DNA of 59,738 bases, from positions 1 to 59,738 of IMG/VR virus record IMGVR_UViG_3300032227_001215; one strand, 5' to 3'. The position numbers were made by a program, and so were the translations under genes. A model generated the notes under the pieces. That model did not search any database and was not told where the DNA came from. It saw only the letters and a program-made list of their open reading frames with translations. The DNA is from a virus. Taxonomy: Duplodnaviria; Caudoviricetes. This document shows positions 1 through 59,738 of this stretch, piece after piece (the first letter of the stretch is position 1; the number at the start of each line of letters is the position of its first letter).

Positions 1-1
1 A

Positions 2-286
2 ACATATACAATTGCTACATTGTATGTAAACACATTAACTGTGACCAGTGTCGGCGCTGCCAATATTACCAGTGCAAATGATTTAAACTTGAAATCTGCA
101 GGGCAAATTACTGTTAATGCTCCGTTTGTATTGACAACATCTACTACTGCAGGATTAGGTGCCATTGGCGCTATAACACAAAGAGGTGCTATGGTATTTG
201 TCATCGATGCTACAGGCGGAGCCCAGCCATGTTATTATGATGGCACACGTTGGTACACAGTCAATGGAAGGACACAAATAACATGA
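2..286 (+). CDS. 3' end of a tail/fibre-type structural protein (runs off the left edge)
   Basis: Frame is open from base 2; Thr/Gly-rich beta-type sequence ending in GAMVFVIDATGGAQPCYYDGTRW, a type of terminal module also seen at the end of the 57785 ORF. Confidence 0.6.
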   Translation, partial: TYTIATLYVNTLTVTSVGAANITSANDLNLKSAGQITVNAPFVLTTSTTAGLGAIGAITQRGAMVFVIDATGGAQPCYYDGTRWYTVNGRTQIT

Positions 287-1902
287 TGTATAATTATTAT
301 GTAGTGGCCGATCATCCGAATTTAAAAGAAATCATACATCAAGAGTTACATGCCGAAACTGGTGATGATTTTGTACCCAGTCGATCGGTAGAATGTACAG
401 ATTGTCAACCCGGCAGTCTGTACAACGGTATATTTTTATTAACAGAACAAGAAGCCGAAATCTTAAAAAATGATCCCAGAATAAGAGATGTACATCGTAT
501 TCCGGAGGAACTTGGTATATTTCCCACACTCTATGGAACAAGAGCAGGACAATATGATAAAAGTGGTACAGTAACCTCAGTTATGAAAAATTGGGGGCTA
601 AGTCGCTGTATTAATAAAACAGATAATTTTGGTGCGTCAAACGCTGTCACTACACCGTATACGTTTAATCTCGACGGTACTGGAATTGATGTAATTATAA
701 TAGATAGTGGAGTAGAACCAGGACATCCGGAGCTTGCTGTGAATGCCGACGGTACTGGTGGAAGTCGTGTTGTTGATTTTAACTGGGCAAGTTTAGGGAT
801 ACCCGGAATAGAGTCATCATCATATTATGGTGGATACCTTGGAGACTGTAGGGGACACGGTACTTATTGTGCAAGTATTATAGCAGGAAATACCTGTGGA
901 TGGGCACCTAAGGCTAATATTTATAGTTTAAGATGTATACCTTCCGGATTAAGAGCCCAGGGACAACCGGAGCTGGATATTACCACAGGTGCGGTGTTGG
1001 GATTAATAAGTGCTCAGTTGGGCTGGCAAGCAATTAGATTGTTTCACGAAAGAAAACCAATAGATCCAGCCACAGGTTATCGTAGACCCACTGTAGTTAA
1101 CGCTAGTTATGGGTCCGGTATTACCTATGCAAACATCCAACTAACCTCTATATTATACAGAGGAACTACTTATAATATCAATACTACCGACAACAATTTC
1201 GGAACCATTGATATTACTGATTTAAATATTGGCGGATCCGCACCTTTCAGAAACCCTGCAGTTGATGCAGATGTCGAAGCATGTATTGCTGCAGGTGTTA
1301 TAGTTATATCAGCAGCTGGTAATTCTGCACATAAAATAGATATTCCCACAGGACCAGATTATGACAATGAAATTTTTTTCGTCTCTGGTGGCATATTGTA
1401 TAGAGCATTTTATCACCGAGGCCCTACTCCCAGTGCCGCACCTGGAGTGATCTGTGTAGGATCAATTGGGGCTGTACCACCGGAACATAAAGTAACTTAC
1501 AGCAATACCGGCCCACGAGTAAATATATTTGCTCCCGGAGACAATATTGCAGGAGCATGGGGCAATAGTCGTTCAATTTCTGGTAAATTCCCAGTACAAG
1601 ATTCACGGGATACCAGGTACTATCTCAATAAAGACAACGGAACAAGTTACGCGGGTCCTCAGGTTGCTGGCATAGCTAGTCTATTACTGCAGGCTCGTCC
1701 TTGGATGACTGCAACAGATGTATTGAATATAATAACTGCCACTTCAGTAAAAAATCTTTTAAGTGAAACATATTATTGGGATGGCGGTGCGCCGGCATCA
1801 GTCAGTACAGGAACTTACAACAATTTAAGTAGTTTACAGGGGGCAGTTAACGGGTATTTATATATGCCGTTTAATCAACCAATCACCATGACGATAGGGT
1901 AA
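283..1902 (+). CDS. S8 subtilisin-like serine protease with N-terminal prodomain, probably virion-associated
   Basis: Triad motifs IIIDSG, GHGTYCAS, GTSYAGP and oxyanion motif AAGN; ATG at 283 overlaps the upstream stop (ATGA); no signal peptide. Confidence 0.9.
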   Translation: MMYNYYVVADHPNLKEIIHQELHAETGDDFVPSRSVECTDCQPGSLYNGIFLLTEQEAEILKNDPRIRDVHRIPEELGIFPTLYGTRAGQYDKSGTVTSVMKNWGLSRCINKTDNFGASNAVTTPYTFNLDGTGIDVIIIDSGVEPGHPELAVNADGTGGSRVVDFNWASLGIPGIESSSYYGGYLGDCRGHGTYCASIIAGNTCGWAPKANIYSLRCIPSGLRAQGQPELDITTGAVLGLISAQLGWQAIRLFHERKPIDPATGYRRPTVVNASYGSGITYANIQLTSILYRGTTYNINTTDNNFGTIDITDLNIGGSAPFRNPAVDADVEACIAAGVIVISAAGNSAHKIDIPTGPDYDNEIFFVSGGILYRAFYHRGPTPSAAPGVICVGSIGAVPPEHKVTYSNTGPRVNIFAPGDNIAGAWGNSRSISGKFPVQDSRDTRYYLNKDNGTSYAGPQVAGIASLLLQARPWMTATDVLNIITATSVKNLLSETYYWDGGAPASVSTGTYNNLSSLQGAVNGYLYMPFNQPITMTIG

Positions 1903-1903
1903 T

Positions 1904-1911
1904 TATAAATA
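1904..1911 (+). promoter_or_regulatory. T4-like late promoter TATAAATA
   Basis: Exact T4 late consensus in the intergenic gap before the 1949 ATG. Confidence 0.65.
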
Positions 1912-1948
1912 CACTATTAGAGATGGATCAGGAGTACTTTTTTAAATT

Positions 1949-3472
1949 ATGAGACCATATATTAGCATATTACCGGCACTTACTAATCCTACCCTCAATG
2001 AAACACTATTCATTGTACAGGACAGCAGTGTTAACCAAACCTTAACTGTAAGTCAAACTGCTCAGTTGATGGTTTCTGCTGGCGCAATAACAAGAGGACC
2101 GCAAGGACCAAAGGGACCACAAGGACCGCAAGGAGTACAAGGACCGCAGGGAGTACAAGGCGTACAAGGACCACAAGGACCGCAGGGCGTACAAGGACCA
2201 CAAGGCGTTCAAGGACCACAAGGCGTTCAAGGACCACAAGGACCACAAGGCGTACAAGGACCACAAGGCGTACAAGGACCGCAGGGTGTACAAGGTGTAC
2301 AAGGTGTACAAGGACCACAAGGTGTACAGGGACCGCAGGGAGATAGAGGTCCAACCGGCGTTAGCAACGTCTCAGGACCAAGCGGTCCAAGTGGGCCGAG
2401 CGGGCCGCTTGGTCCAACCGGCGTTAGCAATGTTCCAGGACCAAGTGGACCAAGCGGTCCTACAGGTGTCGGTGTACAAGGACCACAAGGCGTACAAGGA
2501 CCACAAGGTGTACAAGGGCCACAAGGCGTACAAGGGCCACAAGGACCACAAGGCGTACAAGGACCGCAGGGAGTACAAGGACCGCAGGGAGATAGAGGTC
2601 CAACCGGTGTTAGCAATGTCTCGGGACCAAGTGGCCCAAGTGGACCAAGTGGCCCAAGTGGACCAACCGGTGTTAGCAATGTCTCGGGACCAAGTGGCCC
2701 AAGTGGACCAAGTGGCCCAAGTGGACCAAGTGGTGTTAGCAATGTCTCGGGACCAAGTGGACCAAGTGGCCCAAGTGGCCCAAGCGGACCGAGTGGTGTT
2801 AGCAATGTCTCGGGACCAAGTGGACCAAGCGGACCAAGTGGACCGGTTGGACCAAGTGGTGTTAGCAATGTCTCGGGACCAAGCGGCCCGATAGGCCCGA
2901 CCGGCCCAAGTGGATCTCAAGGGCCCATAGGACCCCCAGGTGGACCAACAGGACCCAGTGGACCCGGTGGACCCAGTGGACCGGAAGGCGGTCCCGGACC
3001 AACAGGACCCAGTGGGCCAAGCGGCCCAGCTGGAGCTCCCGGTAATGTCAATACTGATCAAGATCTATATACAACCAGCAATGTTCGATTTAGAAGTCTC
3101 GGTGTAGGAATAGCACCAACTGGGATTGCTGGAGAAATTGTTGCCATCAATGAAATTACTGCTTATTATTCGGATGATAGGCTTAAAATTCGATTAGGTA
3201 ATATACCAGATGCGCTACATAAAATAGAAAGTCTCAATGGATTCTATTATACTCCTAATGAAGCGGCCACACAATTAGGTTATGAATTTAAAAAGCATGT
3301 TGGCATTAGTGCTCAAGAGGTTAAGGCTGTTTTAGAGGAAGCAACAGCACCTGCTCCAATTGATCAACAATATCTAACTGTAAAATATGAAAAATTAGTT
3401 CCTTTATTAATAGAAGCTATTAAAGAGTTAGGAAAGAAGATTAAAGAATTAGAGAGCAAAATAGGGCGATAA
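1949..3472 (+). CDS. Collagen-like tail fibre protein with C-terminal S74 intramolecular chaperone
   Basis: Long GPQ/GVQ/GPS triplet runs; C-terminal YYSDDRLK...GISAQEV...[15 protein letters not shown]. Confidence 0.85.
2096..3043 (+). repeat. 9/18-bp collagen-coding tandem repeats ([15 protein letters not shown] interruptions)
   Basis: Directly visible ggaccacaaggcgtacaa and ggaccaagt repeats. Confidence 0.95.
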
Positions 3473-3480
3473 ATATAGCT

Positions 3481-6400
3481 ATGACATTCCGACCTGACAT
3501 TAATATCGCTTTACTTCCGCAGCTTACAAACCCATCCGAAGGCGAAACTAAGTTTATTGTGCAGGATTCTGCTGTTTATCAATATATAACCGTAGAGCAG
3601 GTTAGATCATTGGTACAGGCAGGACCAAGCGGCCCACAAGGACCAAGAGGCCCACAAGGACCACAGGGCGTACAAGGACCACAAGGCGTACAAGGCGTAC
3701 AAGGACCACAAGGACCACAGGGCATACAAGGACCACAGGGCGTACAAGGACCACAGGGCGTACAAGGACCACAAGGACCACAAGGACCGCAAGGACCGCA
3801 AGGCATACAGGGACCACAGGGCGTACAAGGACCACAAGGTGTACAAGGCGTACAAGGACCACAAGGCATACAAGGACCGCAGGGAGATAGGGGACCGACC
3901 GGACCCAGTGGTCCTACATTATCAAGCAATATTGCCGGCGGAGCGGCCGGAAGTATCCCTATTCAAAGTGCTGCCAATACTACAGCATATATACCTATAG
4001 GTAGTGCTGGTTACATTTTACAAAGTAATGCCAATACTGCTACCTGGGTCAGTACATCAACTGTATCAGTGGGCAATGCAGATAATGCAAATAAAATCTA
4101 CACAGCAGAAAGCAATGCCAATAGCGACCTTTATCCCACAATGTCCGCCAGTGCCAATTCCAATAACGATATTGCTGTTGATTCGGGATTATTTTATAGA
4201 CCATTCACTGGACTATTAACCTCTCCAAGTATTTCAGTTTCTACTTCTACAAATAGTGTAAGCACAGTAACCGGAGCTCTTGTGGTAAAAGGCGGTGCGG
4301 GCATTGGAGAAGATTTATACGTCGGTGGAACCATTTATGGTAATTTAAATGGCGGAGGAGGTATATCAAATCCATTTGATGGTATATTCACCATTACCAA
4401 TATAACTGCTGCTTTGTCAACTGCTACAGGTGCATTGCAGGTCAGAGGTGGAGTGGGCATCGGAGGAGGTATACAGGTCGGTGATCAATCATCTATTACT
4501 AATAATAGTGGTGCAACATACCCTAGTCATACTCCCACTGTGTTCTTTAAGAATTCAGGATCAAATACTTCGTCAATTGTACTACAAAATAATGACGGGA
4601 ATAAGAATGTTGCTATTATAAATTATAATGGTTCATTAATAATAGATGCAAAAAATACCGCAGCTACTTCGACATTGACCGGTGCTCTTGTAGTAAACGG
4701 CGGGGTTGGTATTGGAGGTGATGTATGGATCGGTAAAAAACTAGCCGTGTTAAACGGTGCATCGGGAACCGGAAGTCCAAGAAGTCCGTTGGACATTTAC
4801 ATGAACAACGGTACTCTTGCAGCAAGTTGGTTTAGTGGCGTTGATGTTTTTGACTTTAGAAAAGAAGGATCAGTATGGAAATTTGGCCCTACTTCGAATT
4901 CTGCAATGGGCTTGGGGCCAAATGAGCCGCTTTACATCAAAGATGGGTCAACTAACAATTATGTAGGTATTCGTCAAACTAATCCAACAGCTTGGTTACA
5001 TGTAGGCGGACAGGCAAAGATTTCTAGCTACTCAGAAAATGCCAGCTCAACAAGCACAGGAGCATTAATTGTCGAAGGTGGGGCAGCGATTGGTAGAGAC
5101 TTGTATGTTGGTGGAACCATTTATGGTAATTTCAGTGGCCCGAGTGGAGTCGGTGCCAGTTTAGACTCAAACTGTTCATTAAAGATTGGTGGTGTTGGTA
5201 CATTAGCCAGTAGTACAGGTAAGCATAATGTAGCCATTGGTTGTTATTCAATGGTTGATAATACCACAGGTTGTAGTAATACTGCAATTGGTTTTAGTGC
5301 ATTACAATGTAATAACACAGGTACTGATAATACTGCTATTGGATATAATGCGTTAAAATCTAACACTACGGGCAATTACAATACTGCAATTGGTCGTAAT
5401 GCATTACTCTTCAATAGCTCGGGTAATAATAATACTGCAATTGGTAGTCATGCATTATGTAGGAACAACATAGGTAATAACAATACCGCAATTGGTCGGT
5501 GGGCATTGTTTAACAATACCACTGGTAATAACAATACTGCAATTGGTTTTTATGCATTACTGAATAATACCACAGGTGATAATAATACTGCGATTGGTTG
5601 TAATGCATTAAAATGTAATAATTACGGTAATTTTAATACTGCAATTGGTTTTAGTGCATTATACTGTAACATTGGTGGTAGTAGTAATGTTGCAATTGGT
5701 GTTGCCCCATTAAAATATAATACCTATGGGTTTAACAATACTGCAATTGGTCGAGAGGTATTATTACGTAATACTACAGGTTGTGGTAATATTGCAATTG
5801 GTAATAAAGCATTAAAATATAACAGAGTGGGCAACTACAATACCGCATTTAATTACGGTGCGTTAGAAAACAATTGCACAGGTGGTTGTAATACTGCAAT
5901 TGGTTTTAAAGCATTATATTCCAATACTACAGGTAGTCATAATATCGCAATTGGTTGTAGGGCATTATGTTTAAGCAATGCCACTGGTTGTAATATAGCA
6001 ATTGGTGCCAATGCAGGTGCGGCACTTACTACAGGTGTCAACAACACCATTATTGGTAGCAGTGTTGTTACCAGTGGGTTATCCAGTACAGTCGTCATTG
6101 CTGCCGGTACAACAGAGCGTATCAAAGTCAATTCCGTTGGATTATATATCAATGGATCAGCATTTACTGGTGGTCCAAGTGGACCAAGTGGAGTCAGTGC
6201 CACTTTGGATGCAAACTGTTCATTAAAGATTGGCGGTGCAACCACGTTAGCGAGTAGTACAGGTAAACATAACTTTGCCATTGGTTGTTATTCAATGGTT
6301 GACAATACCATAGGTTGTGCTAATACTGCAATTGGTTTGGGTGCATTACAATGTAATACCACAGGTTGTAATAATACTGCAATCGGTGGTAGTGCATTAA

Positions 6401-8886
6401 AATTTAATACCATAGCTGTTAATAATACCGCAATTGGTTATAATACATTAAAATGTAATACCATAGGTTCTTATAATACCGCAATTGGTTATAATGCATT
6501 AAAATGTAATACCACAGGTCGTGCTAGTGTTGCAATTGGTCTTCATGCATTATGTGGAAATACCTTCGGCAGTAATAATACCGCAATTGGTCGATATGCT
6601 ATGAGATATAATACCACAGGTAATCATAATATTGCAATTGGTTATGCTACATTAAAATGTAATAAGACAGGTCAGGGTAATGTTGCACTTGGTCCGTGTG
6701 CAATGTGCTGTAATAGCGGCGGGGATGGTAATGTTGCAATTGGTGATGGTGGTGTATTAAAATGTAATATTGCAGGTAATGATAATACTGCAATTGGTTA
6801 TAGTGCATTAAAAAATAATACAACAGGCCGTAATAATACCGCAATTGGTCGACGTGCATTAGAAGATAATACCATAGGTAATTATAATGTAGCAATTGGT
6901 CATTGTGCATTAATATATAATAGCACAGGTAATCATAGTATTGCAATTGGTTGTAATGCATTATATTCAAGCAATGCCGCTGGTTGTAATATAGCAATTG
7001 GTATGTGCGCAGGTAGAGCACTCACCACAGGTATCAACAACACTATTATTGGTAGTAGTGTTGTTACCAGTGGGTTATGCAGTACAGTTATTATTGCTGC
7101 TGGTACAACAGAACGAATCAAAGTCAATTCAGTTGGATTATATATCAATGGTAGTGTGTTTACAGGTAGCACAGTAAGCGGCCCAAGTGGTCCAAGTGGT
7201 CCAAGTGGCCCAAGCGGTCCAAGCGGTCCAAGCGGTCCAAGTGGTTCAGGTAGTACAGTAAGTGGCCCGAGCGGTCCAAGCGGCCCGAGTGGTCCAGGTA
7301 GTACAGTAAGCGGCCCGAGTGGTCCAAGCGGCTCGAGTGGTCCAAGCGGCCCGAGTGGTCCAAGCGGCCCGAGTGGTTCGGGTAGTACAGTAAGCGGCCC
7401 GAGTGGTCCAAGCGGCCCGAGTGGTCCAACCGGTGCTGGAATAACAAGTCCATTTGCTGGAATATTCACAATAACTAATACTACTATTTCTATATCAACT
7501 ACTACAGGTGCATTACAGGTAGCAGGAGGTGTTGGTATTGGTGGTAGATTGAATATCGGTAATACCGCAACAATCTACAGTACAGCCGTATCAACCTCTA
7601 CAACCACCGGTGCTTTGACTGTTGTTGGCGGAGTTGGTATTGGTGGTAGATTGAATATCGGTAATACTGCAACAATCTATAGTATAGCCGCATCGATCTC
7701 TACAACCACTGGAGCATTGATTGTTTCCGGTGGAGTTGGTATTGGTGGCGATTTATATGCCGGTAATATCTACACCAATGGACAATTGGTTATTTCGGCA
7801 GGAGGTGGGGGTGGTGCTGGATCATTGACCCCCACTTATATAGCATATGGTCAAGCAGATGGTAGTATTACAGGAACTAACCGTTTGGTTTATAACAGTA
7901 CCGAAGATACTATTAGGTTAGGGGACCCTACTAGTACAACCTATATAATGATAGGCCACGGTGAATCCAGCACATCGGATGGTACTAATCTAGGGATTGG
8001 TTATAAAGCTCTCAATAGTGCTCAAGCTGGCGGAACTGGTAATGTAGCAATCGGGTGGGAGGCTCTTTTTAAGAGCACTACGGGCGATAATAATACTGCA
8101 ATGGGCTATGAATCGGGATTAAACAATACCATAGGAAGCAATTCAACGCTGATAGGTTATCAAGCTGGAAAATTTATTAGTGGCAGCGGTAACACCGCGA
8201 TCGGCAGTGGGGCTTTAACTGGCGGTGCAGATCCTATCACTGGCAATAATAATACAGCAATAGGATACAATGCATCAAATTTATTTACAGGCGGATTTAG
8301 TAACACAACTGCATTGGGATACAATAGCGTAGTTACAAATAATAATCAAGTTCAGCTAGGCGGTAGCGGTACAACTACATTTGCTCATGGTGCAGTACAA
8401 GATAGATCTGATCAAAGAGACAAGGCCGAAATTAGAGATACACTATTAGGATTGGATTTTGTATTATCTCTACGTCCAGTAGATTATAAATGGGATATGA
8501 GAGATGATTATAAACCAGCAAGACCCGATATAGTCAAACCAGAACTACCCAACAATCCTACAGCAGAACAAACAGCAGAATATAATATCGCGTTAGATTC
8601 TTACAACTCTATCATGTCAGCTTGGCAACAATCAATTCGAATGTCTAATCTTGTGCATGATGGCAGCAAAATTAGAACCAGATATCACCATGGATTAATT
8701 GCTCAAGAAGTTAAATCTGTATTGGATAGCAAAGGCATAGATTTTGGCGGATATCAGGATCACTCTGTTAAAGGTGGCGAAGATGTGTTAAGTCTTGGAT
8801 ATAGTGAATTTATAGCACCACTAATTAAAGCTATACAAGAACTCAATGCTAAGGTTGATGCGTTATCTGCTAAAATTAATACATAA
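3481..8886 (+). CDS. 1801-aa mosaic tail fibre: collagen segments, TGALxVxGGxGIG repeats, 17-aa NTAIG beta-roll repeats, C-terminal S74 chaperone
   Basis: Repeats visible in the translation; C-terminal RSDQRDK...GLIAQEV...[15 protein letters not shown]; N-terminus is paralogous to that of the 1949 ORF. Confidence 0.85.
3622..3915 (+). repeat. Collagen GPQ/GVQ repeat
   Basis: Direct 9-bp periodicity. Confidence 0.95.
5137..7167 (+). repeat. Two tandem ~1-kb modules, each an array of 51-bp (17-aa) NTTGxxNTAIGxxALxx repeats
   Basis: Both modules start LD(S/A)NCSLKIGG and end [16 protein letters not shown]; about 17 and 16 repeat units. Confidence 0.9.
7180..7434 (+). repeat. Collagen GPS repeat with GSTVS interruptions
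   Basis: Direct 9-bp periodicity. Confidence 0.95.
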
Positions 8887-8940
8887 TTTACTGGGCAGTT
8901 TATAGTTCAATAAATAGTTATTAATAGTAGGATCTATGTT

Positions 8941-10692
8941 GTGGCCAATACAGTAACCAGTTATCTTTCTAAAATCAAACAAAACTTCCCAGTAAAAGGG
9001 CAAGACAACGACTCGCAGGGTTTTAGAGATAACTTTTACAATATTCATGAAGCAATCAAATATGTCAATGAAAATGTAGACCTATTAGATCAAACCACTA
9101 TAAAAACCAATAGCACTTCGACATTTGGCGGTAATACCATAGACTCGGCTAATTTTAAAAATTGTTCAACTGAGCTATATTCTTATGAATTACAAACCGA
9201 TGTTATTAATATAGACTATTCATTAGGAAGTTATCAGCAATTTGATCTAAGTGCCGGGTTACACGATTTATACATAGAAAATTGGCCCGGAGCTGGAAAA
9301 TCTGGAAATTTAAGATTATCAGTTACTCCAGCAGGCGAAGCATATACTGCCATAAACTTCTTAGGAACTACCGATTTAGGACCCGTAAGTAATCCTTATC
9401 AATTAACAGCAGGTATTGCTAATATTTTTGAATTGTTTAGCGGGTCAGACTCTGAGTCCGTATTTGTTAAACAACTTAATGATTATGTGTTCGACAATAA
9501 TACAGCTACTATTGTTGCATGGGTCAATAAATTAAAAATTGGAATTTTAAATAATTCAACAGGTACAAATACATTTAACACCGGAACTAATCGTACCACT
9601 GTAATGAGAAATTCTACTTCTAGTGGTGCGTTGGCATTAATTCCAAATCGCATTACCAAACGTGTAATTCAAATTACTGCAATAAATCCTCCCGAATCTG
9701 TAACATTAGAACTTGACAATGTTTCGGATATAGAAAGATTTTCCACTTTTAATCTTTCAACTGGAAGCAAAACTACATATACTGTAAGCCTGGTTTCTGC
9801 TACTACAGTTACAGTAGTTCCAAATGATATAGATTGGATTCATACTGTACATCCTGACGATTTAATTACTTTTATAAGCCCAACATTTACAGAACAAGAA
9901 ACGGTTGTTACACTATCTACAACTCCTGCTACCACTGCTACAGGAACTTATACTAATTACATAGGATCCATCTATGCCGATAAACATAGATTAGAAGTAA
10001 CCTATGATGATTACGGAAATGATGTTACCAATACCATGCACTTAACAACCATGGTCACCACAACACAGGTTACCAATACCAGTACCGATTTATGCAGTGC
10101 TCAGTTTGTTCATAGTATATTACCATACGGCAGTATTATCATATGGCACGGAATAGTGAGCAATATTCCCAAGGGTTGGGCATTATGCAATGGAACCAAT
10201 GGTACTCCTAATCTCGTTGATAGATTTATTGTAGGTGCAGGGTCTGATTATGTATATGCTGGTAATCCTAATCCCCGGGCCTCTACAAACATTATGGAAA
10301 CTACATCTGCAATAGGTGGTAGCTCTTCTACTGTTCTAGTAAGCCATACTCACGCAGCATCAATTAAGGAAGTTAAATTCGATATACCGCACACAGGGTT
10401 AGTTAACGATCCTGGTCACCATCATATTGTACCTAGCCTAAGATCAGCCGATGCTAATAATGACGGAGCAAATGGTAAGCAATACGGTCCTATTGAGCCA
10501 ACAGGACGTATAACCAGCGATGAAACAACAGGGATAACATTAGATCCTCACAAAGATGTAACTGTTCCTCCGGGCGCAATAACTGTCGATTCGGCTGGTA
10601 CTTCTACATACTCGCACACTAACATACCACCGTTTTATGCTCTTTGCTACATTATGAAAACTACTGGATTTGGAATAACCGGCACACTGTAA
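8941..10692 (+). CDS. Baseplate/short tail fibre protein with tail collar domain, copy 1
   Basis: Collar motif LPYGSIIIWHG...IPKGWALCNGTNGTPNLVDRFIVGAG; HTH and HHH tip motifs; PPFYALCYIMK end; ATAAATA at 8910. Confidence 0.8.
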   Translation: MANTVTSYLSKIKQNFPVKGQDNDSQGFRDNFYNIHEAIKYVNENVDLLDQTTIKTNSTSTFGGNTIDSANFKNCSTELYSYELQTDVINIDYSLGSYQQFDLSAGLHDLYIENWPGAGKSGNLRLSVTPAGEAYTAINFLGTTDLGPVSNPYQLTAGIANIFELFSGSDSESVFVKQLNDYVFDNNTATIVAWVNKLKIGILNNSTGTNTFNTGTNRTTVMRNSTSSGALALIPNRITKRVIQITAINPPESVTLELDNVSDIERFSTFNLSTGSKTTYTVSLVSATTVTVVPNDIDWIHTVHPDDLITFISPTFTEQETVVTLSTTPATTATGTYTNYIGSIYADKHRLEVTYDDYGNDVTNTMHLTTMVTTTQVTNTSTDLCSAQFVHSILPYGSIIIWHGIVSNIPKGWALCNGTNGTPNLVDRFIVGAGSDYVYAGNPNPRASTNIMETTSAIGGSSSTVLVSHTHAASIKEVKFDIPHTGLVNDPGHHHIVPSLRSADANNDGANGKQYGPIEPTGRITSDETTGITLDPHKDVTVPPGAITVDSAGTSTYSHTNIPPFYALCYIMKTTGFGITGTL

Positions 10693-10797
10693 TAAGAACT
10701 CAATTCTAAAGTCAATGCTCGGTCTGCTAAAGTTAATACATAATTCACTAAGCAGTTTATAGTTCAATAAATAGTTATTAATAGTAGGATCTATGTT

Positions 10798-12540
10798 GTG
10801 ACTAGTACAGTAACCAGTTATCTTTCTAAAATCAAACAAAACTTTCCAGTAAAGGGGCAGTACAACGACGCACAGGGTTTTAGAGATAACTTTCACAATA
10901 TTCATGAAGCAACTAGATATGTGAATGAAAATGTAGACCTATTGGATCAAACCACTATAAAAACCAATACCACTTCGACATTTGGTGGTAATACAATAGA
11001 CTCGGCTAATTTTAAAAATTGTTCAACGGAAGTTTATTCTTACGCACTACAAACCGATGTTATTAATATAGACTATTCATTAGGAAGTTATCAGCAATTT
11101 GATCTCAGTTCCGGGTTACACAATTTATACGTAGAAAATTGGCCCGGCACCGGAAAATCTGGAAATTTAAAATTATCAGTTACTCCAGCAGACGAATCCT
11201 ATACTGCCATAAACTTCGTAGGAACTACCGATTTAGGACCCGTAAATAATCCTTATCAATTAACAGCAGGTATTGCCAATATTTTTGAATTGTTTAGCGA
11301 ATCGAACACCGGTCCTATATTTATTAAACAACTTAATGATTATGTGTTTGACGGTAACACAACTACCAATACAGTATGGTTTAAAAACTTAAAAATTGGA
11401 ATTTTAAATAATTCAAGGGATACAAATACATTTAACACCGGAACTAATCGTACCACTGTAATGAGAAATTCTACTTCTAGTGGTGCGTTGGCATTAATTC
11501 CAAATCGCATTACCAAACGTGTAGTTAGAATTACTACAACAAACCCTCCTACATTAGAACTCGACAATGTTTCGGATATAGAAAGATTTTCCACTTTTAA
11601 TCTTTCAACTGGAAGCAAAACCACATATACTGTAAACTCTATTGCTAATAGTACTATTACAATAGTCCCGAATGATATAAATTGGACTCGTACTGTAAAT
11701 CCTAACGATTTAATTACTTTTACAAATCCAACATTTACAGAACAAGAAACGGTTGTTACACTATCTCCAACTCCTGCTAATACTGCTACAGGAACTTATA
11801 CTAATTACATAGGATCTATCTATGCCAATAAACATAAATTAGAAGTAACCTATGATGATTACGGAAATGGTGTTACCAATACCATGCGTTTAACAACCAT
11901 GGTCACCACAACACAGGTTACTAATACCAGTACCGATTTAGTTAGTGCTCAGTTTGTTCACAGTATACTGCCGTATGGTAGTATTATCATGTGGTATGGC
12001 ACCGTAGAAACTATTCCTGCAGGATGGGCATTATGCAACGGAACAAACGATACTCCTAATCTTGTTGATAGATTTATTGTAGGCGCAGGGTTTGATTATG
12101 TATTTGCCGGCAATTCTAATTTTCAGGCTGCTACAAACATCATGGGAACTGCATATGCAATAGGTGGTAGCTCTTCTACTGTTCTAGTAAACCATACTCA
12201 CGCAGCAGTAATCAGCCCAGCCAAATTTGATATCAGTCACGACGGGTTAGTTAATGATCCCGGTCACCATCATATTGTACCTAGCCTAGTTCAAGATGAT
12301 GCCGATAACAACGGGGCAAATGGAGTAGAGTACGGTGCTGTTGAACCAAACGGACGTAAAACCAGCACTTCAACAACAGCGATAACATTAGCTGCTCACA
12401 AAGATGTAACTATTCCCGGAGGTCCTGTGGCTATTGAATCGACTGGTATTTCTGAGTATTCACATACTAACATACCACCGTTCCATGCTGTTTGCTACAT
12501 TATGAAAATTACTGGATTTGGAATAACCGGCACACTATAA
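10798..12540 (+). CDS. Baseplate/short tail fibre protein with tail collar domain, copy 2
   Basis: Full-length paralog of 8941..10692 with the same motifs and upstream ATAAATA. Confidence 0.8.
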   Translation: MTSTVTSYLSKIKQNFPVKGQYNDAQGFRDNFHNIHEATRYVNENVDLLDQTTIKTNTTSTFGGNTIDSANFKNCSTEVYSYALQTDVINIDYSLGSYQQFDLSSGLHNLYVENWPGTGKSGNLKLSVTPADESYTAINFVGTTDLGPVNNPYQLTAGIANIFELFSESNTGPIFIKQLNDYVFDGNTTTNTVWFKNLKIGILNNSRDTNTFNTGTNRTTVMRNSTSSGALALIPNRITKRVVRITTTNPPTLELDNVSDIERFSTFNLSTGSKTTYTVNSIANSTITIVPNDINWTRTVNPNDLITFTNPTFTEQETVVTLSPTPANTATGTYTNYIGSIYANKHKLEVTYDDYGNGVTNTMRLTTMVTTTQVTNTSTDLVSAQFVHSILPYGSIIMWYGTVETIPAGWALCNGTNDTPNLVDRFIVGAGFDYVFAGNSNFQAATNIMGTAYAIGGSSSTVLVNHTHAAVISPAKFDISHDGLVNDPGHHHIVPSLVQDDADNNGANGVEYGAVEPNGRKTSTSTTAITLAAHKDVTIPGGPVAIESTGISEYSHTNIPPFHAVCYIMKITGFGITGTL

Positions 12541-12541
12541 A

Positions 12542-12784
12542 ATGTTTCATCCACTACTCGACAATCCTACTAAACTGAAAGATCAAGAATTAGAAAATAA
12601 AATACTCGATCTGACTAGAAAATATCATATAGCAGCCAGTATGGGACAAGGAATGATTTGTCAACAGGTAGTTATTATATTAGAAACACTAAAAGAAGAA
12701 CAAAATAAAAGACAGCAGGAAACAATGAACTCTGCAATGAAGAAACAAAACAAAGACCTAGACGATTTAATAAATGTTGACTAA
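12542..12784 (+). CDS. Hypothetical helical protein
   Basis: Tightly packed ORF, coiled-coil-like sequence. Confidence 0.75.
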   Translation: MFHPLLDNPTKLKDQELENKILDLTRKYHIAASMGQGMICQQVVIILETLKEEQNKRQQETMNSAMKKQNKDLDDLINVD

Positions 12785-13331
12785 TCATATTGAAAGTTTT
12801 TCCTGGCCCGCAGACATAACCTGTACTCTTATTACAGAGAAATTGATACTTCCTAATCATTATTCCATTAGAATAGGAGTAGAACCAAACAATTCTGAGT
12901 CAACTGACGTTAATTTAGGACTTAAAAAAGTCAAATATTTTATTGCCAACTATCTAAATAATGGGTTGATTATTAATCAGTCTAATCCGTTAACCGAACT
13001 GACTGTAAATTTAGACACCAATATAATATTGTTGCCTTGCGAACCGTATGATTATTTCATTGCTGCTATACTGTATAACAAACTTTCTGCCATTGCTGAA
13101 AAATATTTTGATATTGGATATCTCAGTCTTGACAGCCTCATAGGCGATCGTGTAGAATATACCATTATAGAACTGGACTCGGCTAATCTCGTTATGGACG
13201 GCGACCTATGGTGGAATCAAGATTCTGTGGACACAGGAATTGGCGATGCTCCAAGCTGGGAAGATCTCAATTTCCGAGATAAACCAAAATTTTCTCCCAA
13301 AATTATACAAGGCGGACTGAGTGAAGACTGA
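12774..13331 (+). CDS. Hypothetical protein, possibly a degenerate PTPS/QueD-like T-fold
   Basis: Overlaps both neighbours; weak pattern resemblance only, no catalytic His set. Confidence 0.6.
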   Translation: MLTNHIESFSWPADITCTLITEKLILPNHYSIRIGVEPNNSESTDVNLGLKKVKYFIANYLNNGLIINQSNPLTELTVNLDTNIILLPCEPYDYFIAAILYNKLSAIAEKYFDIGYLSLDSLIGDRVEYTIIELDSANLVMDGDLWWNQDSVDTGIGDAPSWEDLNFRDKPKFSPKIIQGGLSED

Positions 13332-13833
13332 CCAATACGGCAGAGTTGAACTTACTGAACAGGAAATTGTTGACTCGTTATATAACAAAACCATACTCAA
13401 TCTCAAAGGAATTTACATAGATCATCCTGATCAATTTAATGCTGCTGTAAAAACCAACGCAGATAATATAGATTTACTACATACTCTCCCCAAAGAAACG
13501 GTCAGTATACAGGAATTTGATCAAGGGTTACAGCAACAATGGTTTATGCCTGCAGAATACAAAAATTTTGAAATCGTTGGATTTTTGCTGGATCAAACTA
13601 CCAATGAAATGGAATATCAAAGAGTGGTCGAGGAATTAGAATTATTCTATCAACATGACATGATAGATCTGTTGCGATATCTCAAATATCTCGTAGATAC
13701 TATGAAAGAAAACAATATCGTATGGGGTGTGGGCAGAGGCAGCAGCGTAGCCAGCTATTGTCTATATCTTTTAAATGTTCATAGGATCAACAGTGTTAAA
13801 TACAATTTAGACATTCGAGAATTCTTTAAATAA
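13321..13833 (+). CDS. Short DNA polymerase III alpha (DnaE)-like fragment
   Basis: RVVEELELF...WGVGRGSSVASYCLYLLNVHRINSVKYNLDIREFF matches the DnaE GxGRGS region; only 170 aa. Confidence 0.8.
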   Translation: MKTDQYGRVELTEQEIVDSLYNKTILNLKGIYIDHPDQFNAAVKTNADNIDLLHTLPKETVSIQEFDQGLQQQWFMPAEYKNFEIVGFLLDQTTNEMEYQRVVEELELFYQHDMIDLLRYLKYLVDTMKENNIVWGVGRGSSVASYCLYLLNVHRINSVKYNLDIREFFK

Positions 13834-13844
13834 GGAGAAATAAA

Positions 13845-14141
13845 ATGGTCTATAGAACAATGCAAGGTCGAGAAATTGATCTAGAAAAATTAATCAGACA
13901 AAATGAATTAACACCCGCAATAGGAAATACTCGTGTAAATGCTCGTGGAGATGAACTAGGACCGGGTGGTAAGATCATTCGTAGTAGAGAAGAAATTGTT
14001 AACGAATATTACGAACCAAATATTGTTAAACGAACACCAACAGAGACAACAGAATCTCCCCCAGAATCTGCAGTACCTGAATATTACGAAGGGCTGGATC
14101 AGCCACGTCCGGTTATTAAAACTAAAAAAATAGAGGAATAA
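13845..14141 (+). CDS. Hypothetical protein
   Basis: Strong RBS TAAGGAG before the ATG. Confidence 0.8.
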   Translation: MVYRTMQGREIDLEKLIRQNELTPAIGNTRVNARGDELGPGGKIIRSREEIVNEYYEPNIVKRTPTETTESPPESAVPEYYEGLDQPRPVIKTKKIEE

Positions 14142-14480
14142 ATGAAAGTTAGAGGCACAGTTAGACCCTTACATGACAAAGTTTTTGTTGTTGATATGGA
14201 TTTTGGCGAACAACGTACAAATAGTGGAATTGTTGTATTAAAGGACGACGGACAAAGTCGAGGAATATATCCACGCTGGGGTCGTGTATGGGCTGTCGGA
14301 CCAGAACAGAAAGAAGTAAAGATTGGCGACTGGGTGTGTGTAGAACACGGTCGTTGGACCAGAACTGTAGAAGTTGAATTAGAATCCGGGGAAGTCCTCG
14401 AATCACGCATGATAGACAATGATGCTATCATGATGACCGCCGATGAAAAACCCAGCGATGTACTTAGAGCAATTGGTTAA
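14142..14480 (+). CDS. groES: Co-chaperonin GroES (Cpn10)-like protein
   Basis: VRPLHDKVFV, TNSGIV, GRVWAVGP, VKIGDWV motifs. Confidence 0.85.
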   Translation: MKVRGTVRPLHDKVFVVDMDFGEQRTNSGIVVLKDDGQSRGIYPRWGRVWAVGPEQKEVKIGDWVCVEHGRWTRTVEVELESGEVLESRMIDNDAIMMTADEKPSDVLRAIG

Positions 14481-14489
14481 CAAATACTG

Positions 14490-14519
14490 TTGACATGTTA
14501 ATAAATCCCATGTTATTAT
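14490..14519 (+). promoter_or_regulatory. Sigma70-type promoter TTGACA-18-TATTAT with extended -10 TG
   Basis: Consensus-like boxes in the intergenic gap before 14526. Confidence 0.55.
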
Positions 14520-14525
14520 AACAGC

Positions 14526-14771
14526 ATGGGATTCAAAAAAAACTGGGATGTGGCCTACATCCTCCGACAAATACATTCCGCTGCTAGAGAATGCAGCAGT
14601 CCATACAACGACGGCTTTAATCAATGGGAAATCAAACAGGATCTGTACATGATCCAGGAAACCATCGACGAGGCCTTAAACCGCTGCTCAACCTTTGGCG
14701 ATACTGAAGAACGCTGGCTTAAAGATCGCGAGCAGAAAAAAATTATCAAACTACTCAAGGATGAAAAATGA
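14526..14771 (+). CDS. Hypothetical protein
   Basis: ORF after the promoter, ATGA-coupled to the next gene. Confidence 0.75.
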   Translation: MGFKKNWDVAYILRQIHSAARECSSPYNDGFNQWEIKQDLYMIQETIDEALNRCSTFGDTEERWLKDREQKKIIKLLKDEK

Positions 14772-15088
14772 TAATGAAATTTAGACGCTGGCTGAGAAAC
14801 TGGATAAACTGGATCATGTCAGTTGAAGACGAAGACGAAAATTCAACCAGGGCTACTGTGGGCAGAAGAGGCAGGGTAATAGGCACAATGTCCGATAGAG
14901 ATGATGTGTTGGACGGACATCCAATGCGTCTCAATGTTTATCGTGCCGCCGGCGGTGTTGTTATCGAAGCAAGAACATATGATCCGCAACGTGATCGTCA
15001 TCATCAATCTCTGCATGTGATCACACATGATCAAGACTTGGCCACAAGTTTAGACAAGATCATTACTATGGAAAGTCTGCGTGGCTGA
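14768..15088 (+). CDS. Hypothetical protein
   Basis: Translationally coupled ORF. Confidence 0.75.
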   Translation: MIMKFRRWLRNWINWIMSVEDEDENSTRATVGRRGRVIGTMSDRDDVLDGHPMRLNVYRAAGGVVIEARTYDPQRDRHHQSLHVITHDQDLATSLDKIITMESLRG

Positions 15089-15233
15089 TAACACTTGCAA
15101 AATCTGTAAAAAACCGTATAATGTTAACTGTGATTATAAACAGGGGCGTTGTCCCCACCATCCACCACTAATTGACATTGAAAAAATCTTAAACTGGCTA
15201 CAGGGAAAAAATGGCAAAAGAACTTTGGACTGA
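15081..15233 (+). CDS. 50-aa Cys/His-rich (Zn-finger-like) protein not in the ORF track
   Basis: GTG start; MADNTCKICKKPYNVNCDYKQGRCPHHPPLIDIEKILNWLQGKNGKRTLD; bridges the gap and overlaps both neighbours. Confidence 0.6.
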   Translation: MADNTCKICKKPYNVNCDYKQGRCPHHPPLIDIEKILNWLQGKNGKRTLD

Positions 15234-16134
15234 ACGATATCGCCCGAAAACTGTTGACGGATATGTATTCCGAGACGAATCGCAAAAGAGACAAGTTCAA
15301 ACTTGGATCAAAGATCAATCAATTCCTCATCTACTGTTAAGTGGTAGCCCGGGCATTGGAAAGACCACACTGGCAAAACTGCTGTTAAATGAAATTGGTA
15401 TTGAAGATTTTGATCTACTGGAAATCAATGCCAGTAGACAACGCGGAATCGACGAAGTTAAAAATAGGATTACTAACTTTATCAGCATGATTCCATTTGG
15501 GCCGTTTAAGGTTGTGTTGCTGGATGAGGCAGACTTTCTAACCCCGGAGGCGCAGGCTGCTATGCGTGGTGTCATGGAGGAATACTCTAATACCAGCAGA
15601 TTCATTCTTACTTGTAATCATCCTAACAAAATTATTCCTGCTATTCACAGTAGATGTCAGCAGATGCACTTTGCATCCATTGATCAAATCGAATTCACTG
15701 CCAGAGCTGCTACTATTCTGGTAGAAGAGAAAATTGAGTTTGATCTCGATCTACTTGATACATATGTCAAAGCCACTTACCCAGACCTTCGTAAGTGTAT
15801 TAATCTGCTACAGCAAAACAGCATTGAAGGTGCTTTGATCAATCCTAAACAGGAAGATAGTGGCATTAGTGATTATCGTATTGAAATGATTGAACTGTTC
15901 AAGCAGGGTAAGATACAGGCTGCTCGTAAACTTCTGTGCGGTCGTGCTCGTCCGGAGGAAATGGAAGATATCTATCGGTGGATGTATACCAACCTAGATC
16001 TATTTGGCAGTACTGAAGAGCAAAAGGATTCGGCATTGCTGGTCATTAAACAAGGGTTAGTCGATCATGTAATTTGTGCCGATTCGGAGATTAATCTTGC
16101 GGCTGTTTTGGTAAAATTGTCTCGATTACAATAA
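15211..16134 (+). CDS. Clamp loader ATPase subunit (RFC small subunit / T4 gp44-like)
   Basis: LWTERYRP, Walker A GSPGIGKT, LEINAS, Walker B LLDEAD, SRC motif. Confidence 0.92.
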   Translation: MAKELWTERYRPKTVDGYVFRDESQKRQVQTWIKDQSIPHLLLSGSPGIGKTTLAKLLLNEIGIEDFDLLEINASRQRGIDEVKNRITNFISMIPFGPFKVVLLDEADFLTPEAQAAMRGVMEEYSNTSRFILTCNHPNKIIPAIHSRCQQMHFASIDQIEFTARAATILVEEKIEFDLDLLDTYVKATYPDLRKCINLLQQNSIEGALINPKQEDSGISDYRIEMIELFKQGKIQAARKLLCGRARPEEMEDIYRWMYTNLDLFGSTEEQKDSALLVIKQGLVDHVICADSEINLAAVLVKLSRLQ

Positions 16135-16177
16135 AAAATCGCACAGCCGATTTGCAGGTCGACGCTGTGCGATTTTT
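16134..16177. terminator. Bidirectional intrinsic terminator between the convergent clamp loader and phoH genes
   Basis: AAAAATCGCACAGC...GCTGTGCGATTTTT inverted repeat. Confidence 0.75.
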
Positions 16178-16204
16178 CTTCGGGTTATAAATTAATAATA
16201 TCTA

Positions 16205-16951
16205 CTAAGCAGCCTCCTTGTAAATACCAAGAATTTCTCTAACCACAGGATGACGTTCTACGTCTCTTGTCTCAAACCTTGCCATCGCAACCATACGATA
16301 ATCACCCCCTTGGCCGTATAGTTCGCAAAATTGTAGCAAGCCGTTCTCCTTAGGACGGTCCGCTTGATTCAAGTCCCCTGTAACTACCATTCGGCTTCCT
16401 TCGCCTAATCTAGTCAACAACATCTTCATCTGGCTGGGTGTAGCATTTTGCATTTCATCGGCTATAATGAAAGCATGTTTAAATGTACGACCCCTCATAT
16501 AGGCCAACGGTGATATTTCAATAACACCATCCCCCATCATATCAGCAATCTCTTTTGGATGATAATACTCCTCGAAAACGTCCATTATTGGTCGTGTCCA
16601 CGGCTCCATTTTTTGATTCAGTGTGCCTGGTAAGAAACCATGCTCCTCATCTACGCTTACAGCTGGCCGTGTAATAATAATTTTACTTATCATCCCCTCT
16701 TTATACAACTTGATTGCCATTTGAACAGCCAACATAGTCTTGCCTGTGCCTGCTGGGCCCACAGCAAATACTATATATTTTTTGGGATTTTTTAGCAGTT
16801 CCAGATAAGTTTCTTGACTGAGATTTCTCGGAATTATCTGTACCTGTTGAGTTCTCTTAAGATATGGCTTGATTGGAATCAAGTTAGTTTTATTGTTAAC
16901 AAAGCGTGGATCATTTTCTGATCCGTTTTCTCTTCTTCTAGCTTTAGGCAA
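16205..16951 (-). CDS. phoH: PhoH-family ATPase
   Basis: GPAGTGKT, TRPAV, GFLPG, YMRGRT, DEMQN, GDLNQ, RHPVV motifs; TTG start at 16951 after a GGGAGG RBS. Confidence 0.93.
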   Translation of the reverse strand: MPKARRRENGSENDPRFVNNKTNLIPIKPYLKRTQQVQIIPRNLSQETYLELLKNPKKYIVFAVGPAGTGKTMLAVQMAIKLYKEGMISKIIITRPAVSVDEEHGFLPGTLNQKMEPWTRPIMDVFEEYYHPKEIADMMGDGVIEISPLAYMRGRTFKHAFIIADEMQNATPSQMKMLLTRLGEGSRMVVTGDLNQADRPKENGLLQFCELYGQGGDYRMVAMARFETRDVERHPVVREILGIYKEAA

Positions 16952-17052
16952 TTTTAACCTCCCTTTCGTGAAGATCGACCTGCATAGGTATTTACACAAA
17001 CCAAATAAAAACTACTCTAAATAGCCAGTATATCAATAACAGGATCAAAACA

Positions 17053-17060
17053 TATAAATA
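17053..17060 (+). promoter_or_regulatory. T4-like late promoter TATAAATA
   Basis: Exact consensus 13 nt before the 17074 ATG; would drive the operon containing the lysis genes. Confidence 0.65.
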
Positions 17061-17073
17061 CTCGATAAAGAGA

Positions 17074-17613
17074 ATGCCTATGCACCATGATATCGTTGAT
17101 GTAGTTAAAAATCTACAAACTCTAGGAGAGAATAATGATGCCTTTCGAGTTCTTAAGGACTTTGAACGTGTTATTGATGAACTAGATGTTTATGTGTTCA
17201 AGAATTGGGAGGAGGGAGAACTCTGCCGTGGCCCCTTTGTGAATCGTTATACAGTGAAATGCACATTCATGTGGGACCGTGCAGAAATGCCCGATCCGGC
17301 AGGTGGACGAAGATTAAATGATTATGGATGCCGTGTGACCTATGCCAAAGAACACATATTGGTTCCACGTAAAATTAAAGACCCAAGTGATTTCCGTCCA
17401 GGTACCAAAAAGGGAAAAATTGATGCTCATCCTATTTGGACAGTAACTATAGAAATGCCTAAGAAACTCATGCAGGATATCTATATAGGAAAGGAAAATC
17501 AAGAGAATAATCAAATGGCTGAGCTAATGCGCTATCATAATACAGCAGCACCGGCCACAGACGAAGTAGCACAGGAGGCTCCAGCTGATGCAGAAGAATC
17601 GACAGAAGTCTAA
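17074..17613 (+). CDS. Hypothetical protein
   Basis: 179-aa ORF after the late promoter motif. Confidence 0.8.
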   Translation: MPMHHDIVDVVKNLQTLGENNDAFRVLKDFERVIDELDVYVFKNWEEGELCRGPFVNRYTVKCTFMWDRAEMPDPAGGRRLNDYGCRVTYAKEHILVPRKIKDPSDFRPGTKKGKIDAHPIWTVTIEMPKKLMQDIYIGKENQENNQMAELMRYHNTAAPATDEVAQEAPADAEESTEV

Positions 17614-18346
17614 TCTAAACGAAGGTCTCCGTAGCGGAGATCTACACGAGCAAGTCAGTGACCTCTTTACCATCGATCAATACAAGAGCAAAATGGGCGA
17701 GGATCAAGATGTTGTAGTCCTTGGGTTTCGAGTTAAAGAAAAACATCCTGCTATGGATTTAGTGGAATTCATTGAAAAGGGATACCCTTTTATACTGGAT
17801 GCAGACATGAGTGCCGGTGAAGAACACGACGGTCAGTATCAAGTATTTGTAGAAATCCCTAGAACCCAAGAACTACCCGGCCAAATGCGAGAACTATTAA
17901 ATGGTGTTGGCCAACTATGTGATAGCCATGATTGGCGTTTTAGATATCAAAAGGCTCCTATCAGTGTAGAATTTACAGAAGAAAGCATACTTGAACATAT
18001 TCCCATGTCTGCCGAAGAATATGAATCTAAAATATTAGAAATCAAAAATGACGATGTAAGAGATTTCTTCGATCAAGGCAGCACAGAAGTAACACTAGAA
18101 CACGACAATACACTGATTTTTAGCAAGCCATATGCTGGCCCCATCGAAGCCAAATTCATTGCTATCGGTGATTACGAAGCAGTTGCAGACACTGTTCCGG
18201 GTCGATTAAGCCTTGATGAAAGCAGTCAAAGCCAATGTTTATTTTTAACTAAATATCTAGGCAAATACGATATTGATAAAATTGGCAACAAGTTTTTAAT
18301 TCGCAATGGCGATCGAGCTGTAGTCATAGAAAAAACAAGGTGGTAA
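17588..18346 (+). CDS. Hypothetical acidic protein
   Basis: 252-aa ORF overlapping the previous gene. Confidence 0.8.
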   Translation: MQKNRQKSNLNEGLRSGDLHEQVSDLFTIDQYKSKMGEDQDVVVLGFRVKEKHPAMDLVEFIEKGYPFILDADMSAGEEHDGQYQVFVEIPRTQELPGQMRELLNGVGQLCDSHDWRFRYQKAPISVEFTEESILEHIPMSAEEYESKILEIKNDDVRDFFDQGSTEVTLEHDNTLIFSKPYAGPIEAKFIAIGDYEAVADTVPGRLSLDESSQSQCLFLTKYLGKYDIDKIGNKFLIRNGDRAVVIEKTRW

Positions 18347-18349
18347 TAC

Positions 18350-18958
18350 ATGTGGCAAATAGAATGGATGATTAATTTACTCCCAACCTGGATATTTCAA
18401 TTTATCACGGTATTGGGTATTGTATTGTTGGTAGGATCTCGATTTCTTAAAAATGTTCCATTTTTTAGTCAATACAACCTGCCTGCATATTTGCTAGGTA
18501 TAGTGATTACTACACTCGGGGTTTACTACGGCGGAGTTCGCAGCGGCGATGCAGCATGGCAGGCAAAAATCAAAGCCGTGGAAGAACAAGTTAAAGTAGC
18601 AGAAAACCAAAGTAAATCAGTAAATACTATTATACAGACTCAAATAGTGGAACGAGTTAAAATTGTAAAGGATACAAAAAATGCCAATAAAGAAACTGCA
18701 AAACTCATTGCCCGTCAGCTGGATGATCGTTGTGTCGTGCCTGAGTCTACAGTCGTGCTCATCAACAATGCCAGTCAAAATGAAGTGGCCCGAAGTCCCG
18801 CCAGCGCTGATGGAAGTGCCTCCAATGTTAGAGCAAGTGACATCGTCGAAACCGTTGTCGAAAACTACGGACGCTACAACGAACTCAGAGAAAAAGTAAT
18901 TGGGTGGCAAAACTGGTATTTAGAACAAAAGAAGATATTCGAAGGGTCTAATCGATGA
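18350..18958 (+). CDS. Inner-membrane spanin (Rz-like)
   Basis: N-terminal hydrophobic segments followed by a coiled coil; directly upstream of the endolysin; contains an embedded lipoprotein ORF. Confidence 0.7.
   Translation: MWQIEWMINLLPTWIFQFITVLGIVLLVGSRFLKNVPFFSQYNLPAYLLGIVITTLGVYYGGVRSGDAAWQAKIKAVEEQVKVAENQSKSVNTIIQTQIVERVKIVKDTKNANKETAKLIARQLDDRCVVPESTVVLINNASQNEVARSPASADGSASNVRASDIVETVVENYGRYNELREKVIGWQNWYLEQKKIFEGSNR
18681..18899 (+). CDS. Outer-membrane lipoprotein spanin (Rz1-like), embedded in the +1 frame
   Basis: AAGGA RBS, basic N-terminus, lipobox-like LQSC, then Pro-rich WPEVPPALMEVPPML. Confidence 0.65.
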   Translation: MPIKKLQNSLPVSWMIVVSCLSLQSCSSTMPVKMKWPEVPPALMEVPPMLEQVTSSKPLSKTTDATTNSEKK

Positions 18959-19578
18959 GCGATTTTATTTTAACTCAACAGCAATTGGCACAACTGATTC
19001 CCAACAATGACTATGTTGATCATTGGCACGGTGCCATGGAAAAATGCTTGCCCGACTATGACATTAATACCCCTCATCGTGTTGCTGCTTTTGTAGCGCA
19101 ATGTGCCCACGAAAGCGGAGGATTTCGATTTATCAAAGAAAATCTAAACTATCGTGCCGAAAGTCTCAGACGAGTTTGGCCTAGATATTTTAAAGATCTT
19201 GCCACAGCACAACGATATGCACACAAGCAAGAAGCCATTGCCAATCGTGCGTATGCCAATCGCATGGGCAACGGTCCCGAAAGCAGCGGGGACGGATATC
19301 GTTATTGCGGAAGAGGATTAATTCAACTTACCGGACGCAATAACTATCAAGCATTTGCCGACAGCATTGAAACCAATATCAATGACATACCAGAATACTT
19401 GGCAACATTTGAAGGAAGTGTGCAGTCAGCTTGTTGGTTCTGGGAAACCAACAACCTAAACAAATGGGCCGATCTTGGCGATATTGTAACACTAACAAAG
19501 AAAATCAATGGTGGAACGATGGGACTGGCGGATCGACAAAAACATTACGAACATGCATTGCATGTATTAGGAGTATAA
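18955..19578 (+). CDS. Glycoside hydrolase family 19 endolysin
   Basis: AAFVAQCAHESGGF, ENLNY, YCGRGLIQLTGRNNY, SACWFW, TKKINGG. Confidence 0.9.
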   Translation: MSDFILTQQQLAQLIPNNDYVDHWHGAMEKCLPDYDINTPHRVAAFVAQCAHESGGFRFIKENLNYRAESLRRVWPRYFKDLATAQRYAHKQEAIANRAYANRMGNGPESSGDGYRYCGRGLIQLTGRNNYQAFADSIETNINDIPEYLATFEGSVQSACWFWETNNLNKWADLGDIVTLTKKINGGTMGLADRQKHYEHALHVLGV

Positions 19579-19579
19579 A

Positions 19580-20062
19580 ATGTCCGTAGAAGAATATGAA
19601 AAAATGAGTCAGTCTGAACAGAAGAAAGAAGACTGGATGAACAGCAAATGGCGTCCTGCCATGGGCTGGTTATATCTTGTGGTATGCTCGGCCGACTTTG
19701 TAGTGTTTCCTATATTATGGAGTGTACTACAGGGTATGTTCCATGGCACGATTAATACACAATGGCAACCACTGACATTGCAAGGTGCAGGACTGTTTCA
19801 TATTGCCATGGGTGCTATCATTGGTGTAGCAGCATGGGGTCGTACACAGGAAAAATTAGGTGGAGCAAACAATGGGGGAATTCAACTACCAGCAAATATC
19901 GGAACAACATATCAACCCCCAGGAATGCCGCCTGCACCAGTAGCTTCAGCACCAACAGTGACTCCAGTTGCTTCAATGCCAGTAGCTGCGCCTTCCCCGG
20001 TAACCACAACCGGGTTTGGTGGACGACTTGGACCAATTCAACCACCGCAGCCAATCATTTAA
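19580..20062 (+). CDS. Putative holin (GTA 3TM-holin-like)
   Basis: WRPAMGW followed by TM segments and GRTQEK; adjacent to the endolysin. Confidence 0.65.
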   Translation: MSVEEYEKMSQSEQKKEDWMNSKWRPAMGWLYLVVCSADFVVFPILWSVLQGMFHGTINTQWQPLTLQGAGLFHIAMGAIIGVAAWGRTQEKLGGANNGGIQLPANIGTTYQPPGMPPAPVASAPTVTPVASMPVAAPSPVTTTGFGGRLGPIQPPQPII

Positions 20063-20075
20063 AGGAGAAAATAAA

Positions 20076-20306
20076 ATGACAAACAATGAAAATGTTAGTA
20101 AGGCAGTAGCCGAAATAGTCGAAGGCGAAATTACCGGTAAAAAATGGTATCTCAGCAAAACATTTTGGGCTAACGTTATAGCAGGAGCAGCGGTTGTTAT
20201 TCAAATGAAACATGGATTTCCAATACCAATTGAATATCAAATGTTGTTATTGAGTTTGGTAAATGTTGGGTTACGTAAAATAACCAAAACACCAGTAGTT
20301 TGGTAA
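20076..20306 (+). CDS. Small membrane protein, holin-like
   Basis: AAGGAG RBS; KKWYLSKTFWANVIA, two hydrophobic segments, basic tail LRKITKTPV. Confidence 0.6.
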   Translation: MTNNENVSKAVAEIVEGEITGKKWYLSKTFWANVIAGAAVVIQMKHGFPIPIEYQMLLLSLVNVGLRKITKTPVVW

Positions 20307-20312
20307 ACAAAA

Positions 20313-20489
20313 ATGAAACAAATTTTAGTATTATTATTTTTATCAATTTTTGTATCTACAGCAAATTCTGCAACAACTACCAAAAAGATTTGTCGTAATG
20401 ATCAAAAGAACAACAAAACCGTAAAGGTATGTAAGACTATTAAGGTCCATAAAAAACTAGAAGGTACTGCTGTTCCAGTTAAGAAATAA
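20313..20489 (+). CDS. 58-aa secreted Lys-rich peptide not in the ORF track
   Basis: MKQILVLLFLSIFVSTANSA signal peptide, then TTTKKICRNDQKNNKTVKVCKTIKVHKKLEGTAVPVKK. Confidence 0.75.
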   Translation: MKQILVLLFLSIFVSTANSATTTKKICRNDQKNNKTVKVCKTIKVHKKLEGTAVPVKK

Positions 20490-20494
20490 ATTTC

Positions 20495-20539
20495 TTGACT
20501 TTATTTAAAAGGTATAGTATACTATATGCTATACCTTTT
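20495..20539 (+). promoter_or_regulatory. Sigma70-type promoter TTGACT-17-TATACT overlapped by a 15-bp inverted repeat
   Basis: -35 at 20495, -10 at 20518; AAAAGGTATAGTATA-cta-TATGCTATACCTTTT spans 20507-20539. Confidence 0.65.
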
Positions 20540-20547
20540 TCCATGAT

Positions 20548-21396
20548 ATGTCAGATTATTACTCAATACTTGGCGTTGATCGTAACGCTGGCCCAGATGA
20601 TATTAAACGAGCATATCGTCGTTTAGCCAGCCAGAACCACCCAGACAAGGGCGGGGATACCCAACGATTCCAAGAAATACAAGCAGCATACGATACGCTC
20701 AGTGATCCAGATAAACGATCACAATACGACAACCCCCAACCACAAGGCATGCCAGGCGGGTTTCATTTCCACTCAGGTGGAGGTATGCCTCCAGGATTTG
20801 AAGATATATTTGCTCATGCGTTTGGCGGTAATAATCCGTTTGGAGACATATTTGGACAGAGACGCCAACAAAGTCCCCGTAATAGAACACTGAACATACA
20901 AACACAGATCTCACTGGAAGAAGCATTCCAAGGTAAAGATCTACTGGCCAATCTCACACTGCCCAGTGGTCGTAATCAAACACTGGAAATTCGCATACCC
21001 GCAGGTATACAGGATGGTACCGCACTGAGATTAAGTGGCATAGGCGATGACAGTTATGCCAATGCACCAAGGGGAGACATACATCTCACAGTGAACGTGT
21101 TAGAACATCCGGTGTTTCAGAGACATGGCGACGATCTTGTTAAAGACATAGATATCGACTGCATAGATGCCATGTTGGGCAAAACAGTAGATGTCGAAAC
21201 TATTGATGGCAGAATCTTGGCAGTCAATATACTACCAGGAACACAACCAGGACAAACCATGGCTGCACAAGGGCATGGCATGCCCAGCATGTCAGATAAT
21301 AGGTTTCGTGGCCGCATGTTGATGACTGTGAATATTCGCATTCCTACCAATATAACAGAATCTCAGCGATCTGTACTGATTCAGGCATTTCGTTAA
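20548..21396 (+). CDS. dnaJ: DnaJ/CbpA-type co-chaperone lacking the zinc finger
   Basis: J-domain DYYSILGV...HPDKGG, G/F-rich linker, C-terminal domain with GDIHL; no CxxCxGxG repeats. Confidence 0.9.
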   Translation: MSDYYSILGVDRNAGPDDIKRAYRRLASQNHPDKGGDTQRFQEIQAAYDTLSDPDKRSQYDNPQPQGMPGGFHFHSGGGMPPGFEDIFAHAFGGNNPFGDIFGQRRQQSPRNRTLNIQTQISLEEAFQGKDLLANLTLPSGRNQTLEIRIPAGIQDGTALRLSGIGDDSYANAPRGDIHLTVNVLEHPVFQRHGDDLVKDIDIDCIDAMLGKTVDVETIDGRILAVNILPGTQPGQTMAAQGHGMPSMSDNRFRGRMLMTVNIRIPTNITESQRSVLIQAFR

Positions 21397-21404
21397 ATAC
21401 CAAT

Positions 21405-21902
21405 ATGAAGATATTGACCTACCCTAATGATTCCTTACGAATTGCCTGTCCAGAGTTTGATTTTGATAACCCTGTTATGGATCCAGCAGACTTAGAGCGA
21501 TTACTGGTAGATAACATGCTGGCCGGCAACGGAATAGGGCTTGCGGCCAATCAGATGGGTATATCAACTCGTGTATTTGCCATGGGCCATGTTCGACTGC
21601 CCAAACTGGCTCAGGCATTTTTTAATCCCATAGTCGTAGCCAATACAGAGGACTTAGTCGAATTAGAGGAAGGTTGCTTGAGTTTTCCTAGTATATATGT
21701 TAAAATTAAACGTCCACGCAAGATTCGCGTTAGATGGCAGGATCGAACAGGAGCATGGCAAGAAGGTGAATTTGAAGACTATCAAAGTAGGTGTTTTTTA
21801 CATGAACTAGACCATTTAGAAGGTATTGTATTCCAGGACAGAGTTAGCACTCTTAAATGGGCATTAGCAGTTAAAAAAACACAAAAAAGGAAATACAAAT
21901 AA
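21405..21902 (+). CDS. def: Peptide deformylase
   Basis: GIGLAANQMG, EGCLS and HELDHLEG motifs. Confidence 0.95.
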   Translation: MKILTYPNDSLRIACPEFDFDNPVMDPADLERLLVDNMLAGNGIGLAANQMGISTRVFAMGHVRLPKLAQAFFNPIVVANTEDLVELEEGCLSFPSIYVKIKRPRKIRVRWQDRTGAWQEGEFEDYQSRCFLHELDHLEGIVFQDRVSTLKWALAVKKTQKRKYK

Positions 21903-21903
21903 T

Positions 21904-24177
21904 ATGTTGGAACCAAATAAAGATTTAGAGAGCATTTTTGAAAATGCTATTAAAATAGCCAGTGTGTACGAGCACGAATATATCACACTGGAACATTTTC
22001 TGTATAGTATGGTTAATAATGACTCATTTGCCGAAATATTAACAGCATTCGGAGCAGATGTTGATATTCTTAAAAGCGATCTAGACAAATATATCAAGGA
22101 TAATCTACAGGAAATTATAAATCCCGATGCAGAAAAACCTAAAAAGACCAATGGTGTAGATCGCATGTTGAATCGTGCTTTTACACAGGTATTGTTCAGT
22201 GGTCGACAAATTATTGAACCGGTTGACTGTTTTCTCAGCATGTTCTCTGAAAAAAAGAGTCATGCTAATTTTTTCATTAGAAAAGCCAATATTGACAAAG
22301 ATAAATTTGTTAACTTTGTAAAGAAAGAATTAGTAAGAGAGGACGAGGAAGCCACTGCCATTGATGCTAAAACAGCACAACTAGAACGTATGATTGTACA
22401 ATTTTGTACCAATCTCACTGCCAAAGCCAAAGCCAAGAAGATTGATCCAGTAATCGGGCGGGACAAAGAAATTGAAGAAATTGAACTGGTACTGGCTCGT
22501 CGTACCAAAGCCAATGCCATACTGATTGGTGACCCAGGTGTGGGTAAAACTGCCATTGCAGAAGGATTAGCCCGTAAAATTATCGAAGGCTCAGTTCCTA
22601 AGTTTATTCAAGAACATAGTGTGTATAGCTTAGATATCAGTGCAATGTTAGCAGGTAGCAAATATCGTGGCGATTTTGAAGAACGTCTCAAGACCGTAAT
22701 TGGCGCTATCGAAAAGAAAGGCAAGTGTATCCTATTCATCGACGAAGCACATATGATGAATGGCGCTGGTGCTTCCAATGGATCCAGCAACGACATGGCC
22801 AATATGCTGAAATCAGCATTGGGAAAAGGCACTATTAAGGTCATTGCCTCCACAACCTGGGAAGAATATCGAAAACATTTTGAAAAAGATCGCGCTCTTA
22901 TGCGTCGTTTCCAACGTGTTGTTATCGATGAACCCGATGAAGATACTGCTATTAAGATTGTCAAAGGCGTTAAAAAATACTACGAAAAACATCATAAGGT
23001 TAAAATCACCAACCAGGCTGTGATCGACAGTGTCAAATACAGCATTAAATACATGACCGATAAGAAATTGCCGGACAAGGCTATCGATCTTATTGACTGT
23101 GCCTGTGCTAGATTCAAAGTTCGTGATCAGGAGAATGGCATTGTTGATCACGAAGAAATTGTATTTGAAGTAGCTAAAATCTCCAATCTCAGCTTTGACC
23201 AAATCAATAACAAAGAAAATGTCAATATTCAGGCTCTGGAAAAGAACATGAAGGCCAAAGTGTACGGACAGGAAAAAGCCATCGACAGTCTATTAGACAA
23301 GGTGTTTATTGCTCAAGCCGGACTAAAAAGCCTTAACAAGCCAGTGGGTAGCTTCTTGTTTGTAGGGCCAACCGGTGTAGGCAAAACTGAGGCAGCTAAA
23401 CAACTGGCCGCTAATATGGGTATCAAACTGGTACGGTTTGATATGAGCGAGTTTCAGGAAAAACACAGTGTGGCCAAGTTTATCGGCAGTCCTCCGGGAT
23501 ATATCGGGTTCGAAGAAAATGCCGGACAGCTAATTACCAGTCTACAGGAAACTCCTAACTGTGTGTTGTTGTTAGATGAAGTTGAAAAAGCACACCCGGA
23601 TGTCCTAACTATCCTGTTGCAAATCATGGACAATGGATTTATTACCGGTAGTAATGGCAAAAAGGGAGATGCTCGTAGTGCTATCATTATCATGACCAGC
23701 AACTTAGGTGCTGCTGATGCTGAAAAGAATGGTGTAGGATTTGGTAGTTTAGAACGAGATGGCGATCCTAAAGATGCTGTTAATAAATTCTTTGCTCCAG
23801 AATTCCGCAATCGTCTCGACGGTGTGATTCGCTTTGGTAAACTGGATAGAAGCACCATGTCTAAGATTGTTAAGAAGTTTATTGACGATCTCAATAGCCT
23901 GATCAAGGACAAGAATATTCATGTCAAGCCAACTGCTATAGCACTGGGATATCTAGTCGATCGAGGATTTGATAGCAAAATGGGCGCTAGACCCTTGCAG
24001 CGTGTCATTGACGAACAGATTAAGAAACCGCTGAGCCGTGAAATTCTGTTTGGTAAACTAACCAACGGTGGGATTGTAGAGATCAGTGTAATTGATAATC
24101 AACTCAAACTCAATATTGTAGACGTACTGCCTGTTGGCAAGATTAAAAATGACACCGAAGAAACTGAAGACCAATAA
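21904..24177 (+). CDS. clpA: ATP-dependent Clp protease ATPase subunit ClpA
   Basis: Clp N-domain, two AAA modules (GDPGVGKT, GPTGVGKT), KYRGDFEER, no M-domain, VGF ClpP-docking loop, GARPL. Confidence 0.92.
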   Translation: MLEPNKDLESIFENAIKIASVYEHEYITLEHFLYSMVNNDSFAEILTAFGADVDILKSDLDKYIKDNLQEIINPDAEKPKKTNGVDRMLNRAFTQVLFSGRQIIEPVDCFLSMFSEKKSHANFFIRKANIDKDKFVNFVKKELVREDEEATAIDAKTAQLERMIVQFCTNLTAKAKAKKIDPVIGRDKEIEEIELVLARRTKANAILIGDPGVGKTAIAEGLARKIIEGSVPKFIQEHSVYSLDISAMLAGSKYRGDFEERLKTVIGAIEKKGKCILFIDEAHMMNGAGASNGSSNDMANMLKSALGKGTIKVIASTTWEEYRKHFEKDRALMRRFQRVVIDEPDEDTAIKIVKGVKKYYEKHHKVKITNQAVIDSVKYSIKYMTDKKLPDKAIDLIDCACARFKVRDQENGIVDHEEIVFEVAKISNLSFDQINNKENVNIQALEKNMKAKVYGQEKAIDSLLDKVFIAQAGLKSLNKPVGSFLFVGPTGVGKTEAAKQLAANMGIKLVRFDMSEFQEKHSVAKFIGSPPGYIGFEENAGQLITSLQETPNCVLLLDEVEKAHPDVLTILLQIMDNGFITGSNGKKGDARSAIIIMTSNLGAADAEKNGVGFGSLERDGDPKDAVNKFFAPEFRNRLDGVIRFGKLDRSTMSKIVKKFIDDLNSLIKDKNIHVKPTAIALGYLVDRGFDSKMGARPLQRVIDEQIKKPLSREILFGKLTNGGIVEISVIDNQLKLNIVDVLPVGKIKNDTEETEDQ

Positions 24178-24832
24178 ACTATTCTACGGAGAGTGGCCCT
24201 ACAAAATCTCAACCGGTATTGTAGGAGCTAGTTTACTGCGAGCTAGGGGAATAGATTATCTAAAAAAATGGTGTATGTTTCCTGGGATCAATAGTCATTG
24301 GGCCAGGAGAAAGCACATGGATCCGGCAACACTACTGGACTATGTTGTAGCACTAGAACCTTTTTTAGCGTTGGATGTAAAGTTGCGCATTGATCAGGAT
24401 CAAATCAGCATTTTTGTTAAGGATTCTGATCTCTGTCAAGAAATAGCCACAGCTCTGTCAAAATTTGTTATCAGTATTACAGAACCGGCCAATTCAGAAG
24501 AACTTGTTTATATGGCGGACAACGAAAAGGTTGTACTATGTAGTCATATCCCTAAAATGAAATATCAGTTCCGTGTGGTATTTCAAGACATGTCAATAGA
24601 CGCAGCGGCTAATATATTGGCCTGGGCAGAAAAATACAACTCCGAATGTATAGAAATTCCTGCCGGAACTCGACGACATTTTTCCGGCGACAGGGGATTT
24701 TGGCCCAGCGAATGTTATTTTTACGCTCGTGATCGAGGTATGGTCATGATGATCACGTTGGCATCAGGTGGAAAAATACGCAGGGTAGAAGAATATGTTC
24801 CTAGATCTAGCATAAATAAGGTTGCCGATTAG
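24149..24832 (+). CDS. Hypothetical protein
   Basis: Long ORF overlapping the clpA end; ATG at 24149. Confidence 0.75.
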   Translation: MTPKKLKTNKLFYGEWPYKISTGIVGASLLRARGIDYLKKWCMFPGINSHWARRKHMDPATLLDYVVALEPFLALDVKLRIDQDQISIFVKDSDLCQEIATALSKFVISITEPANSEELVYMADNEKVVLCSHIPKMKYQFRVVFQDMSIDAAANILAWAEKYNSECIEIPAGTRRHFSGDRGFWPSECYFYARDRGMVMMITLASGGKIRRVEEYVPRSSINKVAD

Positions 24833-24840
24833 GAAACCAT

Positions 24841-25233
24841 ATGTCAGCACTAAGTCAAAGTTTAGAATTTAATACCCGCGGAACCAGTACTGTAGCAGTG
24901 ATTTATCCCAACACCGCTACAACTATGATGACTTATTTCAGTGATCGTGTTAAAGGTGATGGGTATTATGGAAGTAGTGATGGTATCCACACTGTAGCCT
25001 ATACCTCTACTCCTACTTTTATTGGAACTGTTAGTATGCAGGCCAGCTTGGCCACTGATCCCGGTAGCAACGACTGGTTTGATGTCAATAACACAACAGT
25101 AACTTACACTGTATTTAATAATAGAAATACCAGCACTGTGGACTGCTATAACTTTACAGGAAACTTTGTCTGGGTGCGTGGACGAGTAGAAATTGTCGAC
25201 GGTGTTGTAGAAGTTATTCACTATAATCACTAA
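24841..25233 (+). CDS. Hypothetical beta-rich, probably structural protein
   Basis: AGGA RBS; ATAAATA at 24812; Thr-rich. Confidence 0.75.
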   Translation: MSALSQSLEFNTRGTSTVAVIYPNTATTMMTYFSDRVKGDGYYGSSDGIHTVAYTSTPTFIGTVSMQASLATDPGSNDWFDVNNTTVTYTVFNNRNTSTVDCYNFTGNFVWVRGRVEIVDGVVEVIHYNH

Positions 25234-25283
25234 TATTTCATTTGTTTAATCTGTAATAAATACTCTAACTCAGGAGTGTTTAT

Positions 25284-25703
25284 ATGCGTGTTGCTGATCT
25301 TTTTGATGGACTGGATTTTGTCGAAGAAACCATCCAAGAAGGTGATGTTTTTGAACTAGAACTTGGCGATTTTGTTCTAGAAACCACCGTAATTGGTATG
25401 AAAAGCGACGGTCCTATCTTAGCCATAGACGAGACTGCTATAGCATATATCCCATTAGAAGAAGCCAAATACCATGGAAGAACTGTGCCGTTAGGTAAAC
25501 CCATGGCAGGAGATGTGAAAAAAAGCAAGGTCTATGTAAAAGACCCTGTTACCGGCAATGTTAAAAAGGTCAACTTTGGTGATAAAAAACTCAGTATTAA
25601 AAAGCACCTGCCTGGACATCGTAAGAGTTTTAGAGCACGTCATCATTGTGAAAATCCTGGACCTAGAACCAAGGCTCGGTTCTGGTCATGTAAGGCGTGG
25701 TGA
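25284..25703 (+). CDS. Hypothetical protein with acidic N-half and basic C-terminal KKVNFGD...SFRARHHC...FWSCKAW module
   Basis: AGGAG RBS, ATAAATA at 25256, MRVADLF N-terminus. Confidence 0.8.
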   Translation: MRVADLFDGLDFVEETIQEGDVFELELGDFVLETTVIGMKSDGPILAIDETAIAYIPLEEAKYHGRTVPLGKPMAGDVKKSKVYVKDPVTGNVKKVNFGDKKLSIKKHLPGHRKSFRARHHCENPGPRTKARFWSCKAW

Positions 25704-25708
25704 TAAAA

Positions 25709-26335
25709 ATGAAATACATAATTTATAAAATCACTAATAATGTTAATGGACGGTACTACATAGGAAGACACCGTACAAAAAATATAAATGACACATATAT
25801 GGGAAGCGGCAAGGCTATTTCTAATGCCATTAAGAAATACGGTGTTGAGAACTTTACTAAAGAAATAATAGCGGAATCATGGGATGAAACCAATCTTTGG
25901 GAATTAGAAAAACTAATTGTAAATGATGAGATAGTTAATGATCCAAAATCTTATAATATGAGTTATGGTGGCAAGCACTATCTGCACGGATTAAAAACAT
26001 ACAACAAAAAAGCCTTTATTGAACATCAAAAAACAGCCGGATTAAAAGGCGGACCGGCTTGCTATAGTAAAAAAACTGATACAGAGAAACTCGAATGGCA
26101 CAAAAAAGGATACGAAGCCGGAAAAGATAAACATTACATTAGAAATTCTAGATGTGTATATGAATTAACTACAAATAGTAAAGAGACATTTATACTTAAC
26201 GGTGTAGAATTTAGGAAGATGTGCCGAGAAAAAGGGTGGAACCATTCTACCTTATTATGGCCAAAAAGTTTTGGACGACCGATTAAAAGAGGACCCCTTA
26301 CTGGGTTTCAGGTCAATAAAATCTCGCAGGAATAA
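25709..26335 (+). mobile_element. Free-standing GIY-YIG homing endonuclease gene (Seg-like)
   Basis: YIIYKITNNVNGRYYIGRH, YMGSG, AIKKYG, ENF, YNM motifs. Confidence 0.88.
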
Positions 26336-26340
26336 CCTAT

Positions 26341-29300
26341 ATGTTTTTAACTGAATTTTTTGGCAAGAGCCTAGATATTAAATCTTCCAGTGATCAAGAC
26401 CACAACGATCAAGAAATAGCCAATGAACTGTTTCAATACATACTAGACCACGATAGACTACATAAAGAATATTTTCATCCACTGGCAAAGAAAATAAGTC
26501 GCCAACAACAAAATAAAAAAGAAAATAAGAGTCAACTAGTTAAAGAATTCATGCCCATGGTGGAAAAGGGCTGTAAAGAATTCTATCATAAGAACAAAAT
26601 GTCCGGTAAGTTGGGCAAAGTATTTCCGCTGGATATGCGTGAAGAACTATGTGATCGATTGTATGATCACTATTGCGACGATATCAAACGCGACAAATAC
26701 AAATTAATGGAAGGTGGTAATCTATCATTAGATAATCCCGACGATCCTACTAAACCACATCAGGCCGACGAAATCAATCTCAAGGTCCATAATCGTAGTT
26801 TTATGGTAGGATTGCTTAATAAAATGCTACATGATATCAGTGCGGTGTTTCAGGCCAAATATAAAAAGCCATTATGGTCTGCCAACTTGCTACAAAGTCG
26901 TGAATTCTTAAGTGGTAGTAGCCTACATTTTTTTAATACCAACGGTGTTAGTGACGAGGAGTTTGCCAAACACAAACCCAAAGTAGGCGATATTGATACA
27001 CAGGTCGATGAAAAATTAGAACCCGAAGTAGAAGAATTCCTAACTGCCATGACTGGCAAACAGATTGGCGACACTAAACTTCTTGGATTTAGCCGAGGCA
27101 CTTCTCAATTCAATGCTTTATTTCAGTTCCAAGATCCTCCTATGAAAATACAGGTAGATTTTGAATTTGGCGGGTATGGGGAAGAAACTGGCACACCAGA
27201 CGATTGGTTTAAATTCAGCCACAGTAGCGATTGGAATGATATTACTGCTGGTATTAAAGGTGTGTTTCACAAATATCTCTATAGAGCATTGGCATCCGGA
27301 GGCAGTGCTCAACAGGCCTATGTGGCCAAATTACAAGGCAGGGGCAAGGCTAGAGGCGTAGTAATCAATCCCGAACCCGCCGAAGTCAATATGTTATCAT
27401 TTGCCGTGGCCAGCAAGCAAGGTGGCGGTATGAGCAGAAAACATGTGCCTTATACTGATCCCGAAACTGGCGAAAGCAGTCGCAATGGCCTTCCTATTGT
27501 GATCGAAGTTGATCCTAAAGATAGAACCTATATTCAAAATCTCAGCGAACAATTTGAAATGATCTTTGGTCGCAAACCCCAAGGCAATGACAGCCAACTA
27601 CAACAGAGTTTTATAGGCACATTGGACCTAATCAACAAATATATAAAACCCGATCGTAAGCCCAGGATTGTTCAAGATTTCCTGGATATTTGTTTTGAAA
27701 TTGGCGGTCAAATGATCACCAAAGATGATCCTGTAAGAGATGCTCAAACTAAATTTGCGGCTATCGATGTTATGTTGGAAAAATTGGGCATGGGCAATAT
27801 GAGAGAGCAGGCCGTAGCACAAGCCAAAGCCTATGAAGATGATTATCACGAATTAGAAGCATTTAAGGTAGCAAACCCTGGCGAAAAACAACCTAGAGCT
27901 GCAATGAAAAAAGCCAAGGCAGCACAAGGGTTAGCAGAAGCAGACAAAAATAAACCTCAACCAGCAGTAAAGGCACAACTACGCAAAGGCATGCCGCATC
28001 TACGTGATCTAAAACCAGCAGACTTTTTAGACTTAGTCGACGAACTACAGGACTCGGGTGGCAGATTTGTTTTACAGAATATTCCACTAAATGTTAAAAT
28101 TGACGGATTTGGTGGTCGTTTTGGTAAGGATGCCCAAGGCAAACCTTTTATGGGCACCAGCCGTACTGAACCCAAATACAAAGCAGGATTCCTTGATTAC
28201 CACAAACAAAAAGGCACCACCGATCCCGAAGTGCTAGGTCGTGCTGCTAACTTTGACAAGTTGTTCAACGAAATGATGACTGCTGTTAAAATGGTGGACA
28301 GTGCATTAGGACCAGATTTCCTAGTGGATAGACAGGTCACTTGCGAAGTGCTGTTTCTACCATTTGCCACCAAGACCGAATCAGGTGGTTTAAAGTTTGT
28401 AGGTATTGAATATGATCAGATCCCACAAGGTGTTGATCTAGTATTGGTGCCATTTCGAATTGTAGAAGGTGGTAGTGGAGAAGAAATAGCCGACGGTGAT
28501 GCTGCTGTTCAACAGATAGCGGAACTGGGCCAAAGCGACAATGTCATGTTTATGAGCAACAGACTGGTTCAAAAACAAGGGCTGGATGTTACTGAAATCG
28601 TTAATGTGCTAGACAATATCGACGAACTTAAATCTATTGTAAGCGGTACAGCAGGACGGCGTGACCGAGCCAGTACAGATCTACGCCGACAGATTGAAGA
28701 AAAATTAAAGCCAGTTCAGATTGCATTAGAGCGAGCTATCGACGAAGATCCTAACATTGTAGGAAAAGATAAATTGGGATCCGAATACGAAGGCATTGTT
28801 ATCAATAGTCGCTTAGGTCCGATCAAGGTCACCAGTCAGAGACAGAAAGATCTTATCACTGCTAAAAATACTGCCAAGGCCAACGCCCGTATCGATCGTG
28901 GTAGAGAGAATGCCAATAAAACCGCAGTGGTTGCTATTGGAAGTTTTATAGGTCATCGTGGCCACCAAGAACTATGGAACTACACCGTTGACAAAGCCAA
29001 ACAACTACATGGAGATCCTTATCTATTCATTGGCAATGCGGAAGGCAAAGATGATCCTATTCCACCATCAGTTAAGGTGGAAACATGGCATCAGCTATAT
29101 CCCCAGTATGCCAACAATATCAGTACTGTGACGCAACAAGGCGGATCACTAATACAAAAGATTAAACACGAGCTAATCAATCCTCTACCTGGCAAGCCGC
29201 CACGCTATGACAATGTTGTTATTATGGTCGGAGAGGATCGCGGCAATCTCAGCATGCCACAGGCATTGATGAAGGCTGTTAATAAGTTTCCGGGCTATGA

Positions 29301-30078
29301 GCATGTTAAGGTCAGTTTAGAAGTTACACCCCGTGGTACAGGTGTTAGTGGCACAATGCTACGCAACAGTTTAAAAAATGACTCTCCCGAAGATGCACTG
29401 GCAGTATGGTCCGATGCGTTTGATGTCAATCGACTTGGTGTAGATTGGATTGAACACCTAATGGATATAACCCGCAAAGGCATGGGTATTGTTGCTAAAG
29501 TAGCAGCACCCGAAAAAACAACAGAACCGGTAGCAGAAAGAATCCTATCAGCACTGACCAATCATAAAAAATCAGTGGTAGAGGATGAAGAACATCAGCT
29601 GCGCCAGCGTTTGATACGAGCCATTGCTCGTGCTACAGGATATGGAGTAGCCGAACTAAACTTACTCAGCACCGCCGAACTTCGAGATCTAGTCAAAGAA
29701 AAATCTCATCATAAACATCAGGATACAGAAGAATCCTATTGGGGAGGTCCTAGTCCGGCACAAAAGCGTTTTAATCGTGCGTTAGAAAAAGAGCGTAAAA
29801 AGAGCGAGCCCGATAGAGAACGGTTTCAGAAAGAACTAGATCGTATCATGCCGCCGCCAAAAAAGGATACCGAGCCTAAAGAAAAAGATGTAGGGGAAGG
29901 ACTTCGTGATCCCGAAGATAATCCATGTTGGAAGGGCTATAAGCCTGTTGGGACCAAAAAGAAAGGTGGTCGCACTGTACCCAACTGTGTACCAGTCAGT
30001 GAGTCAGTTGAAAACATCATGGCCGCACTGATAGATAGGATCATAGTAAATGAAGCAATACAAAATAGACAGCAGTAA
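26341..30078 (+). CDS. 1245-aa multidomain protein: pol-beta-like nucleotidyltransferase, ATP-dependent ligase-like domain and HxGH (cytidylyltransferase-like) domain
   Basis: LSGSS...GDIDTQVD; NVKIDG...EGIVI...IKV; GHRGH...MVGEDR...SGTMLR; C-terminal CWKGY...PNCVP module. Confidence 0.65.
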   Translation: MFLTEFFGKSLDIKSSSDQDHNDQEIANELFQYILDHDRLHKEYFHPLAKKISRQQQNKKENKSQLVKEFMPMVEKGCKEFYHKNKMSGKLGKVFPLDMREELCDRLYDHYCDDIKRDKYKLMEGGNLSLDNPDDPTKPHQADEINLKVHNRSFMVGLLNKMLHDISAVFQAKYKKPLWSANLLQSREFLSGSSLHFFNTNGVSDEEFAKHKPKVGDIDTQVDEKLEPEVEEFLTAMTGKQIGDTKLLGFSRGTSQFNALFQFQDPPMKIQVDFEFGGYGEETGTPDDWFKFSHSSDWNDITAGIKGVFHKYLYRALASGGSAQQAYVAKLQGRGKARGVVINPEPAEVNMLSFAVASKQGGGMSRKHVPYTDPETGESSRNGLPIVIEVDPKDRTYIQNLSEQFEMIFGRKPQGNDSQLQQSFIGTLDLINKYIKPDRKPRIVQDFLDICFEIGGQMITKDDPVRDAQTKFAAIDVMLEKLGMGNMREQAVAQAKAYEDDYHELEAFKVANPGEKQPRAAMKKAKAAQGLAEADKNKPQPAVKAQLRKGMPHLRDLKPADFLDLVDELQDSGGRFVLQNIPLNVKIDGFGGRFGKDAQGKPFMGTSRTEPKYKAGFLDYHKQKGTTDPEVLGRAANFDKLFNEMMTAVKMVDSALGPDFLVDRQVTCEVLFLPFATKTESGGLKFVGIEYDQIPQGVDLVLVPFRIVEGGSGEEIADGDAAVQQIAELGQSDNVMFMSNRLVQKQGLDVTEIVNVLDNIDELKSIVSGTAGRRDRASTDLRRQIEEKLKPVQIALERAIDEDPNIVGKDKLGSEYEGIVINSRLGPIKVTSQRQKDLITAKNTAKANARIDRGRENANKTAVVAIGSFIGHRGHQELWNYTVDKAKQLHGDPYLFIGNAEGKDDPIPPSVKVETWHQLYPQYANNISTVTQQGGSLIQKIKHELINPLPGKPPRYDNVVIMVGEDRGNLSMPQALMKAVNKFPGYEHVKVSLEVTPRGTGVSGTMLRNSLKNDSPEDALAVWSDAFDVNRLGVDWIEHLMDITRKGMGIVAKVAAPEKTTEPVAERILSALTNHKKSVVEDEEHQLRQRLIRAIARATGYGVAELNLLSTAELRDLVKEKSHHKHQDTEESYWGGPSPAQKRFNRALEKERKKSEPDRERFQKELDRIMPPPKKDTEPKEKDVGEGLRDPEDNPCWKGYKPVGTKKKGGRTVPNCVPVSESVENIMAALIDRIIVNEAIQNRQQ

Positions 30079-30358
30079 TATTCCACAGGACAGCGACGAT
30101 GACTGCTATCTTGCGCCCGATGATCCGGTAAATGAACTAAAAATCATTCAATATCTTGCTGGATTAGGATCGCAAGCCAGATTACAAGAATATCGCGCTC
30201 ACCAAAATGAAATAAATAAAGGTAGTAATATCACAGTGACAGCTATGGAAAAGGTCCGACTGATGAAAGAGCATGATATACGCCCCGGAACACCAGAATG
30301 GTTTAGGCTATGGTTTTCAAGACCGTATCTCACTAATGAGAAGCCGATAGGAAAGTAA
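30050..30358 (+). CDS. Hypothetical protein
   Basis: Packed ORF with a IRPGTPEWFRLWF C-terminus. Confidence 0.75.
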   Translation: MKQYKIDSSNIPQDSDDDCYLAPDDPVNELKIIQYLAGLGSQARLQEYRAHQNEINKGSNITVTAMEKVRLMKEHDIRPGTPEWFRLWFSRPYLTNEKPIGK

Positions 30359-30799
30359 ATGGATAAATTGATACAACTTACACGAATAGCATTCAGTACT
30401 ACCTTTAGTTTTTATATAAAGGTGCATAGTTTCCATTGGAATGTCGAAGGACCAGACTTCTACGAATATCACAAATTGTTTGAAGAAATCTACGAAGAAG
30501 TATACGGTGCCGTAGATCCATTTGCCGAAAATGTTCGCAAACTAGGTGGATATATGCCTGCCAGTTATCACACACTCAATATGCTGACCAAGATCGAAGA
30601 CGAAAATCAAGTGCCTAATCTACAACAAATGATTCAGGAGTTACTATTAGACAGTGAAAAAATTCAAATTGTGCTAAAGAAAAATTATGATCTTGCCGAA
30701 GCAGCGGGAGAGCACGGACTTAGCAACTTCTTGGCAGAGCGCATGGATGCTCATAGAAAGCATGCCTGGTTTTTGCGTTCTAGTATCAAGGGAGCATAA
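30359..30799 (+). CDS. dps: Dps / ferritin-like protein
   Basis: HSFHWNVEGPDFYEYHKLFEE, DPFAENVRKLG, HRKHAWFL. Confidence 0.9.
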   Translation: MDKLIQLTRIAFSTTFSFYIKVHSFHWNVEGPDFYEYHKLFEEIYEEVYGAVDPFAENVRKLGGYMPASYHTLNMLTKIEDENQVPNLQQMIQELLLDSEKIQIVLKKNYDLAEAAGEHGLSNFLAERMDAHRKHAWFLRSSIKGA

Positions 30800-31665
30800 T
30801 GCGTATAAGAGAACTTTTTGAAAATGAAGCTGGCGCTGCCGGACCGCTGTCTGTCCCTCCTGGTAACAAGGGAGTAGAAGTAGCCGATGTTCAAAAAGCG
30901 TTACTAGCATTAGGGGCAGCTACATCACAGGATCTTGGAAATCTCGGTCCAAAGAAGGATGGTGTAGATGGAATCATTGGCCCACTAACAGCTGGTGCAT
31001 TACGAAAATTCCAATCAGCTAGTAAATTACCCGCCAGCGGTCGTGCCGATGATGCTACCGTAGCTGCATTAAATTCTGCACTAACAGCAGGTAATATTAC
31101 CATAGTTAAATCTACCCCAGCAGATGTTGCTAGAAATGCCATGAGAGGTAAAGGACCAAGTGCCGAAGATCTTGCTGCTATACAAAGTCCTGAGTTTAAT
31201 GACAAATTAAATAAAATAGGTCAGAAACTAGGTGTAGATCCCAAAGAACTATTGAGAATTATGAAATTCGAAACCGGCGGTAGTATGAGTCCGAGCCAAA
31301 AATCTGGAACCAGTAGCGCAGTTGGACTAATTCAATTTATGCCCGATACAGCACGAGATTTGGGCACTACCACACAAGCACTGGCACAAATGTCTGCTGT
31401 AGAACAATTAGATTATGTGTATAAGTATTATAAGATGAATGGCGTTCAACCCGGCATGGGAGTAGGTGATCTTTACATGCTGACCTTTATGCCTGCTGCT
31501 ATAGATAAACCTGATGACTTTGTTCTTGGCGATGCCAACGGGGGAAAGATATTTGGCCTAAACAAAGCTAAAGTATGGCAACAAAATCCAGGATTTGGAA
31601 AAAGCCATGGTAAGAGTTATTTTACCGTAGGCGATGTTAAAAGCACTATAGAAAGGCGGGCATAA
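30799..31665 (+). CDS. Peptidoglycan-binding domain plus SLT-like lytic transglycosylase
   Basis: VQKALLALG...DGIIGPLTAGALRKFQ; catalytic IMKFETGG and AVGLIQFMPDTA. Confidence 0.85.
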   Translation: MRIRELFENEAGAAGPLSVPPGNKGVEVADVQKALLALGAATSQDLGNLGPKKDGVDGIIGPLTAGALRKFQSASKLPASGRADDATVAALNSALTAGNITIVKSTPADVARNAMRGKGPSAEDLAAIQSPEFNDKLNKIGQKLGVDPKELLRIMKFETGGSMSPSQKSGTSSAVGLIQFMPDTARDLGTTTQALAQMSAVEQLDYVYKYYKMNGVQPGMGVGDLYMLTFMPAAIDKPDDFVLGDANGGKIFGLNKAKVWQQNPGFGKSHGKSYFTVGDVKSTIERRA

Positions 31666-32030
31666 TGAGAGCCAGTGAATTTATTACAGAAAGTGGTGTC
31701 CATCAGATAAATTCGGTTCACAAAAGTGCGTTGAAAAATGCCACTACTTTCCCTGACCAGAATATGTACAATGGCAACGGCGGTAGTTATTTAAATTATC
31801 GAATGGGTATTGCACTTGCCGGTGCTCCGGAGTATCCTACCAAGGCTACCAGTTATATTGCTGGAGATCCGCTACTAGCACCCTACACAGAAGCAGAAAT
31901 GGAAATGATCAAGTATGCTGCAGGCCAAATCGGCGACAACAGCAGAAAAACTCACTCTAGTAAACGCAGTGAAGAAATGTCCGATGTTTATAAAGTGAGC
32001 CCTATATCACAGTGGAATAAAAAATCATGA
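31665..32030 (+). CDS. Hypothetical protein, probable internal head protein
   Basis: N-terminus MRASEFITE resembles the T4 capsid-targeting sequence. Confidence 0.75.
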   Translation: MRASEFITESGVHQINSVHKSALKNATTFPDQNMYNGNGGSYLNYRMGIALAGAPEYPTKATSYIAGDPLLAPYTEAEMEMIKYAAGQIGDNSRKTHSSKRSEEMSDVYKVSPISQWNKKS

Positions 32031-33784
32031 ACAACGAATTTAAAAAAATTGATCAAGGTGACGTAACCAGATATGTTTTGGAAAGTGCCAGTGGTGGTGG
32101 AACCAGTGCAGGAAATGTTGCATCTGTATCCAAGGCAATGGGCGGAGTTCAACGCAGAAGTAATCTACTAGTTCAGGATGTTAGCCCTAAACTTACTCCT
32201 CGTAGCCCCGTTGCTCATGCTGCACAAAAAGTAGCCAAGGGCAGTGGCAAACATACTGATCGCAAACAACAAAGCAAACAAGTTCGCGGTGAGAAACACA
32301 AGACCAAGGATTTTGCCGAAAATCAGGATCATGAGATCAGCATGGCCGGCAGTGAACTACACAGTATCTTCCAAAATGCCAAACAACTACACACCATGAT
32401 CAAGACCAAGAGCGAAGAGGAAGGGTTAGATGCTTGGCAACAAAGCAAGATTACCAAAGCAGCAGATTATCTCAACAGTGTGCTACAAAGCCTACAACAT
32501 GAGATCATGGGCGAAGGCGATCGCACAATGAGTCGTGCTGCCAAGGGCAACGAAAAGTATGGCAAGGATGGAATGCGGGCATTGGCCAAGGCCGGTCGTG
32601 ACGGTGCTAGTGAAAAACAGTTAGATGCTATTCGCGATAAACACGATCACTATAACGAAGAGTGGAGTCAAAAATACAAGAATTCAATCAACTGTTCGCA
32701 TCCAAAAGGATTTAGCCAAAAGGCTCATTGTGCAGGTAAACGCAAGCACAACGAAAGCATTGCTATGGAAATGACATGCCCAGATTGTGGTATGTGCAAG
32801 ACACACGGCAATAACATGATGGAAGTCAAGCAACGGTTAGATGCCAAGTGTTGGAAAGGCAAGCATAAAGAAGGTACAAAAATCAAAGGTGGCGTTAGAG
32901 TAAACAACTGTGTGCCAAATGAGGGGGTGTCAGAATCACACCTGGACGAACTAGATCGCCCAAGTGGTAAGTTATTCATTATTGTCAAAGCAGATAATGC
33001 CGGTGCTACTCATGTGTTTGGTGACTTCGGTTCGGTCCCGAGAGACGTTGTATCCAAGATCAGTAAGCGTGGAACTAGAGACAAGGCCGGAGTTAAAACC
33101 AAACTGAAAATTGATTTCTTGTTTGATGACTTTAGATCTGCTATCCAGCAATTGAGGACCATATTTAGAGATGTGGATTTTGTGGGAGCCGAGGCAGCAG
33201 AATTTATTATTCACAGTTCCGCACTACGCAGCGATCAAGGTGAAGATGTTAAGCAATTGAGAGACTATATCGAAGCCGGTGATGATCGTCGTATGACTAT
33301 GTATCAAAAGCCCGAAGAGAATGATGATGAAGAAGGTGAATTGACTGGTGGTAATTTACCACGTGCTAAAAAACCACAAACACAGATGGGTGGTAAATCT
33401 GTCGAACAACCAGGCATGACCACTTATCGTTTTAAAGATGCCAGAATCGCTCAACAACTACGTAGTATGAATTTGGGATTCAATATCAAAGGCGATAGTA
33501 TTACTGTAGATCAAAAACAAAAAGCAAAACTAATCAGCATGTTAGGCGATCGGTTTAGTGACGTGTTTACTAATAAAGAACAATTCAAAGAACAAGATAT
33601 CTATATGGAATCATTATCCACTGCTCTAGAACAAAAACTCAGTGTAAATGATACTCCCGAAGTATGGCGTGATGATTTTGAACATGCGGATCCTGTCAAA
33701 TATAAACAGTTTAGAAACAAGACTGTTGAGAAAAAACATCGCATGGCCGATGTGGCTCGCTACAGACAGATTCAGAAAAAATGA
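32027..33784 (+). CDS. Modular hypothetical protein made of short basic/Cys-containing cassettes
   Basis: 585-aa ORF with WQQSKITKAADY, WSQKYKNSINC...AHC, CPDCGMC and CWKG...NCVP modules. Confidence 0.8.
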   Translation: MNNEFKKIDQGDVTRYVLESASGGGTSAGNVASVSKAMGGVQRRSNLLVQDVSPKLTPRSPVAHAAQKVAKGSGKHTDRKQQSKQVRGEKHKTKDFAENQDHEISMAGSELHSIFQNAKQLHTMIKTKSEEEGLDAWQQSKITKAADYLNSVLQSLQHEIMGEGDRTMSRAAKGNEKYGKDGMRALAKAGRDGASEKQLDAIRDKHDHYNEEWSQKYKNSINCSHPKGFSQKAHCAGKRKHNESIAMEMTCPDCGMCKTHGNNMMEVKQRLDAKCWKGKHKEGTKIKGGVRVNNCVPNEGVSESHLDELDRPSGKLFIIVKADNAGATHVFGDFGSVPRDVVSKISKRGTRDKAGVKTKLKIDFLFDDFRSAIQQLRTIFRDVDFVGAEAAEFIIHSSALRSDQGEDVKQLRDYIEAGDDRRMTMYQKPEENDDEEGELTGGNLPRAKKPQTQMGGKSVEQPGMTTYRFKDARIAQQLRSMNLGFNIKGDSITVDQKQKAKLISMLGDRFSDVFTNKEQFKEQDIYMESLSTALEQKLSVNDTPEVWRDDFEHADPVKYKQFRNKTVEKKHRMADVARYRQIQKK

Positions 33785-34302
33785 GAATGAACGAAGTCTA
33801 TGATCCAGATAGATATGAAATACATAATCTAAAAAAACTGGATCATATCATAGTTGAACTGTGCGAAATGATTGTTCGCGGCCAGCAAAAAGAATCCAAA
33901 CACTACGGTATGGTTGCTGCCTGTGTGCTGGACCCGGACAATCGTCCTGTGTTTGGAATAAATCAACCTGCCGATGATGGAACACGAGTTCATGCCGAAC
34001 GTGTGGCCATAGATAAGTATAACAGAGAATATGGTGAAATACCCGAAGGCAGTATCATCATCACCACACTAAGTCCGTGCGACGAATTACACGATGCGAC
34101 AGCAGATGACCGATATGGAGAGAGCTGCACCGATTTAGTCAATCGTAGCCCAGTCCGTAAAGTCTACTGTGGCTATATGGATCCTAGCCAAGGCGACGAT
34201 CAACACGACGATCGTGAATTTACCCTGCTGGAAACAGCCAATCCTGATATACGCAGACTCTGCGAAAAGTTTGCTGCAACATTCTTGACAACAACATCTT
34301 AA
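33781..34302 (+). CDS. Zn-dependent deaminase (cytidine/RibD-like fold)
   Basis: VAACVL, HAE and TTLSPC-x15-C motifs. Confidence 0.8.
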   Translation: MRMNEVYDPDRYEIHNLKKLDHIIVELCEMIVRGQQKESKHYGMVAACVLDPDNRPVFGINQPADDGTRVHAERVAIDKYNREYGEIPEGSIIITTLSPCDELHDATADDRYGESCTDLVNRSPVRKVYCGYMDPSQGDDQHDDREFTLLETANPDIRRLCEKFAATFLTTTS

Positions 34303-34313
34303 TCACTTATACT
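34285..34313 (+). promoter_or_regulatory. Sigma70-type promoter TTGACA-17-TATACT
   Basis: Near-consensus boxes followed by a TAAGGAG RBS. Confidence 0.75.
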
Positions 34314-34335
34314 AGCGTATAAGGAGAACTTCACT

Positions 34336-34611
34336 ATGAGTAAAGCATACGGTGCGCCCGAACAGGCCAAGATTAAACAAATCGTGGCGGAAGGCGTTAC
34401 AGTCCTACAGGAAATTCAAGATCTAACCGAAGGGCTCAATGATACTATCAAAGCAGTAGCCGAAGAACTGGATGTCAAACCCAGTGTAATCAAAAAAGCC
34501 ATTCGTATTGCACAGAAAGATACATGGGATCAAGTATTCCGTGAGTTCGACGATCTGGAATCCATTGTGGATATCAGTGGACATGCCAATCGTCGCAAGG
34601 ACGATGAATAA
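34336..34611 (+). CDS. Small helical protein, possibly a T4 DsbA/GapR-like dsDNA-binding protein
   Basis: Coiled coil followed by AEELDVKPSVIKKAIR; resemblance by eye only. Confidence 0.55.
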   Translation: MSKAYGAPEQAKIKQIVAEGVTVLQEIQDLTEGLNDTIKAVAEELDVKPSVIKKAIRIAQKDTWDQVFREFDDLESIVDISGHANRRKDDE

Positions 34612-34613
34612 AT

Positions 34614-34913
34614 ATGATTAATACTCTGTTTGGGCCTACCGTAGAGTGGATCAGGAGTGATTATGAGTCCAATCGTTTTCGGTTTATTATGGAGTTGGTT
34701 GCTTGGGCTATTAGTATTGGGTGTGCTATTGCGATGGCTATCACAGTACCGACCTCTCCCTTTATTATTATGTACCCTTTGTGGATTACTGGTTGTGCTA
34801 TCTATGCCTGGGCTGCTTGGACTCGCCGTTCATTTGGTATGCTGGCTAACTACCTCTTGCTTGTCACCATTGATTCCACAGGCCTGGTGAGATTGTTGAT
34901 AAATACACATTGA
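34614..34913 (+). CDS. Small three-TM membrane protein
   Basis: Three hydrophobic segments. Confidence 0.75.
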   Translation: MINTLFGPTVEWIRSDYESNRFRFIMELVAWAISIGCAIAMAITVPTSPFIIMYPLWITGCAIYAWAAWTRRSFGMLANYLLLVTIDSTGLVRLLINTH

Positions 34914-34922
34914 GTAAGGTTA

Positions 34923-34971
34923 GATCAGCCACAAATGATCATTGAGGTATTTGTCTGCCACAAAAGACAAA
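34923..34971 (+). promoter_or_regulatory. Twin RNA hairpins with identical GCCACAAA loops abutting the polymerase RBS (putative translational operator)
   Basis: GATCA-GCCACAAA-TGATC and TTTGTCT-GCCACAAA-AGACAAA, then AAGGAG at 34972. Confidence 0.6.
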
Positions 34972-34983
34972 AAGGAGAAAAAT

Positions 34984-37656
34984 ATGAGTTACGTCGATGC
35001 TCGCTGGGATCGCGACCGAGATATTGTTCAGGTCGTTGAAAGAGATCCAAAAAAAGGTCGTATCTATCAAGAATACGCTGCCAGATATGTTTTCTATTAT
35101 CCAGATGCTCGAGGAAAATATCGCAGCATCCACAATGAGCCGTTGAACAGGGTAACGGCCAAAAGTTTCAAAGAATTCGTCAAAGAACAAAAGATTCACA
35201 GCAATCATCGTTTGTATGAAAGTGATATGAATCCTGCTTTTCGCTGTCTTGAAGAAAACTATCTCGGCCGAGATGCTCCAAAACTAAATGTAGCGTTCTT
35301 CGATATTGAGGTAGATTTCGATCCAGAACGTGGATATGCAGCGCCCGACGATGCATTCATGCCTATTACTGCTATTGCTGTACATCTACAATGGCTGGAC
35401 ACACTGGTATGCTTGGCTATTCCGCCTAAAACATTAACAATGGCACAGGCCACAGAACAAGTTAAAGAATTTCCCAACACTATTCTATTCGAAACTGAAT
35501 ACGAAATGTTAGATACGTTCCTTAATCTCATTGAAGATGCCGATGTTCTCAGTGGGTGGAACAGTGAAGGATTTGATATACCATATACAGTAAATAGAGT
35601 CACCAAGGTACTGAGCAAAGAGGATACTCGTAGGTTTTGTCTTTGGGATCAACTGCCTAAAAAACGCGAGTATGAAAAATACGGTAAAACTGCTGTTACA
35701 TATGATCTAGTCGGTCGAGTACATTTAGATAGTTTGGAACTTTACAGGAAATATACTTATGAAGAACGTCACACATACCGATTGGATGCCATCGGAGAAA
35801 TGGAAATTGGTGAAAACAAAACCGTCTATGAAGGATCTCTGGACCAACTCTACAACAACGACTTCCGTAAATTCATCGAATATAACCGGCAAGACTGCGC
35901 ACTTCTGGACAAACTCGACAAAAAACTCAAATTCCTGGATCTAGCCAACACCATCGCACATGAAAACACTGTGCTGCTACAGACCACAATGGGCGCTGTG
36001 GCTGTAACTGAGCAGGCCATTGTGAACGAAGCACACCACCGCGGTATGATTGTGCCCAGTAGACCCAGACGTAGCGAGGACGGATCAGATACTCAAGCAG
36101 CCGGTGCTTATGTGGCATATCCTAAAAAAGGCATCCACGACTGGATTGGCAGTATGGACATTAACAGTCTATATCCATCGGTGATTCGTGCCTTAAACAT
36201 GGGCCCGGAAACCATCATTGGTCAACTGCGCATGGATTATACCCGAGAAGAAATTGACGCTAAAATGGCCAAGGGATCCAGTTTTGCTGCTGCATGGGAA
36301 GGCAAGTTCGGCACCAACGAATACGAATTTGTCATGGCACAAGATCGTACTCATGATATTGTCGTTGATTGGGAAGATGGCCGAACTGATGTGATGAGTG
36401 GTGCTCAAATTTACGAAATGGTGTTTAATGGCAATAATCCCTGGATGATTTCAGCCAACGGCACTATCTTTACACACGAGTTCGAAGGTATTATTCCTGG
36501 CCTGCTTAAACGCTGGTATGCCGAGCGTAAGGAAATGCAGGCCAAACTGCGAGACGCAATCAAAGCGGAGAATAAAATTGAAGAAGAATACTGGGACAAA
36601 CGACAATTGGTTAAGAAAATTAATCTTAATAGTCTATACGGTGCTATCCTTAATGCTGGTTGTAGGTTCTTTGATAATCGCATCGGTCAGTCTACCACCC
36701 TTACCGGCCGTGCAATTGCCCGACATATGGCCGGTAAGATCAACGAAGTAGTAACCGGCGACTATAACCACGTTGGCAAAGCCATTATCTACGGTGATAC
36801 AGACAGTGCTTACTTTACAGCCTATACCGCACTGAAGAATGAAATTGCCAAAGGAGAAATTCCATGGGATAAAGATACTGTAGTCAAACTATATGATACA
36901 GTAGCAGAAGAAGTAAACTCAACCTTTTCAGAGTTTATGCTGGATGCATTTCATTGTCCAAAATCACGTGGTGAGGTTATCAAAGCCGGTCGAGAGATTG
37001 TTGCCATCAAGGGCCTGTTCATTACCAAAAAGCGTTATGCTGTTCTTAACTATGACAAGGAAGGCAAGCGACTGGATGTAGATGGACGGCCTGGCAAGAT
37101 CAAGGCCATGGGCTTGGATCTCAAACGCAGTGATACTCCGGAATTCATGCAGAAGTTTTTGGAAGAAGTTCTTACTCGAGTGCTGAATGGTGCCGAAGAA
37201 ACCGAAATCCTGGATATGATCACTGATTTTAGAACAGACTTTAAAACCCGCCCAGGGTGGGAAAAAGGCAGTCCTAAACGAGCCAACAACATCACCGAAT
37301 ATCAAGCTAAAGAAGCCAAACAGGGCAAAGCCAATATGCCCGGTCATGTCAGAGCCAGTATCAATTGGAACACTCTTAAACGCATGAACGGCGACAAGTA
37401 TTCAATGAATATTGTTGATGGTATGAAAGTGATTGTGTGTAAACTCAAAGACAATCCATTGGGATATACCAGTGTGGCATATCCTGTAGATGAACTGCGT
37501 TTACCTAAATGGTTCCAAGAACTGCCGTTCGACCACGGCGAAATGGAAGCCACTATCATTAACAATAAATTGGAAAATCTCATTGGAGTTCTGGATTGGG
37601 ATTTAAACTCGACTACACAGAACAATACATTTGGTAATCTTTTTTCATTCGATTAA
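34984..37656 (+). CDS. Family B DNA polymerase with 3'-5' exonuclease
   Basis: FFDIEV, GWNSEGFDIPY, YNRQD; DINSLYPS, KINLNSLYG, YGDTDS, KKRY; ATG at 34984 after AAGGAG. Confidence 0.97.
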   Translation: MSYVDARWDRDRDIVQVVERDPKKGRIYQEYAARYVFYYPDARGKYRSIHNEPLNRVTAKSFKEFVKEQKIHSNHRLYESDMNPAFRCLEENYLGRDAPKLNVAFFDIEVDFDPERGYAAPDDAFMPITAIAVHLQWLDTLVCLAIPPKTLTMAQATEQVKEFPNTILFETEYEMLDTFLNLIEDADVLSGWNSEGFDIPYTVNRVTKVLSKEDTRRFCLWDQLPKKREYEKYGKTAVTYDLVGRVHLDSLELYRKYTYEERHTYRLDAIGEMEIGENKTVYEGSLDQLYNNDFRKFIEYNRQDCALLDKLDKKLKFLDLANTIAHENTVLLQTTMGAVAVTEQAIVNEAHHRGMIVPSRPRRSEDGSDTQAAGAYVAYPKKGIHDWIGSMDINSLYPSVIRALNMGPETIIGQLRMDYTREEIDAKMAKGSSFAAAWEGKFGTNEYEFVMAQDRTHDIVVDWEDGRTDVMSGAQIYEMVFNGNNPWMISANGTIFTHEFEGIIPGLLKRWYAERKEMQAKLRDAIKAENKIEEEYWDKRQLVKKINLNSLYGAILNAGCRFFDNRIGQSTTLTGRAIARHMAGKINEVVTGDYNHVGKAIIYGDTDSAYFTAYTALKNEIAKGEIPWDKDTVVKLYDTVAEEVNSTFSEFMLDAFHCPKSRGEVIKAGREIVAIKGLFITKKRYAVLNYDKEGKRLDVDGRPGKIKAMGLDLKRSDTPEFMQKFLEEVLTRVLNGAEETEILDMITDFRTDFKTRPGWEKGSPKRANNITEYQAKEAKQGKANMPGHVRASINWNTLKRMNGDKYSMNIVDGMKVIVCKLKDNPLGYTSVAYPVDELRLPKWFQELPFDHGEMEATIINNKLENLIGVLDWDLNSTTQNNTFGNLFSFD

Positions 37657-37664
37657 ATTTTACC

Positions 37665-37693
37665 TTGACTTCGTTTTAAAATCTAAATAAAAT
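37665..37693 (+). promoter_or_regulatory. Sigma70-type promoter TTGACT-17-TAAAAT with a nested CTAAATA late-type motif
   Basis: Boxes lie in the intergenic gap before the AAGGA RBS. Confidence 0.6.
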
Positions 37694-37712
37694 AACACAA
37701 AGGAAATATATC

Positions 37713-38447
37713 ATGATAGACCTACTCAAAGACATCGTTGCACATACACAAAAACTTGGAGTTCTTAACATTGTTAAGATTACCGGAACCGACCAGCAAA
37801 CACTAATCGATTCCATGGCCGAAGACCGTACAGTAATCATGTATGCAGAAACTGCAACACCACATCCAGAAATGATTGGCACATTTGGCATGCCACAGTT
37901 AGAGAAACTTCGTTATCTTGTAGATGGCAAGGAATATCAACAGGATGCTACTATTGATGTTGTTTACGATACTCGTAATAACGACAAAGTTCCAGTAGGT
38001 CTTCATTTTGAAAATGCAGATGGCGATTTTAAAAACGATTACCGTTTTATGAATCAAGACATCATCAACGAAAAACTTAAAACCGTTAAATTCCGTGGTG
38101 TTAAATGGGATATTGAAGTAGATCCCACTGTCAGTGCCATTCAACGATTCCAATTCCAAGCAGGTGCTAATACAGAACATGTTACTTTCTTGGCAAAAAC
38201 CGACGGAGACAAATTGAAATTTATATTTGGTGATGTTAGTACACACGGCGGTGAATTTATATTTGCCACTGGTATTACTGGTAAGATTACCAAATCGTGG
38301 ACCTGGCCTGTGGCACCTGTACTCGGTATTCTTAAAATTGCCGATGCCAACAATGCCAAGATCAGTTTCAGCAATGAAGGTGCTATGCAGATTACACTGG
38401 ACAGCGGCCTGGTTACTTACAAATACATTATTCCAGCGCAAGCATGA
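37713..38447 (+). CDS. Putative sliding clamp (gp45/PCNA-like)
   Basis: 244 aa, immediately after the polymerase, two-fold alpha/beta pattern ending YKYIIPA; clamp loader present in the window. Confidence 0.6.
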   Translation: MIDLLKDIVAHTQKLGVLNIVKITGTDQQTLIDSMAEDRTVIMYAETATPHPEMIGTFGMPQLEKLRYLVDGKEYQQDATIDVVYDTRNNDKVPVGLHFENADGDFKNDYRFMNQDIINEKLKTVKFRGVKWDIEVDPTVSAIQRFQFQAGANTEHVTFLAKTDGDKLKFIFGDVSTHGGEFIFATGITGKITKSWTWPVAPVLGILKIADANNAKISFSNEGAMQITLDSGLVTYKYIIPAQA

Positions 38448-40000
38448 AACCACCAATTGACCTAACTCCGTTACAACGAGATTATTCTGTATTTCTTCCG
38501 GCCATCAGTTCGTTCTACAGCACCTATGTAGCCAAGCAACGACTCAGCGAGTATATACCCAAAGATCGTATGCCTGCAGGGTTTGATCGCGGAGTCGAAG
38601 GCATGAACTTTCTTAACCTCGAGCAAGGATATTTTACCTACAAATATGCCCTATACTCTGCAGGTCATGCTCAATTGGACCTTAAAAAAGCCTTTACTGA
38701 TGATTCAATGCTGCAACAACGAGATCGTGCCAACACCATGCTGCTCGGAGACTCGGGAGGATACCAAATCGGTAAGGGTATTCTTAAATTTGACTGGAAA
38801 GACTTCGAAGGCAAGTCAGCAAATAAAACACGCGGAGAAATTGTCAATTGGTTAGAAGCAACAGCAGACTGGTCAATGACATTGGATGTTCCTATTTGGG
38901 CTTGTGATAAAAATAACAGAGTAAGAACCGGATTGACCAGTCCAGATGATTGCTTGTTAAAGACTCGATTCAACAATGAATTTTTCATAAAGAATCGACA
39001 AGGTCGTACAAAATATCTAAATGTTCTACAGGGCAGTGATTGGCTCAGTGCAGAAACATGGTATGAGGGTGTTAAGGAATATAGCGACAATAACATCTAT
39101 GGCGATCAGGCATTCGAAGGCTGGGCATTTGGTGGTGTTAACATGAGCAAGATGGACATGACACTGAAACGCCTAATGATCCTGCGCGAAGAAGGTCTGC
39201 TTGCTAACAAAGACTGGATACACTTTCTCGGAACTGCTCAATTAGACTGGGCTTGCTATTTAACTTCAATTCAACGACGAATCAGAGAACATATCAATGA
39301 AAACCTTACCATATCTTTTGACTGCGCCTCACCGTTTGTTGCAACTGCACACGGACTTACCTACACCAATGCGGCACATACGTCCAAAAAGTTCAGTGTT
39401 GTTATGGACAAAGCACCAGATAACAAAGCACTTGCAGAATCCACAATCCCATTCCCATTCGAATCGGAATTCGGCCGCAGGCTAGTCATGGGTGATATTT
39501 GCCACTATGCTCCAGGAATGCTAAACAAAGTGGGAAAAGAAGGTGCTACCAGTTGGGATAGTTTTGCCTACGCACTAATGATGGGGCATAATGTCTATTG
39601 CCATATTGTTGCTGTTCAACGAGCCAATCAATTGGCCGATATTGAATGCACCAAATACAAACCAGATTGGCGCGAATGGAACAAACTCAATGCTAAAAAT
39701 CTCAATAGCAATCAATTTAGCGAGTGGGTTCCGAGAAGCATTCTGTATTTTGATCGTTTTGTTGAAGAACTCTTTGCAACCAAGACACTTGCAGAGGCCA
39801 TGGAAATGCTCGAACAACCTAATGCTAAATCATTTTTAACCAGCATTGCCGGAGCAAGAAACACCACTAATGGTCAGAGCGACAACATGTTTGGTAATCT
39901 TTTTTCAGTTGAAGAAGTTACGCGAGCAGACGAAATTTGGTTGGAAAATCCCGAAGATGAAAAACTTCGAGCATTAGAAGATGATCTTAAATCTGAATAA
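38444..40000 (+). CDS. tRNA-guanine transglycosylase-like protein, probable DpdA-type DNA 7-deazaguanine transglycosylase
   Basis: TGT-fold motifs GDSGGYQ, MTLDVP, NVLQG, GWAFGG, IHFLG, SFDCAS; no CxCxxC zinc site of tRNA TGTs. Confidence 0.75.
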   Translation: MKPPIDLTPLQRDYSVFLPAISSFYSTYVAKQRLSEYIPKDRMPAGFDRGVEGMNFLNLEQGYFTYKYALYSAGHAQLDLKKAFTDDSMLQQRDRANTMLLGDSGGYQIGKGILKFDWKDFEGKSANKTRGEIVNWLEATADWSMTLDVPIWACDKNNRVRTGLTSPDDCLLKTRFNNEFFIKNRQGRTKYLNVLQGSDWLSAETWYEGVKEYSDNNIYGDQAFEGWAFGGVNMSKMDMTLKRLMILREEGLLANKDWIHFLGTAQLDWACYLTSIQRRIREHINENLTISFDCASPFVATAHGLTYTNAAHTSKKFSVVMDKAPDNKALAESTIPFPFESEFGRRLVMGDICHYAPGMLNKVGKEGATSWDSFAYALMMGHNVYCHIVAVQRANQLADIECTKYKPDWREWNKLNAKNLNSNQFSEWVPRSILYFDRFVEELFATKTLAEAMEMLEQPNAKSFLTSIAGARNTTNGQSDNMFGNLFSVEEVTRADEIWLENPEDEKLRALEDDLKSE

Positions 40001-40017
40001 ATCTATCGGTTCAATTA

Positions 40018-40662
40018 CTATAGACACTTTGAATTGTTAATAAACTCTTTATACTGTTCAACAACAGCCTGGGCATTTGGACCCAGTAATCCGTTAGACA
40101 GTATACTATATGGTAAAGAGTCCCGCCAATGATACATGATGTTTGAACAATGATCCTGCCATGTCTGTGCTGGAAAATTATTCTCTAAAAATCCTAATTT
40201 AGTGGCTAAAACTATTCCCAAATTATCTTGATCAAATAGCCAACGATGGTGTATGTATCCTAAATGAGATTTGTTTTCTACATGCGATAACTCGGTACGT
40301 ATACTAGGAGTAGTAATAAAACCTTCTGTAGCTATCTTGGGCATAAACTCCAAGGCGGGTATAGGATTATAAAGATCCTCTAAGGTGTGTGTACATATGC
40401 ATAAATCAAATGGTCCATGATATTCTACATAATTAAACAATTTAACCCAATTTGGTGCACGTGATAGATCAAAACTGAGACTGTGTTTACTATCTGATTC
40501 GGCAAGATCTACTATTACATCGGCTATTCCCTGAGTCCACCCAAACTTGCTACCACCAATATCAACTACCGAATAATAAGGATTAGATTTACGACATTCC
40601 GATACATAGTTGCCAATCAACTGTCTAGAATCAACTAGAGATATGTAAGATATGTCGATCAT
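40018..40662 (-). CDS. Class I SAM-dependent methyltransferase-like protein
   Basis: VVDIGGS motif I, FDLCICTHTLEDLYNP, GFITTP. Confidence 0.7.
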   Translation of the reverse strand: MIDISYISLVDSRQLIGNYVSECRKSNPYYSVVDIGGSKFGWTQGIADVIVDLAESDSKHSLSFDLSRAPNWVKLFNYVEYHGPFDLCICTHTLEDLYNPIPALEFMPKIATEGFITTPSIRTELSHVENKSHLGYIHHRWLFDQDNLGIVLATKLGFLENNFPAQTWQDHCSNIMYHWRDSLPYSILSNGLLGPNAQAVVEQYKEFINNSKCL

Positions 40663-40739
40663 TATTTTGTTAGCCTGTAATATAAAGTATTTACTGAAGC
40701 AAATAAACTATGAAACTTTTTTTTTGAGTAAATCCTTGG

Positions 40740-40768
40740 TTGATTAATTTCACCAACCCAACTATAAT
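40740..40768 (+). promoter_or_regulatory. Sigma70-type promoter TTGATT-17-TATAAT
   Basis: -10 box ends 6 nt before the 40775 ATG, implying a leaderless or near-leaderless mRNA. Confidence 0.65.
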
Positions 40769-40774
40769 AGATAC

Positions 40775-41293
40775 ATGAAAAGAACATACACAACTGAATT
40801 CGTAGAAGATGTCGACTTTTTTACCGGAGTGGAAGTAGAACATACTCCTGCATACGGTAAGGCTACACTATTTGTTGTAGGACTACAAAGGTTCCAGGAT
40901 ATTCAAACTCACTTGTTAGGGTGCGAACATATTTTCTTTGGCGCTAATCACAGTTTCGACCCGCCGGCAGACAATCCAGAATATTGGAAAGCCTGGGAGG
41001 AAATGATTAGCAGTTTCCTTGACAGAGATTATCTCTGTAGTTTAGATATTCCGATCAGTGCAGTTGAAGAATTTAATGATAGTGGGTTATGTGAATACAA
41101 CAATTTTATTCCACAAATTCGTATTTCAATTCCGTATGTAAAATTATGGAATTACAACACAATGATTAAAATCGACGATCGAGATTTTAACTCAACCAAT
41201 CCCGGAGTGTGGTGTCACAGCCTACACACTCTCATGGACCGTAGTAAATTCACAGGCTGGGAACTATATAACAAGGACGAAATTCTAAAATGA
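40775..41293 (+). CDS. Hypothetical protein in the deazaguanine cluster
   Basis: 172-aa ORF with GVEVEHTP...HIFFGANHSF...GVWCH. Confidence 0.8.
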   Translation: MKRTYTTEFVEDVDFFTGVEVEHTPAYGKATLFVVGLQRFQDIQTHLLGCEHIFFGANHSFDPPADNPEYWKAWEEMISSFLDRDYLCSLDIPISAVEEFNDSGLCEYNNFIPQIRISIPYVKLWNYNTMIKIDDRDFNSTNPGVWCHSLHTLMDRSKFTGWELYNKDEILK

Positions 41294-41478
41294 TCACTAG
41301 TAAAATTACCAAGGGCGTTCCTGAAGTTGGCACAGACGAGCGTATGCTTAAACTGCTGGAAAGTATTGACTGGAAACTGTGGGAAATGTATAATATGATG
41401 AAAGACAATCTCCCAGAAAAACCCAAGACCGCCAAGGCGCCTAAACCTGCAACTAAAAAAGAATCGACACCAGAATGA
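41290..41478 (+). CDS. Small hypothetical protein
   Basis: ATGA-coupled on both sides. Confidence 0.7.
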   Translation: MITSKITKGVPEVGTDERMLKLLESIDWKLWEMYNMMKDNLPEKPKTAKAPKPATKKESTPE

Positions 41479-41858
41479 ACAATGTGCTGAAGCAAGATTG
41501 GAGACCAAGTCAGATGTCCTATATTCGAGTTCGTACAGAATTTGAGGGCTTTCACTGCTATCCCAATGCTGGATCTATTGATCCTCGTATTCAATTTTTA
41601 GAAAATGAACATAGGCATATGTTCAAAGTAGAAGTTAAAATATCTGTTGACCATCTTGACCGAGAATTGGAATTTTTCTTAGTTAAATGGGCACTAAATG
41701 ATTTTATCAAATCTGGGAGCCAAGATCATCGCTCCTGCGAAATGATAGCACAGGACATTCTTGTAAATCACCTGATTCCCAAATACGGACAAAGGTATTA
41801 TGAGATTGTGGTCTCCGAGGACGGAGAATCAGATGGAATTATTGAGTATAAACCTTAA
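41475..41858 (+). CDS. QueD/6-pyruvoyl-tetrahydropterin synthase-like T-fold protein
   Basis: FEGFH...HRH zinc ligands, SCEMIA and VSEDGE correspond to the PTPS H...HGH, TxE and VxE motifs. Confidence 0.7.
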   Translation: MNNVLKQDWRPSQMSYIRVRTEFEGFHCYPNAGSIDPRIQFLENEHRHMFKVEVKISVDHLDRELEFFLVKWALNDFIKSGSQDHRSCEMIAQDILVNHLIPKYGQRYYEIVVSEDGESDGIIEYKP

Positions 41859-41890
41859 TAATATTTTTAAACTTTCTTTTTATTTTTATC

Positions 41891-42121
41891 ATGGCACATC
41901 CCGCTTATATCACTAAATCTTTTCGTATGAAACCCGAAGTCAACAAGATCTTTGATGATCTCGAAGAATGGCTCGACGTTTGTCGCTTTAATCTCATGCG
42001 CTACGATGAAAAAGACCTTTATCGCAGTCCGGATTACAAGGAATTTAAACGTCGTAGTCGCTACGAAAACAATCGCCGAGGCGGTAATAACAATAATCGT
42101 CAACAGGCCGATCGCGCATGA
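41891..42121 (+). CDS. Small hypothetical protein
   Basis: ATGA-coupled to the glycosyltransferase. Confidence 0.7.
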   Translation: MAHPAYITKSFRMKPEVNKIFDDLEEWLDVCRFNLMRYDEKDLYRSPDYKEFKRRSRYENNRRGGNNNNRQQADRA

Positions 42122-43317
42122 GAAAACTTTGGTACATGGGGCTAGAACCATACAAAGCTCGTTATACTCTACAACTCCAAGACTGGAACGAAGCAGTATT
42201 CGAATGTCGTAATATTGACTACGAGTTTGTACAAGGAGAAACACTGGATACCGATCAGGCCATTGTGACCGGACAAGTGCTGGATGCTCATGGCCGTACC
42301 TACTACTCCATGACACAATTGGCCAAATTGGTCAAACTCATGAAGCAAGGTCAGGTAACCAATGAGGATGTGATTTATTTCGAAGACATGTTTACCCCCG
42401 GTATTGAAAGTCTTCCTTATATTCTCAACCAAATTGATGCAGAACATCGTCCTCGTATCTTTGTCCGCTGTCTTGCACAAAGCATCGACCCAGATGATTT
42501 TGTTCATGTCTGGGGAATGAGTCAATGGATGGGTCAATATGAAAAAATGGTTGACTCATTTGTAGACGGTGTGTTGGCCAGTAATGAAGAAATGGTCATG
42601 CACATGAAGATCGCCGGCTGGACTGCTCCAATCTATAACATCTCCGGTTTGGCTTTTGGGAAACAGGAAGTAATGAGTCGTGTTGATGATGTAAAACCAT
42701 TTGAGAATCGTGCCCATCGTGTGGCATTTTCTGCAAGGTGGGACCAGGAGAAACAACCAGACTTCTACATGGACTTGATTGAAGAATGGTTCCGTCGTTA
42801 TCCAAACGACATTGCTCGAGTTCAAAATCGCCAACCTGTAGAATTTTGTATTCTTTCCGGAAGCCGATTACGTTCAAATAGTGACCGGTATGTACAACGT
42901 GCTCGTGAGTTAGAAGCCCGAGGTCAGTTGACAATCTACGAGGATCTGGAAAAGGACGAATACTATGGTATTCTAAATGACACTCGTGTGCTGTTTAATT
43001 GTGCTCTACAAGATTGGACTAGCAATACTGTTAGTGAAGCCGATTCACTTGGGTGTAATGTGCTGTTTCCAGCATATCGCAGTTTCCCAGAAACTTTTGC
43101 CAATGATCACGAGCGCCTTTATGTTCCTTGGAGTATTGAGGATGCTATTCATAAATTGGAAAATCTTCTTAAACAGGAACATCCAAATTTAGGTAAGATC
43201 AGTGATTGGACCAATGACTGTATTGATCGAATTGTAGACATTCTGCAAGGCCATGGAGAAGAGTGGCGTCGAGACAGTGTAGATTATAGACAACACTCAC
43301 GTCAAGCCAAATATTGA
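42118..43317 (+). CDS. GT-B fold glycosyltransferase
   Basis: FSARWDQEKQPD, YYGILNDTRVLFNCALQDWTSNTVSEADSLGCNVLFP (D/E-x7-E-like sugar-nucleotide motif), SFPE. Confidence 0.8.
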   Translation: MRKLWYMGLEPYKARYTLQLQDWNEAVFECRNIDYEFVQGETLDTDQAIVTGQVLDAHGRTYYSMTQLAKLVKLMKQGQVTNEDVIYFEDMFTPGIESLPYILNQIDAEHRPRIFVRCLAQSIDPDDFVHVWGMSQWMGQYEKMVDSFVDGVLASNEEMVMHMKIAGWTAPIYNISGLAFGKQEVMSRVDDVKPFENRAHRVAFSARWDQEKQPDFYMDLIEEWFRRYPNDIARVQNRQPVEFCILSGSRLRSNSDRYVQRARELEARGQLTIYEDLEKDEYYGILNDTRVLFNCALQDWTSNTVSEADSLGCNVLFPAYRSFPETFANDHERLYVPWSIEDAIHKLENLLKQEHPNLGKISDWTNDCIDRIVDILQGHGEEWRRDSVDYRQHSRQAKY

Positions 43318-43318
43318 T

Positions 43319-43347
43319 TTGACTTATCAGTACATTAATGTTAGAAT
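43319..43347 (+). promoter_or_regulatory. Sigma70-type promoter TTGACT-17-TAGAAT with extended -10 TG
   Basis: Directly upstream of the secreted subtilase gene. Confidence 0.7.
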
Positions 43348-43396
43348 AGAACTTGATTAACTCACCTTAATAATCTTACATTGTAAGGAAACACAA

Positions 43397-45418
43397 ATGA
43401 AACTCAAAAAACTTGCCGCCAGTATTGCTTTTCTAATTTCAACCGGAGCCGTGGCACAAACTGCGGTTTGGGAAACCAGCGAATATTACAAAAGCCGAAC
43501 ATTAGATAGTGTTAAAGCCAGTTCTGCTTGGAGCCGCGGATATACCGGGAAAGGTAGTGTAATTGCTATACTTGATTCCGGCATTGATACCAAGAATACC
43601 GAATTTGCCAATCGTATTAAACTGATCCAAGATTTTAGTAATAGCGGCAGCATTATTGATAGACTCGGACATGGAACCCATGTAGCAGGGATTGCCGGTG
43701 CGGCCTTTAATGGTGTTGGAGTTGCAGGTGTAGCATTTGATTCTACTCTGCTTATTGGCAAAGTTACCAACAACGGCATGGCCACCACAACCACACTCGG
43801 TAATGGTATCCAGTGGGCCAATAACAACAATGCCGATGTTGCCAATTTGAGTTTCAGTAACACATTGTCTGCAACTGCAATTGGAGCAAAACTTATTGCA
43901 CCCGGTGTTTACTCCACCGTCCATACCAATACCGGGAACTTGCCGGGCATGTCAAACCCCCAACAATGGGCAGACGCCATGAAAGGCAATATGGTGCTGG
44001 TCCTGGCTGCAGGCAATGATGGCACACCATGGTCAGGAGGATTGTCCCAAATTGCTACCGCTACAGATAAAAATGGCAACCTGTTGCTTGGCGGTCGAGT
44101 AATCATTGCCGGTAACTGGAACGAGCAAAGCAATGCAGGATTAGGAACCGGTAGTAATGCTGCTGCTACTCTTTGCCAGGCTGTGGTTGCCAATGTGTGC
44201 CAAGACAAATATAAAATGAGCCAATTTTATTTGCTGGCCCCAGGCGTCGGCATTAGCTCAACCGTTCCAACTAGTCTAAATAGAACTGGGTTGAGTAACA
44301 TGTCCGGAACATCCATGGCTGCTCCGGCTATCAGTGGTGGTGTAGCCATTATCCGCCAAATGTGGCCGCAGATGACCGGTGCTAACATTGCTCAGTTACT
44401 ATTTGTTACAGCCAACAAAAATCTTCCAGGGTACAAACCAGAATTGTACGGTCAAGGACTAATGGATCTTGATAAGGCCACTCGCCCAGTTGGATCATTA
44501 GGCATTCCTACTACAGGAAGGTTAAGCGGGCCGACAACCACTGCTATTCAGCCTGTGTTGGTCACTGGCGGAAGTGCCGGAACCGGCAAAATTAGTGGTG
44601 TTATGGTGGTAGATAGTTTCCAACGTGACTTTTACCTTCCGGGTAAAACACTAACTGCCTACAATAATCAAAGTTATTTTAATGTAGCACAGACGTCAAT
44701 GCCATACGAAACTCGTAATAATTATAGCCAGTTTAACAATTACACTGATTATGTTCATAACGAAACTGGCGATTTTGAAGTTAAACTGTATCGTAACAAC
44801 ACGTTCAACATGGTCGGAAATAATCCAGGCATGATCGAAATGGGGTATCAGTTGCGCAATGACTATGCCAATATTAAATTCACTTCAGGAATGTTTGTAG
44901 AAAACAACACTTGGCTTGGCAATGCTCTAAACAGTTTCGGCGGTGGGGGCAATAATAAAATGAGCTCCACATACTTTACAGGTGTAGGCGTTGATCGCGA
45001 TGTTGGTAAGAACAATTTCTACGCCAATGTTACACACGGGGTTACACTGGCATCCAGCACCAGCGATAATATCAGCAACTTAGGTTCCGTGATGAGCTAT
45101 ACCTGGACACTGGGTGCTGAGCACAAATTGGATACCAAGAACGCCCTGGGCTTAATGGTATATCAACCTGTGTCGGTATATCGTGCTATGGCAGATGTTA
45201 CCGCCCCGGTGGGATTAGACAGCAACTTCAATGTGATTCAGAATAGCCGTCAAAACCTTGCTGCCACAGTTCATGAAACACGAGTAGGACTTTACTACAA
45301 GTTCAAAGATGAAGATCGTTCAAATGTCCTGGCTTTTGTAGAAAATCGTCAAAACTATCGTGGACAGACAGGTGTTAGTGATAATGTTGCCGGGATTTCC
45401 TTTAATCAACGGTTCTAA
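43397..45418 (+). CDS. Secreted S8 subtilase with a C-terminal beta-barrel-like (autotransporter-like) domain
   Basis: Signal peptide MKLKKLAASIAFLISTGAVA; ILDSG, GHGTHVAG, AAGN, GTSMAAP, YGQGLMD; amphipathic beta C-terminus ending ISFNQRF. Confidence 0.85.
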   Translation: MKLKKLAASIAFLISTGAVAQTAVWETSEYYKSRTLDSVKASSAWSRGYTGKGSVIAILDSGIDTKNTEFANRIKLIQDFSNSGSIIDRLGHGTHVAGIAGAAFNGVGVAGVAFDSTLLIGKVTNNGMATTTTLGNGIQWANNNNADVANLSFSNTLSATAIGAKLIAPGVYSTVHTNTGNLPGMSNPQQWADAMKGNMVLVLAAGNDGTPWSGGLSQIATATDKNGNLLLGGRVIIAGNWNEQSNAGLGTGSNAAATLCQAVVANVCQDKYKMSQFYLLAPGVGISSTVPTSLNRTGLSNMSGTSMAAPAISGGVAIIRQMWPQMTGANIAQLLFVTANKNLPGYKPELYGQGLMDLDKATRPVGSLGIPTTGRLSGPTTTAIQPVLVTGGSAGTGKISGVMVVDSFQRDFYLPGKTLTAYNNQSYFNVAQTSMPYETRNNYSQFNNYTDYVHNETGDFEVKLYRNNTFNMVGNNPGMIEMGYQLRNDYANIKFTSGMFVENNTWLGNALNSFGGGGNNKMSSTYFTGVGVDRDVGKNNFYANVTHGVTLASSTSDNISNLGSVMSYTWTLGAEHKLDTKNALGLMVYQPVSVYRAMADVTAPVGLDSNFNVIQNSRQNLAATVHETRVGLYYKFKDEDRSNVLAFVENRQNYRGQTGVSDNVAGISFNQRF

Positions 45419-45419
45419 A

Positions 45420-45890
45420 ATGAAAATTGGCAAATGGATGCTGGATCTGCTAGAAAAGGCAGGTCGTAAACGAATTATTATGGATCGAGTAAATCATGAA
45501 CCTTACCTTGAAAGATATTATGTTTTCCTTAAAGACAGATCATGGTTTCCATTTAACATATTCATTCATAAATTTCTTAAATCAGATCCCGATGATGTAC
45601 ATGATCATCCATGGCCTTACGCCACGCTGATCCTCAAAGGTGGCTACAACGAATGGGTTCCAGTTTTTGACAAGGACGGCAAAAAAATTGACGAAGTTTG
45701 TCACTGGCGTGGTCCTGGCCATTTTAGGGTTAGTAGTGCTAATAGTTATCACCGTATTGAAATGGTTGAAGGGATAACTCCTTGGACTATGTTTATGCCC
45801 GGCCCACAAAAGAGAGAATGGGGATTTTTGGTCAATAATCGCTGGATACACAACGAACAGTATTTGTCAGAAAGAGCCACTGCTCACTGA
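45420..45890 (+). CDS. Cupin-fold metal-binding protein
   Basis: VHDHPW...ILKGGYNE...YHRIE motifs. Confidence 0.65.
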   Translation: MKIGKWMLDLLEKAGRKRIIMDRVNHEPYLERYYVFLKDRSWFPFNIFIHKFLKSDPDDVHDHPWPYATLILKGGYNEWVPVFDKDGKKIDEVCHWRGPGHFRVSSANSYHRIEMVEGITPWTMFMPGPQKREWGFLVNNRWIHNEQYLSERATAH

Positions 45891-46744
45891 AATTTAGTAA
45901 TTTGTTGATCTGTCTGTGATACACAGGCCTGCATAACACATGTTTGGGGCTCCGTTGGTGGAGCCCACTGTTCTGACCAAATATTTCCTAGAGGTTGATT
46001 ATTACAATCACTTCCTGCTACCCAGCCATTGTGATTTATTCTTAAACGCTCTATTCCCACATTACACCTCATTCCGGTATAAACTGGATTGATATTGTAT
46101 TTTTCATCATGCCGCTCTTGCCAAGTAGTTGATTCAAAATGTATTTTTTGCTCTACAGCAGTTCTACCTTGAATTATATCCAACTGATGTTCAGTGTAGG
46201 GAAACATAGCATCATCCCCTCTGGCATTCGCATATAAAACTGATTTGCTAACTACAAACTTATGTTCTCTTTCAATTGTCAATGCTCTTTCAAGATCTTC
46301 ATCAAAATGATCCGGACGGATAGGAACAATGACATCAATAGGTTTTGATTTTGATTGGAATGTTTCTATAATGTATTTGATTAAAGCAGGATTTTGCCAA
46401 TAATGATAACTCAATTTCAACTGATCAACTAAGGGTTCAACTGCCCACCAATCCATCCATAGTTGTCCACCATTGGTACGAAGATCCACAGTTCCGCCAG
46501 CTTCTTTACACAGTTTCAAAATTCTCACGGTACCGTCCATGTCCAACGGTTCACCACCGTCGAATGTCCAATCTATGGTTCTTCCTAATGTGGTATAATG
46601 ATCTATCAGTACTTTGACTATACGAACGTAGTCTACTGTATCAGGCGGAAGGCCGCCGCCTCTCAATGATGCAGGGCAATAGCTGCATTCTGACTTACAG
46701 TAATCATTGAGATACCAAGTGATTTGAGTTTTTAATTGAGACAT
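45884..46744 (-). CDS. Radical SAM protein with a C-terminal SPASM/twitch-like Cys cluster
   Basis: CKSECSYC, GGEP, TNG; C-terminal CNVG...SDC...LGNI...CVMQAC. Confidence 0.85.
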   Translation of the reverse strand: MSQLKTQITWYLNDYCKSECSYCPASLRGGGLPPDTVDYVRIVKVLIDHYTTLGRTIDWTFDGGEPLDMDGTVRILKLCKEAGGTVDLRTNGGQLWMDWWAVEPLVDQLKLSYHYWQNPALIKYIIETFQSKSKPIDVIVPIRPDHFDEDLERALTIEREHKFVVSKSVLYANARGDDAMFPYTEHQLDIIQGRTAVEQKIHFESTTWQERHDEKYNINPVYTGMRCNVGIERLRINHNGWVAGSDCNNQPLGNIWSEQWAPPTEPQTCVMQACVSQTDQQITKFQ

Positions 46745-46748
46745 ACTA

Positions 46749-46777
46749 TTGACACAACCTAAATAATAACGTATACT
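46749..46777 (+). promoter_or_regulatory. Sigma70-type promoter TTGACA-17-TATACT with nested CTAAATA, overlapping an opposite-strand GTAAATA
   Basis: All three motifs lie in the short divergent gap 46745-46796. Confidence 0.7.
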
Positions 46778-46796
46778 ATTTACTCACAGATAACAA

Positions 46797-47093
46797 ATGA
46801 TATCATTTATGAACAAAATTGATGAAATCTTGCTAATTACGCAGGAAGAGTGTGCCGAGGTTACTCAGGCAATCAGTAAGTGTTTTAGGTTTGGTTTGGA
46901 CAATATTAAACCAGGCAAACCTAAAACCAATAAAGAACACCTAGAAGAAGAACTGGGCGATCTAGTAGCAATGATTACTCTGTTGGAAATGCACGGTGTA
47001 ATTAGTCAACACAACATTGAAAAGGCCAAACTGGCCAAATTTGAAAAACTTAAACAATGGTCAAATATCTATGAGCAAGCTGAAGATCAGTGA
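46797..47093 (+). CDS. MazG-like all-alpha NTP pyrophosphohydrolase (start may be 46809)
   Basis: QEECAEVTQAISK...LEEELGDL. Confidence 0.8.
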   Translation: MISFMNKIDEILLITQEECAEVTQAISKCFRFGLDNIKPGKPKTNKEHLEEELGDLVAMITLLEMHGVISQHNIEKAKLAKFEKLKQWSNIYEQAEDQ

Positions 47094-47943
47094 ACTATTC
47101 TACTCCATCCAAGGAGAAGGACGATACATGGGAGTGCCCAGTGTATTCCTTAGAACTTTTGGCTGTAATTTTACCTGCGATGGGTTTGGTATGCCGCGTG
47201 GAGGAAAAAGTATAGAAAGGCATAATATTGCATTTGCTCATGGCAATACTCCATATACTGATTACAAAGATCTGCCCCTTGTGAGTACAGGTTGCGACTC
47301 ATATGCCTCCTGGATGCCAGAATTTAAAGATCTAAGTCCTCTGCTTACTGTAGATGCCATTGTAGATCGCATTATGGAAATTCTCCCACACGGCGAATGG
47401 CGCGATGAACATCTGGTTATCACCGGCGGAGAACCATTGCTAGGGTGGCAACGACAATATCCAGACTTGTTAGATCATCCTAAAATGGCCAGACTAAAAG
47501 AGATCACATTTGAGACCAATGGCACCCAAACACTTACACCAAAATTTAAAGAATATTTAAGTAATTGGCGTGCTAGTATCGACGAACACGGATTTGGTTA
47601 TCCTCGAGAAGTTACATTTAGTGTCAGTGCTAAACTGCCTTGTAGCGGCGAAGAGTGGGAAGATGCTATTAAACCTAAAACGGTCTGTGAATACGAAAAT
47701 TATGGAACAGCCTATCTAAAGTTTGTTATTGCCACAGAACAAGACTTTGCCGATGCCGAACGTGCTGTTGCTGAATATCGTTCTGCCGGGTTTAAAGGGC
47801 ATGTTTATCTAATGCCAGTAGGCGGGGTAGAAAGTGTCTACTCTCTAAATAATCGAAATGTAGCCGTGCTGGCAATGAAAAACGGATTGCGATATAGTGA
47901 TCGACTTCAGGTGCCGCTTTTTAAGAACGAGTGGGGAACATAA
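47071..47943 (+). CDS. queE: 7-carboxy-7-deazaguanine synthase (radical SAM)
   Basis: ISELFYSIQGEG..GVPSVFLRTFGCNFTC...GCDS, VITGGEP, ETNG, SAK, KFVI, YLMP, RLQV. Confidence 0.88.
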   Translation: MSKLKISELFYSIQGEGRYMGVPSVFLRTFGCNFTCDGFGMPRGGKSIERHNIAFAHGNTPYTDYKDLPLVSTGCDSYASWMPEFKDLSPLLTVDAIVDRIMEILPHGEWRDEHLVITGGEPLLGWQRQYPDLLDHPKMARLKEITFETNGTQTLTPKFKEYLSNWRASIDEHGFGYPREVTFSVSAKLPCSGEEWEDAIKPKTVCEYENYGTAYLKFVIATEQDFADAERAVAEYRSAGFKGHVYLMPVGGVESVYSLNNRNVAVLAMKNGLRYSDRLQVPLFKNEWGT

Positions 47944-48308
47944 TGGAATGGTTTAAAAAACTCTTTGAAAAGAAAGTCACAGAAACACCTGCCCCTAAAA
48001 AGCAGGCTGCACCCACAGAAAAAGAAATTGCCACTGCCAACAAAGAACCCTGGGTAGCTGTACTGACCACTCATGTCAACAAAGAAAACATTCGCAACGG
48101 TTTTTTTGAACTTGATTGGAATGAATACTTTGTGCTACAATTACGAGGTGCTGGTTACACAGGCGAAACAGATGAGGCCATTGTGGATGCATGGTTTACT
48201 GAACTTTGCCGCAATGTTGGCACAGAGCAAGGTGTTGATATGGGCCGTCGTGGTTCCGGATATGTCAACCGTGCCCTACGTGATGATGGACGAACTGAGA
48301 TCTATTGA
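47943..48308 (+). CDS. Hypothetical protein
   Basis: TAATG-coupled to queE; GFFELDWNEYF motif. Confidence 0.78.
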   Translation: MEWFKKLFEKKVTETPAPKKQAAPTEKEIATANKEPWVAVLTTHVNKENIRNGFFELDWNEYFVLQLRGAGYTGETDEAIVDAWFTELCRNVGTEQGVDMGRRGSGYVNRALRDDGRTEIY

Positions 48309-49300
48309 TGAGTAAAACTTATATTCTAGTTGATACTGCAAATACATTTTTCCGTGCCCGACATGTGGTACGTGGTGATCTCAATGACAAGATTGGCATG
48401 AGTATTCACACGGTATTGAGCAGTGTTCGCAAGGCCTGGAGAGACTTCAAAGGCGATCATGTCATCTTCTGCTTAGAGGGGCGTAGTTGGCGCAAGGATC
48501 ACTATGCTCCTTACAAGCGTCAGCGAGCCGAAGCCCGTGCTGCACATAGCCCGAGGGAGGCAGAAGAAGAACGAGTATTCTGGGAAACATTTGATCAGTT
48601 TAAAGACTTTGTACTAAACAAGACCAACACCAGTGTGTTACATAATCCACAACTGGAAGCAGATGATCTCATTGCAGGCTGGATTCAAAGCCATCCCAAA
48701 GATAATCATGTTATCATCAGCACAGACGGAGACTTTGCTCAACTCATTGCTCCCAATGTACGTCAGTATAATGGTATCATGGGTGTCACTACTACACACG
48801 AAGGCTACTTCGACGAGAAAAATAAACCAGTAATTGATAAAAAGACCAAAGCAGTAAAACCGGCGCCTGAGCCAGAATGGTTGCTGTTTGAAAAATGTAT
48901 GCGCGGCGATACCAGCGATAATATCTTCAGTGCCTATCCCGGTGTGAGAGAAAAGGGAACTAAAAATAAAGTGGGACTACGAGAAGCATTTGCCGACAGG
49001 AGTAACCGTGGTTACAACTGGAATAATATGATGCTACAGCGATGGGTCGATCACGAAGGTGTCGAACATCGTGTGCTGGACGATTATCAGCGCAATGTTC
49101 AACTATGTGACCTTACAGCACAGCCTGCCGAAATTAGAACCCTCATACAAGAAACAATAGATCAAGAAATACAAAAAGGTAAAAATATTCCACAGGTAGG
49201 AATAAGATTACTTAAATTCTGTGCGGCATTTGACCTACAAAAAATTAGCGAACAGGTCGAAAGCTATGCGGAACCACTTAATGCAAGGTATGCTCAATGA
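48308..49300 (+). CDS. 5'-3' exonuclease / T4 RNase H-like FEN/PIN nuclease
   Basis: ILVDTAN, SWRK...YKRQR, EADDLIA, ISTDGDFAQL, GDTSDNI. Confidence 0.9.
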   Translation: MSKTYILVDTANTFFRARHVVRGDLNDKIGMSIHTVLSSVRKAWRDFKGDHVIFCLEGRSWRKDHYAPYKRQRAEARAAHSPREAEEERVFWETFDQFKDFVLNKTNTSVLHNPQLEADDLIAGWIQSHPKDNHVIISTDGDFAQLIAPNVRQYNGIMGVTTTHEGYFDEKNKPVIDKKTKAVKPAPEPEWLLFEKCMRGDTSDNIFSAYPGVREKGTKNKVGLREAFADRSNRGYNWNNMMLQRWVDHEGVEHRVLDDYQRNVQLCDLTAQPAEIRTLIQETIDQEIQKGKNIPQVGIRLLKFCAAFDLQKISEQVESYAEPLNARYAQ

Positions 49301-49776
49301 CATCAACAGCAAAAAATCTAATACCAAATAAAGAATGGTTGGTAAAATACGGCGAAGAAAAGATCGGCAGTATTTCTAAAGAGAAACGAGGATATGCATT
49401 TTTAAGAAATGGACGTAAGATTTCTTTTAAGAATTTATCCGAAGTTAAATCTCAATTGGGCATTGCACTGTTTGAAGATAATATTAAAAAACTCAAACCA
49501 GAGAAAGAGGATAAAAATTACGCTATCTACGATTATCCCTGTAAGACCAAACCCTACGATCCGGTATATAATTTAAAAAATCGATTGCCGCTGTATGTTA
49601 AAAATCTCAAAAGTAAAAGTAGATACTGTGCCGGATATTATCTAATTGAATTTCGCAAAGGGTGGACCAAAGCCTATTGTCCTAAACTGATTACACTACA
49701 AAGATATCCTTATCAAGGACCGTTTAAAACTGAAGAAGAGATGAAACAGCGGTTAAATACATCAAATAAATCATGA
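49297..49776 (+). CDS. Hypothetical basic protein
   Basis: ATGA-coupled ORF. Confidence 0.78.
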   Translation: MTSTAKNLIPNKEWLVKYGEEKIGSISKEKRGYAFLRNGRKISFKNLSEVKSQLGIALFEDNIKKLKPEKEDKNYAIYDYPCKTKPYDPVYNLKNRLPLYVKNLKSKSRYCAGYYLIEFRKGWTKAYCPKLITLQRYPYQGPFKTEEEMKQRLNTSNKS

Positions 49777-49994
49777 AAGAACTAAACACACTGCCTATTG
49801 AAGATTTTTTAAATCGTGCTCGTGTTGCTATCAAAAGCAATCAGCGCGATCTCACATTGTCTATCAAAGAAGTAACCGATTTACAAAATAGTCTCAGTGT
49901 AGTAATGACACGATTAGCAGGTGATTTGGATCAAGTAATGACCAATATGCCATCGGGAGATATTGAAATCCGCATGAATGGTGGAAAATTTTAA
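49773..49994 (+). CDS. Hypothetical protein
   Basis: ATGA-coupled ORF. Confidence 0.72.
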   Translation: MKELNTLPIEDFLNRARVAIKSNQRDLTLSIKEVTDLQNSLSVVMTRLAGDLDQVMTNMPSGDIEIRMNGGKF

Positions 49995-50038
49995 CAAAAT
50001 GGGCTAAATATAGTTGTCATTTGGAGAACTATATCGTC

Positions 50039-50338
50039 ATGAGCCGACCTAAACCCACAGTAATACTGGAAAATACCAATAAAAAAACTTTTAAAGTAGA
50101 ACAAGTTTTAGAGGCAGAAGCAATCTGGGCTGTTTTTTATCAAGATAAACCTATCAATCTAAAAACCAGTAGCATGGTAGCACAACATATCGGTCCTAAA
50201 TATAAAAAGGTCAGTTTTTCCAATGCTGGCCATGCACATAATCTCGCAGTAAAAATGAATAAATTATTCAATACACAAGACTTTTCTGTATATAAACTAA
50301 CCACCGGTGAACGGGTCACCAATGAATCAAAAGATTGA
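50039..50338 (+). CDS. Hypothetical protein (MSRPKP N-terminus)
   Basis: GGAG RBS and CTAAATA at 50004 upstream. Confidence 0.78.
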   Translation: MSRPKPTVILENTNKKTFKVEQVLEAEAIWAVFYQDKPINLKTSSMVAQHIGPKYKKVSFSNAGHAHNLAVKMNKLFNTQDFSVYKLTTGERVTNESKD

Positions 50339-50711
50339 AATCACACGCTATGCGGCAGAACAATTAGGACTGCCAACAGATGATCGCAGCATAAGAAATC
50401 ACAAAAGACTTTGGTGGCAAAATTTAAGAATTAAGGATCGGGGCGGATTACAACTTACCACTGCTGGGTATAAAACACTGGTTCAAGCCGGAATCAGAGA
50501 TCTCAAAGTCAAATATGATGCTGAATTTGAGTACAATAACCAATTTATACTCATGTTGGACAATCACATAGAAGTCCCCTGGTATATTACCCCCAAAGCC
50601 ATTCATGTGTTCAATGATCGACTGGCTGTTCAATTGGTGTTGTTTTCCGGCAACATTGAACGGCTTATACGGGCTAAAATAGCCAGCAACTTGACAGAGA
50701 CCACAGTTTAA
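50322..50711 (+). CDS. Hypothetical protein
   Basis: ORF overlapping the previous gene; ATG at 50322. Confidence 0.72.
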   Translation: MNQKIEITRYAAEQLGLPTDDRSIRNHKRLWWQNLRIKDRGGLQLTTAGYKTLVQAGIRDLKVKYDAEFEYNNQFILMLDNHIEVPWYITPKAIHVFNDRLAVQLVLFSGNIERLIRAKIASNLTETTV

Positions 50712-50719
50712 GGTATAAT
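50691..50719 (+). promoter_or_regulatory. Perfect sigma70 consensus promoter TTGACA-17-TATAAT
   Basis: Exact consensus upstream of the MoxR-like ATPase. Confidence 0.88.
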
Positions 50720-50783
50720 AGATACATGTTGAAGCAGTAGGCAATCAACATTACAAATTACCAACTAAACTGAGAGTTTTTAA

Positions 50784-51863
50784 ATGTCAGAGAAAATTTC
50801 CGCAAATCGCACTGTTAGCCCAAACGAGGCCAAGCGTAGCATTCGCAAGTGCGTTAAAATTCAGCGCCCTGTGTTCATGTGGGGTCCTCCGGGCATCGGC
50901 AAAAGCGATATTGTCAAACAAGTCGGCGACGAGTTTGAACGTGGGGTTATCGATGTGCGATTGAGCCTTTGGGAACCCACCGATATCAAAGGTATCCCTT
51001 ATTACAATAGCGACCAAGGCACAATGACCTGGGCACCACCGTCAGAACTGCCTACTGACCCAGATAGCACTGATATCCTGTTCCTGGACGAGCTTAACTC
51101 GGCTGCTCCGGCAACCCAGGCTGCTGCTTATCAGCTGATTCTCAATCGTCGAGTTGGCACCTATGTTCTTCCCAAAGGTGTTGCTATTGTAGCAGCCGGT
51201 AACCGTGAAACCGACAAAGGCGTTACTTATCGTATGCCGGCTCCGTTGGCAAATCGCTTCCTGCATATTGAACTTCGTAGCGACTACGATGATTGGCTTC
51301 AGTGGGCCACGCTGAACAAAGTCCACGAGCAGGTAGTCGGCTACATCGGCTTTGCTAAACAGGATCTTTACGACTTTGATCCAAAAAGCACAAGCCGCTC
51401 GTTTGCTACTCCACGTAGCTGGTCCTTTGTTAGCGAACTGCTGGAGGACGATGACTTGAGCGAAAGCACACTAACTGACTTGGTTGCAGGTGCAGTCGGC
51501 GAGGGTCTTGCTGTTAAGTTCATGGCACACCGCAAGGTTGCCAAGCAGATGCCCGATCCAACAGATATTCTCCACGGCAAGGTCAAAGTCTGTGCTATTA
51601 AAGAAATTTCAGCCATGTATTCACTTACTGTGAGTATGTGCTACGAACTTCAGGCTGCATATGAGAAAAAAGTTAAGGATTGGGATCCTATGGCAGACTG
51701 CTTCTTTGGGTTTATGATGGACAATTTCCCAACTGAATTGGTTGTGATGGGGGCCAAGACGGCCTTGACCACATACAAACTGCCGTTCGATGCTAGCAAG
51801 TTGAAGAACTTCGACCGCTTCCATGAAAAGTATGGTCGCTATATTCTCCAAGCAATGGAATAA
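50784..51863 (+). CDS. MoxR-like AAA+ ATPase
   Basis: GPPGIGKS, LFLDELN, VAAGN, LANRF, TPRSW. Confidence 0.88.
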   Translation: MSEKISANRTVSPNEAKRSIRKCVKIQRPVFMWGPPGIGKSDIVKQVGDEFERGVIDVRLSLWEPTDIKGIPYYNSDQGTMTWAPPSELPTDPDSTDILFLDELNSAAPATQAAAYQLILNRRVGTYVLPKGVAIVAAGNRETDKGVTYRMPAPLANRFLHIELRSDYDDWLQWATLNKVHEQVVGYIGFAKQDLYDFDPKSTSRSFATPRSWSFVSELLEDDDLSESTLTDLVAGAVGEGLAVKFMAHRKVAKQMPDPTDILHGKVKVCAIKEISAMYSLTVSMCYELQAAYEKKVKDWDPMADCFFGFMMDNFPTELVVMGAKTALTTYKLPFDASKLKNFDRFHEKYGRYILQAME

Positions 51864-51889
51864 AATAGGGCCCGCAAGGGCCTTATTTT
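51862..51889 (+). terminator. Intrinsic terminator with GCAA tetraloop
   Basis: AAAATAGGGCCC-GCAA-GGGCCTTATTTT. Confidence 0.8.
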
Positions 51890-51890
51890 C

Positions 51891-51919
51891 TTGACAGATT
51901 AAATATATCTGTGTATAAT
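51891..51919 (+). promoter_or_regulatory. Perfect sigma70 consensus promoter TTGACA-17-TATAAT
   Basis: Exact consensus directly after the terminator. Confidence 0.88.
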
Positions 51920-51951
51920 AGAATACATATAGTTAGATAACGGAGAAAAAC

Positions 51952-53208
51952 ATGTCATCAGTAATGAAATCCGAGAAGACCAAGAAAATTGTTCCTAAGA
52001 ACTTTACTCAGGCAGAAAAGAATAAGATTGTAGAAAAATTGGTAACCGCTCGTATTGGGCTGTTGCTTCGGCATCCATTCTTTGGCAATCTTGCTACTCG
52101 TATGCAACTTATTGATGCCACCGACTGGTGTTCTACACTGGCCACAGATGGTCGTCGCTTTTATTACAATAACGACTTTGTCAACAAACTGACCCCAAAA
52201 CAGGCCGAGTTTGGCTTTGCACACGAAGTGCTACACAATGTGTTTGATCACATGGGGCGACGTGATAAGCGGCATCCTGTATTAAGCAACATTGCTGCTG
52301 ACTATGCTGCCAATCAAATCCTCAAAGATGAGCGCATTGGTGAAGTGCCGGATTGGATCAAAATCTACCAAGATAACAAATACCGTGGTAAGTCCTACGA
52401 GGAGATCTACGACGATCTTTACGAAAAGGCCGAAAAGATCAACGTAGAAGATCTTGGCGAACTATTGGACGAGCACCTTGACGGAGATGAAGACGGTGAC
52501 AGTGAAGACGGCGATAAGGAAGGCAAGAGCAAGCGTCCTAAACTCAGTGCCGAAGAACGCAAGAAAATTCGCGATGAGATTAAAGAAGCAGTGGTAGCTG
52601 CCGCACAGGCTGCAGGCGCAGGTAAAGTGCCGGCAGGTATTGCACGTATGATCAAAGACTTTACCGAGCCTAAAATGAATTGGAAGCAGATGTTGCGTAT
52701 GAATATCCAAAGTATTCTCAAAAGCAACTTCAGCTTCAACCGTCCTAATCGTAAGAGTCAGCATTGCGGTGCTGTATTACCCGGAATGATGAACGAAGAA
52801 ACCATTGATGTAGCCTGCGGTATTGATATGAGTGGTAGTATTACCAATGTAATGGGCAAAGACATGATCAGTGAAATCAAAGGTATCATGGAAGAATACA
52901 AAGATTTCAAACTGAAACTTTGGTGCTTTGATACCGATGTTTATAACTATGCAGAATTTACCGGCGATAATGCCGACGATATCAACGAGTATGAATGCAA
53001 GGGCGGCGGCGGGACTGACTTTGAAGCCAACTGGACGTTTATGAAAGAACACGGTATTGAGCCAAAGAAGTTTATTATGTTCACGGATGGATTGCCTTGT
53101 GGCGGGTGGGGTGACGAACACTATTGTGATACATTGTTTATTATTCATGGCAATAATACCATTGTTTCACCGTTTGGTCAATACGCCTACTACGACGATG
53201 TAAAATAA
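51952..53208 (+). CDS. Metallopeptidase-like (HExxH) plus VWA domain protein (DUF2201-type), MoxR partner
   Basis: ATDG, AHEVLH; MIDAS motifs IDMSGS, GGGGTDF, MFTDG. Confidence 0.85.
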   Translation: MSSVMKSEKTKKIVPKNFTQAEKNKIVEKLVTARIGLLLRHPFFGNLATRMQLIDATDWCSTLATDGRRFYYNNDFVNKLTPKQAEFGFAHEVLHNVFDHMGRRDKRHPVLSNIAADYAANQILKDERIGEVPDWIKIYQDNKYRGKSYEEIYDDLYEKAEKINVEDLGELLDEHLDGDEDGDSEDGDKEGKSKRPKLSAEERKKIRDEIKEAVVAAAQAAGAGKVPAGIARMIKDFTEPKMNWKQMLRMNIQSILKSNFSFNRPNRKSQHCGAVLPGMMNEETIDVACGIDMSGSITNVMGKDMISEIKGIMEEYKDFKLKLWCFDTDVYNYAEFTGDNADDINEYECKGGGGTDFEANWTFMKEHGIEPKKFIMFTDGLPCGGWGDEHYCDTLFIIHGNNTIVSPFGQYAYYDDVK

Positions 53209-53501
53209 TGGCATTAAGCAGAGGTGAGATAAATCCGTTAAGTGCCTTGGGGGCGAGAAAATTAGACTTTATCCCCAAGCATTTTGCTTGTATTCAAACA
53301 TCTACTGATATAGATATCAAATTATTAGACCACTGGATTAACTACAACTTAAATAGTAGGTACGCAATTAAGAGAACCTTAAGCATTGATCAAACAAATA
53401 AAATGATCAGCGTGACGGAAATTGGCATAGAGGATTCCAGGGAGATCACTATGCTATCACTAGCATGTCCCTATTTACACAACAAAAAGGAATATTTTTA
53501 A
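53208..53501 (+). CDS. Hypothetical protein
   Basis: TAATG-coupled ORF. Confidence 0.72.
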   Translation: MALSRGEINPLSALGARKLDFIPKHFACIQTSTDIDIKLLDHWINYNLNSRYAIKRTLSIDQTNKMISVTEIGIEDSREITMLSLACPYLHNKKEYF

Positions 53502-53502
53502 A

Positions 53503-53763
53503 ATGGATGATCAAGCACAAGTAACAACAGAAACCGAAGCCGGTGTCGAGGCACCTGCTGCTCCTACTCCTGAACTTAGTATCAGCGACCTTCAAAATCT
53601 ACGTGCCATTGTAGATACCGCAGCACGTCGCGGCGCTTTCCAGGCAACAGAAATGTCTGCCGTTGGTGCAGTTTTTGATCGTGTCAATGCATTTCTAAAT
53701 GCTGTAGCACCTGCTGCTCCGGCTCAGTCTGAAGAAGTCCCTGCAGAAGCAGTTGCAGAATAA
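53503..53763 (+). CDS. Hypothetical protein
   Basis: Packed ORF with LSISDL...AARRGAF core. Confidence 0.75.
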   Translation: MDDQAQVTTETEAGVEAPAAPTPELSISDLQNLRAIVDTAARRGAFQATEMSAVGAVFDRVNAFLNAVAPAAPAQSEEVPAEAVAE

Positions 53764-53775
53764 TTAGGAGTTCGC

Positions 53776-54354
53776 ATGAAACACACGGGAAAAATGAAAA
53801 ACAATGGCGCAAAAGTTGTCATTGCCTATCGAACTTTGCCTGGTGATCCGCTCAGTGCTTTGGTGGTAGGAACTAATGTGTTAGGTGATACCTATCACGA
53901 TAGTCTTATGAATTTACTTCAAACCAATGAAGCACAGGCAGCCAATGAACTGGCCGACATTTTATCAGTTCGCAGGTTTCCCGATGGCAGTAACATGCTA
54001 GAGTGGTTTCATGTAAACGGTCACCTTAAAAAGGTTCCTACCAACGGTGTGCTGGTAACTCCTACTCCTCAAAGCAGTGTTCCACTGGATGAACTCAATG
54101 TTATCATTGCCGAACAAAAAGGTGTAGCACTCGAGGACTTGGCCATCACCGATGGTAAGAACCCTAATCCTAAATCTGCAAAATCACCTGTTGTAGAAAC
54201 AGTCGTAGAAACCCACAGTCCTGCCGACATGCGTAAACGCGCCGACGAGCTGTTTGCCGAAGCTCAACAGTTACGCAAACAAGCAGACGAATTAGATCCT
54301 CCCAAAAGCAAAGTCAAAAAAGTTACTGTAAAGGCCGATGCAACAGTATCTTGA
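53776..54354 (+). CDS. Hypothetical protein
   Basis: AGGAG RBS; 192 aa. Confidence 0.8.
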   Translation: MKHTGKMKNNGAKVVIAYRTLPGDPLSALVVGTNVLGDTYHDSLMNLLQTNEAQAANELADILSVRRFPDGSNMLEWFHVNGHLKKVPTNGVLVTPTPQSSVPLDELNVIIAEQKGVALEDLAITDGKNPNPKSAKSPVVETVVETHSPADMRKRADELFAEAQQLRKQADELDPPKSKVKKVTVKADATVS

Positions 54355-55210
54355 TTGTCTTGCGCAGGTTCTAGAAAACGGAGAGACCCGGCCTGATCGC
54401 ACAGGTACGGGTACTCTCAGTATTTTTGGATTACAGATGAGGTTTAATTTAGAGGATGGGTTTCCTGCAGTCACTACTAAACGACTTGCCTGGAGATCAG
54501 TTGTTTCCGAACTGCTATGGTTTATTGAAGGTAGCGGGGATGAATATCGTCTCCGCGAAATACTGCACGGCGAAAGATACACTGAAAAAACAACCATTTG
54601 GACAGACAATGCCCGAGCTGATTATTGGGTCAATAAACGACTGCAACGTCATCCGGGTGATCTAGGTCGAGTCTACGGTGTTCAATGGCGTAGATGGCGT
54701 AAACCTTTGGTTAAAATCAACAAGGTTGTTCTTCAAAATCATGACCAATTGTTGGAACTAATTGCCGGTATTAAATCAGATCCTTATAGTCGTCGACACA
54801 TTATTACAGCATGGAACCCTGGAGAATTGGACTTAATGGCATTACCACCATGTCATATGATGTCTCAGTTTTATGTCAGTAACGGACGACTGAGTTGCCA
54901 AATGTATCAGCGCAGTGCGGACATGTTTTTGGGAGTGCCGTTTAACATTGCTAGTTATGCACTGTTTACACACATGATAGCCCAGGTCTGTAATTTAGAC
55001 GTAGGTGAGCTGATTATCACATTTGGCGATGCTCATATCTACAATAATCACATTGCACAAGTTAAAGAACAATTATCTAGGAAGCCTTTAGCACTACCGA
55101 CACTATTGTTAAATCCAGAAATTAGTATTATTACCGACTTTGGTATGGAAGACATTGAGCTGGTTGGTTACGAAAGCCACGGTACAATAGCAGCATCGAT
55201 GGCTGTTTAA
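54338..55210 (+). CDS. thyA: Thymidylate synthase
   Basis: DRTGTGT, ELLWF, LGRVYGVQWR, SRR, MALPPCH, YQRSADMFLGVPFNIASY, GDAHIY. Confidence 0.97.
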   Translation: MQQYLDCLAQVLENGETRPDRTGTGTLSIFGLQMRFNLEDGFPAVTTKRLAWRSVVSELLWFIEGSGDEYRLREILHGERYTEKTTIWTDNARADYWVNKRLQRHPGDLGRVYGVQWRRWRKPLVKINKVVLQNHDQLLELIAGIKSDPYSRRHIITAWNPGELDLMALPPCHMMSQFYVSNGRLSCQMYQRSADMFLGVPFNIASYALFTHMIAQVCNLDVGELIITFGDAHIYNNHIAQVKEQLSRKPLALPTLLLNPEISIITDFGMEDIELVGYESHGTIAASMAV

Positions 55211-56448
55211 ACCACCAAAACTTCTATAACCCCAAAGCCCTCGGATTGCGATCCCAGGGCTTTTCCTATCACAGCATTGGGACTATCACCTATACTCCAT
55301 GCTTCCGCATGCCCTGGAATAGAGCTGGTTACCAATAGATCACCTTTTTTCACAGTGCCAAAAATCTTACAAAAAACACGACCTTTTAAGGCAATATAGG
55401 GATGAGTTTCGTCCGTTCCGGCACCAGAATTCATCATATATGCCGGATTTTTACTCACTATTCCAATCACTGCTGTATTGGCCTTAACATTGGTTGTTGT
55501 GACTTCTTTTTCCCCGCCTATTACGAGAACAGTTCCCACTTCATATGAGTTGTCTGATTCATATCTTTCTGCTAAGTCTGCATAATATGCAGAGGAAGCG
55601 ATAGTATCTAATACACCAGTCGCTGCATTATAACTGAAAGAACTGGTAGATGCTATAACAGTGGAATTGCCACTATAAGTATTTACAAAAGGAACATAAA
55701 ATTTTCCCGAAACTGTTGGTGTAACTGTGATTCCTGTTGTAGCAACTGACGTCAGTGCTTCAGCTGCTGTTCCCCAAAAATAATAATCATTTGCACGGCT
55801 GGATCCGTTTTCATCACACCCGGCCAGTGTTATGCCTTTCCTAATACCTTTACTAAAATCTGGCTTGCCGGTTGAACTATTAAGATCAGAGTTAGATACC
55901 CTTATGGTAGAAGTAGTTATTAACTCCGAAAAGGCTGTAATAACAACAGCAGGTCTGCCGTTTAGATTGCCTTTAATGAAAGGAATACTATATGGAGTAC
56001 TATTATTAATATAGGTCTCTTCGGTAAATGTCCAAGATGATTTAGCAGATGAAACTACGGTAGGCCCCACTGTTAAATAACTGGAACCATTGAATGCCTT
56101 TAATTGATTATTAGCAGTATCCCACCATAACTCGCCTTGAATAGAAGCAATAGGTGTAGCCGATTGAACTCGCAGTGTTGCTAACCCTTTAAAGTTTTTT
56201 CCATCATAACATACATTTAATCTTCTTTGATCACCGGTACTATTGAACCAAAGTTGCCCCATTAACGGACGACTAGGAGGAGTGGTATTAGAAAAATTCT
56301 CTAATAATTTTAGTAAATTTTCGTTGATAATTTCGCCGTAACCGGAATAATTCCTACCGACAAAACTCAAACTAGTAGTAAGGTCTAAACTGGCATCTTC
56401 TAATACAACGAGTTTGGTTCCATTTGTTTTGTTTAAAATATAAGGCAT
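55207..56448 (-). CDS. Baseplate/tail structural protein with a C-terminal ADLAE chaperone-like domain
   Basis: N-terminal GRNYSGYGE...LLENF...GQLWF; C-terminal YADLAERY...GIVS.NPAY.MN...ALKGRV...KKGDLLV. Confidence 0.7.
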   Translation of the reverse strand: MPYILNKTNGTKLVVLEDASLDLTTSLSFVGRNYSGYGEIINENLLKLLENFSNTTPPSRPLMGQLWFNSTGDQRRLNVCYDGKNFKGLATLRVQSATPIASIQGELWWDTANNQLKAFNGSSYLTVGPTVVSSAKSSWTFTEETYINNSTPYSIPFIKGNLNGRPAVVITAFSELITTSTIRVSNSDLNSSTGKPDFSKGIRKGITLAGCDENGSSRANDYYFWGTAAEALTSVATTGITVTPTVSGKFYVPFVNTYSGNSTVIASTSSFSYNAATGVLDTIASSAYYADLAERYESDNSYEVGTVLVIGGEKEVTTTNVKANTAVIGIVSKNPAYMMNSGAGTDETHPYIALKGRVFCKIFGTVKKGDLLVTSSIPGHAEAWSIGDSPNAVIGKALGSQSEGFGVIEVLVV

Positions 56449-56449
56449 A

Positions 56450-56788
56450 TTATAATATCCATCCTGATACTAAATCTCGACTCCAGATTTTCTCTTGGCT
56501 ATCCTCCAATGCAATAGCAAATACATCTGGATGACCGGGTTGAGCAGCTCTGGCATTACCATTATCGAAGGGAACCAATCTATCACCTTTTTTAATTGGT
56601 GCTATACATCGTATCTGTGCTCTGCCTTTAACGACTACTGTTACTGTAGATTGATCGATGTTAGATACCACACCAACTGCTTTACCACCATTTGAGCAGG
56701 CAACTATTTCAGCAGTTCCTCCAATAGAAACCACTATTCCTACCGAGAGATCAGTATCTGATTGGAATAATTCAGTTACAACAGTCAT
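56450..56788 (-). CDS. Stand-alone homolog of the C-terminal domain of 55207..56448
   Basis: VGIVVSIGG.AEI...GVVS...VKGR...IKKGDRLV...AIAL aligns with the neighbour's C-terminus. Confidence 0.7.
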   Translation of the reverse strand: MTVVTELFQSDTDLSVGIVVSIGGTAEIVACSNGGKAVGVVSNIDQSTVTVVVKGRAQIRCIAPIKKGDRLVPFDNGNARAAQPGHPDVFAIALEDSQEKIWSRDLVSGWIL

Positions 56789-56791
56789 ATT

Positions 56792-57778
56792 TTAAATCCT
56801 TGAAAATTCACTTATAACATTACTAGCCGAAAAAGAACCGCCTGTGCTCTTGCTTACCCATACTCCACCTCCACTTTGTGCTGCTATAAAAAGTCTAATT
56901 TGATAGAGATTAGGATTAACAGTCGAGCTTAATAACACCCTTGCTTCGCTATTAACTGGAACTCCTGTTTCTTTCAATGTAGCTGTGTAATGATTAGGAA
57001 TTGGATCTATTCCTGTATTAATAGGATAAACCGATCTCAAAACCTGAGAAATTCTAGAGTTTTGAGTAAGTATTTGTATAGGATCAGATTCATATAAATT
57101 ATCCCGTATGGTAATATAACTTAAATTTAAATCTAATGTTAGATACTTGTTTGAAATCTTTCCACTATATTGAATATCTCCGAGAACAGTTAGTCCTTTA
57201 ACTGTGGATGTAGTTGTTCCCGATGTTAGATAAGAAAAATTTGTTAAAGAATTGATAACAAAAGGTTCAGAAGTCAGATACCCAAGTGTAACACCATGGT
57301 TTTTAATTAATGTTACATTTTTAGCATCATTATCAATATCCTTAACAGGAACCGTAGGCAAAACAAAACCATTCTCACCAATTAATTTAGGAAATGCAGG
57401 ACCCACAACAGTAGTTGTATTACCAGTATAAACTTTCAATTGAGAATTAGTAGAGTCCCACCATAGATCTCCAAGTACTAATGATGGCTGAACGGGTGAT
57501 ATAATTGCTCCACCGACAGGGCTAAAAGACCCGTCGTAAACTTTTAGTCGCTTGATACCCGGAGTAGAATCATACCATAATTGACCTTTTAATGGACTAC
57601 GCGGAGGCGAATTGTTTGCCGAATTGGCTAACAACTTAACGAGATTATTATTAAATTCTTGTCCAAATCCTGTATAATTTTTTCCAATTAAAGTCAGGCT
57701 AGTAGTAAATTGATCAATGGTGCTGTCTGCTAGAGACAACAATTTAGATCCGTCTGTATTTGATATTGTATATGCCAT
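56792..57778 (-). CDS. Baseplate/tail structural protein, paralog of the N-terminal part of 55207..56448
   Basis: MAYTISNTDG...TSLTLIGKNYTGFGQ...GQLWYD...GDLWWD. Confidence 0.72.
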   Translation of the reverse strand: MAYTISNTDGSKLLSLADSTIDQFTTSLTLIGKNYTGFGQEFNNNLVKLLANSANNSPPRSPLKGQLWYDSTPGIKRLKVYDGSFSPVGGAIISPVQPSLVLGDLWWDSTNSQLKVYTGNTTTVVGPAFPKLIGENGFVLPTVPVKDIDNDAKNVTLIKNHGVTLGYLTSEPFVINSLTNFSYLTSGTTTSTVKGLTVLGDIQYSGKISNKYLTLDLNLSYITIRDNLYESDPIQILTQNSRISQVLRSVYPINTGIDPIPNHYTATLKETGVPVNSEARVLLSSTVNPNLYQIRLFIAAQSGGGVWVSKSTGGSFSASNVISEFSRI

Positions 57779-57784
57779 TTGATT

Positions 57785-59737
57785 TTATCCAATTCTCCAT
57801 TCGGATCCAGTATAATAAACAGGAACCATAAACGATCCCCCACCGGCCGCAACACTATAAAATATACTGGTGTTAGCATCACTTACAAATGCCCGCATTC
57901 CCTGGAGTCCAGATGGCAATGTTGCCACTGTGTATGTAGGGGTTATTAGAGGCGTAAGTGTCTGTACATAGGTTTTAGCTATGTTTAATGGTGTTACAGC
58001 ATCAACTGTAAGGTTTAATTGCTTACCGATTCTATCATACGCCCAATAAGAATTAATACCGAAAACTATTAAAGGATTACCGCTGCTCATTGTGAGATAA
58101 AAATTATCGTCATTCAATGTTAATCGGTCTAAAGTAGTCCATACCGGACCCTTTGTTCTACCCAATAGATTAGATGATAGATCCATTGTTCCGTCGAAAT
58201 AGACCACGCTACCATCATTTTCAATGCCATATCCTGTATTGCCAACAGATTTACCTGCCTGAACCCTAACTTGATAACTGTTTATAGCCGAAGAAATTTT
58301 AATTCCACTATATGCTGTTCCTGTTACCTTGGCAAATCCGCCACCGGCTATCGAAGGGCCAACGCTGCCAGATTTTGTAAATGTAGTTCCTACATTATTA
58401 TTAAGGGCGCCAATTGCTGTCCAATTGGTACTACCTGGGTTTATAATAGTATAATTTACTCCGTTCTTTAACCACTCATCATAAAAAATTCCTGCACCTT
58501 GAATATAAGGGATGTCAAAATCATAATCAAGACCGGCTAATATTTCCACACCATGTTGAGTGGGATAATCAATCTCAAGATCAGTAAATCTAGCGATAGC
58601 CGGAGGGGTCCCGCCACTGGTGTTTTGAATAATTACACCTTTGGTTGCTATTAACCCAAGATTAGCGCAGGATAATGAATGACAGTTACCATCCCAATTC
58701 AATCCGTAACCACCGCAATTTATAACAGCAAAATTAATACGTAAAATATCTGATCTGTCAGCTCGCCCATTTCTTATCTGATCTGAACCATACCAGGTGA
58801 TACCAGTTCCTGACGGAAAATTATAGACATTATTACTAAATTGTGCCCCACCGGCAACTGCCCATATCCAATCAACAGTACATTGATTACATTGGCGTAC
58901 ATATAAAACCGATCCGCCTGATTGTAATCCAATGTTTATACCGTATATTTTACGAATAGAAACTCTGTTAGCAAAATCAACTACAACCGCAGTACCGGAT
59001 AGTAATGGGGAATTAAATGTTAAGTCTAATTCTACTCCATTACAATCTCCTGTAACTTTAACTGCTTGGATATTGCCCTCTGCCTGTATATAACCAGGAC
59101 CGCCAAATCTTTGACTATCTGTAGTAATGGTTAATCCAGAAGTGATACGATAAGTTTTTCCATTTGTAAGATATACAGATTTGCCAGTATTAATAGCAGC
59201 CTGTATTGCTGCGGTATCGTCTGTTATACCATTGCCTACTGCACCAAAATCTTCCGGAGTAACATAAATTTCTTTTAACTTGGCGTCAACAGTTCTTACA
59301 GTCGAGGCAGTAATTTGTGTAAAGGTTGACAGTCCACTTGATCCACTTGGTCCACTTGGTCCACTTGGTCCAGTTGGCCCAGGACTTCCTACTCCACTTG
59401 GCCCACTTGATCCACTTGGTCCACTTGGTCCACTTGGTCCACTTGGTCCGGATGGACCGTTAGCAGGGCCACTTGGTCCACTTGGTCCAGTTGGCCCGGG
59501 ACTTCCTACGCCACTTGGTCCACTTGGTCCACTTGATCCACTTGGTCCGGATGGACCGTTAGCAGGGCCACTTGGTCCACTTGGTCCAGTTGGCCCGGGA
59601 CTTCCTACGCCACTTGGTCCACTTGGTCCACTTGATCCACTTGGTCCACTTGGTCCGGATGGACCGTTAGCAGGGCCACTTGGTCCACTTGGTCCAGTTG
59701 GCCCGGGACTTCCTACGCCACTTGGTCCACTTGGTCC
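57785..59737 (-). CDS. Tail spike/fibre: collagen repeats plus pectate-lyase-like beta-helix (5' end off the right edge)
   Basis: The frame stays open upstream of the tracked TTG at 58702; contains [28 protein letters not shown] and GPS triplets. Confidence 0.8.
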
Positions 59738-59738
59738 A
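59331..59738 (-). repeat. Collagen GPS repeats with a higher-order unit containing GPAN and GVGSPGPT
   Basis: Direct ccacttggt repeats and recurring ggaccgttagcagggcc. Confidence 0.95.

What the first reader, a model, noticed from the sequence alone, without database searches (positions are those of the whole stretch)
26341..30078. 1245-aa fusion of three different nucleotidyl-transfer folds
Seen: pol-beta-type GS...GDID motif (~26911-27010), ligase/capping-type KIDG (~28096), EGIVI (~28789) and IKV (~28822), and a Rossmann HxGH domain GHRGH (~28951) with VGEDR and SGT.LR. Known: these folds underlie CCA/cGAS-like NTases, RNA ligases and NMNAT/cytidylyltransferases. Inference: a virion-delivered machine for RNA end repair (countering anticodon nucleases), NAD+ restoration, or making/spoofing nucleotide signals, possibly cut into separate enzymes at Glu-containing linkers (LMEGG, LAEAD, VVEDE). 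I do not know a characterised protein with this architecture.
Basis: partly seen in the sequence, partly recalled or inferred. Interest (0 to 1): 0.75.

Follow-up and report, generated by a model that had tools for sequence, protein, structure and literature searches.

The report
Phage polyprotein of three nucleotidyl-transferases
A giant T4-like phage encodes one long protein that strings together a small polymerase-like enzyme, a ligase-like enzyme and an NAD-synthase-like enzyme, and its sequence signals suggest it is packed into the phage head, cut into pieces and injected with the DNA.

Summary
ORF 26341-30078 (+) encodes 1245 aa. Structure prediction (pLDDT about 94) and fold searches show three nucleotidyl-transfer folds. 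Module A (aa 125-500) is a Pol-beta/family-X-like transferase. Module B (aa 534-850) is an OB-less ATP-type ligase domain. Module C (aa 858-1050) is an HxGH adenylyltransferase closest to NMN/NaMN adenylyltransferases, PPAT and FAD synthetase. Catalytic motifs are invariant in homologs.

Pfam names neither A nor B. The trio recurs in fixed order A-B-C in 63 of 80 related phage loci, fused or split.

New here: separately encoded A and B proteins carry about 10-18-aa leaders close to the published T4 capsid-targeting sequence, ending in L/I/V-x-E, the T4 prohead-protease cleavage motif. In fused forms such sites sit at the junctions. In the window these are E124|G125, E533|A534 and probably E1066|R1067. 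Five of five large relatives encode a gp21-type protease.

Best reading: a capsid-targeted, protease-cut polyprotein that delivers a kit for extending and sealing polynucleotide ends, plus an NMNAT-like enzyme. Packaging and substrates are inferred, not shown. There is no support for cyclic-nucleotide synthesis. I rate it a new variant of a known kind, interest about 0.7.

The parts
26341..30078 (+). Whole ORF, 1245 aa: N module + A + B + C + tail.
   Evidence: 655 homologs at E<=1e-3 among the candidates scored. 920 cluster representatives at E<=1e-3.
26341..26712 (+). N module (aa 1-124). It starts with a leader-like M-F-L-T-E-F-F and ends in K-L-M-E124, the predicted cleavage site before G125. 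In other phages this module is a separate gene.
   Evidence: 30-55% identical to separate 121-131-aa (one 168-aa) ORFs directly upstream of the ABC gene in 12 loci. Weak Pfam DUF6987, E 0.072; absent from most homologs.
26713..27840 (+). Module A (aa 125-500): Pol-beta-superfamily nucleotidyltransferase with a family-X-like palm and thumb plus a C-terminal helical domain. The predicted mature N-terminus G-G-N is invariant.
   Evidence: Model pLDDT 94.7. Fold hits. Invariant G192 S193 D217 D219 D273 E275 K306 K311 D467 K471. phrog_19290 E 1.5e-23. No Pfam hit in 48 members apart from one weak DUF4901 hit.
27841..27939 (+). A-B linker ending in L531-A532-E533, with predicted cleavage E533|A534.
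   Evidence: an [LIVM]-x-E site lies 5-16 aa upstream of the module-B anchor in 48 of 50 representatives, against 15% at random positions. The next residue is A in 33 and D in 8.
27940..28890 (+). Module B (aa 534-850): ligase-type adenylyltransferase domain without an OB domain. Motif I lysine is K586; also E669, F686/Y691, E817-G818, K829; upstream invariant R548 and H553.
   Evidence: Model pLDDT 94.4. Fold hits. Conservation. No Pfam or PDB sequence hit for this part.
28912..29490 (+). Module C (aa 858-1050): HxGH (HIGH-superfamily) adenylyltransferase with G871-H872-x-G-H875, D905-P906, K912, G964/D966, T1005, R1008.
   Evidence: Z 12.3-11.8 to NMNAT, NaMNAT, PPAT. Profile against PDB: RibF FAD synthetase E 1.2e-4. 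phrog_3041 'cytidyltransferase' E 5.6e-8. Pfam FAD_syn only E 0.022, below cut-off.
29491..29538 (+). Short linker after C ending in P-V-A-E1066, with probable cleavage E1066|R1067.
   Evidence: many of the 49 representatives listed show P-[VI]-x-E followed by R-L-F-N-x-L-x-R-P, or by M-L-P-x-S-x-F-x-G, after a Q/P-rich linker. I judged this by eye and did not count it.
29539..30075 (+). Variable tail (aa 1067-1245). It includes a C-terminal basic Cys-Trp...Asn-Cys-Val mini-module (about aa 1190-1225, nt 29908-30015) that recurs in many phage proteins.
   Evidence: The same mini-module occurs in window ORF 32027-33784 and in cyanophage proteins. Homologs carry other domains here: HD_4, DUF6321, DUF6886, partial LysM.

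Best explanation
The ORF is a modular polyprotein of a T4-like jumbo phage.

Shown by computation: it contains a Pol-beta/family-X-like nucleotidyltransferase (A), an OB-less ATP-type ligase domain (B) and an NMNAT-like HxGH adenylyltransferase (C). All three have intact, conserved active-site motifs. The three modules form a conserved unit, found in the same order whether fused or encoded by neighbouring genes.

Inferred: the protein is directed into the prohead by an N-terminal T4-type capsid-targeting leader. A gp21-type prohead protease cuts it after L/I/V-x-E at the module junctions: E124|G125, E533|A534 and probably E1066|R1067. B-C stays in one piece. The pieces are injected with the DNA.

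Inferred with less weight: once in the cell, A adds nucleotides to a 3'-OH end and B seals 3'-OH/5'-phosphate breaks. RNA is somewhat more likely than DNA as the substrate. C makes NAD+ or a related adenylylated cofactor. Ready-made enzymes would work even if the host has already shut down translation.
For: Folds and active sites.

Functional unit:
- Among 80 viral loci found with module A, the architectures are ABC fused 35, A|B|C 12, A|BC 4, A|B 19, AB 4 and A alone 6. The order is always A then B then C on one strand.
- In 12 of the 29 loci without a module-C HMM hit, the ORF after B carries a G-R-x-x-P-x-H-x-G-H motif.
- Two such ORFs exceed the Pfam CTP_transf_like cut-off: phage BUDD 28.7 bits and L017 30.9 bits, cut-off 21.

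Leader and cleavage sites:
- In 174 module-A proteins the residue before the invariant G-G-N is E in 158 and M in 16. Position -3 is L, I or V in 157 of the 159 that have one.
- 19 of 24 distinct separately encoded B proteins have a leader with [LIVM]-x-E 2-16 aa before the domain. Examples are M-K-S-F-K-E-Y-L-K-E and M-I-I-S-F-K-E-F-I-A-E.
- The T4 capsid-targeting sequence is printed as MKTYQEFIAE in PMC8442874 (passage). gp21 cuts after L/I-x-E, and the 10-aa propeptide suffices for packaging (PMC9026906, passages).
- The A-B junction site is present in 48 of 50 representatives, against 15% in the control.
- The same leader starts other, unrelated ORFs in the same contigs, with 0 control matches. 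In the window it starts the PG-binding/SLT transglycosylase 30799-31665 and ORF 31665-32030.
- 5 of 5 large relatives encode Peptidase_S77 (T4 gp21 type) above cut-off.

End-repair logic:
- Pol-beta transferases that accompany RNA ligases and add 1-2 nucleotides to damaged RNA are described (RlaP: PMC12776372 abstract; PMC7824862 passages).
- B's best fold matches are RNA ligases, and B has no OB domain.
- 4 of 5 relatives have a separate canonical DNA ligase, PF01068, so B is not the replicative ligase.
Against: - No virion proteome, no expression data and no biochemistry are available. Packaging and cleavage are inferred from sequence pattern alone.
- The window holds no head genes and no gp21 homolog; it is about 17% of the genome. 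The ORF lies among chaperone and replication genes, not structural ones.
- Some stand-alone A and B proteins have no leader: 13 start M-G-G-N, and 2 of 24 B proteins have none. Most separate C proteins have none. Delivery is therefore not universal, or C would have to ride along with B.
- RNA repair lacks a healing partner: PNK3P found in 0 of 5 records.
- Nampt is present in only 1 of 5, so NAD+ salvage is incomplete.
- Module A's longest alignments are to DNA polymerases of family X, which favours a DNA substrate.
- Module A's Z values (7-8) are middling.
- The T4 late-promoter consensus is not near the gene and not enriched in the window.
Confidence: 0.45

Rival explanations
1. Same three enzymes, but a cytoplasmic protein that is never packaged. 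On this reading the N-terminal leader and the h-x-E junction motifs are structural or regulatory features, or sites for another protease. The protein acts as one multi-enzyme during infection.
For: - Gene context is chaperones, Dps, dCMP deaminase and DNA polymerase rather than head genes.
- Several homologs lack any leader.
- No head protease lies in the window.
- The window encodes two subtilases that could process proteins.
Against: - The leader is dispensable for the fold: some proteins start directly at G-G-N.
- It is shared by unrelated neighbouring ORFs, including a peptidoglycan-cleaving enzyme.
- It is close to the published T4 capsid-targeting sequence.
- The junction linkers vary in length and sequence except for the h-x-E site.
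- Stand-alone B proteins start at about the position of the junction site.
Confidence: 0.25
2. A virion-packaged DNA repair kit for the phage's own genome. A is a minimal family-X gap-filling or end-extending polymerase, and B seals DNA nicks in the incoming DNA. From recall, African swine fever virus pairs a minimal Pol X with a ligase. The role of C is unclear.
For: - Module A aligns over palm and thumb with Pol mu, TdT, Pol beta and Pol lambda (about 172-190 residues, Z 7.3-8.3).
- It aligns with nearly all of ASFV Pol X (164 of 176 residues, Z 7.1).
- BFVD hits beyond homologs are giant-virus family-X polymerases.
- DNA ligases score Z 8.3-8.9 on module B.
- Head-internal proteins travel with the DNA.
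Against: - B lacks the OB domain of DNA ligases, and its top matches are RNA ligases.
- A lacks any region that could hold the 8-kDa and helix-hairpin-helix parts of family-X polymerases; alignments start at the palm.
- No Pfam family-X or DNA-ligase model matches.
Confidence: 0.15
3. The centre of the system is C. It would be a counter-defence that restores NAD+ or makes or mimics nucleotide signals, against Thoeris, CBASS or NADase systems, with A acting as a signal synthase.
For: - Module C is closest to NMN/NaMN adenylyltransferases.
- The split-gene versions carry the G-R-x-Q-P-x-H-x-G-H form. From recall, this is typical of archaeal/NadM-type NMNAT.
- Phage NAD+ synthesis genes are known in jumbo phages (PMC7824862 passage).
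Against: - Nampt is absent from 4 of 5 records.
- NMNAT, PPAT and FAD synthetase are tied in Z, so the substrate is not defined.
- cGAS-like matches to A are weak and poorly superposed (Z 6.1-6.5, rmsd 8.5-9.3).
- This reading gives the ligase module no role.
Confidence: 0.1

Closest known systems
T4 internal proteins (IPI, IPII, IPIII) and Alt: head-packaged, gp21-processed, injected proteins
   Same: - A short N-terminal leader similar to the T4 capsid-targeting sequence.
- An L/I-x-E site directly before the mature protein.
- A gp21-type protease in related genomes.
- A leader shared by several unrelated proteins of one phage.
   Different: - T4 internal proteins are small basic proteins cut once. 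This one is a 1245-aa chain of enzymes with predicted internal cuts.
- The cargo (polymerase-like, ligase-like, NMNAT-like) is not known among T4 head proteins.
- Packaging is not shown here.
Polyvalent proteins of phages and conjugative elements (Iyer et al. 2017, PMC5512222; abstract and passages seen)
   Same: - Several unrelated enzymatic domains in one polypeptide.
- Predicted to be packaged and injected with the DNA at the earliest phase of infection.
- Variable domain add-ons between orthologs.
   Different: - That class is described with MuF/portal fusions and its own zincin-like peptidase domains.
- Here targeting and processing appear to use the T4 leader and the head protease.
- I did not see this domain trio in the passages read. 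The paper's supplementary architecture lists were not available to me.
RlaP (PF10127), the RNA-ligase-associating Pol-beta nucleotidyltransferase, working with Rnl-type RNA ligases in RNA repair
   Same: A Pol-beta-fold transferase genetically coupled to an ATP-type ligase. RlaP adds one or two nucleotides to damaged RNA 3' ends before ligation (PMC12776372 abstract; PMC7824862 passages).
   Different: - None of the 48 module-A proteins matched PF10127 at E<=0.01.
- Module A resembles family-X palm and thumb.
- The ligase module matches no Pfam ligase model.
- A third, HxGH enzyme is part of the unit.
- No kinase-phosphatase partner was found.
Minimal family-X polymerase plus ligase pairs of large DNA viruses (ASFV Pol X and ligase)
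   Same: A palm-and-thumb-only Pol X-like core (164 of 176 residues of ASFV Pol X aligned, Z 7.1) coupled to an ATP-type ligase.
   Different: - Sequence identity is only about 8-13%, with no Pfam match.
- The ligase lacks an OB domain.
- This is a phage setting, with fusion to an NMNAT-like enzyme.
- That ASFV packages these enzymes is my recollection, not a call.
Phage NAD+ synthesis enzymes (NMNAT fused to Nudix or kinase, together with Nampt)
   Same: HIGH-superfamily adenylyltransferase fold, with best structural matches to NadM/NMNAT.
   Different: - No Nudix or kinase fusion.
- Nampt is mostly absent.
- The window's module C does not reach any Pfam cut-off.
- It is always coupled to the ligase module.

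Membership tests
Pol-beta-superfamily nucleotidyltransferases | h-G-[GS] motif, D-x-D pair and a third acidic residue on the palm sheet | tested here: met
   G192-S193, D217/D219 and D273/E275 are invariant in 48 sequences.
Pol-beta-superfamily nucleotidyltransferases | Palm fold | tested here: met
   All top PDB matches are members: Pol beta, mu, lambda, TdT, TUT7, Trf4, GLD-2, OAS2. Z is 7.0-8.3 and Foldseek E is 3.5e-4. The Z range is middling.
Family X DNA polymerases | 8-kDa/dRP-lyase and helix-hairpin-helix subdomains ahead of the palm; match to Pfam family-X models | tested here: not met
   Structural alignments cover the palm and thumb only (Pol mu 275-494, Pol beta 141-335). No Pfam family-X model matched at E<=1 on the whole protein or at E<=0.01 in 48 members.
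RlaP (PF10127) | Match to the family model | tested here: not met
   0 of 48 module-A proteins matched at E<=0.01. The working analogy (a transferase coupled to a ligase) still stands.
Covalent nucleotidyltransferases (ATP-dependent ligases and capping enzymes) | Motif I K-x-D-G lysine, and motifs III, IIIa, IV and V in order | tested here: met
   K586-x-D588-G589, E669, F686/Y691, E817-G818 and K829 are all 100% conserved where aligned. I assigned residues to motif numbers by pattern, not by residue-level superposition.
Covalent nucleotidyltransferases (ATP-dependent ligases and capping enzymes) | Adenylyltransferase-domain fold | tested here: met
   VIA: NgrRnl Z 10.5 (187 aligned), TbREL1 10.0 (204), T4 Rnl2 8.7-8.8, DNA ligases 8.3-8.9, Trl1 8.3. 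Foldseek: Trl1-LIG 8.6e-6.
Covalent nucleotidyltransferases (ATP-dependent ligases and capping enzymes) | Formation of a lysyl-AMP intermediate | not testable with these tools
   Needs an adenylylation assay.
DNA ligases / mRNA capping enzymes | OB domain following the adenylyltransferase domain | tested here: not met
   In the model, module B is followed by a helix and then directly by the Rossmann-type module C. No Pfam DNA-ligase model matched.
Named RNA ligase families (Rnl1, Rnl2, Rnl3, Rnl5) | Family-specific flanking domain and a match to family models | tested here: inconclusive
   Fold scores for the families lie within about 2 Z units of each other. No Pfam RNA-ligase model matched. 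Flanking domains were not compared one by one.
HIGH-superfamily (cytidylyltransferase-like) nucleotidyltransferases | H-x-G-H motif, a second S/T-x-x-R motif and a Rossmann-like fold | tested here: met
   H872-x-G-H875 54/54, T1005 and R1008. Z 12.3-11.8 to NMNAT, NaMNAT and PPAT. RibF profile hit E 1.2e-4.
NMN adenylyltransferase (function) | Specific use of NMN or NaMN | not testable with these tools
   NMNAT, PPAT and FAD synthetase are tied. Pfam FAD_syn reaches only E 0.022, below cut-off.
T4-type capsid-targeted internal proteins | N-terminal leader of about 10 aa resembling the T4 targeting sequence, ending in L/I-x-E before the mature protein | tested here: met
   In the window protein the leader-like start is followed by the 120-aa N module, and the site is L122-M-E124.
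T4-type capsid-targeted internal proteins | gp21-type prohead protease in the same genome | tested here: inconclusive
   Present in 5 of 5 large relatives. The window, about 17% of its genome, contains none.
T4-type capsid-targeted internal proteins | Presence of the processed protein in virions | not testable with these tools
   Needs virion mass spectrometry.

The most novel reading that the evidence does not exclude
T4-like jumbo phages of uncultured hosts load their heads with a protease-matured polyprotein. It injects ready-made nucleic-acid repair enzymes: a minimal Pol X-like end-extender, a new OB-less ligase family and an NMNAT-like enzyme. The phage can then mend broken tRNA or its own DNA, and supply an adenylylated cofactor, before or without any new protein synthesis. 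That would get round defences that act by stopping translation. The T4 capsid-targeting leader would then be a general, portable address label, used far beyond the T-even phages to build such cargo sets by gene fusion and fission.
Probability: 0.3. Interest if true: 0.85.

Novelty: new variant of a known kind. Interest (0 to 1): 0.7.

Why it matters
If the reading is right, four things follow.
- It adds a new class of cargo to the small list of proteins that phages inject with their DNA: polynucleotide repair enzymes and a cofactor-synthesis enzyme.
- It shows how head-protease sites let a phage fuse and split such cargo freely.
- It defines two large phage-only enzyme families (modules A and B; hundreds of homologs, no Pfam model) with clear catalytic predictions.
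- It gives a sequence rule (leader plus L/I/V-x-E) for predicting head-internal proteins in uncultured T4-like phages.

The ligase module, small and without an OB domain, and the minimal Pol X-like module may also interest enzymologists as tools.

Tried and rejected
- **Sequence searches of the whole protein.** Pfam gave only sub-threshold hits (FAD_syn E 0.022, DUF6987 0.072). NCBIfam gave nothing. PDB by sequence gave nothing.
- **Profile searches of PDB.** Module A found nothing. The module B alignment found only the RibF match, which belongs to module C.
- **Pfam scans of alignment members.** The 48 module-A and 16 module-B/C proteins gave no informative family.
- **ESM Atlas.** It returned only unnamed virus clusters. 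Leads: NTP_transf_2 in 33% of one cluster, DNA_pol_B_palm in 17%, DUF6267.
- **Locus search with alignment A1.** I repeated it with a smaller alignment.
- **Complex prediction on separately encoded B and C (L005).** No verdict, score 0.01. It says nothing either way.
- **T4 late-promoter consensus.** 4 matches in the window against 5.6 expected, none near the gene.
- **Leader scan of the window by regular expression.** It found only the ORF itself. A later reading of neighbouring N-termini found two related leaders by eye.
- **Cultured carriers.** Vibrio phage Va1 and Campylobacter phage CP220 have only a stand-alone module A, with no B or C nearby. They give no help on the trio.
- **Literature.** Searches for the DUF names and for a combination of capsid targeting sequence, nucleotidyltransferase and RNA ligase found nothing relevant.
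- **Supplementary files.** Those of PMC5512222 and PMC7824862 may list domain architectures. I could not see them.

Full report
**1. The object**

The window is a virus record estimated at 17% of its genome. Its genes mark a large T4-like myovirus:
- clamp loader, family-B DNA polymerase and tail fibres;
- a baseplate-hub-like PG-binding/SLT protein, a ClpB-like ATPase and a Dps/ferritin.

ORF 26341-30078 (+) is open for 1245 codons. It has many relatives in phage metagenomes: 655 at E<=1e-3 among the candidates scored, and 920 representatives of 50%-identity clusters. None carries an informative name. BLAST against the first 120 relatives shows a conserved core at aa 122-1050. The N-terminal 121 aa occur only in close relatives. 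The region after aa 1050 is variable, and a C-terminal mini-module (about aa 1190-1240) recurs.

**2. Three folds**

Sequence libraries say little. Pfam gives only sub-threshold FAD_syn at aa 857-889. PHROGs give an unnamed family for aa 123-483 and 'cytidyltransferase' for aa 853-1013. PDB by sequence gives nothing.

The representative search showed that each part also exists as a stand-alone protein. I therefore aligned stand-alone and fused relatives and predicted two models. Model aa 122-500 has pLDDT 94.7, pTM 0.91. Model aa 535-1060 has pLDDT 94.4, pTM 0.79.

*Module A*
- Foldseek places Pol beta and Pol lambda on top (E 3.5e-4, TM about 0.23-0.30).
- VIA-align against 48,161 chains gives TUT7 Z 7.8 (104 aligned), TdT 7.6 (177), Pol beta 7.4 (174) and ASFV Pol X 7.1 (164 of 176 residues). 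No chain reaches Z 8.
- The second look at Foldseek's list gives Pol mu Z 8.3, rmsd 3.7, 177 aligned over its palm and thumb.
- In the viral library the first hits are unnamed phage proteins, followed by giant-virus family-X polymerases.
- The invariant G192-S193, D217-x-D219 and D273/E275 complete the case for a Pol-beta-superfamily transferase with a Pol X-like palm and thumb. The Z values are middling, and I say so.

*Module B*
- VIA gives NgrRnl Z 10.5, TbREL1 10.0, T4 Rnl2 8.7-8.8, DNA ligases 8.3-8.9, Rnl3 8.7 and Trl1 8.3.
- Foldseek gives Trl1-LIG 8.6e-6, Rnl3 1.5e-4 and T4 Rnl1 1.6e-4.
- The motif pattern K586-x-D-G, E669, F686/Y691, E817-G818, K829 is 100% conserved.
- There is no OB domain. 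The chain runs through a helix straight into module C.

*Module C*
- VIA gives NadM NMNAT Z 12.3 and 12.2, NaMNAT 12.0, M. jannaschii NMNAT 11.9 and PPAT 11.8.
- Foldseek gives PPAT 2.7e-5 and FAD synthetase 3.6e-5.
- A profile hits RibF at E 1.2e-4 over the HxGH region.
- H872, H875, D905-P906, G964/D966, T1005 and R1008 are invariant or nearly so.

**3. The three modules are one unit**

A search of viral contigs with a module-A alignment returned 80 loci. HMMs of the three modules gave these architectures:

| Architecture | Loci |
|---|---|
| ABC in one ORF | 35 |
| A\|B\|C as adjacent genes | 12 |
| A\|BC | 4 |
| A\|B | 19 |
| AB | 4 |
| A alone | 6 |

- The order is always A, B, C on one strand.
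- Seven of the loci without C or B end within 800 nt of the last hit.
- In 12 others the ORF after B has a G-R-x-x-P-x-H-x-G-H motif.
- Two such ORFs pass the Pfam CTP_transf_like cut-off, in phage BUDD and L017. A third is below it.
- In total, 63 of 80 loci hold all three kinds of enzyme.
- Xanthomonas phage BUDD has A, an unrelated 333-aa gene, B and an annotated adenylyl/cytidyltransferase in a row.
- The window's first 121 aa are 30-55% identical to a separate small gene that sits directly upstream of the ABC gene in 12 loci. The window protein is thus a four-module fusion plus a tail.
- Homolog tails carry other domains: HD_4, DUF6321, DUF6886 and a partial LysM.

**4. Leader and junction sites**

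In 174 module-A proteins the invariant G-G-N is preceded by E in 158 and by M in 16. Position -3 is L, I or V in 157 of the 159 that have one. Leaders are mostly 9-18 aa and start M-x-L-x-[ED]-[LF]-F or M-K-S-F-K-E-F.

Separately encoded B proteins begin M-K-S-F-K-E-Y-L-K-E, M-L-S-F-K-K-F-I-A-E, M-I-I-S-F-K-E-F-I-A-E and the like. Of 24 distinct N-termini, 19 have [LIVM]-x-E 2-16 aa before the domain, 2 have no leader and 3 have a variant. A few C proteins have such leaders, but most do not.

The published T4 capsid-targeting sequence is MKTYQEFIAE (PMC8442874, passage). According to PMC9026906 (passages):
- the T4 prohead protease gp21 cuts after L/I-x-E;
- the first 10 residues of IPIII suffice for packaging;
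- the leader may be a general way for T4-like phages to load proteins.

In fused proteins an [LIVM]-x-E site lies 5-16 aa upstream of the conserved R-x-G-x-x-H start of module B in 48 of 50 representatives. At random positions of the same proteins the rate is 15%. The next residue is A in 33 and D in 8. Stand-alone B proteins start at about that point.

After module C many relatives show P-[VI]-x-E followed by a conserved R-L-F-N-x-L-x-R-P or M-L-P-x-S-x-F-x-G block (judged by eye, not counted). I saw no such site between B and C.

For the window protein this predicts cuts at E124|G125, E533|A534 and E1066|R1067. The third guess (E1081) is not the conserved one.

Further support:
- The leader pattern occurs at the start of other ORFs in the same contigs, with no match for the reversed control pattern.
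- In L005 it heads five ORFs: one upstream of A, then A, B and a DUF6321 protein in a row, and a 60-aa ORF further downstream.
- In the window the PG-binding/SLT transglycosylase (30799-31665) and ORF 31665-32030 begin with related leaders.
- Five of five large relatives encode a Peptidase_S77 protease above cut-off.

Against this:
- The window has no head genes or protease.
- The gene's neighbours are mostly not structural.
- Thirteen A proteins start directly at M-G-G-N.
- The T4 late-promoter consensus is neither near the gene nor enriched in the window.

**5. Function**

What the enzymes act on is not shown.
- The coupling of a Pol-beta transferase to a ligase is the logic described for RlaP and RNA ligases (PMC7824862 passages; PMC12776372 abstract).
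- Module A is not RlaP by model.
- B resembles RNA ligases most and has no OB domain.
- Four of five relatives also have a canonical DNA ligase, none has an NAD-dependent ligase, and two have Rnl2-type ligases. B is therefore an extra ligase.
- No T4-Pnkp-type phosphatase was found in five records, and Nampt was found in one of five. This weakens both the classical tRNA-repair reading and the NAD+-salvage reading.
- A's longest alignments are to family-X DNA polymerases, which keeps repair of the incoming DNA in play.

I therefore commit only to this: A extends 3' ends, B seals 3'-OH/5'-phosphate breaks, and C adenylylates a small phosphate-bearing molecule, most likely NMN. RNA is somewhat favoured over DNA. 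The advantage of injecting ready-made enzymes when the host blocks translation is my inference.

**6. Comparison and novelty**

The closest concepts are:
- T4 internal proteins and Alt, for targeting and processing;
- polyvalent injected proteins (PMC5512222, abstract and passages);
- RlaP plus RNA ligase;
- minimal Pol X plus ligase pairs;
- phage NMNATs.

None has this trio or this mode of assembly. Modules A and B have no Pfam or NCBIfam model. Two literature searches found no description. Supplementary architecture tables of the two comparative papers could not be read.

Verdict: a real, well-conserved, uncharacterised phage system. It is a new variant of known kinds, with a specific and testable prediction of head packaging and proteolytic maturation.

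Noticed in passing
window 25697-26335 (+): A GIY-YIG homing-endonuclease gene (SegE-like, phrog_314 E 1.2e-31) sits directly upstream of the ORF. It overlaps the end of the preceding gene by 7 nt.
   Followed up: partly
window 30799-31665 and 31665-32030 (+): The PG_binding_1 + SLT transglycosylase (baseplate-hub-like) and the next 121-aa ORF both start with leaders resembling the capsid-targeting type (M-R-I-R-E-L-F-E-N-E and M-R-A-S-E-F-I-T-E). Relatives of the 121-aa ORF with like leaders occur beside the ABC gene in other loci.
   Followed up: partly
window 32027-33784 (+), aa about 236-308; also window 29908-30015: A basic mini-module with two cysteines (C-W-x-G-Y ... N-C-V) recurs in this second ORF, in cyanophage proteins (43-68% identity) and at different positions in homologs. 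In P0175 it lies between modules A and B. Its function is unknown. It may bind DNA or a head component.
   Followed up: partly
window 250-1902 and 43397-45418 (+): Two subtilisin-family (Peptidase_S8) genes in one phage window. Their role is unknown.
   Followed up: no
window 20548-24177 (+): A run of protein-handling genes lies upstream. A J-domain-like protein (by eye), a 165-aa ORF and a ClpB-like double AAA+ ATPase. The ClpB-like and J-like genes recur near the ABC gene in about 26-30 of the 80 loci.
   Followed up: partly
window 30359-30799, 33781-34302, 51952-53208 (+): A Dps/ferritin-like gene (also near the ABC gene in 16 loci), a dCMP/cytidine deaminase, and a DUF2201 metallopeptidase plus VWA-like protein.
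   Followed up: no
L005 2189-9170: A gene cluster in which at least five ORFs begin with the T4-like leader. They include a 266-aa protein of no known family, a DUF6321 protein and a 60-aa protein. This looks like an internal-protein locus.
   Followed up: partly
L039 11037-11543 and L040 5435-5944: In two loci the ORF after module B is a weak calcineurin-like phosphoesterase (Metallophos_2, 22 bits, below cut-off) instead of an HxGH enzyme. It is a possible end-healing partner.
   Followed up: partly
L088 (Vibrio phage Va1) 734-2080: The stand-alone module-A gene of Va1 lies 3 kb downstream of an annotated multifunctional tRNA nucleotidyltransferase. No B or C lies nearby.
   Followed up: no
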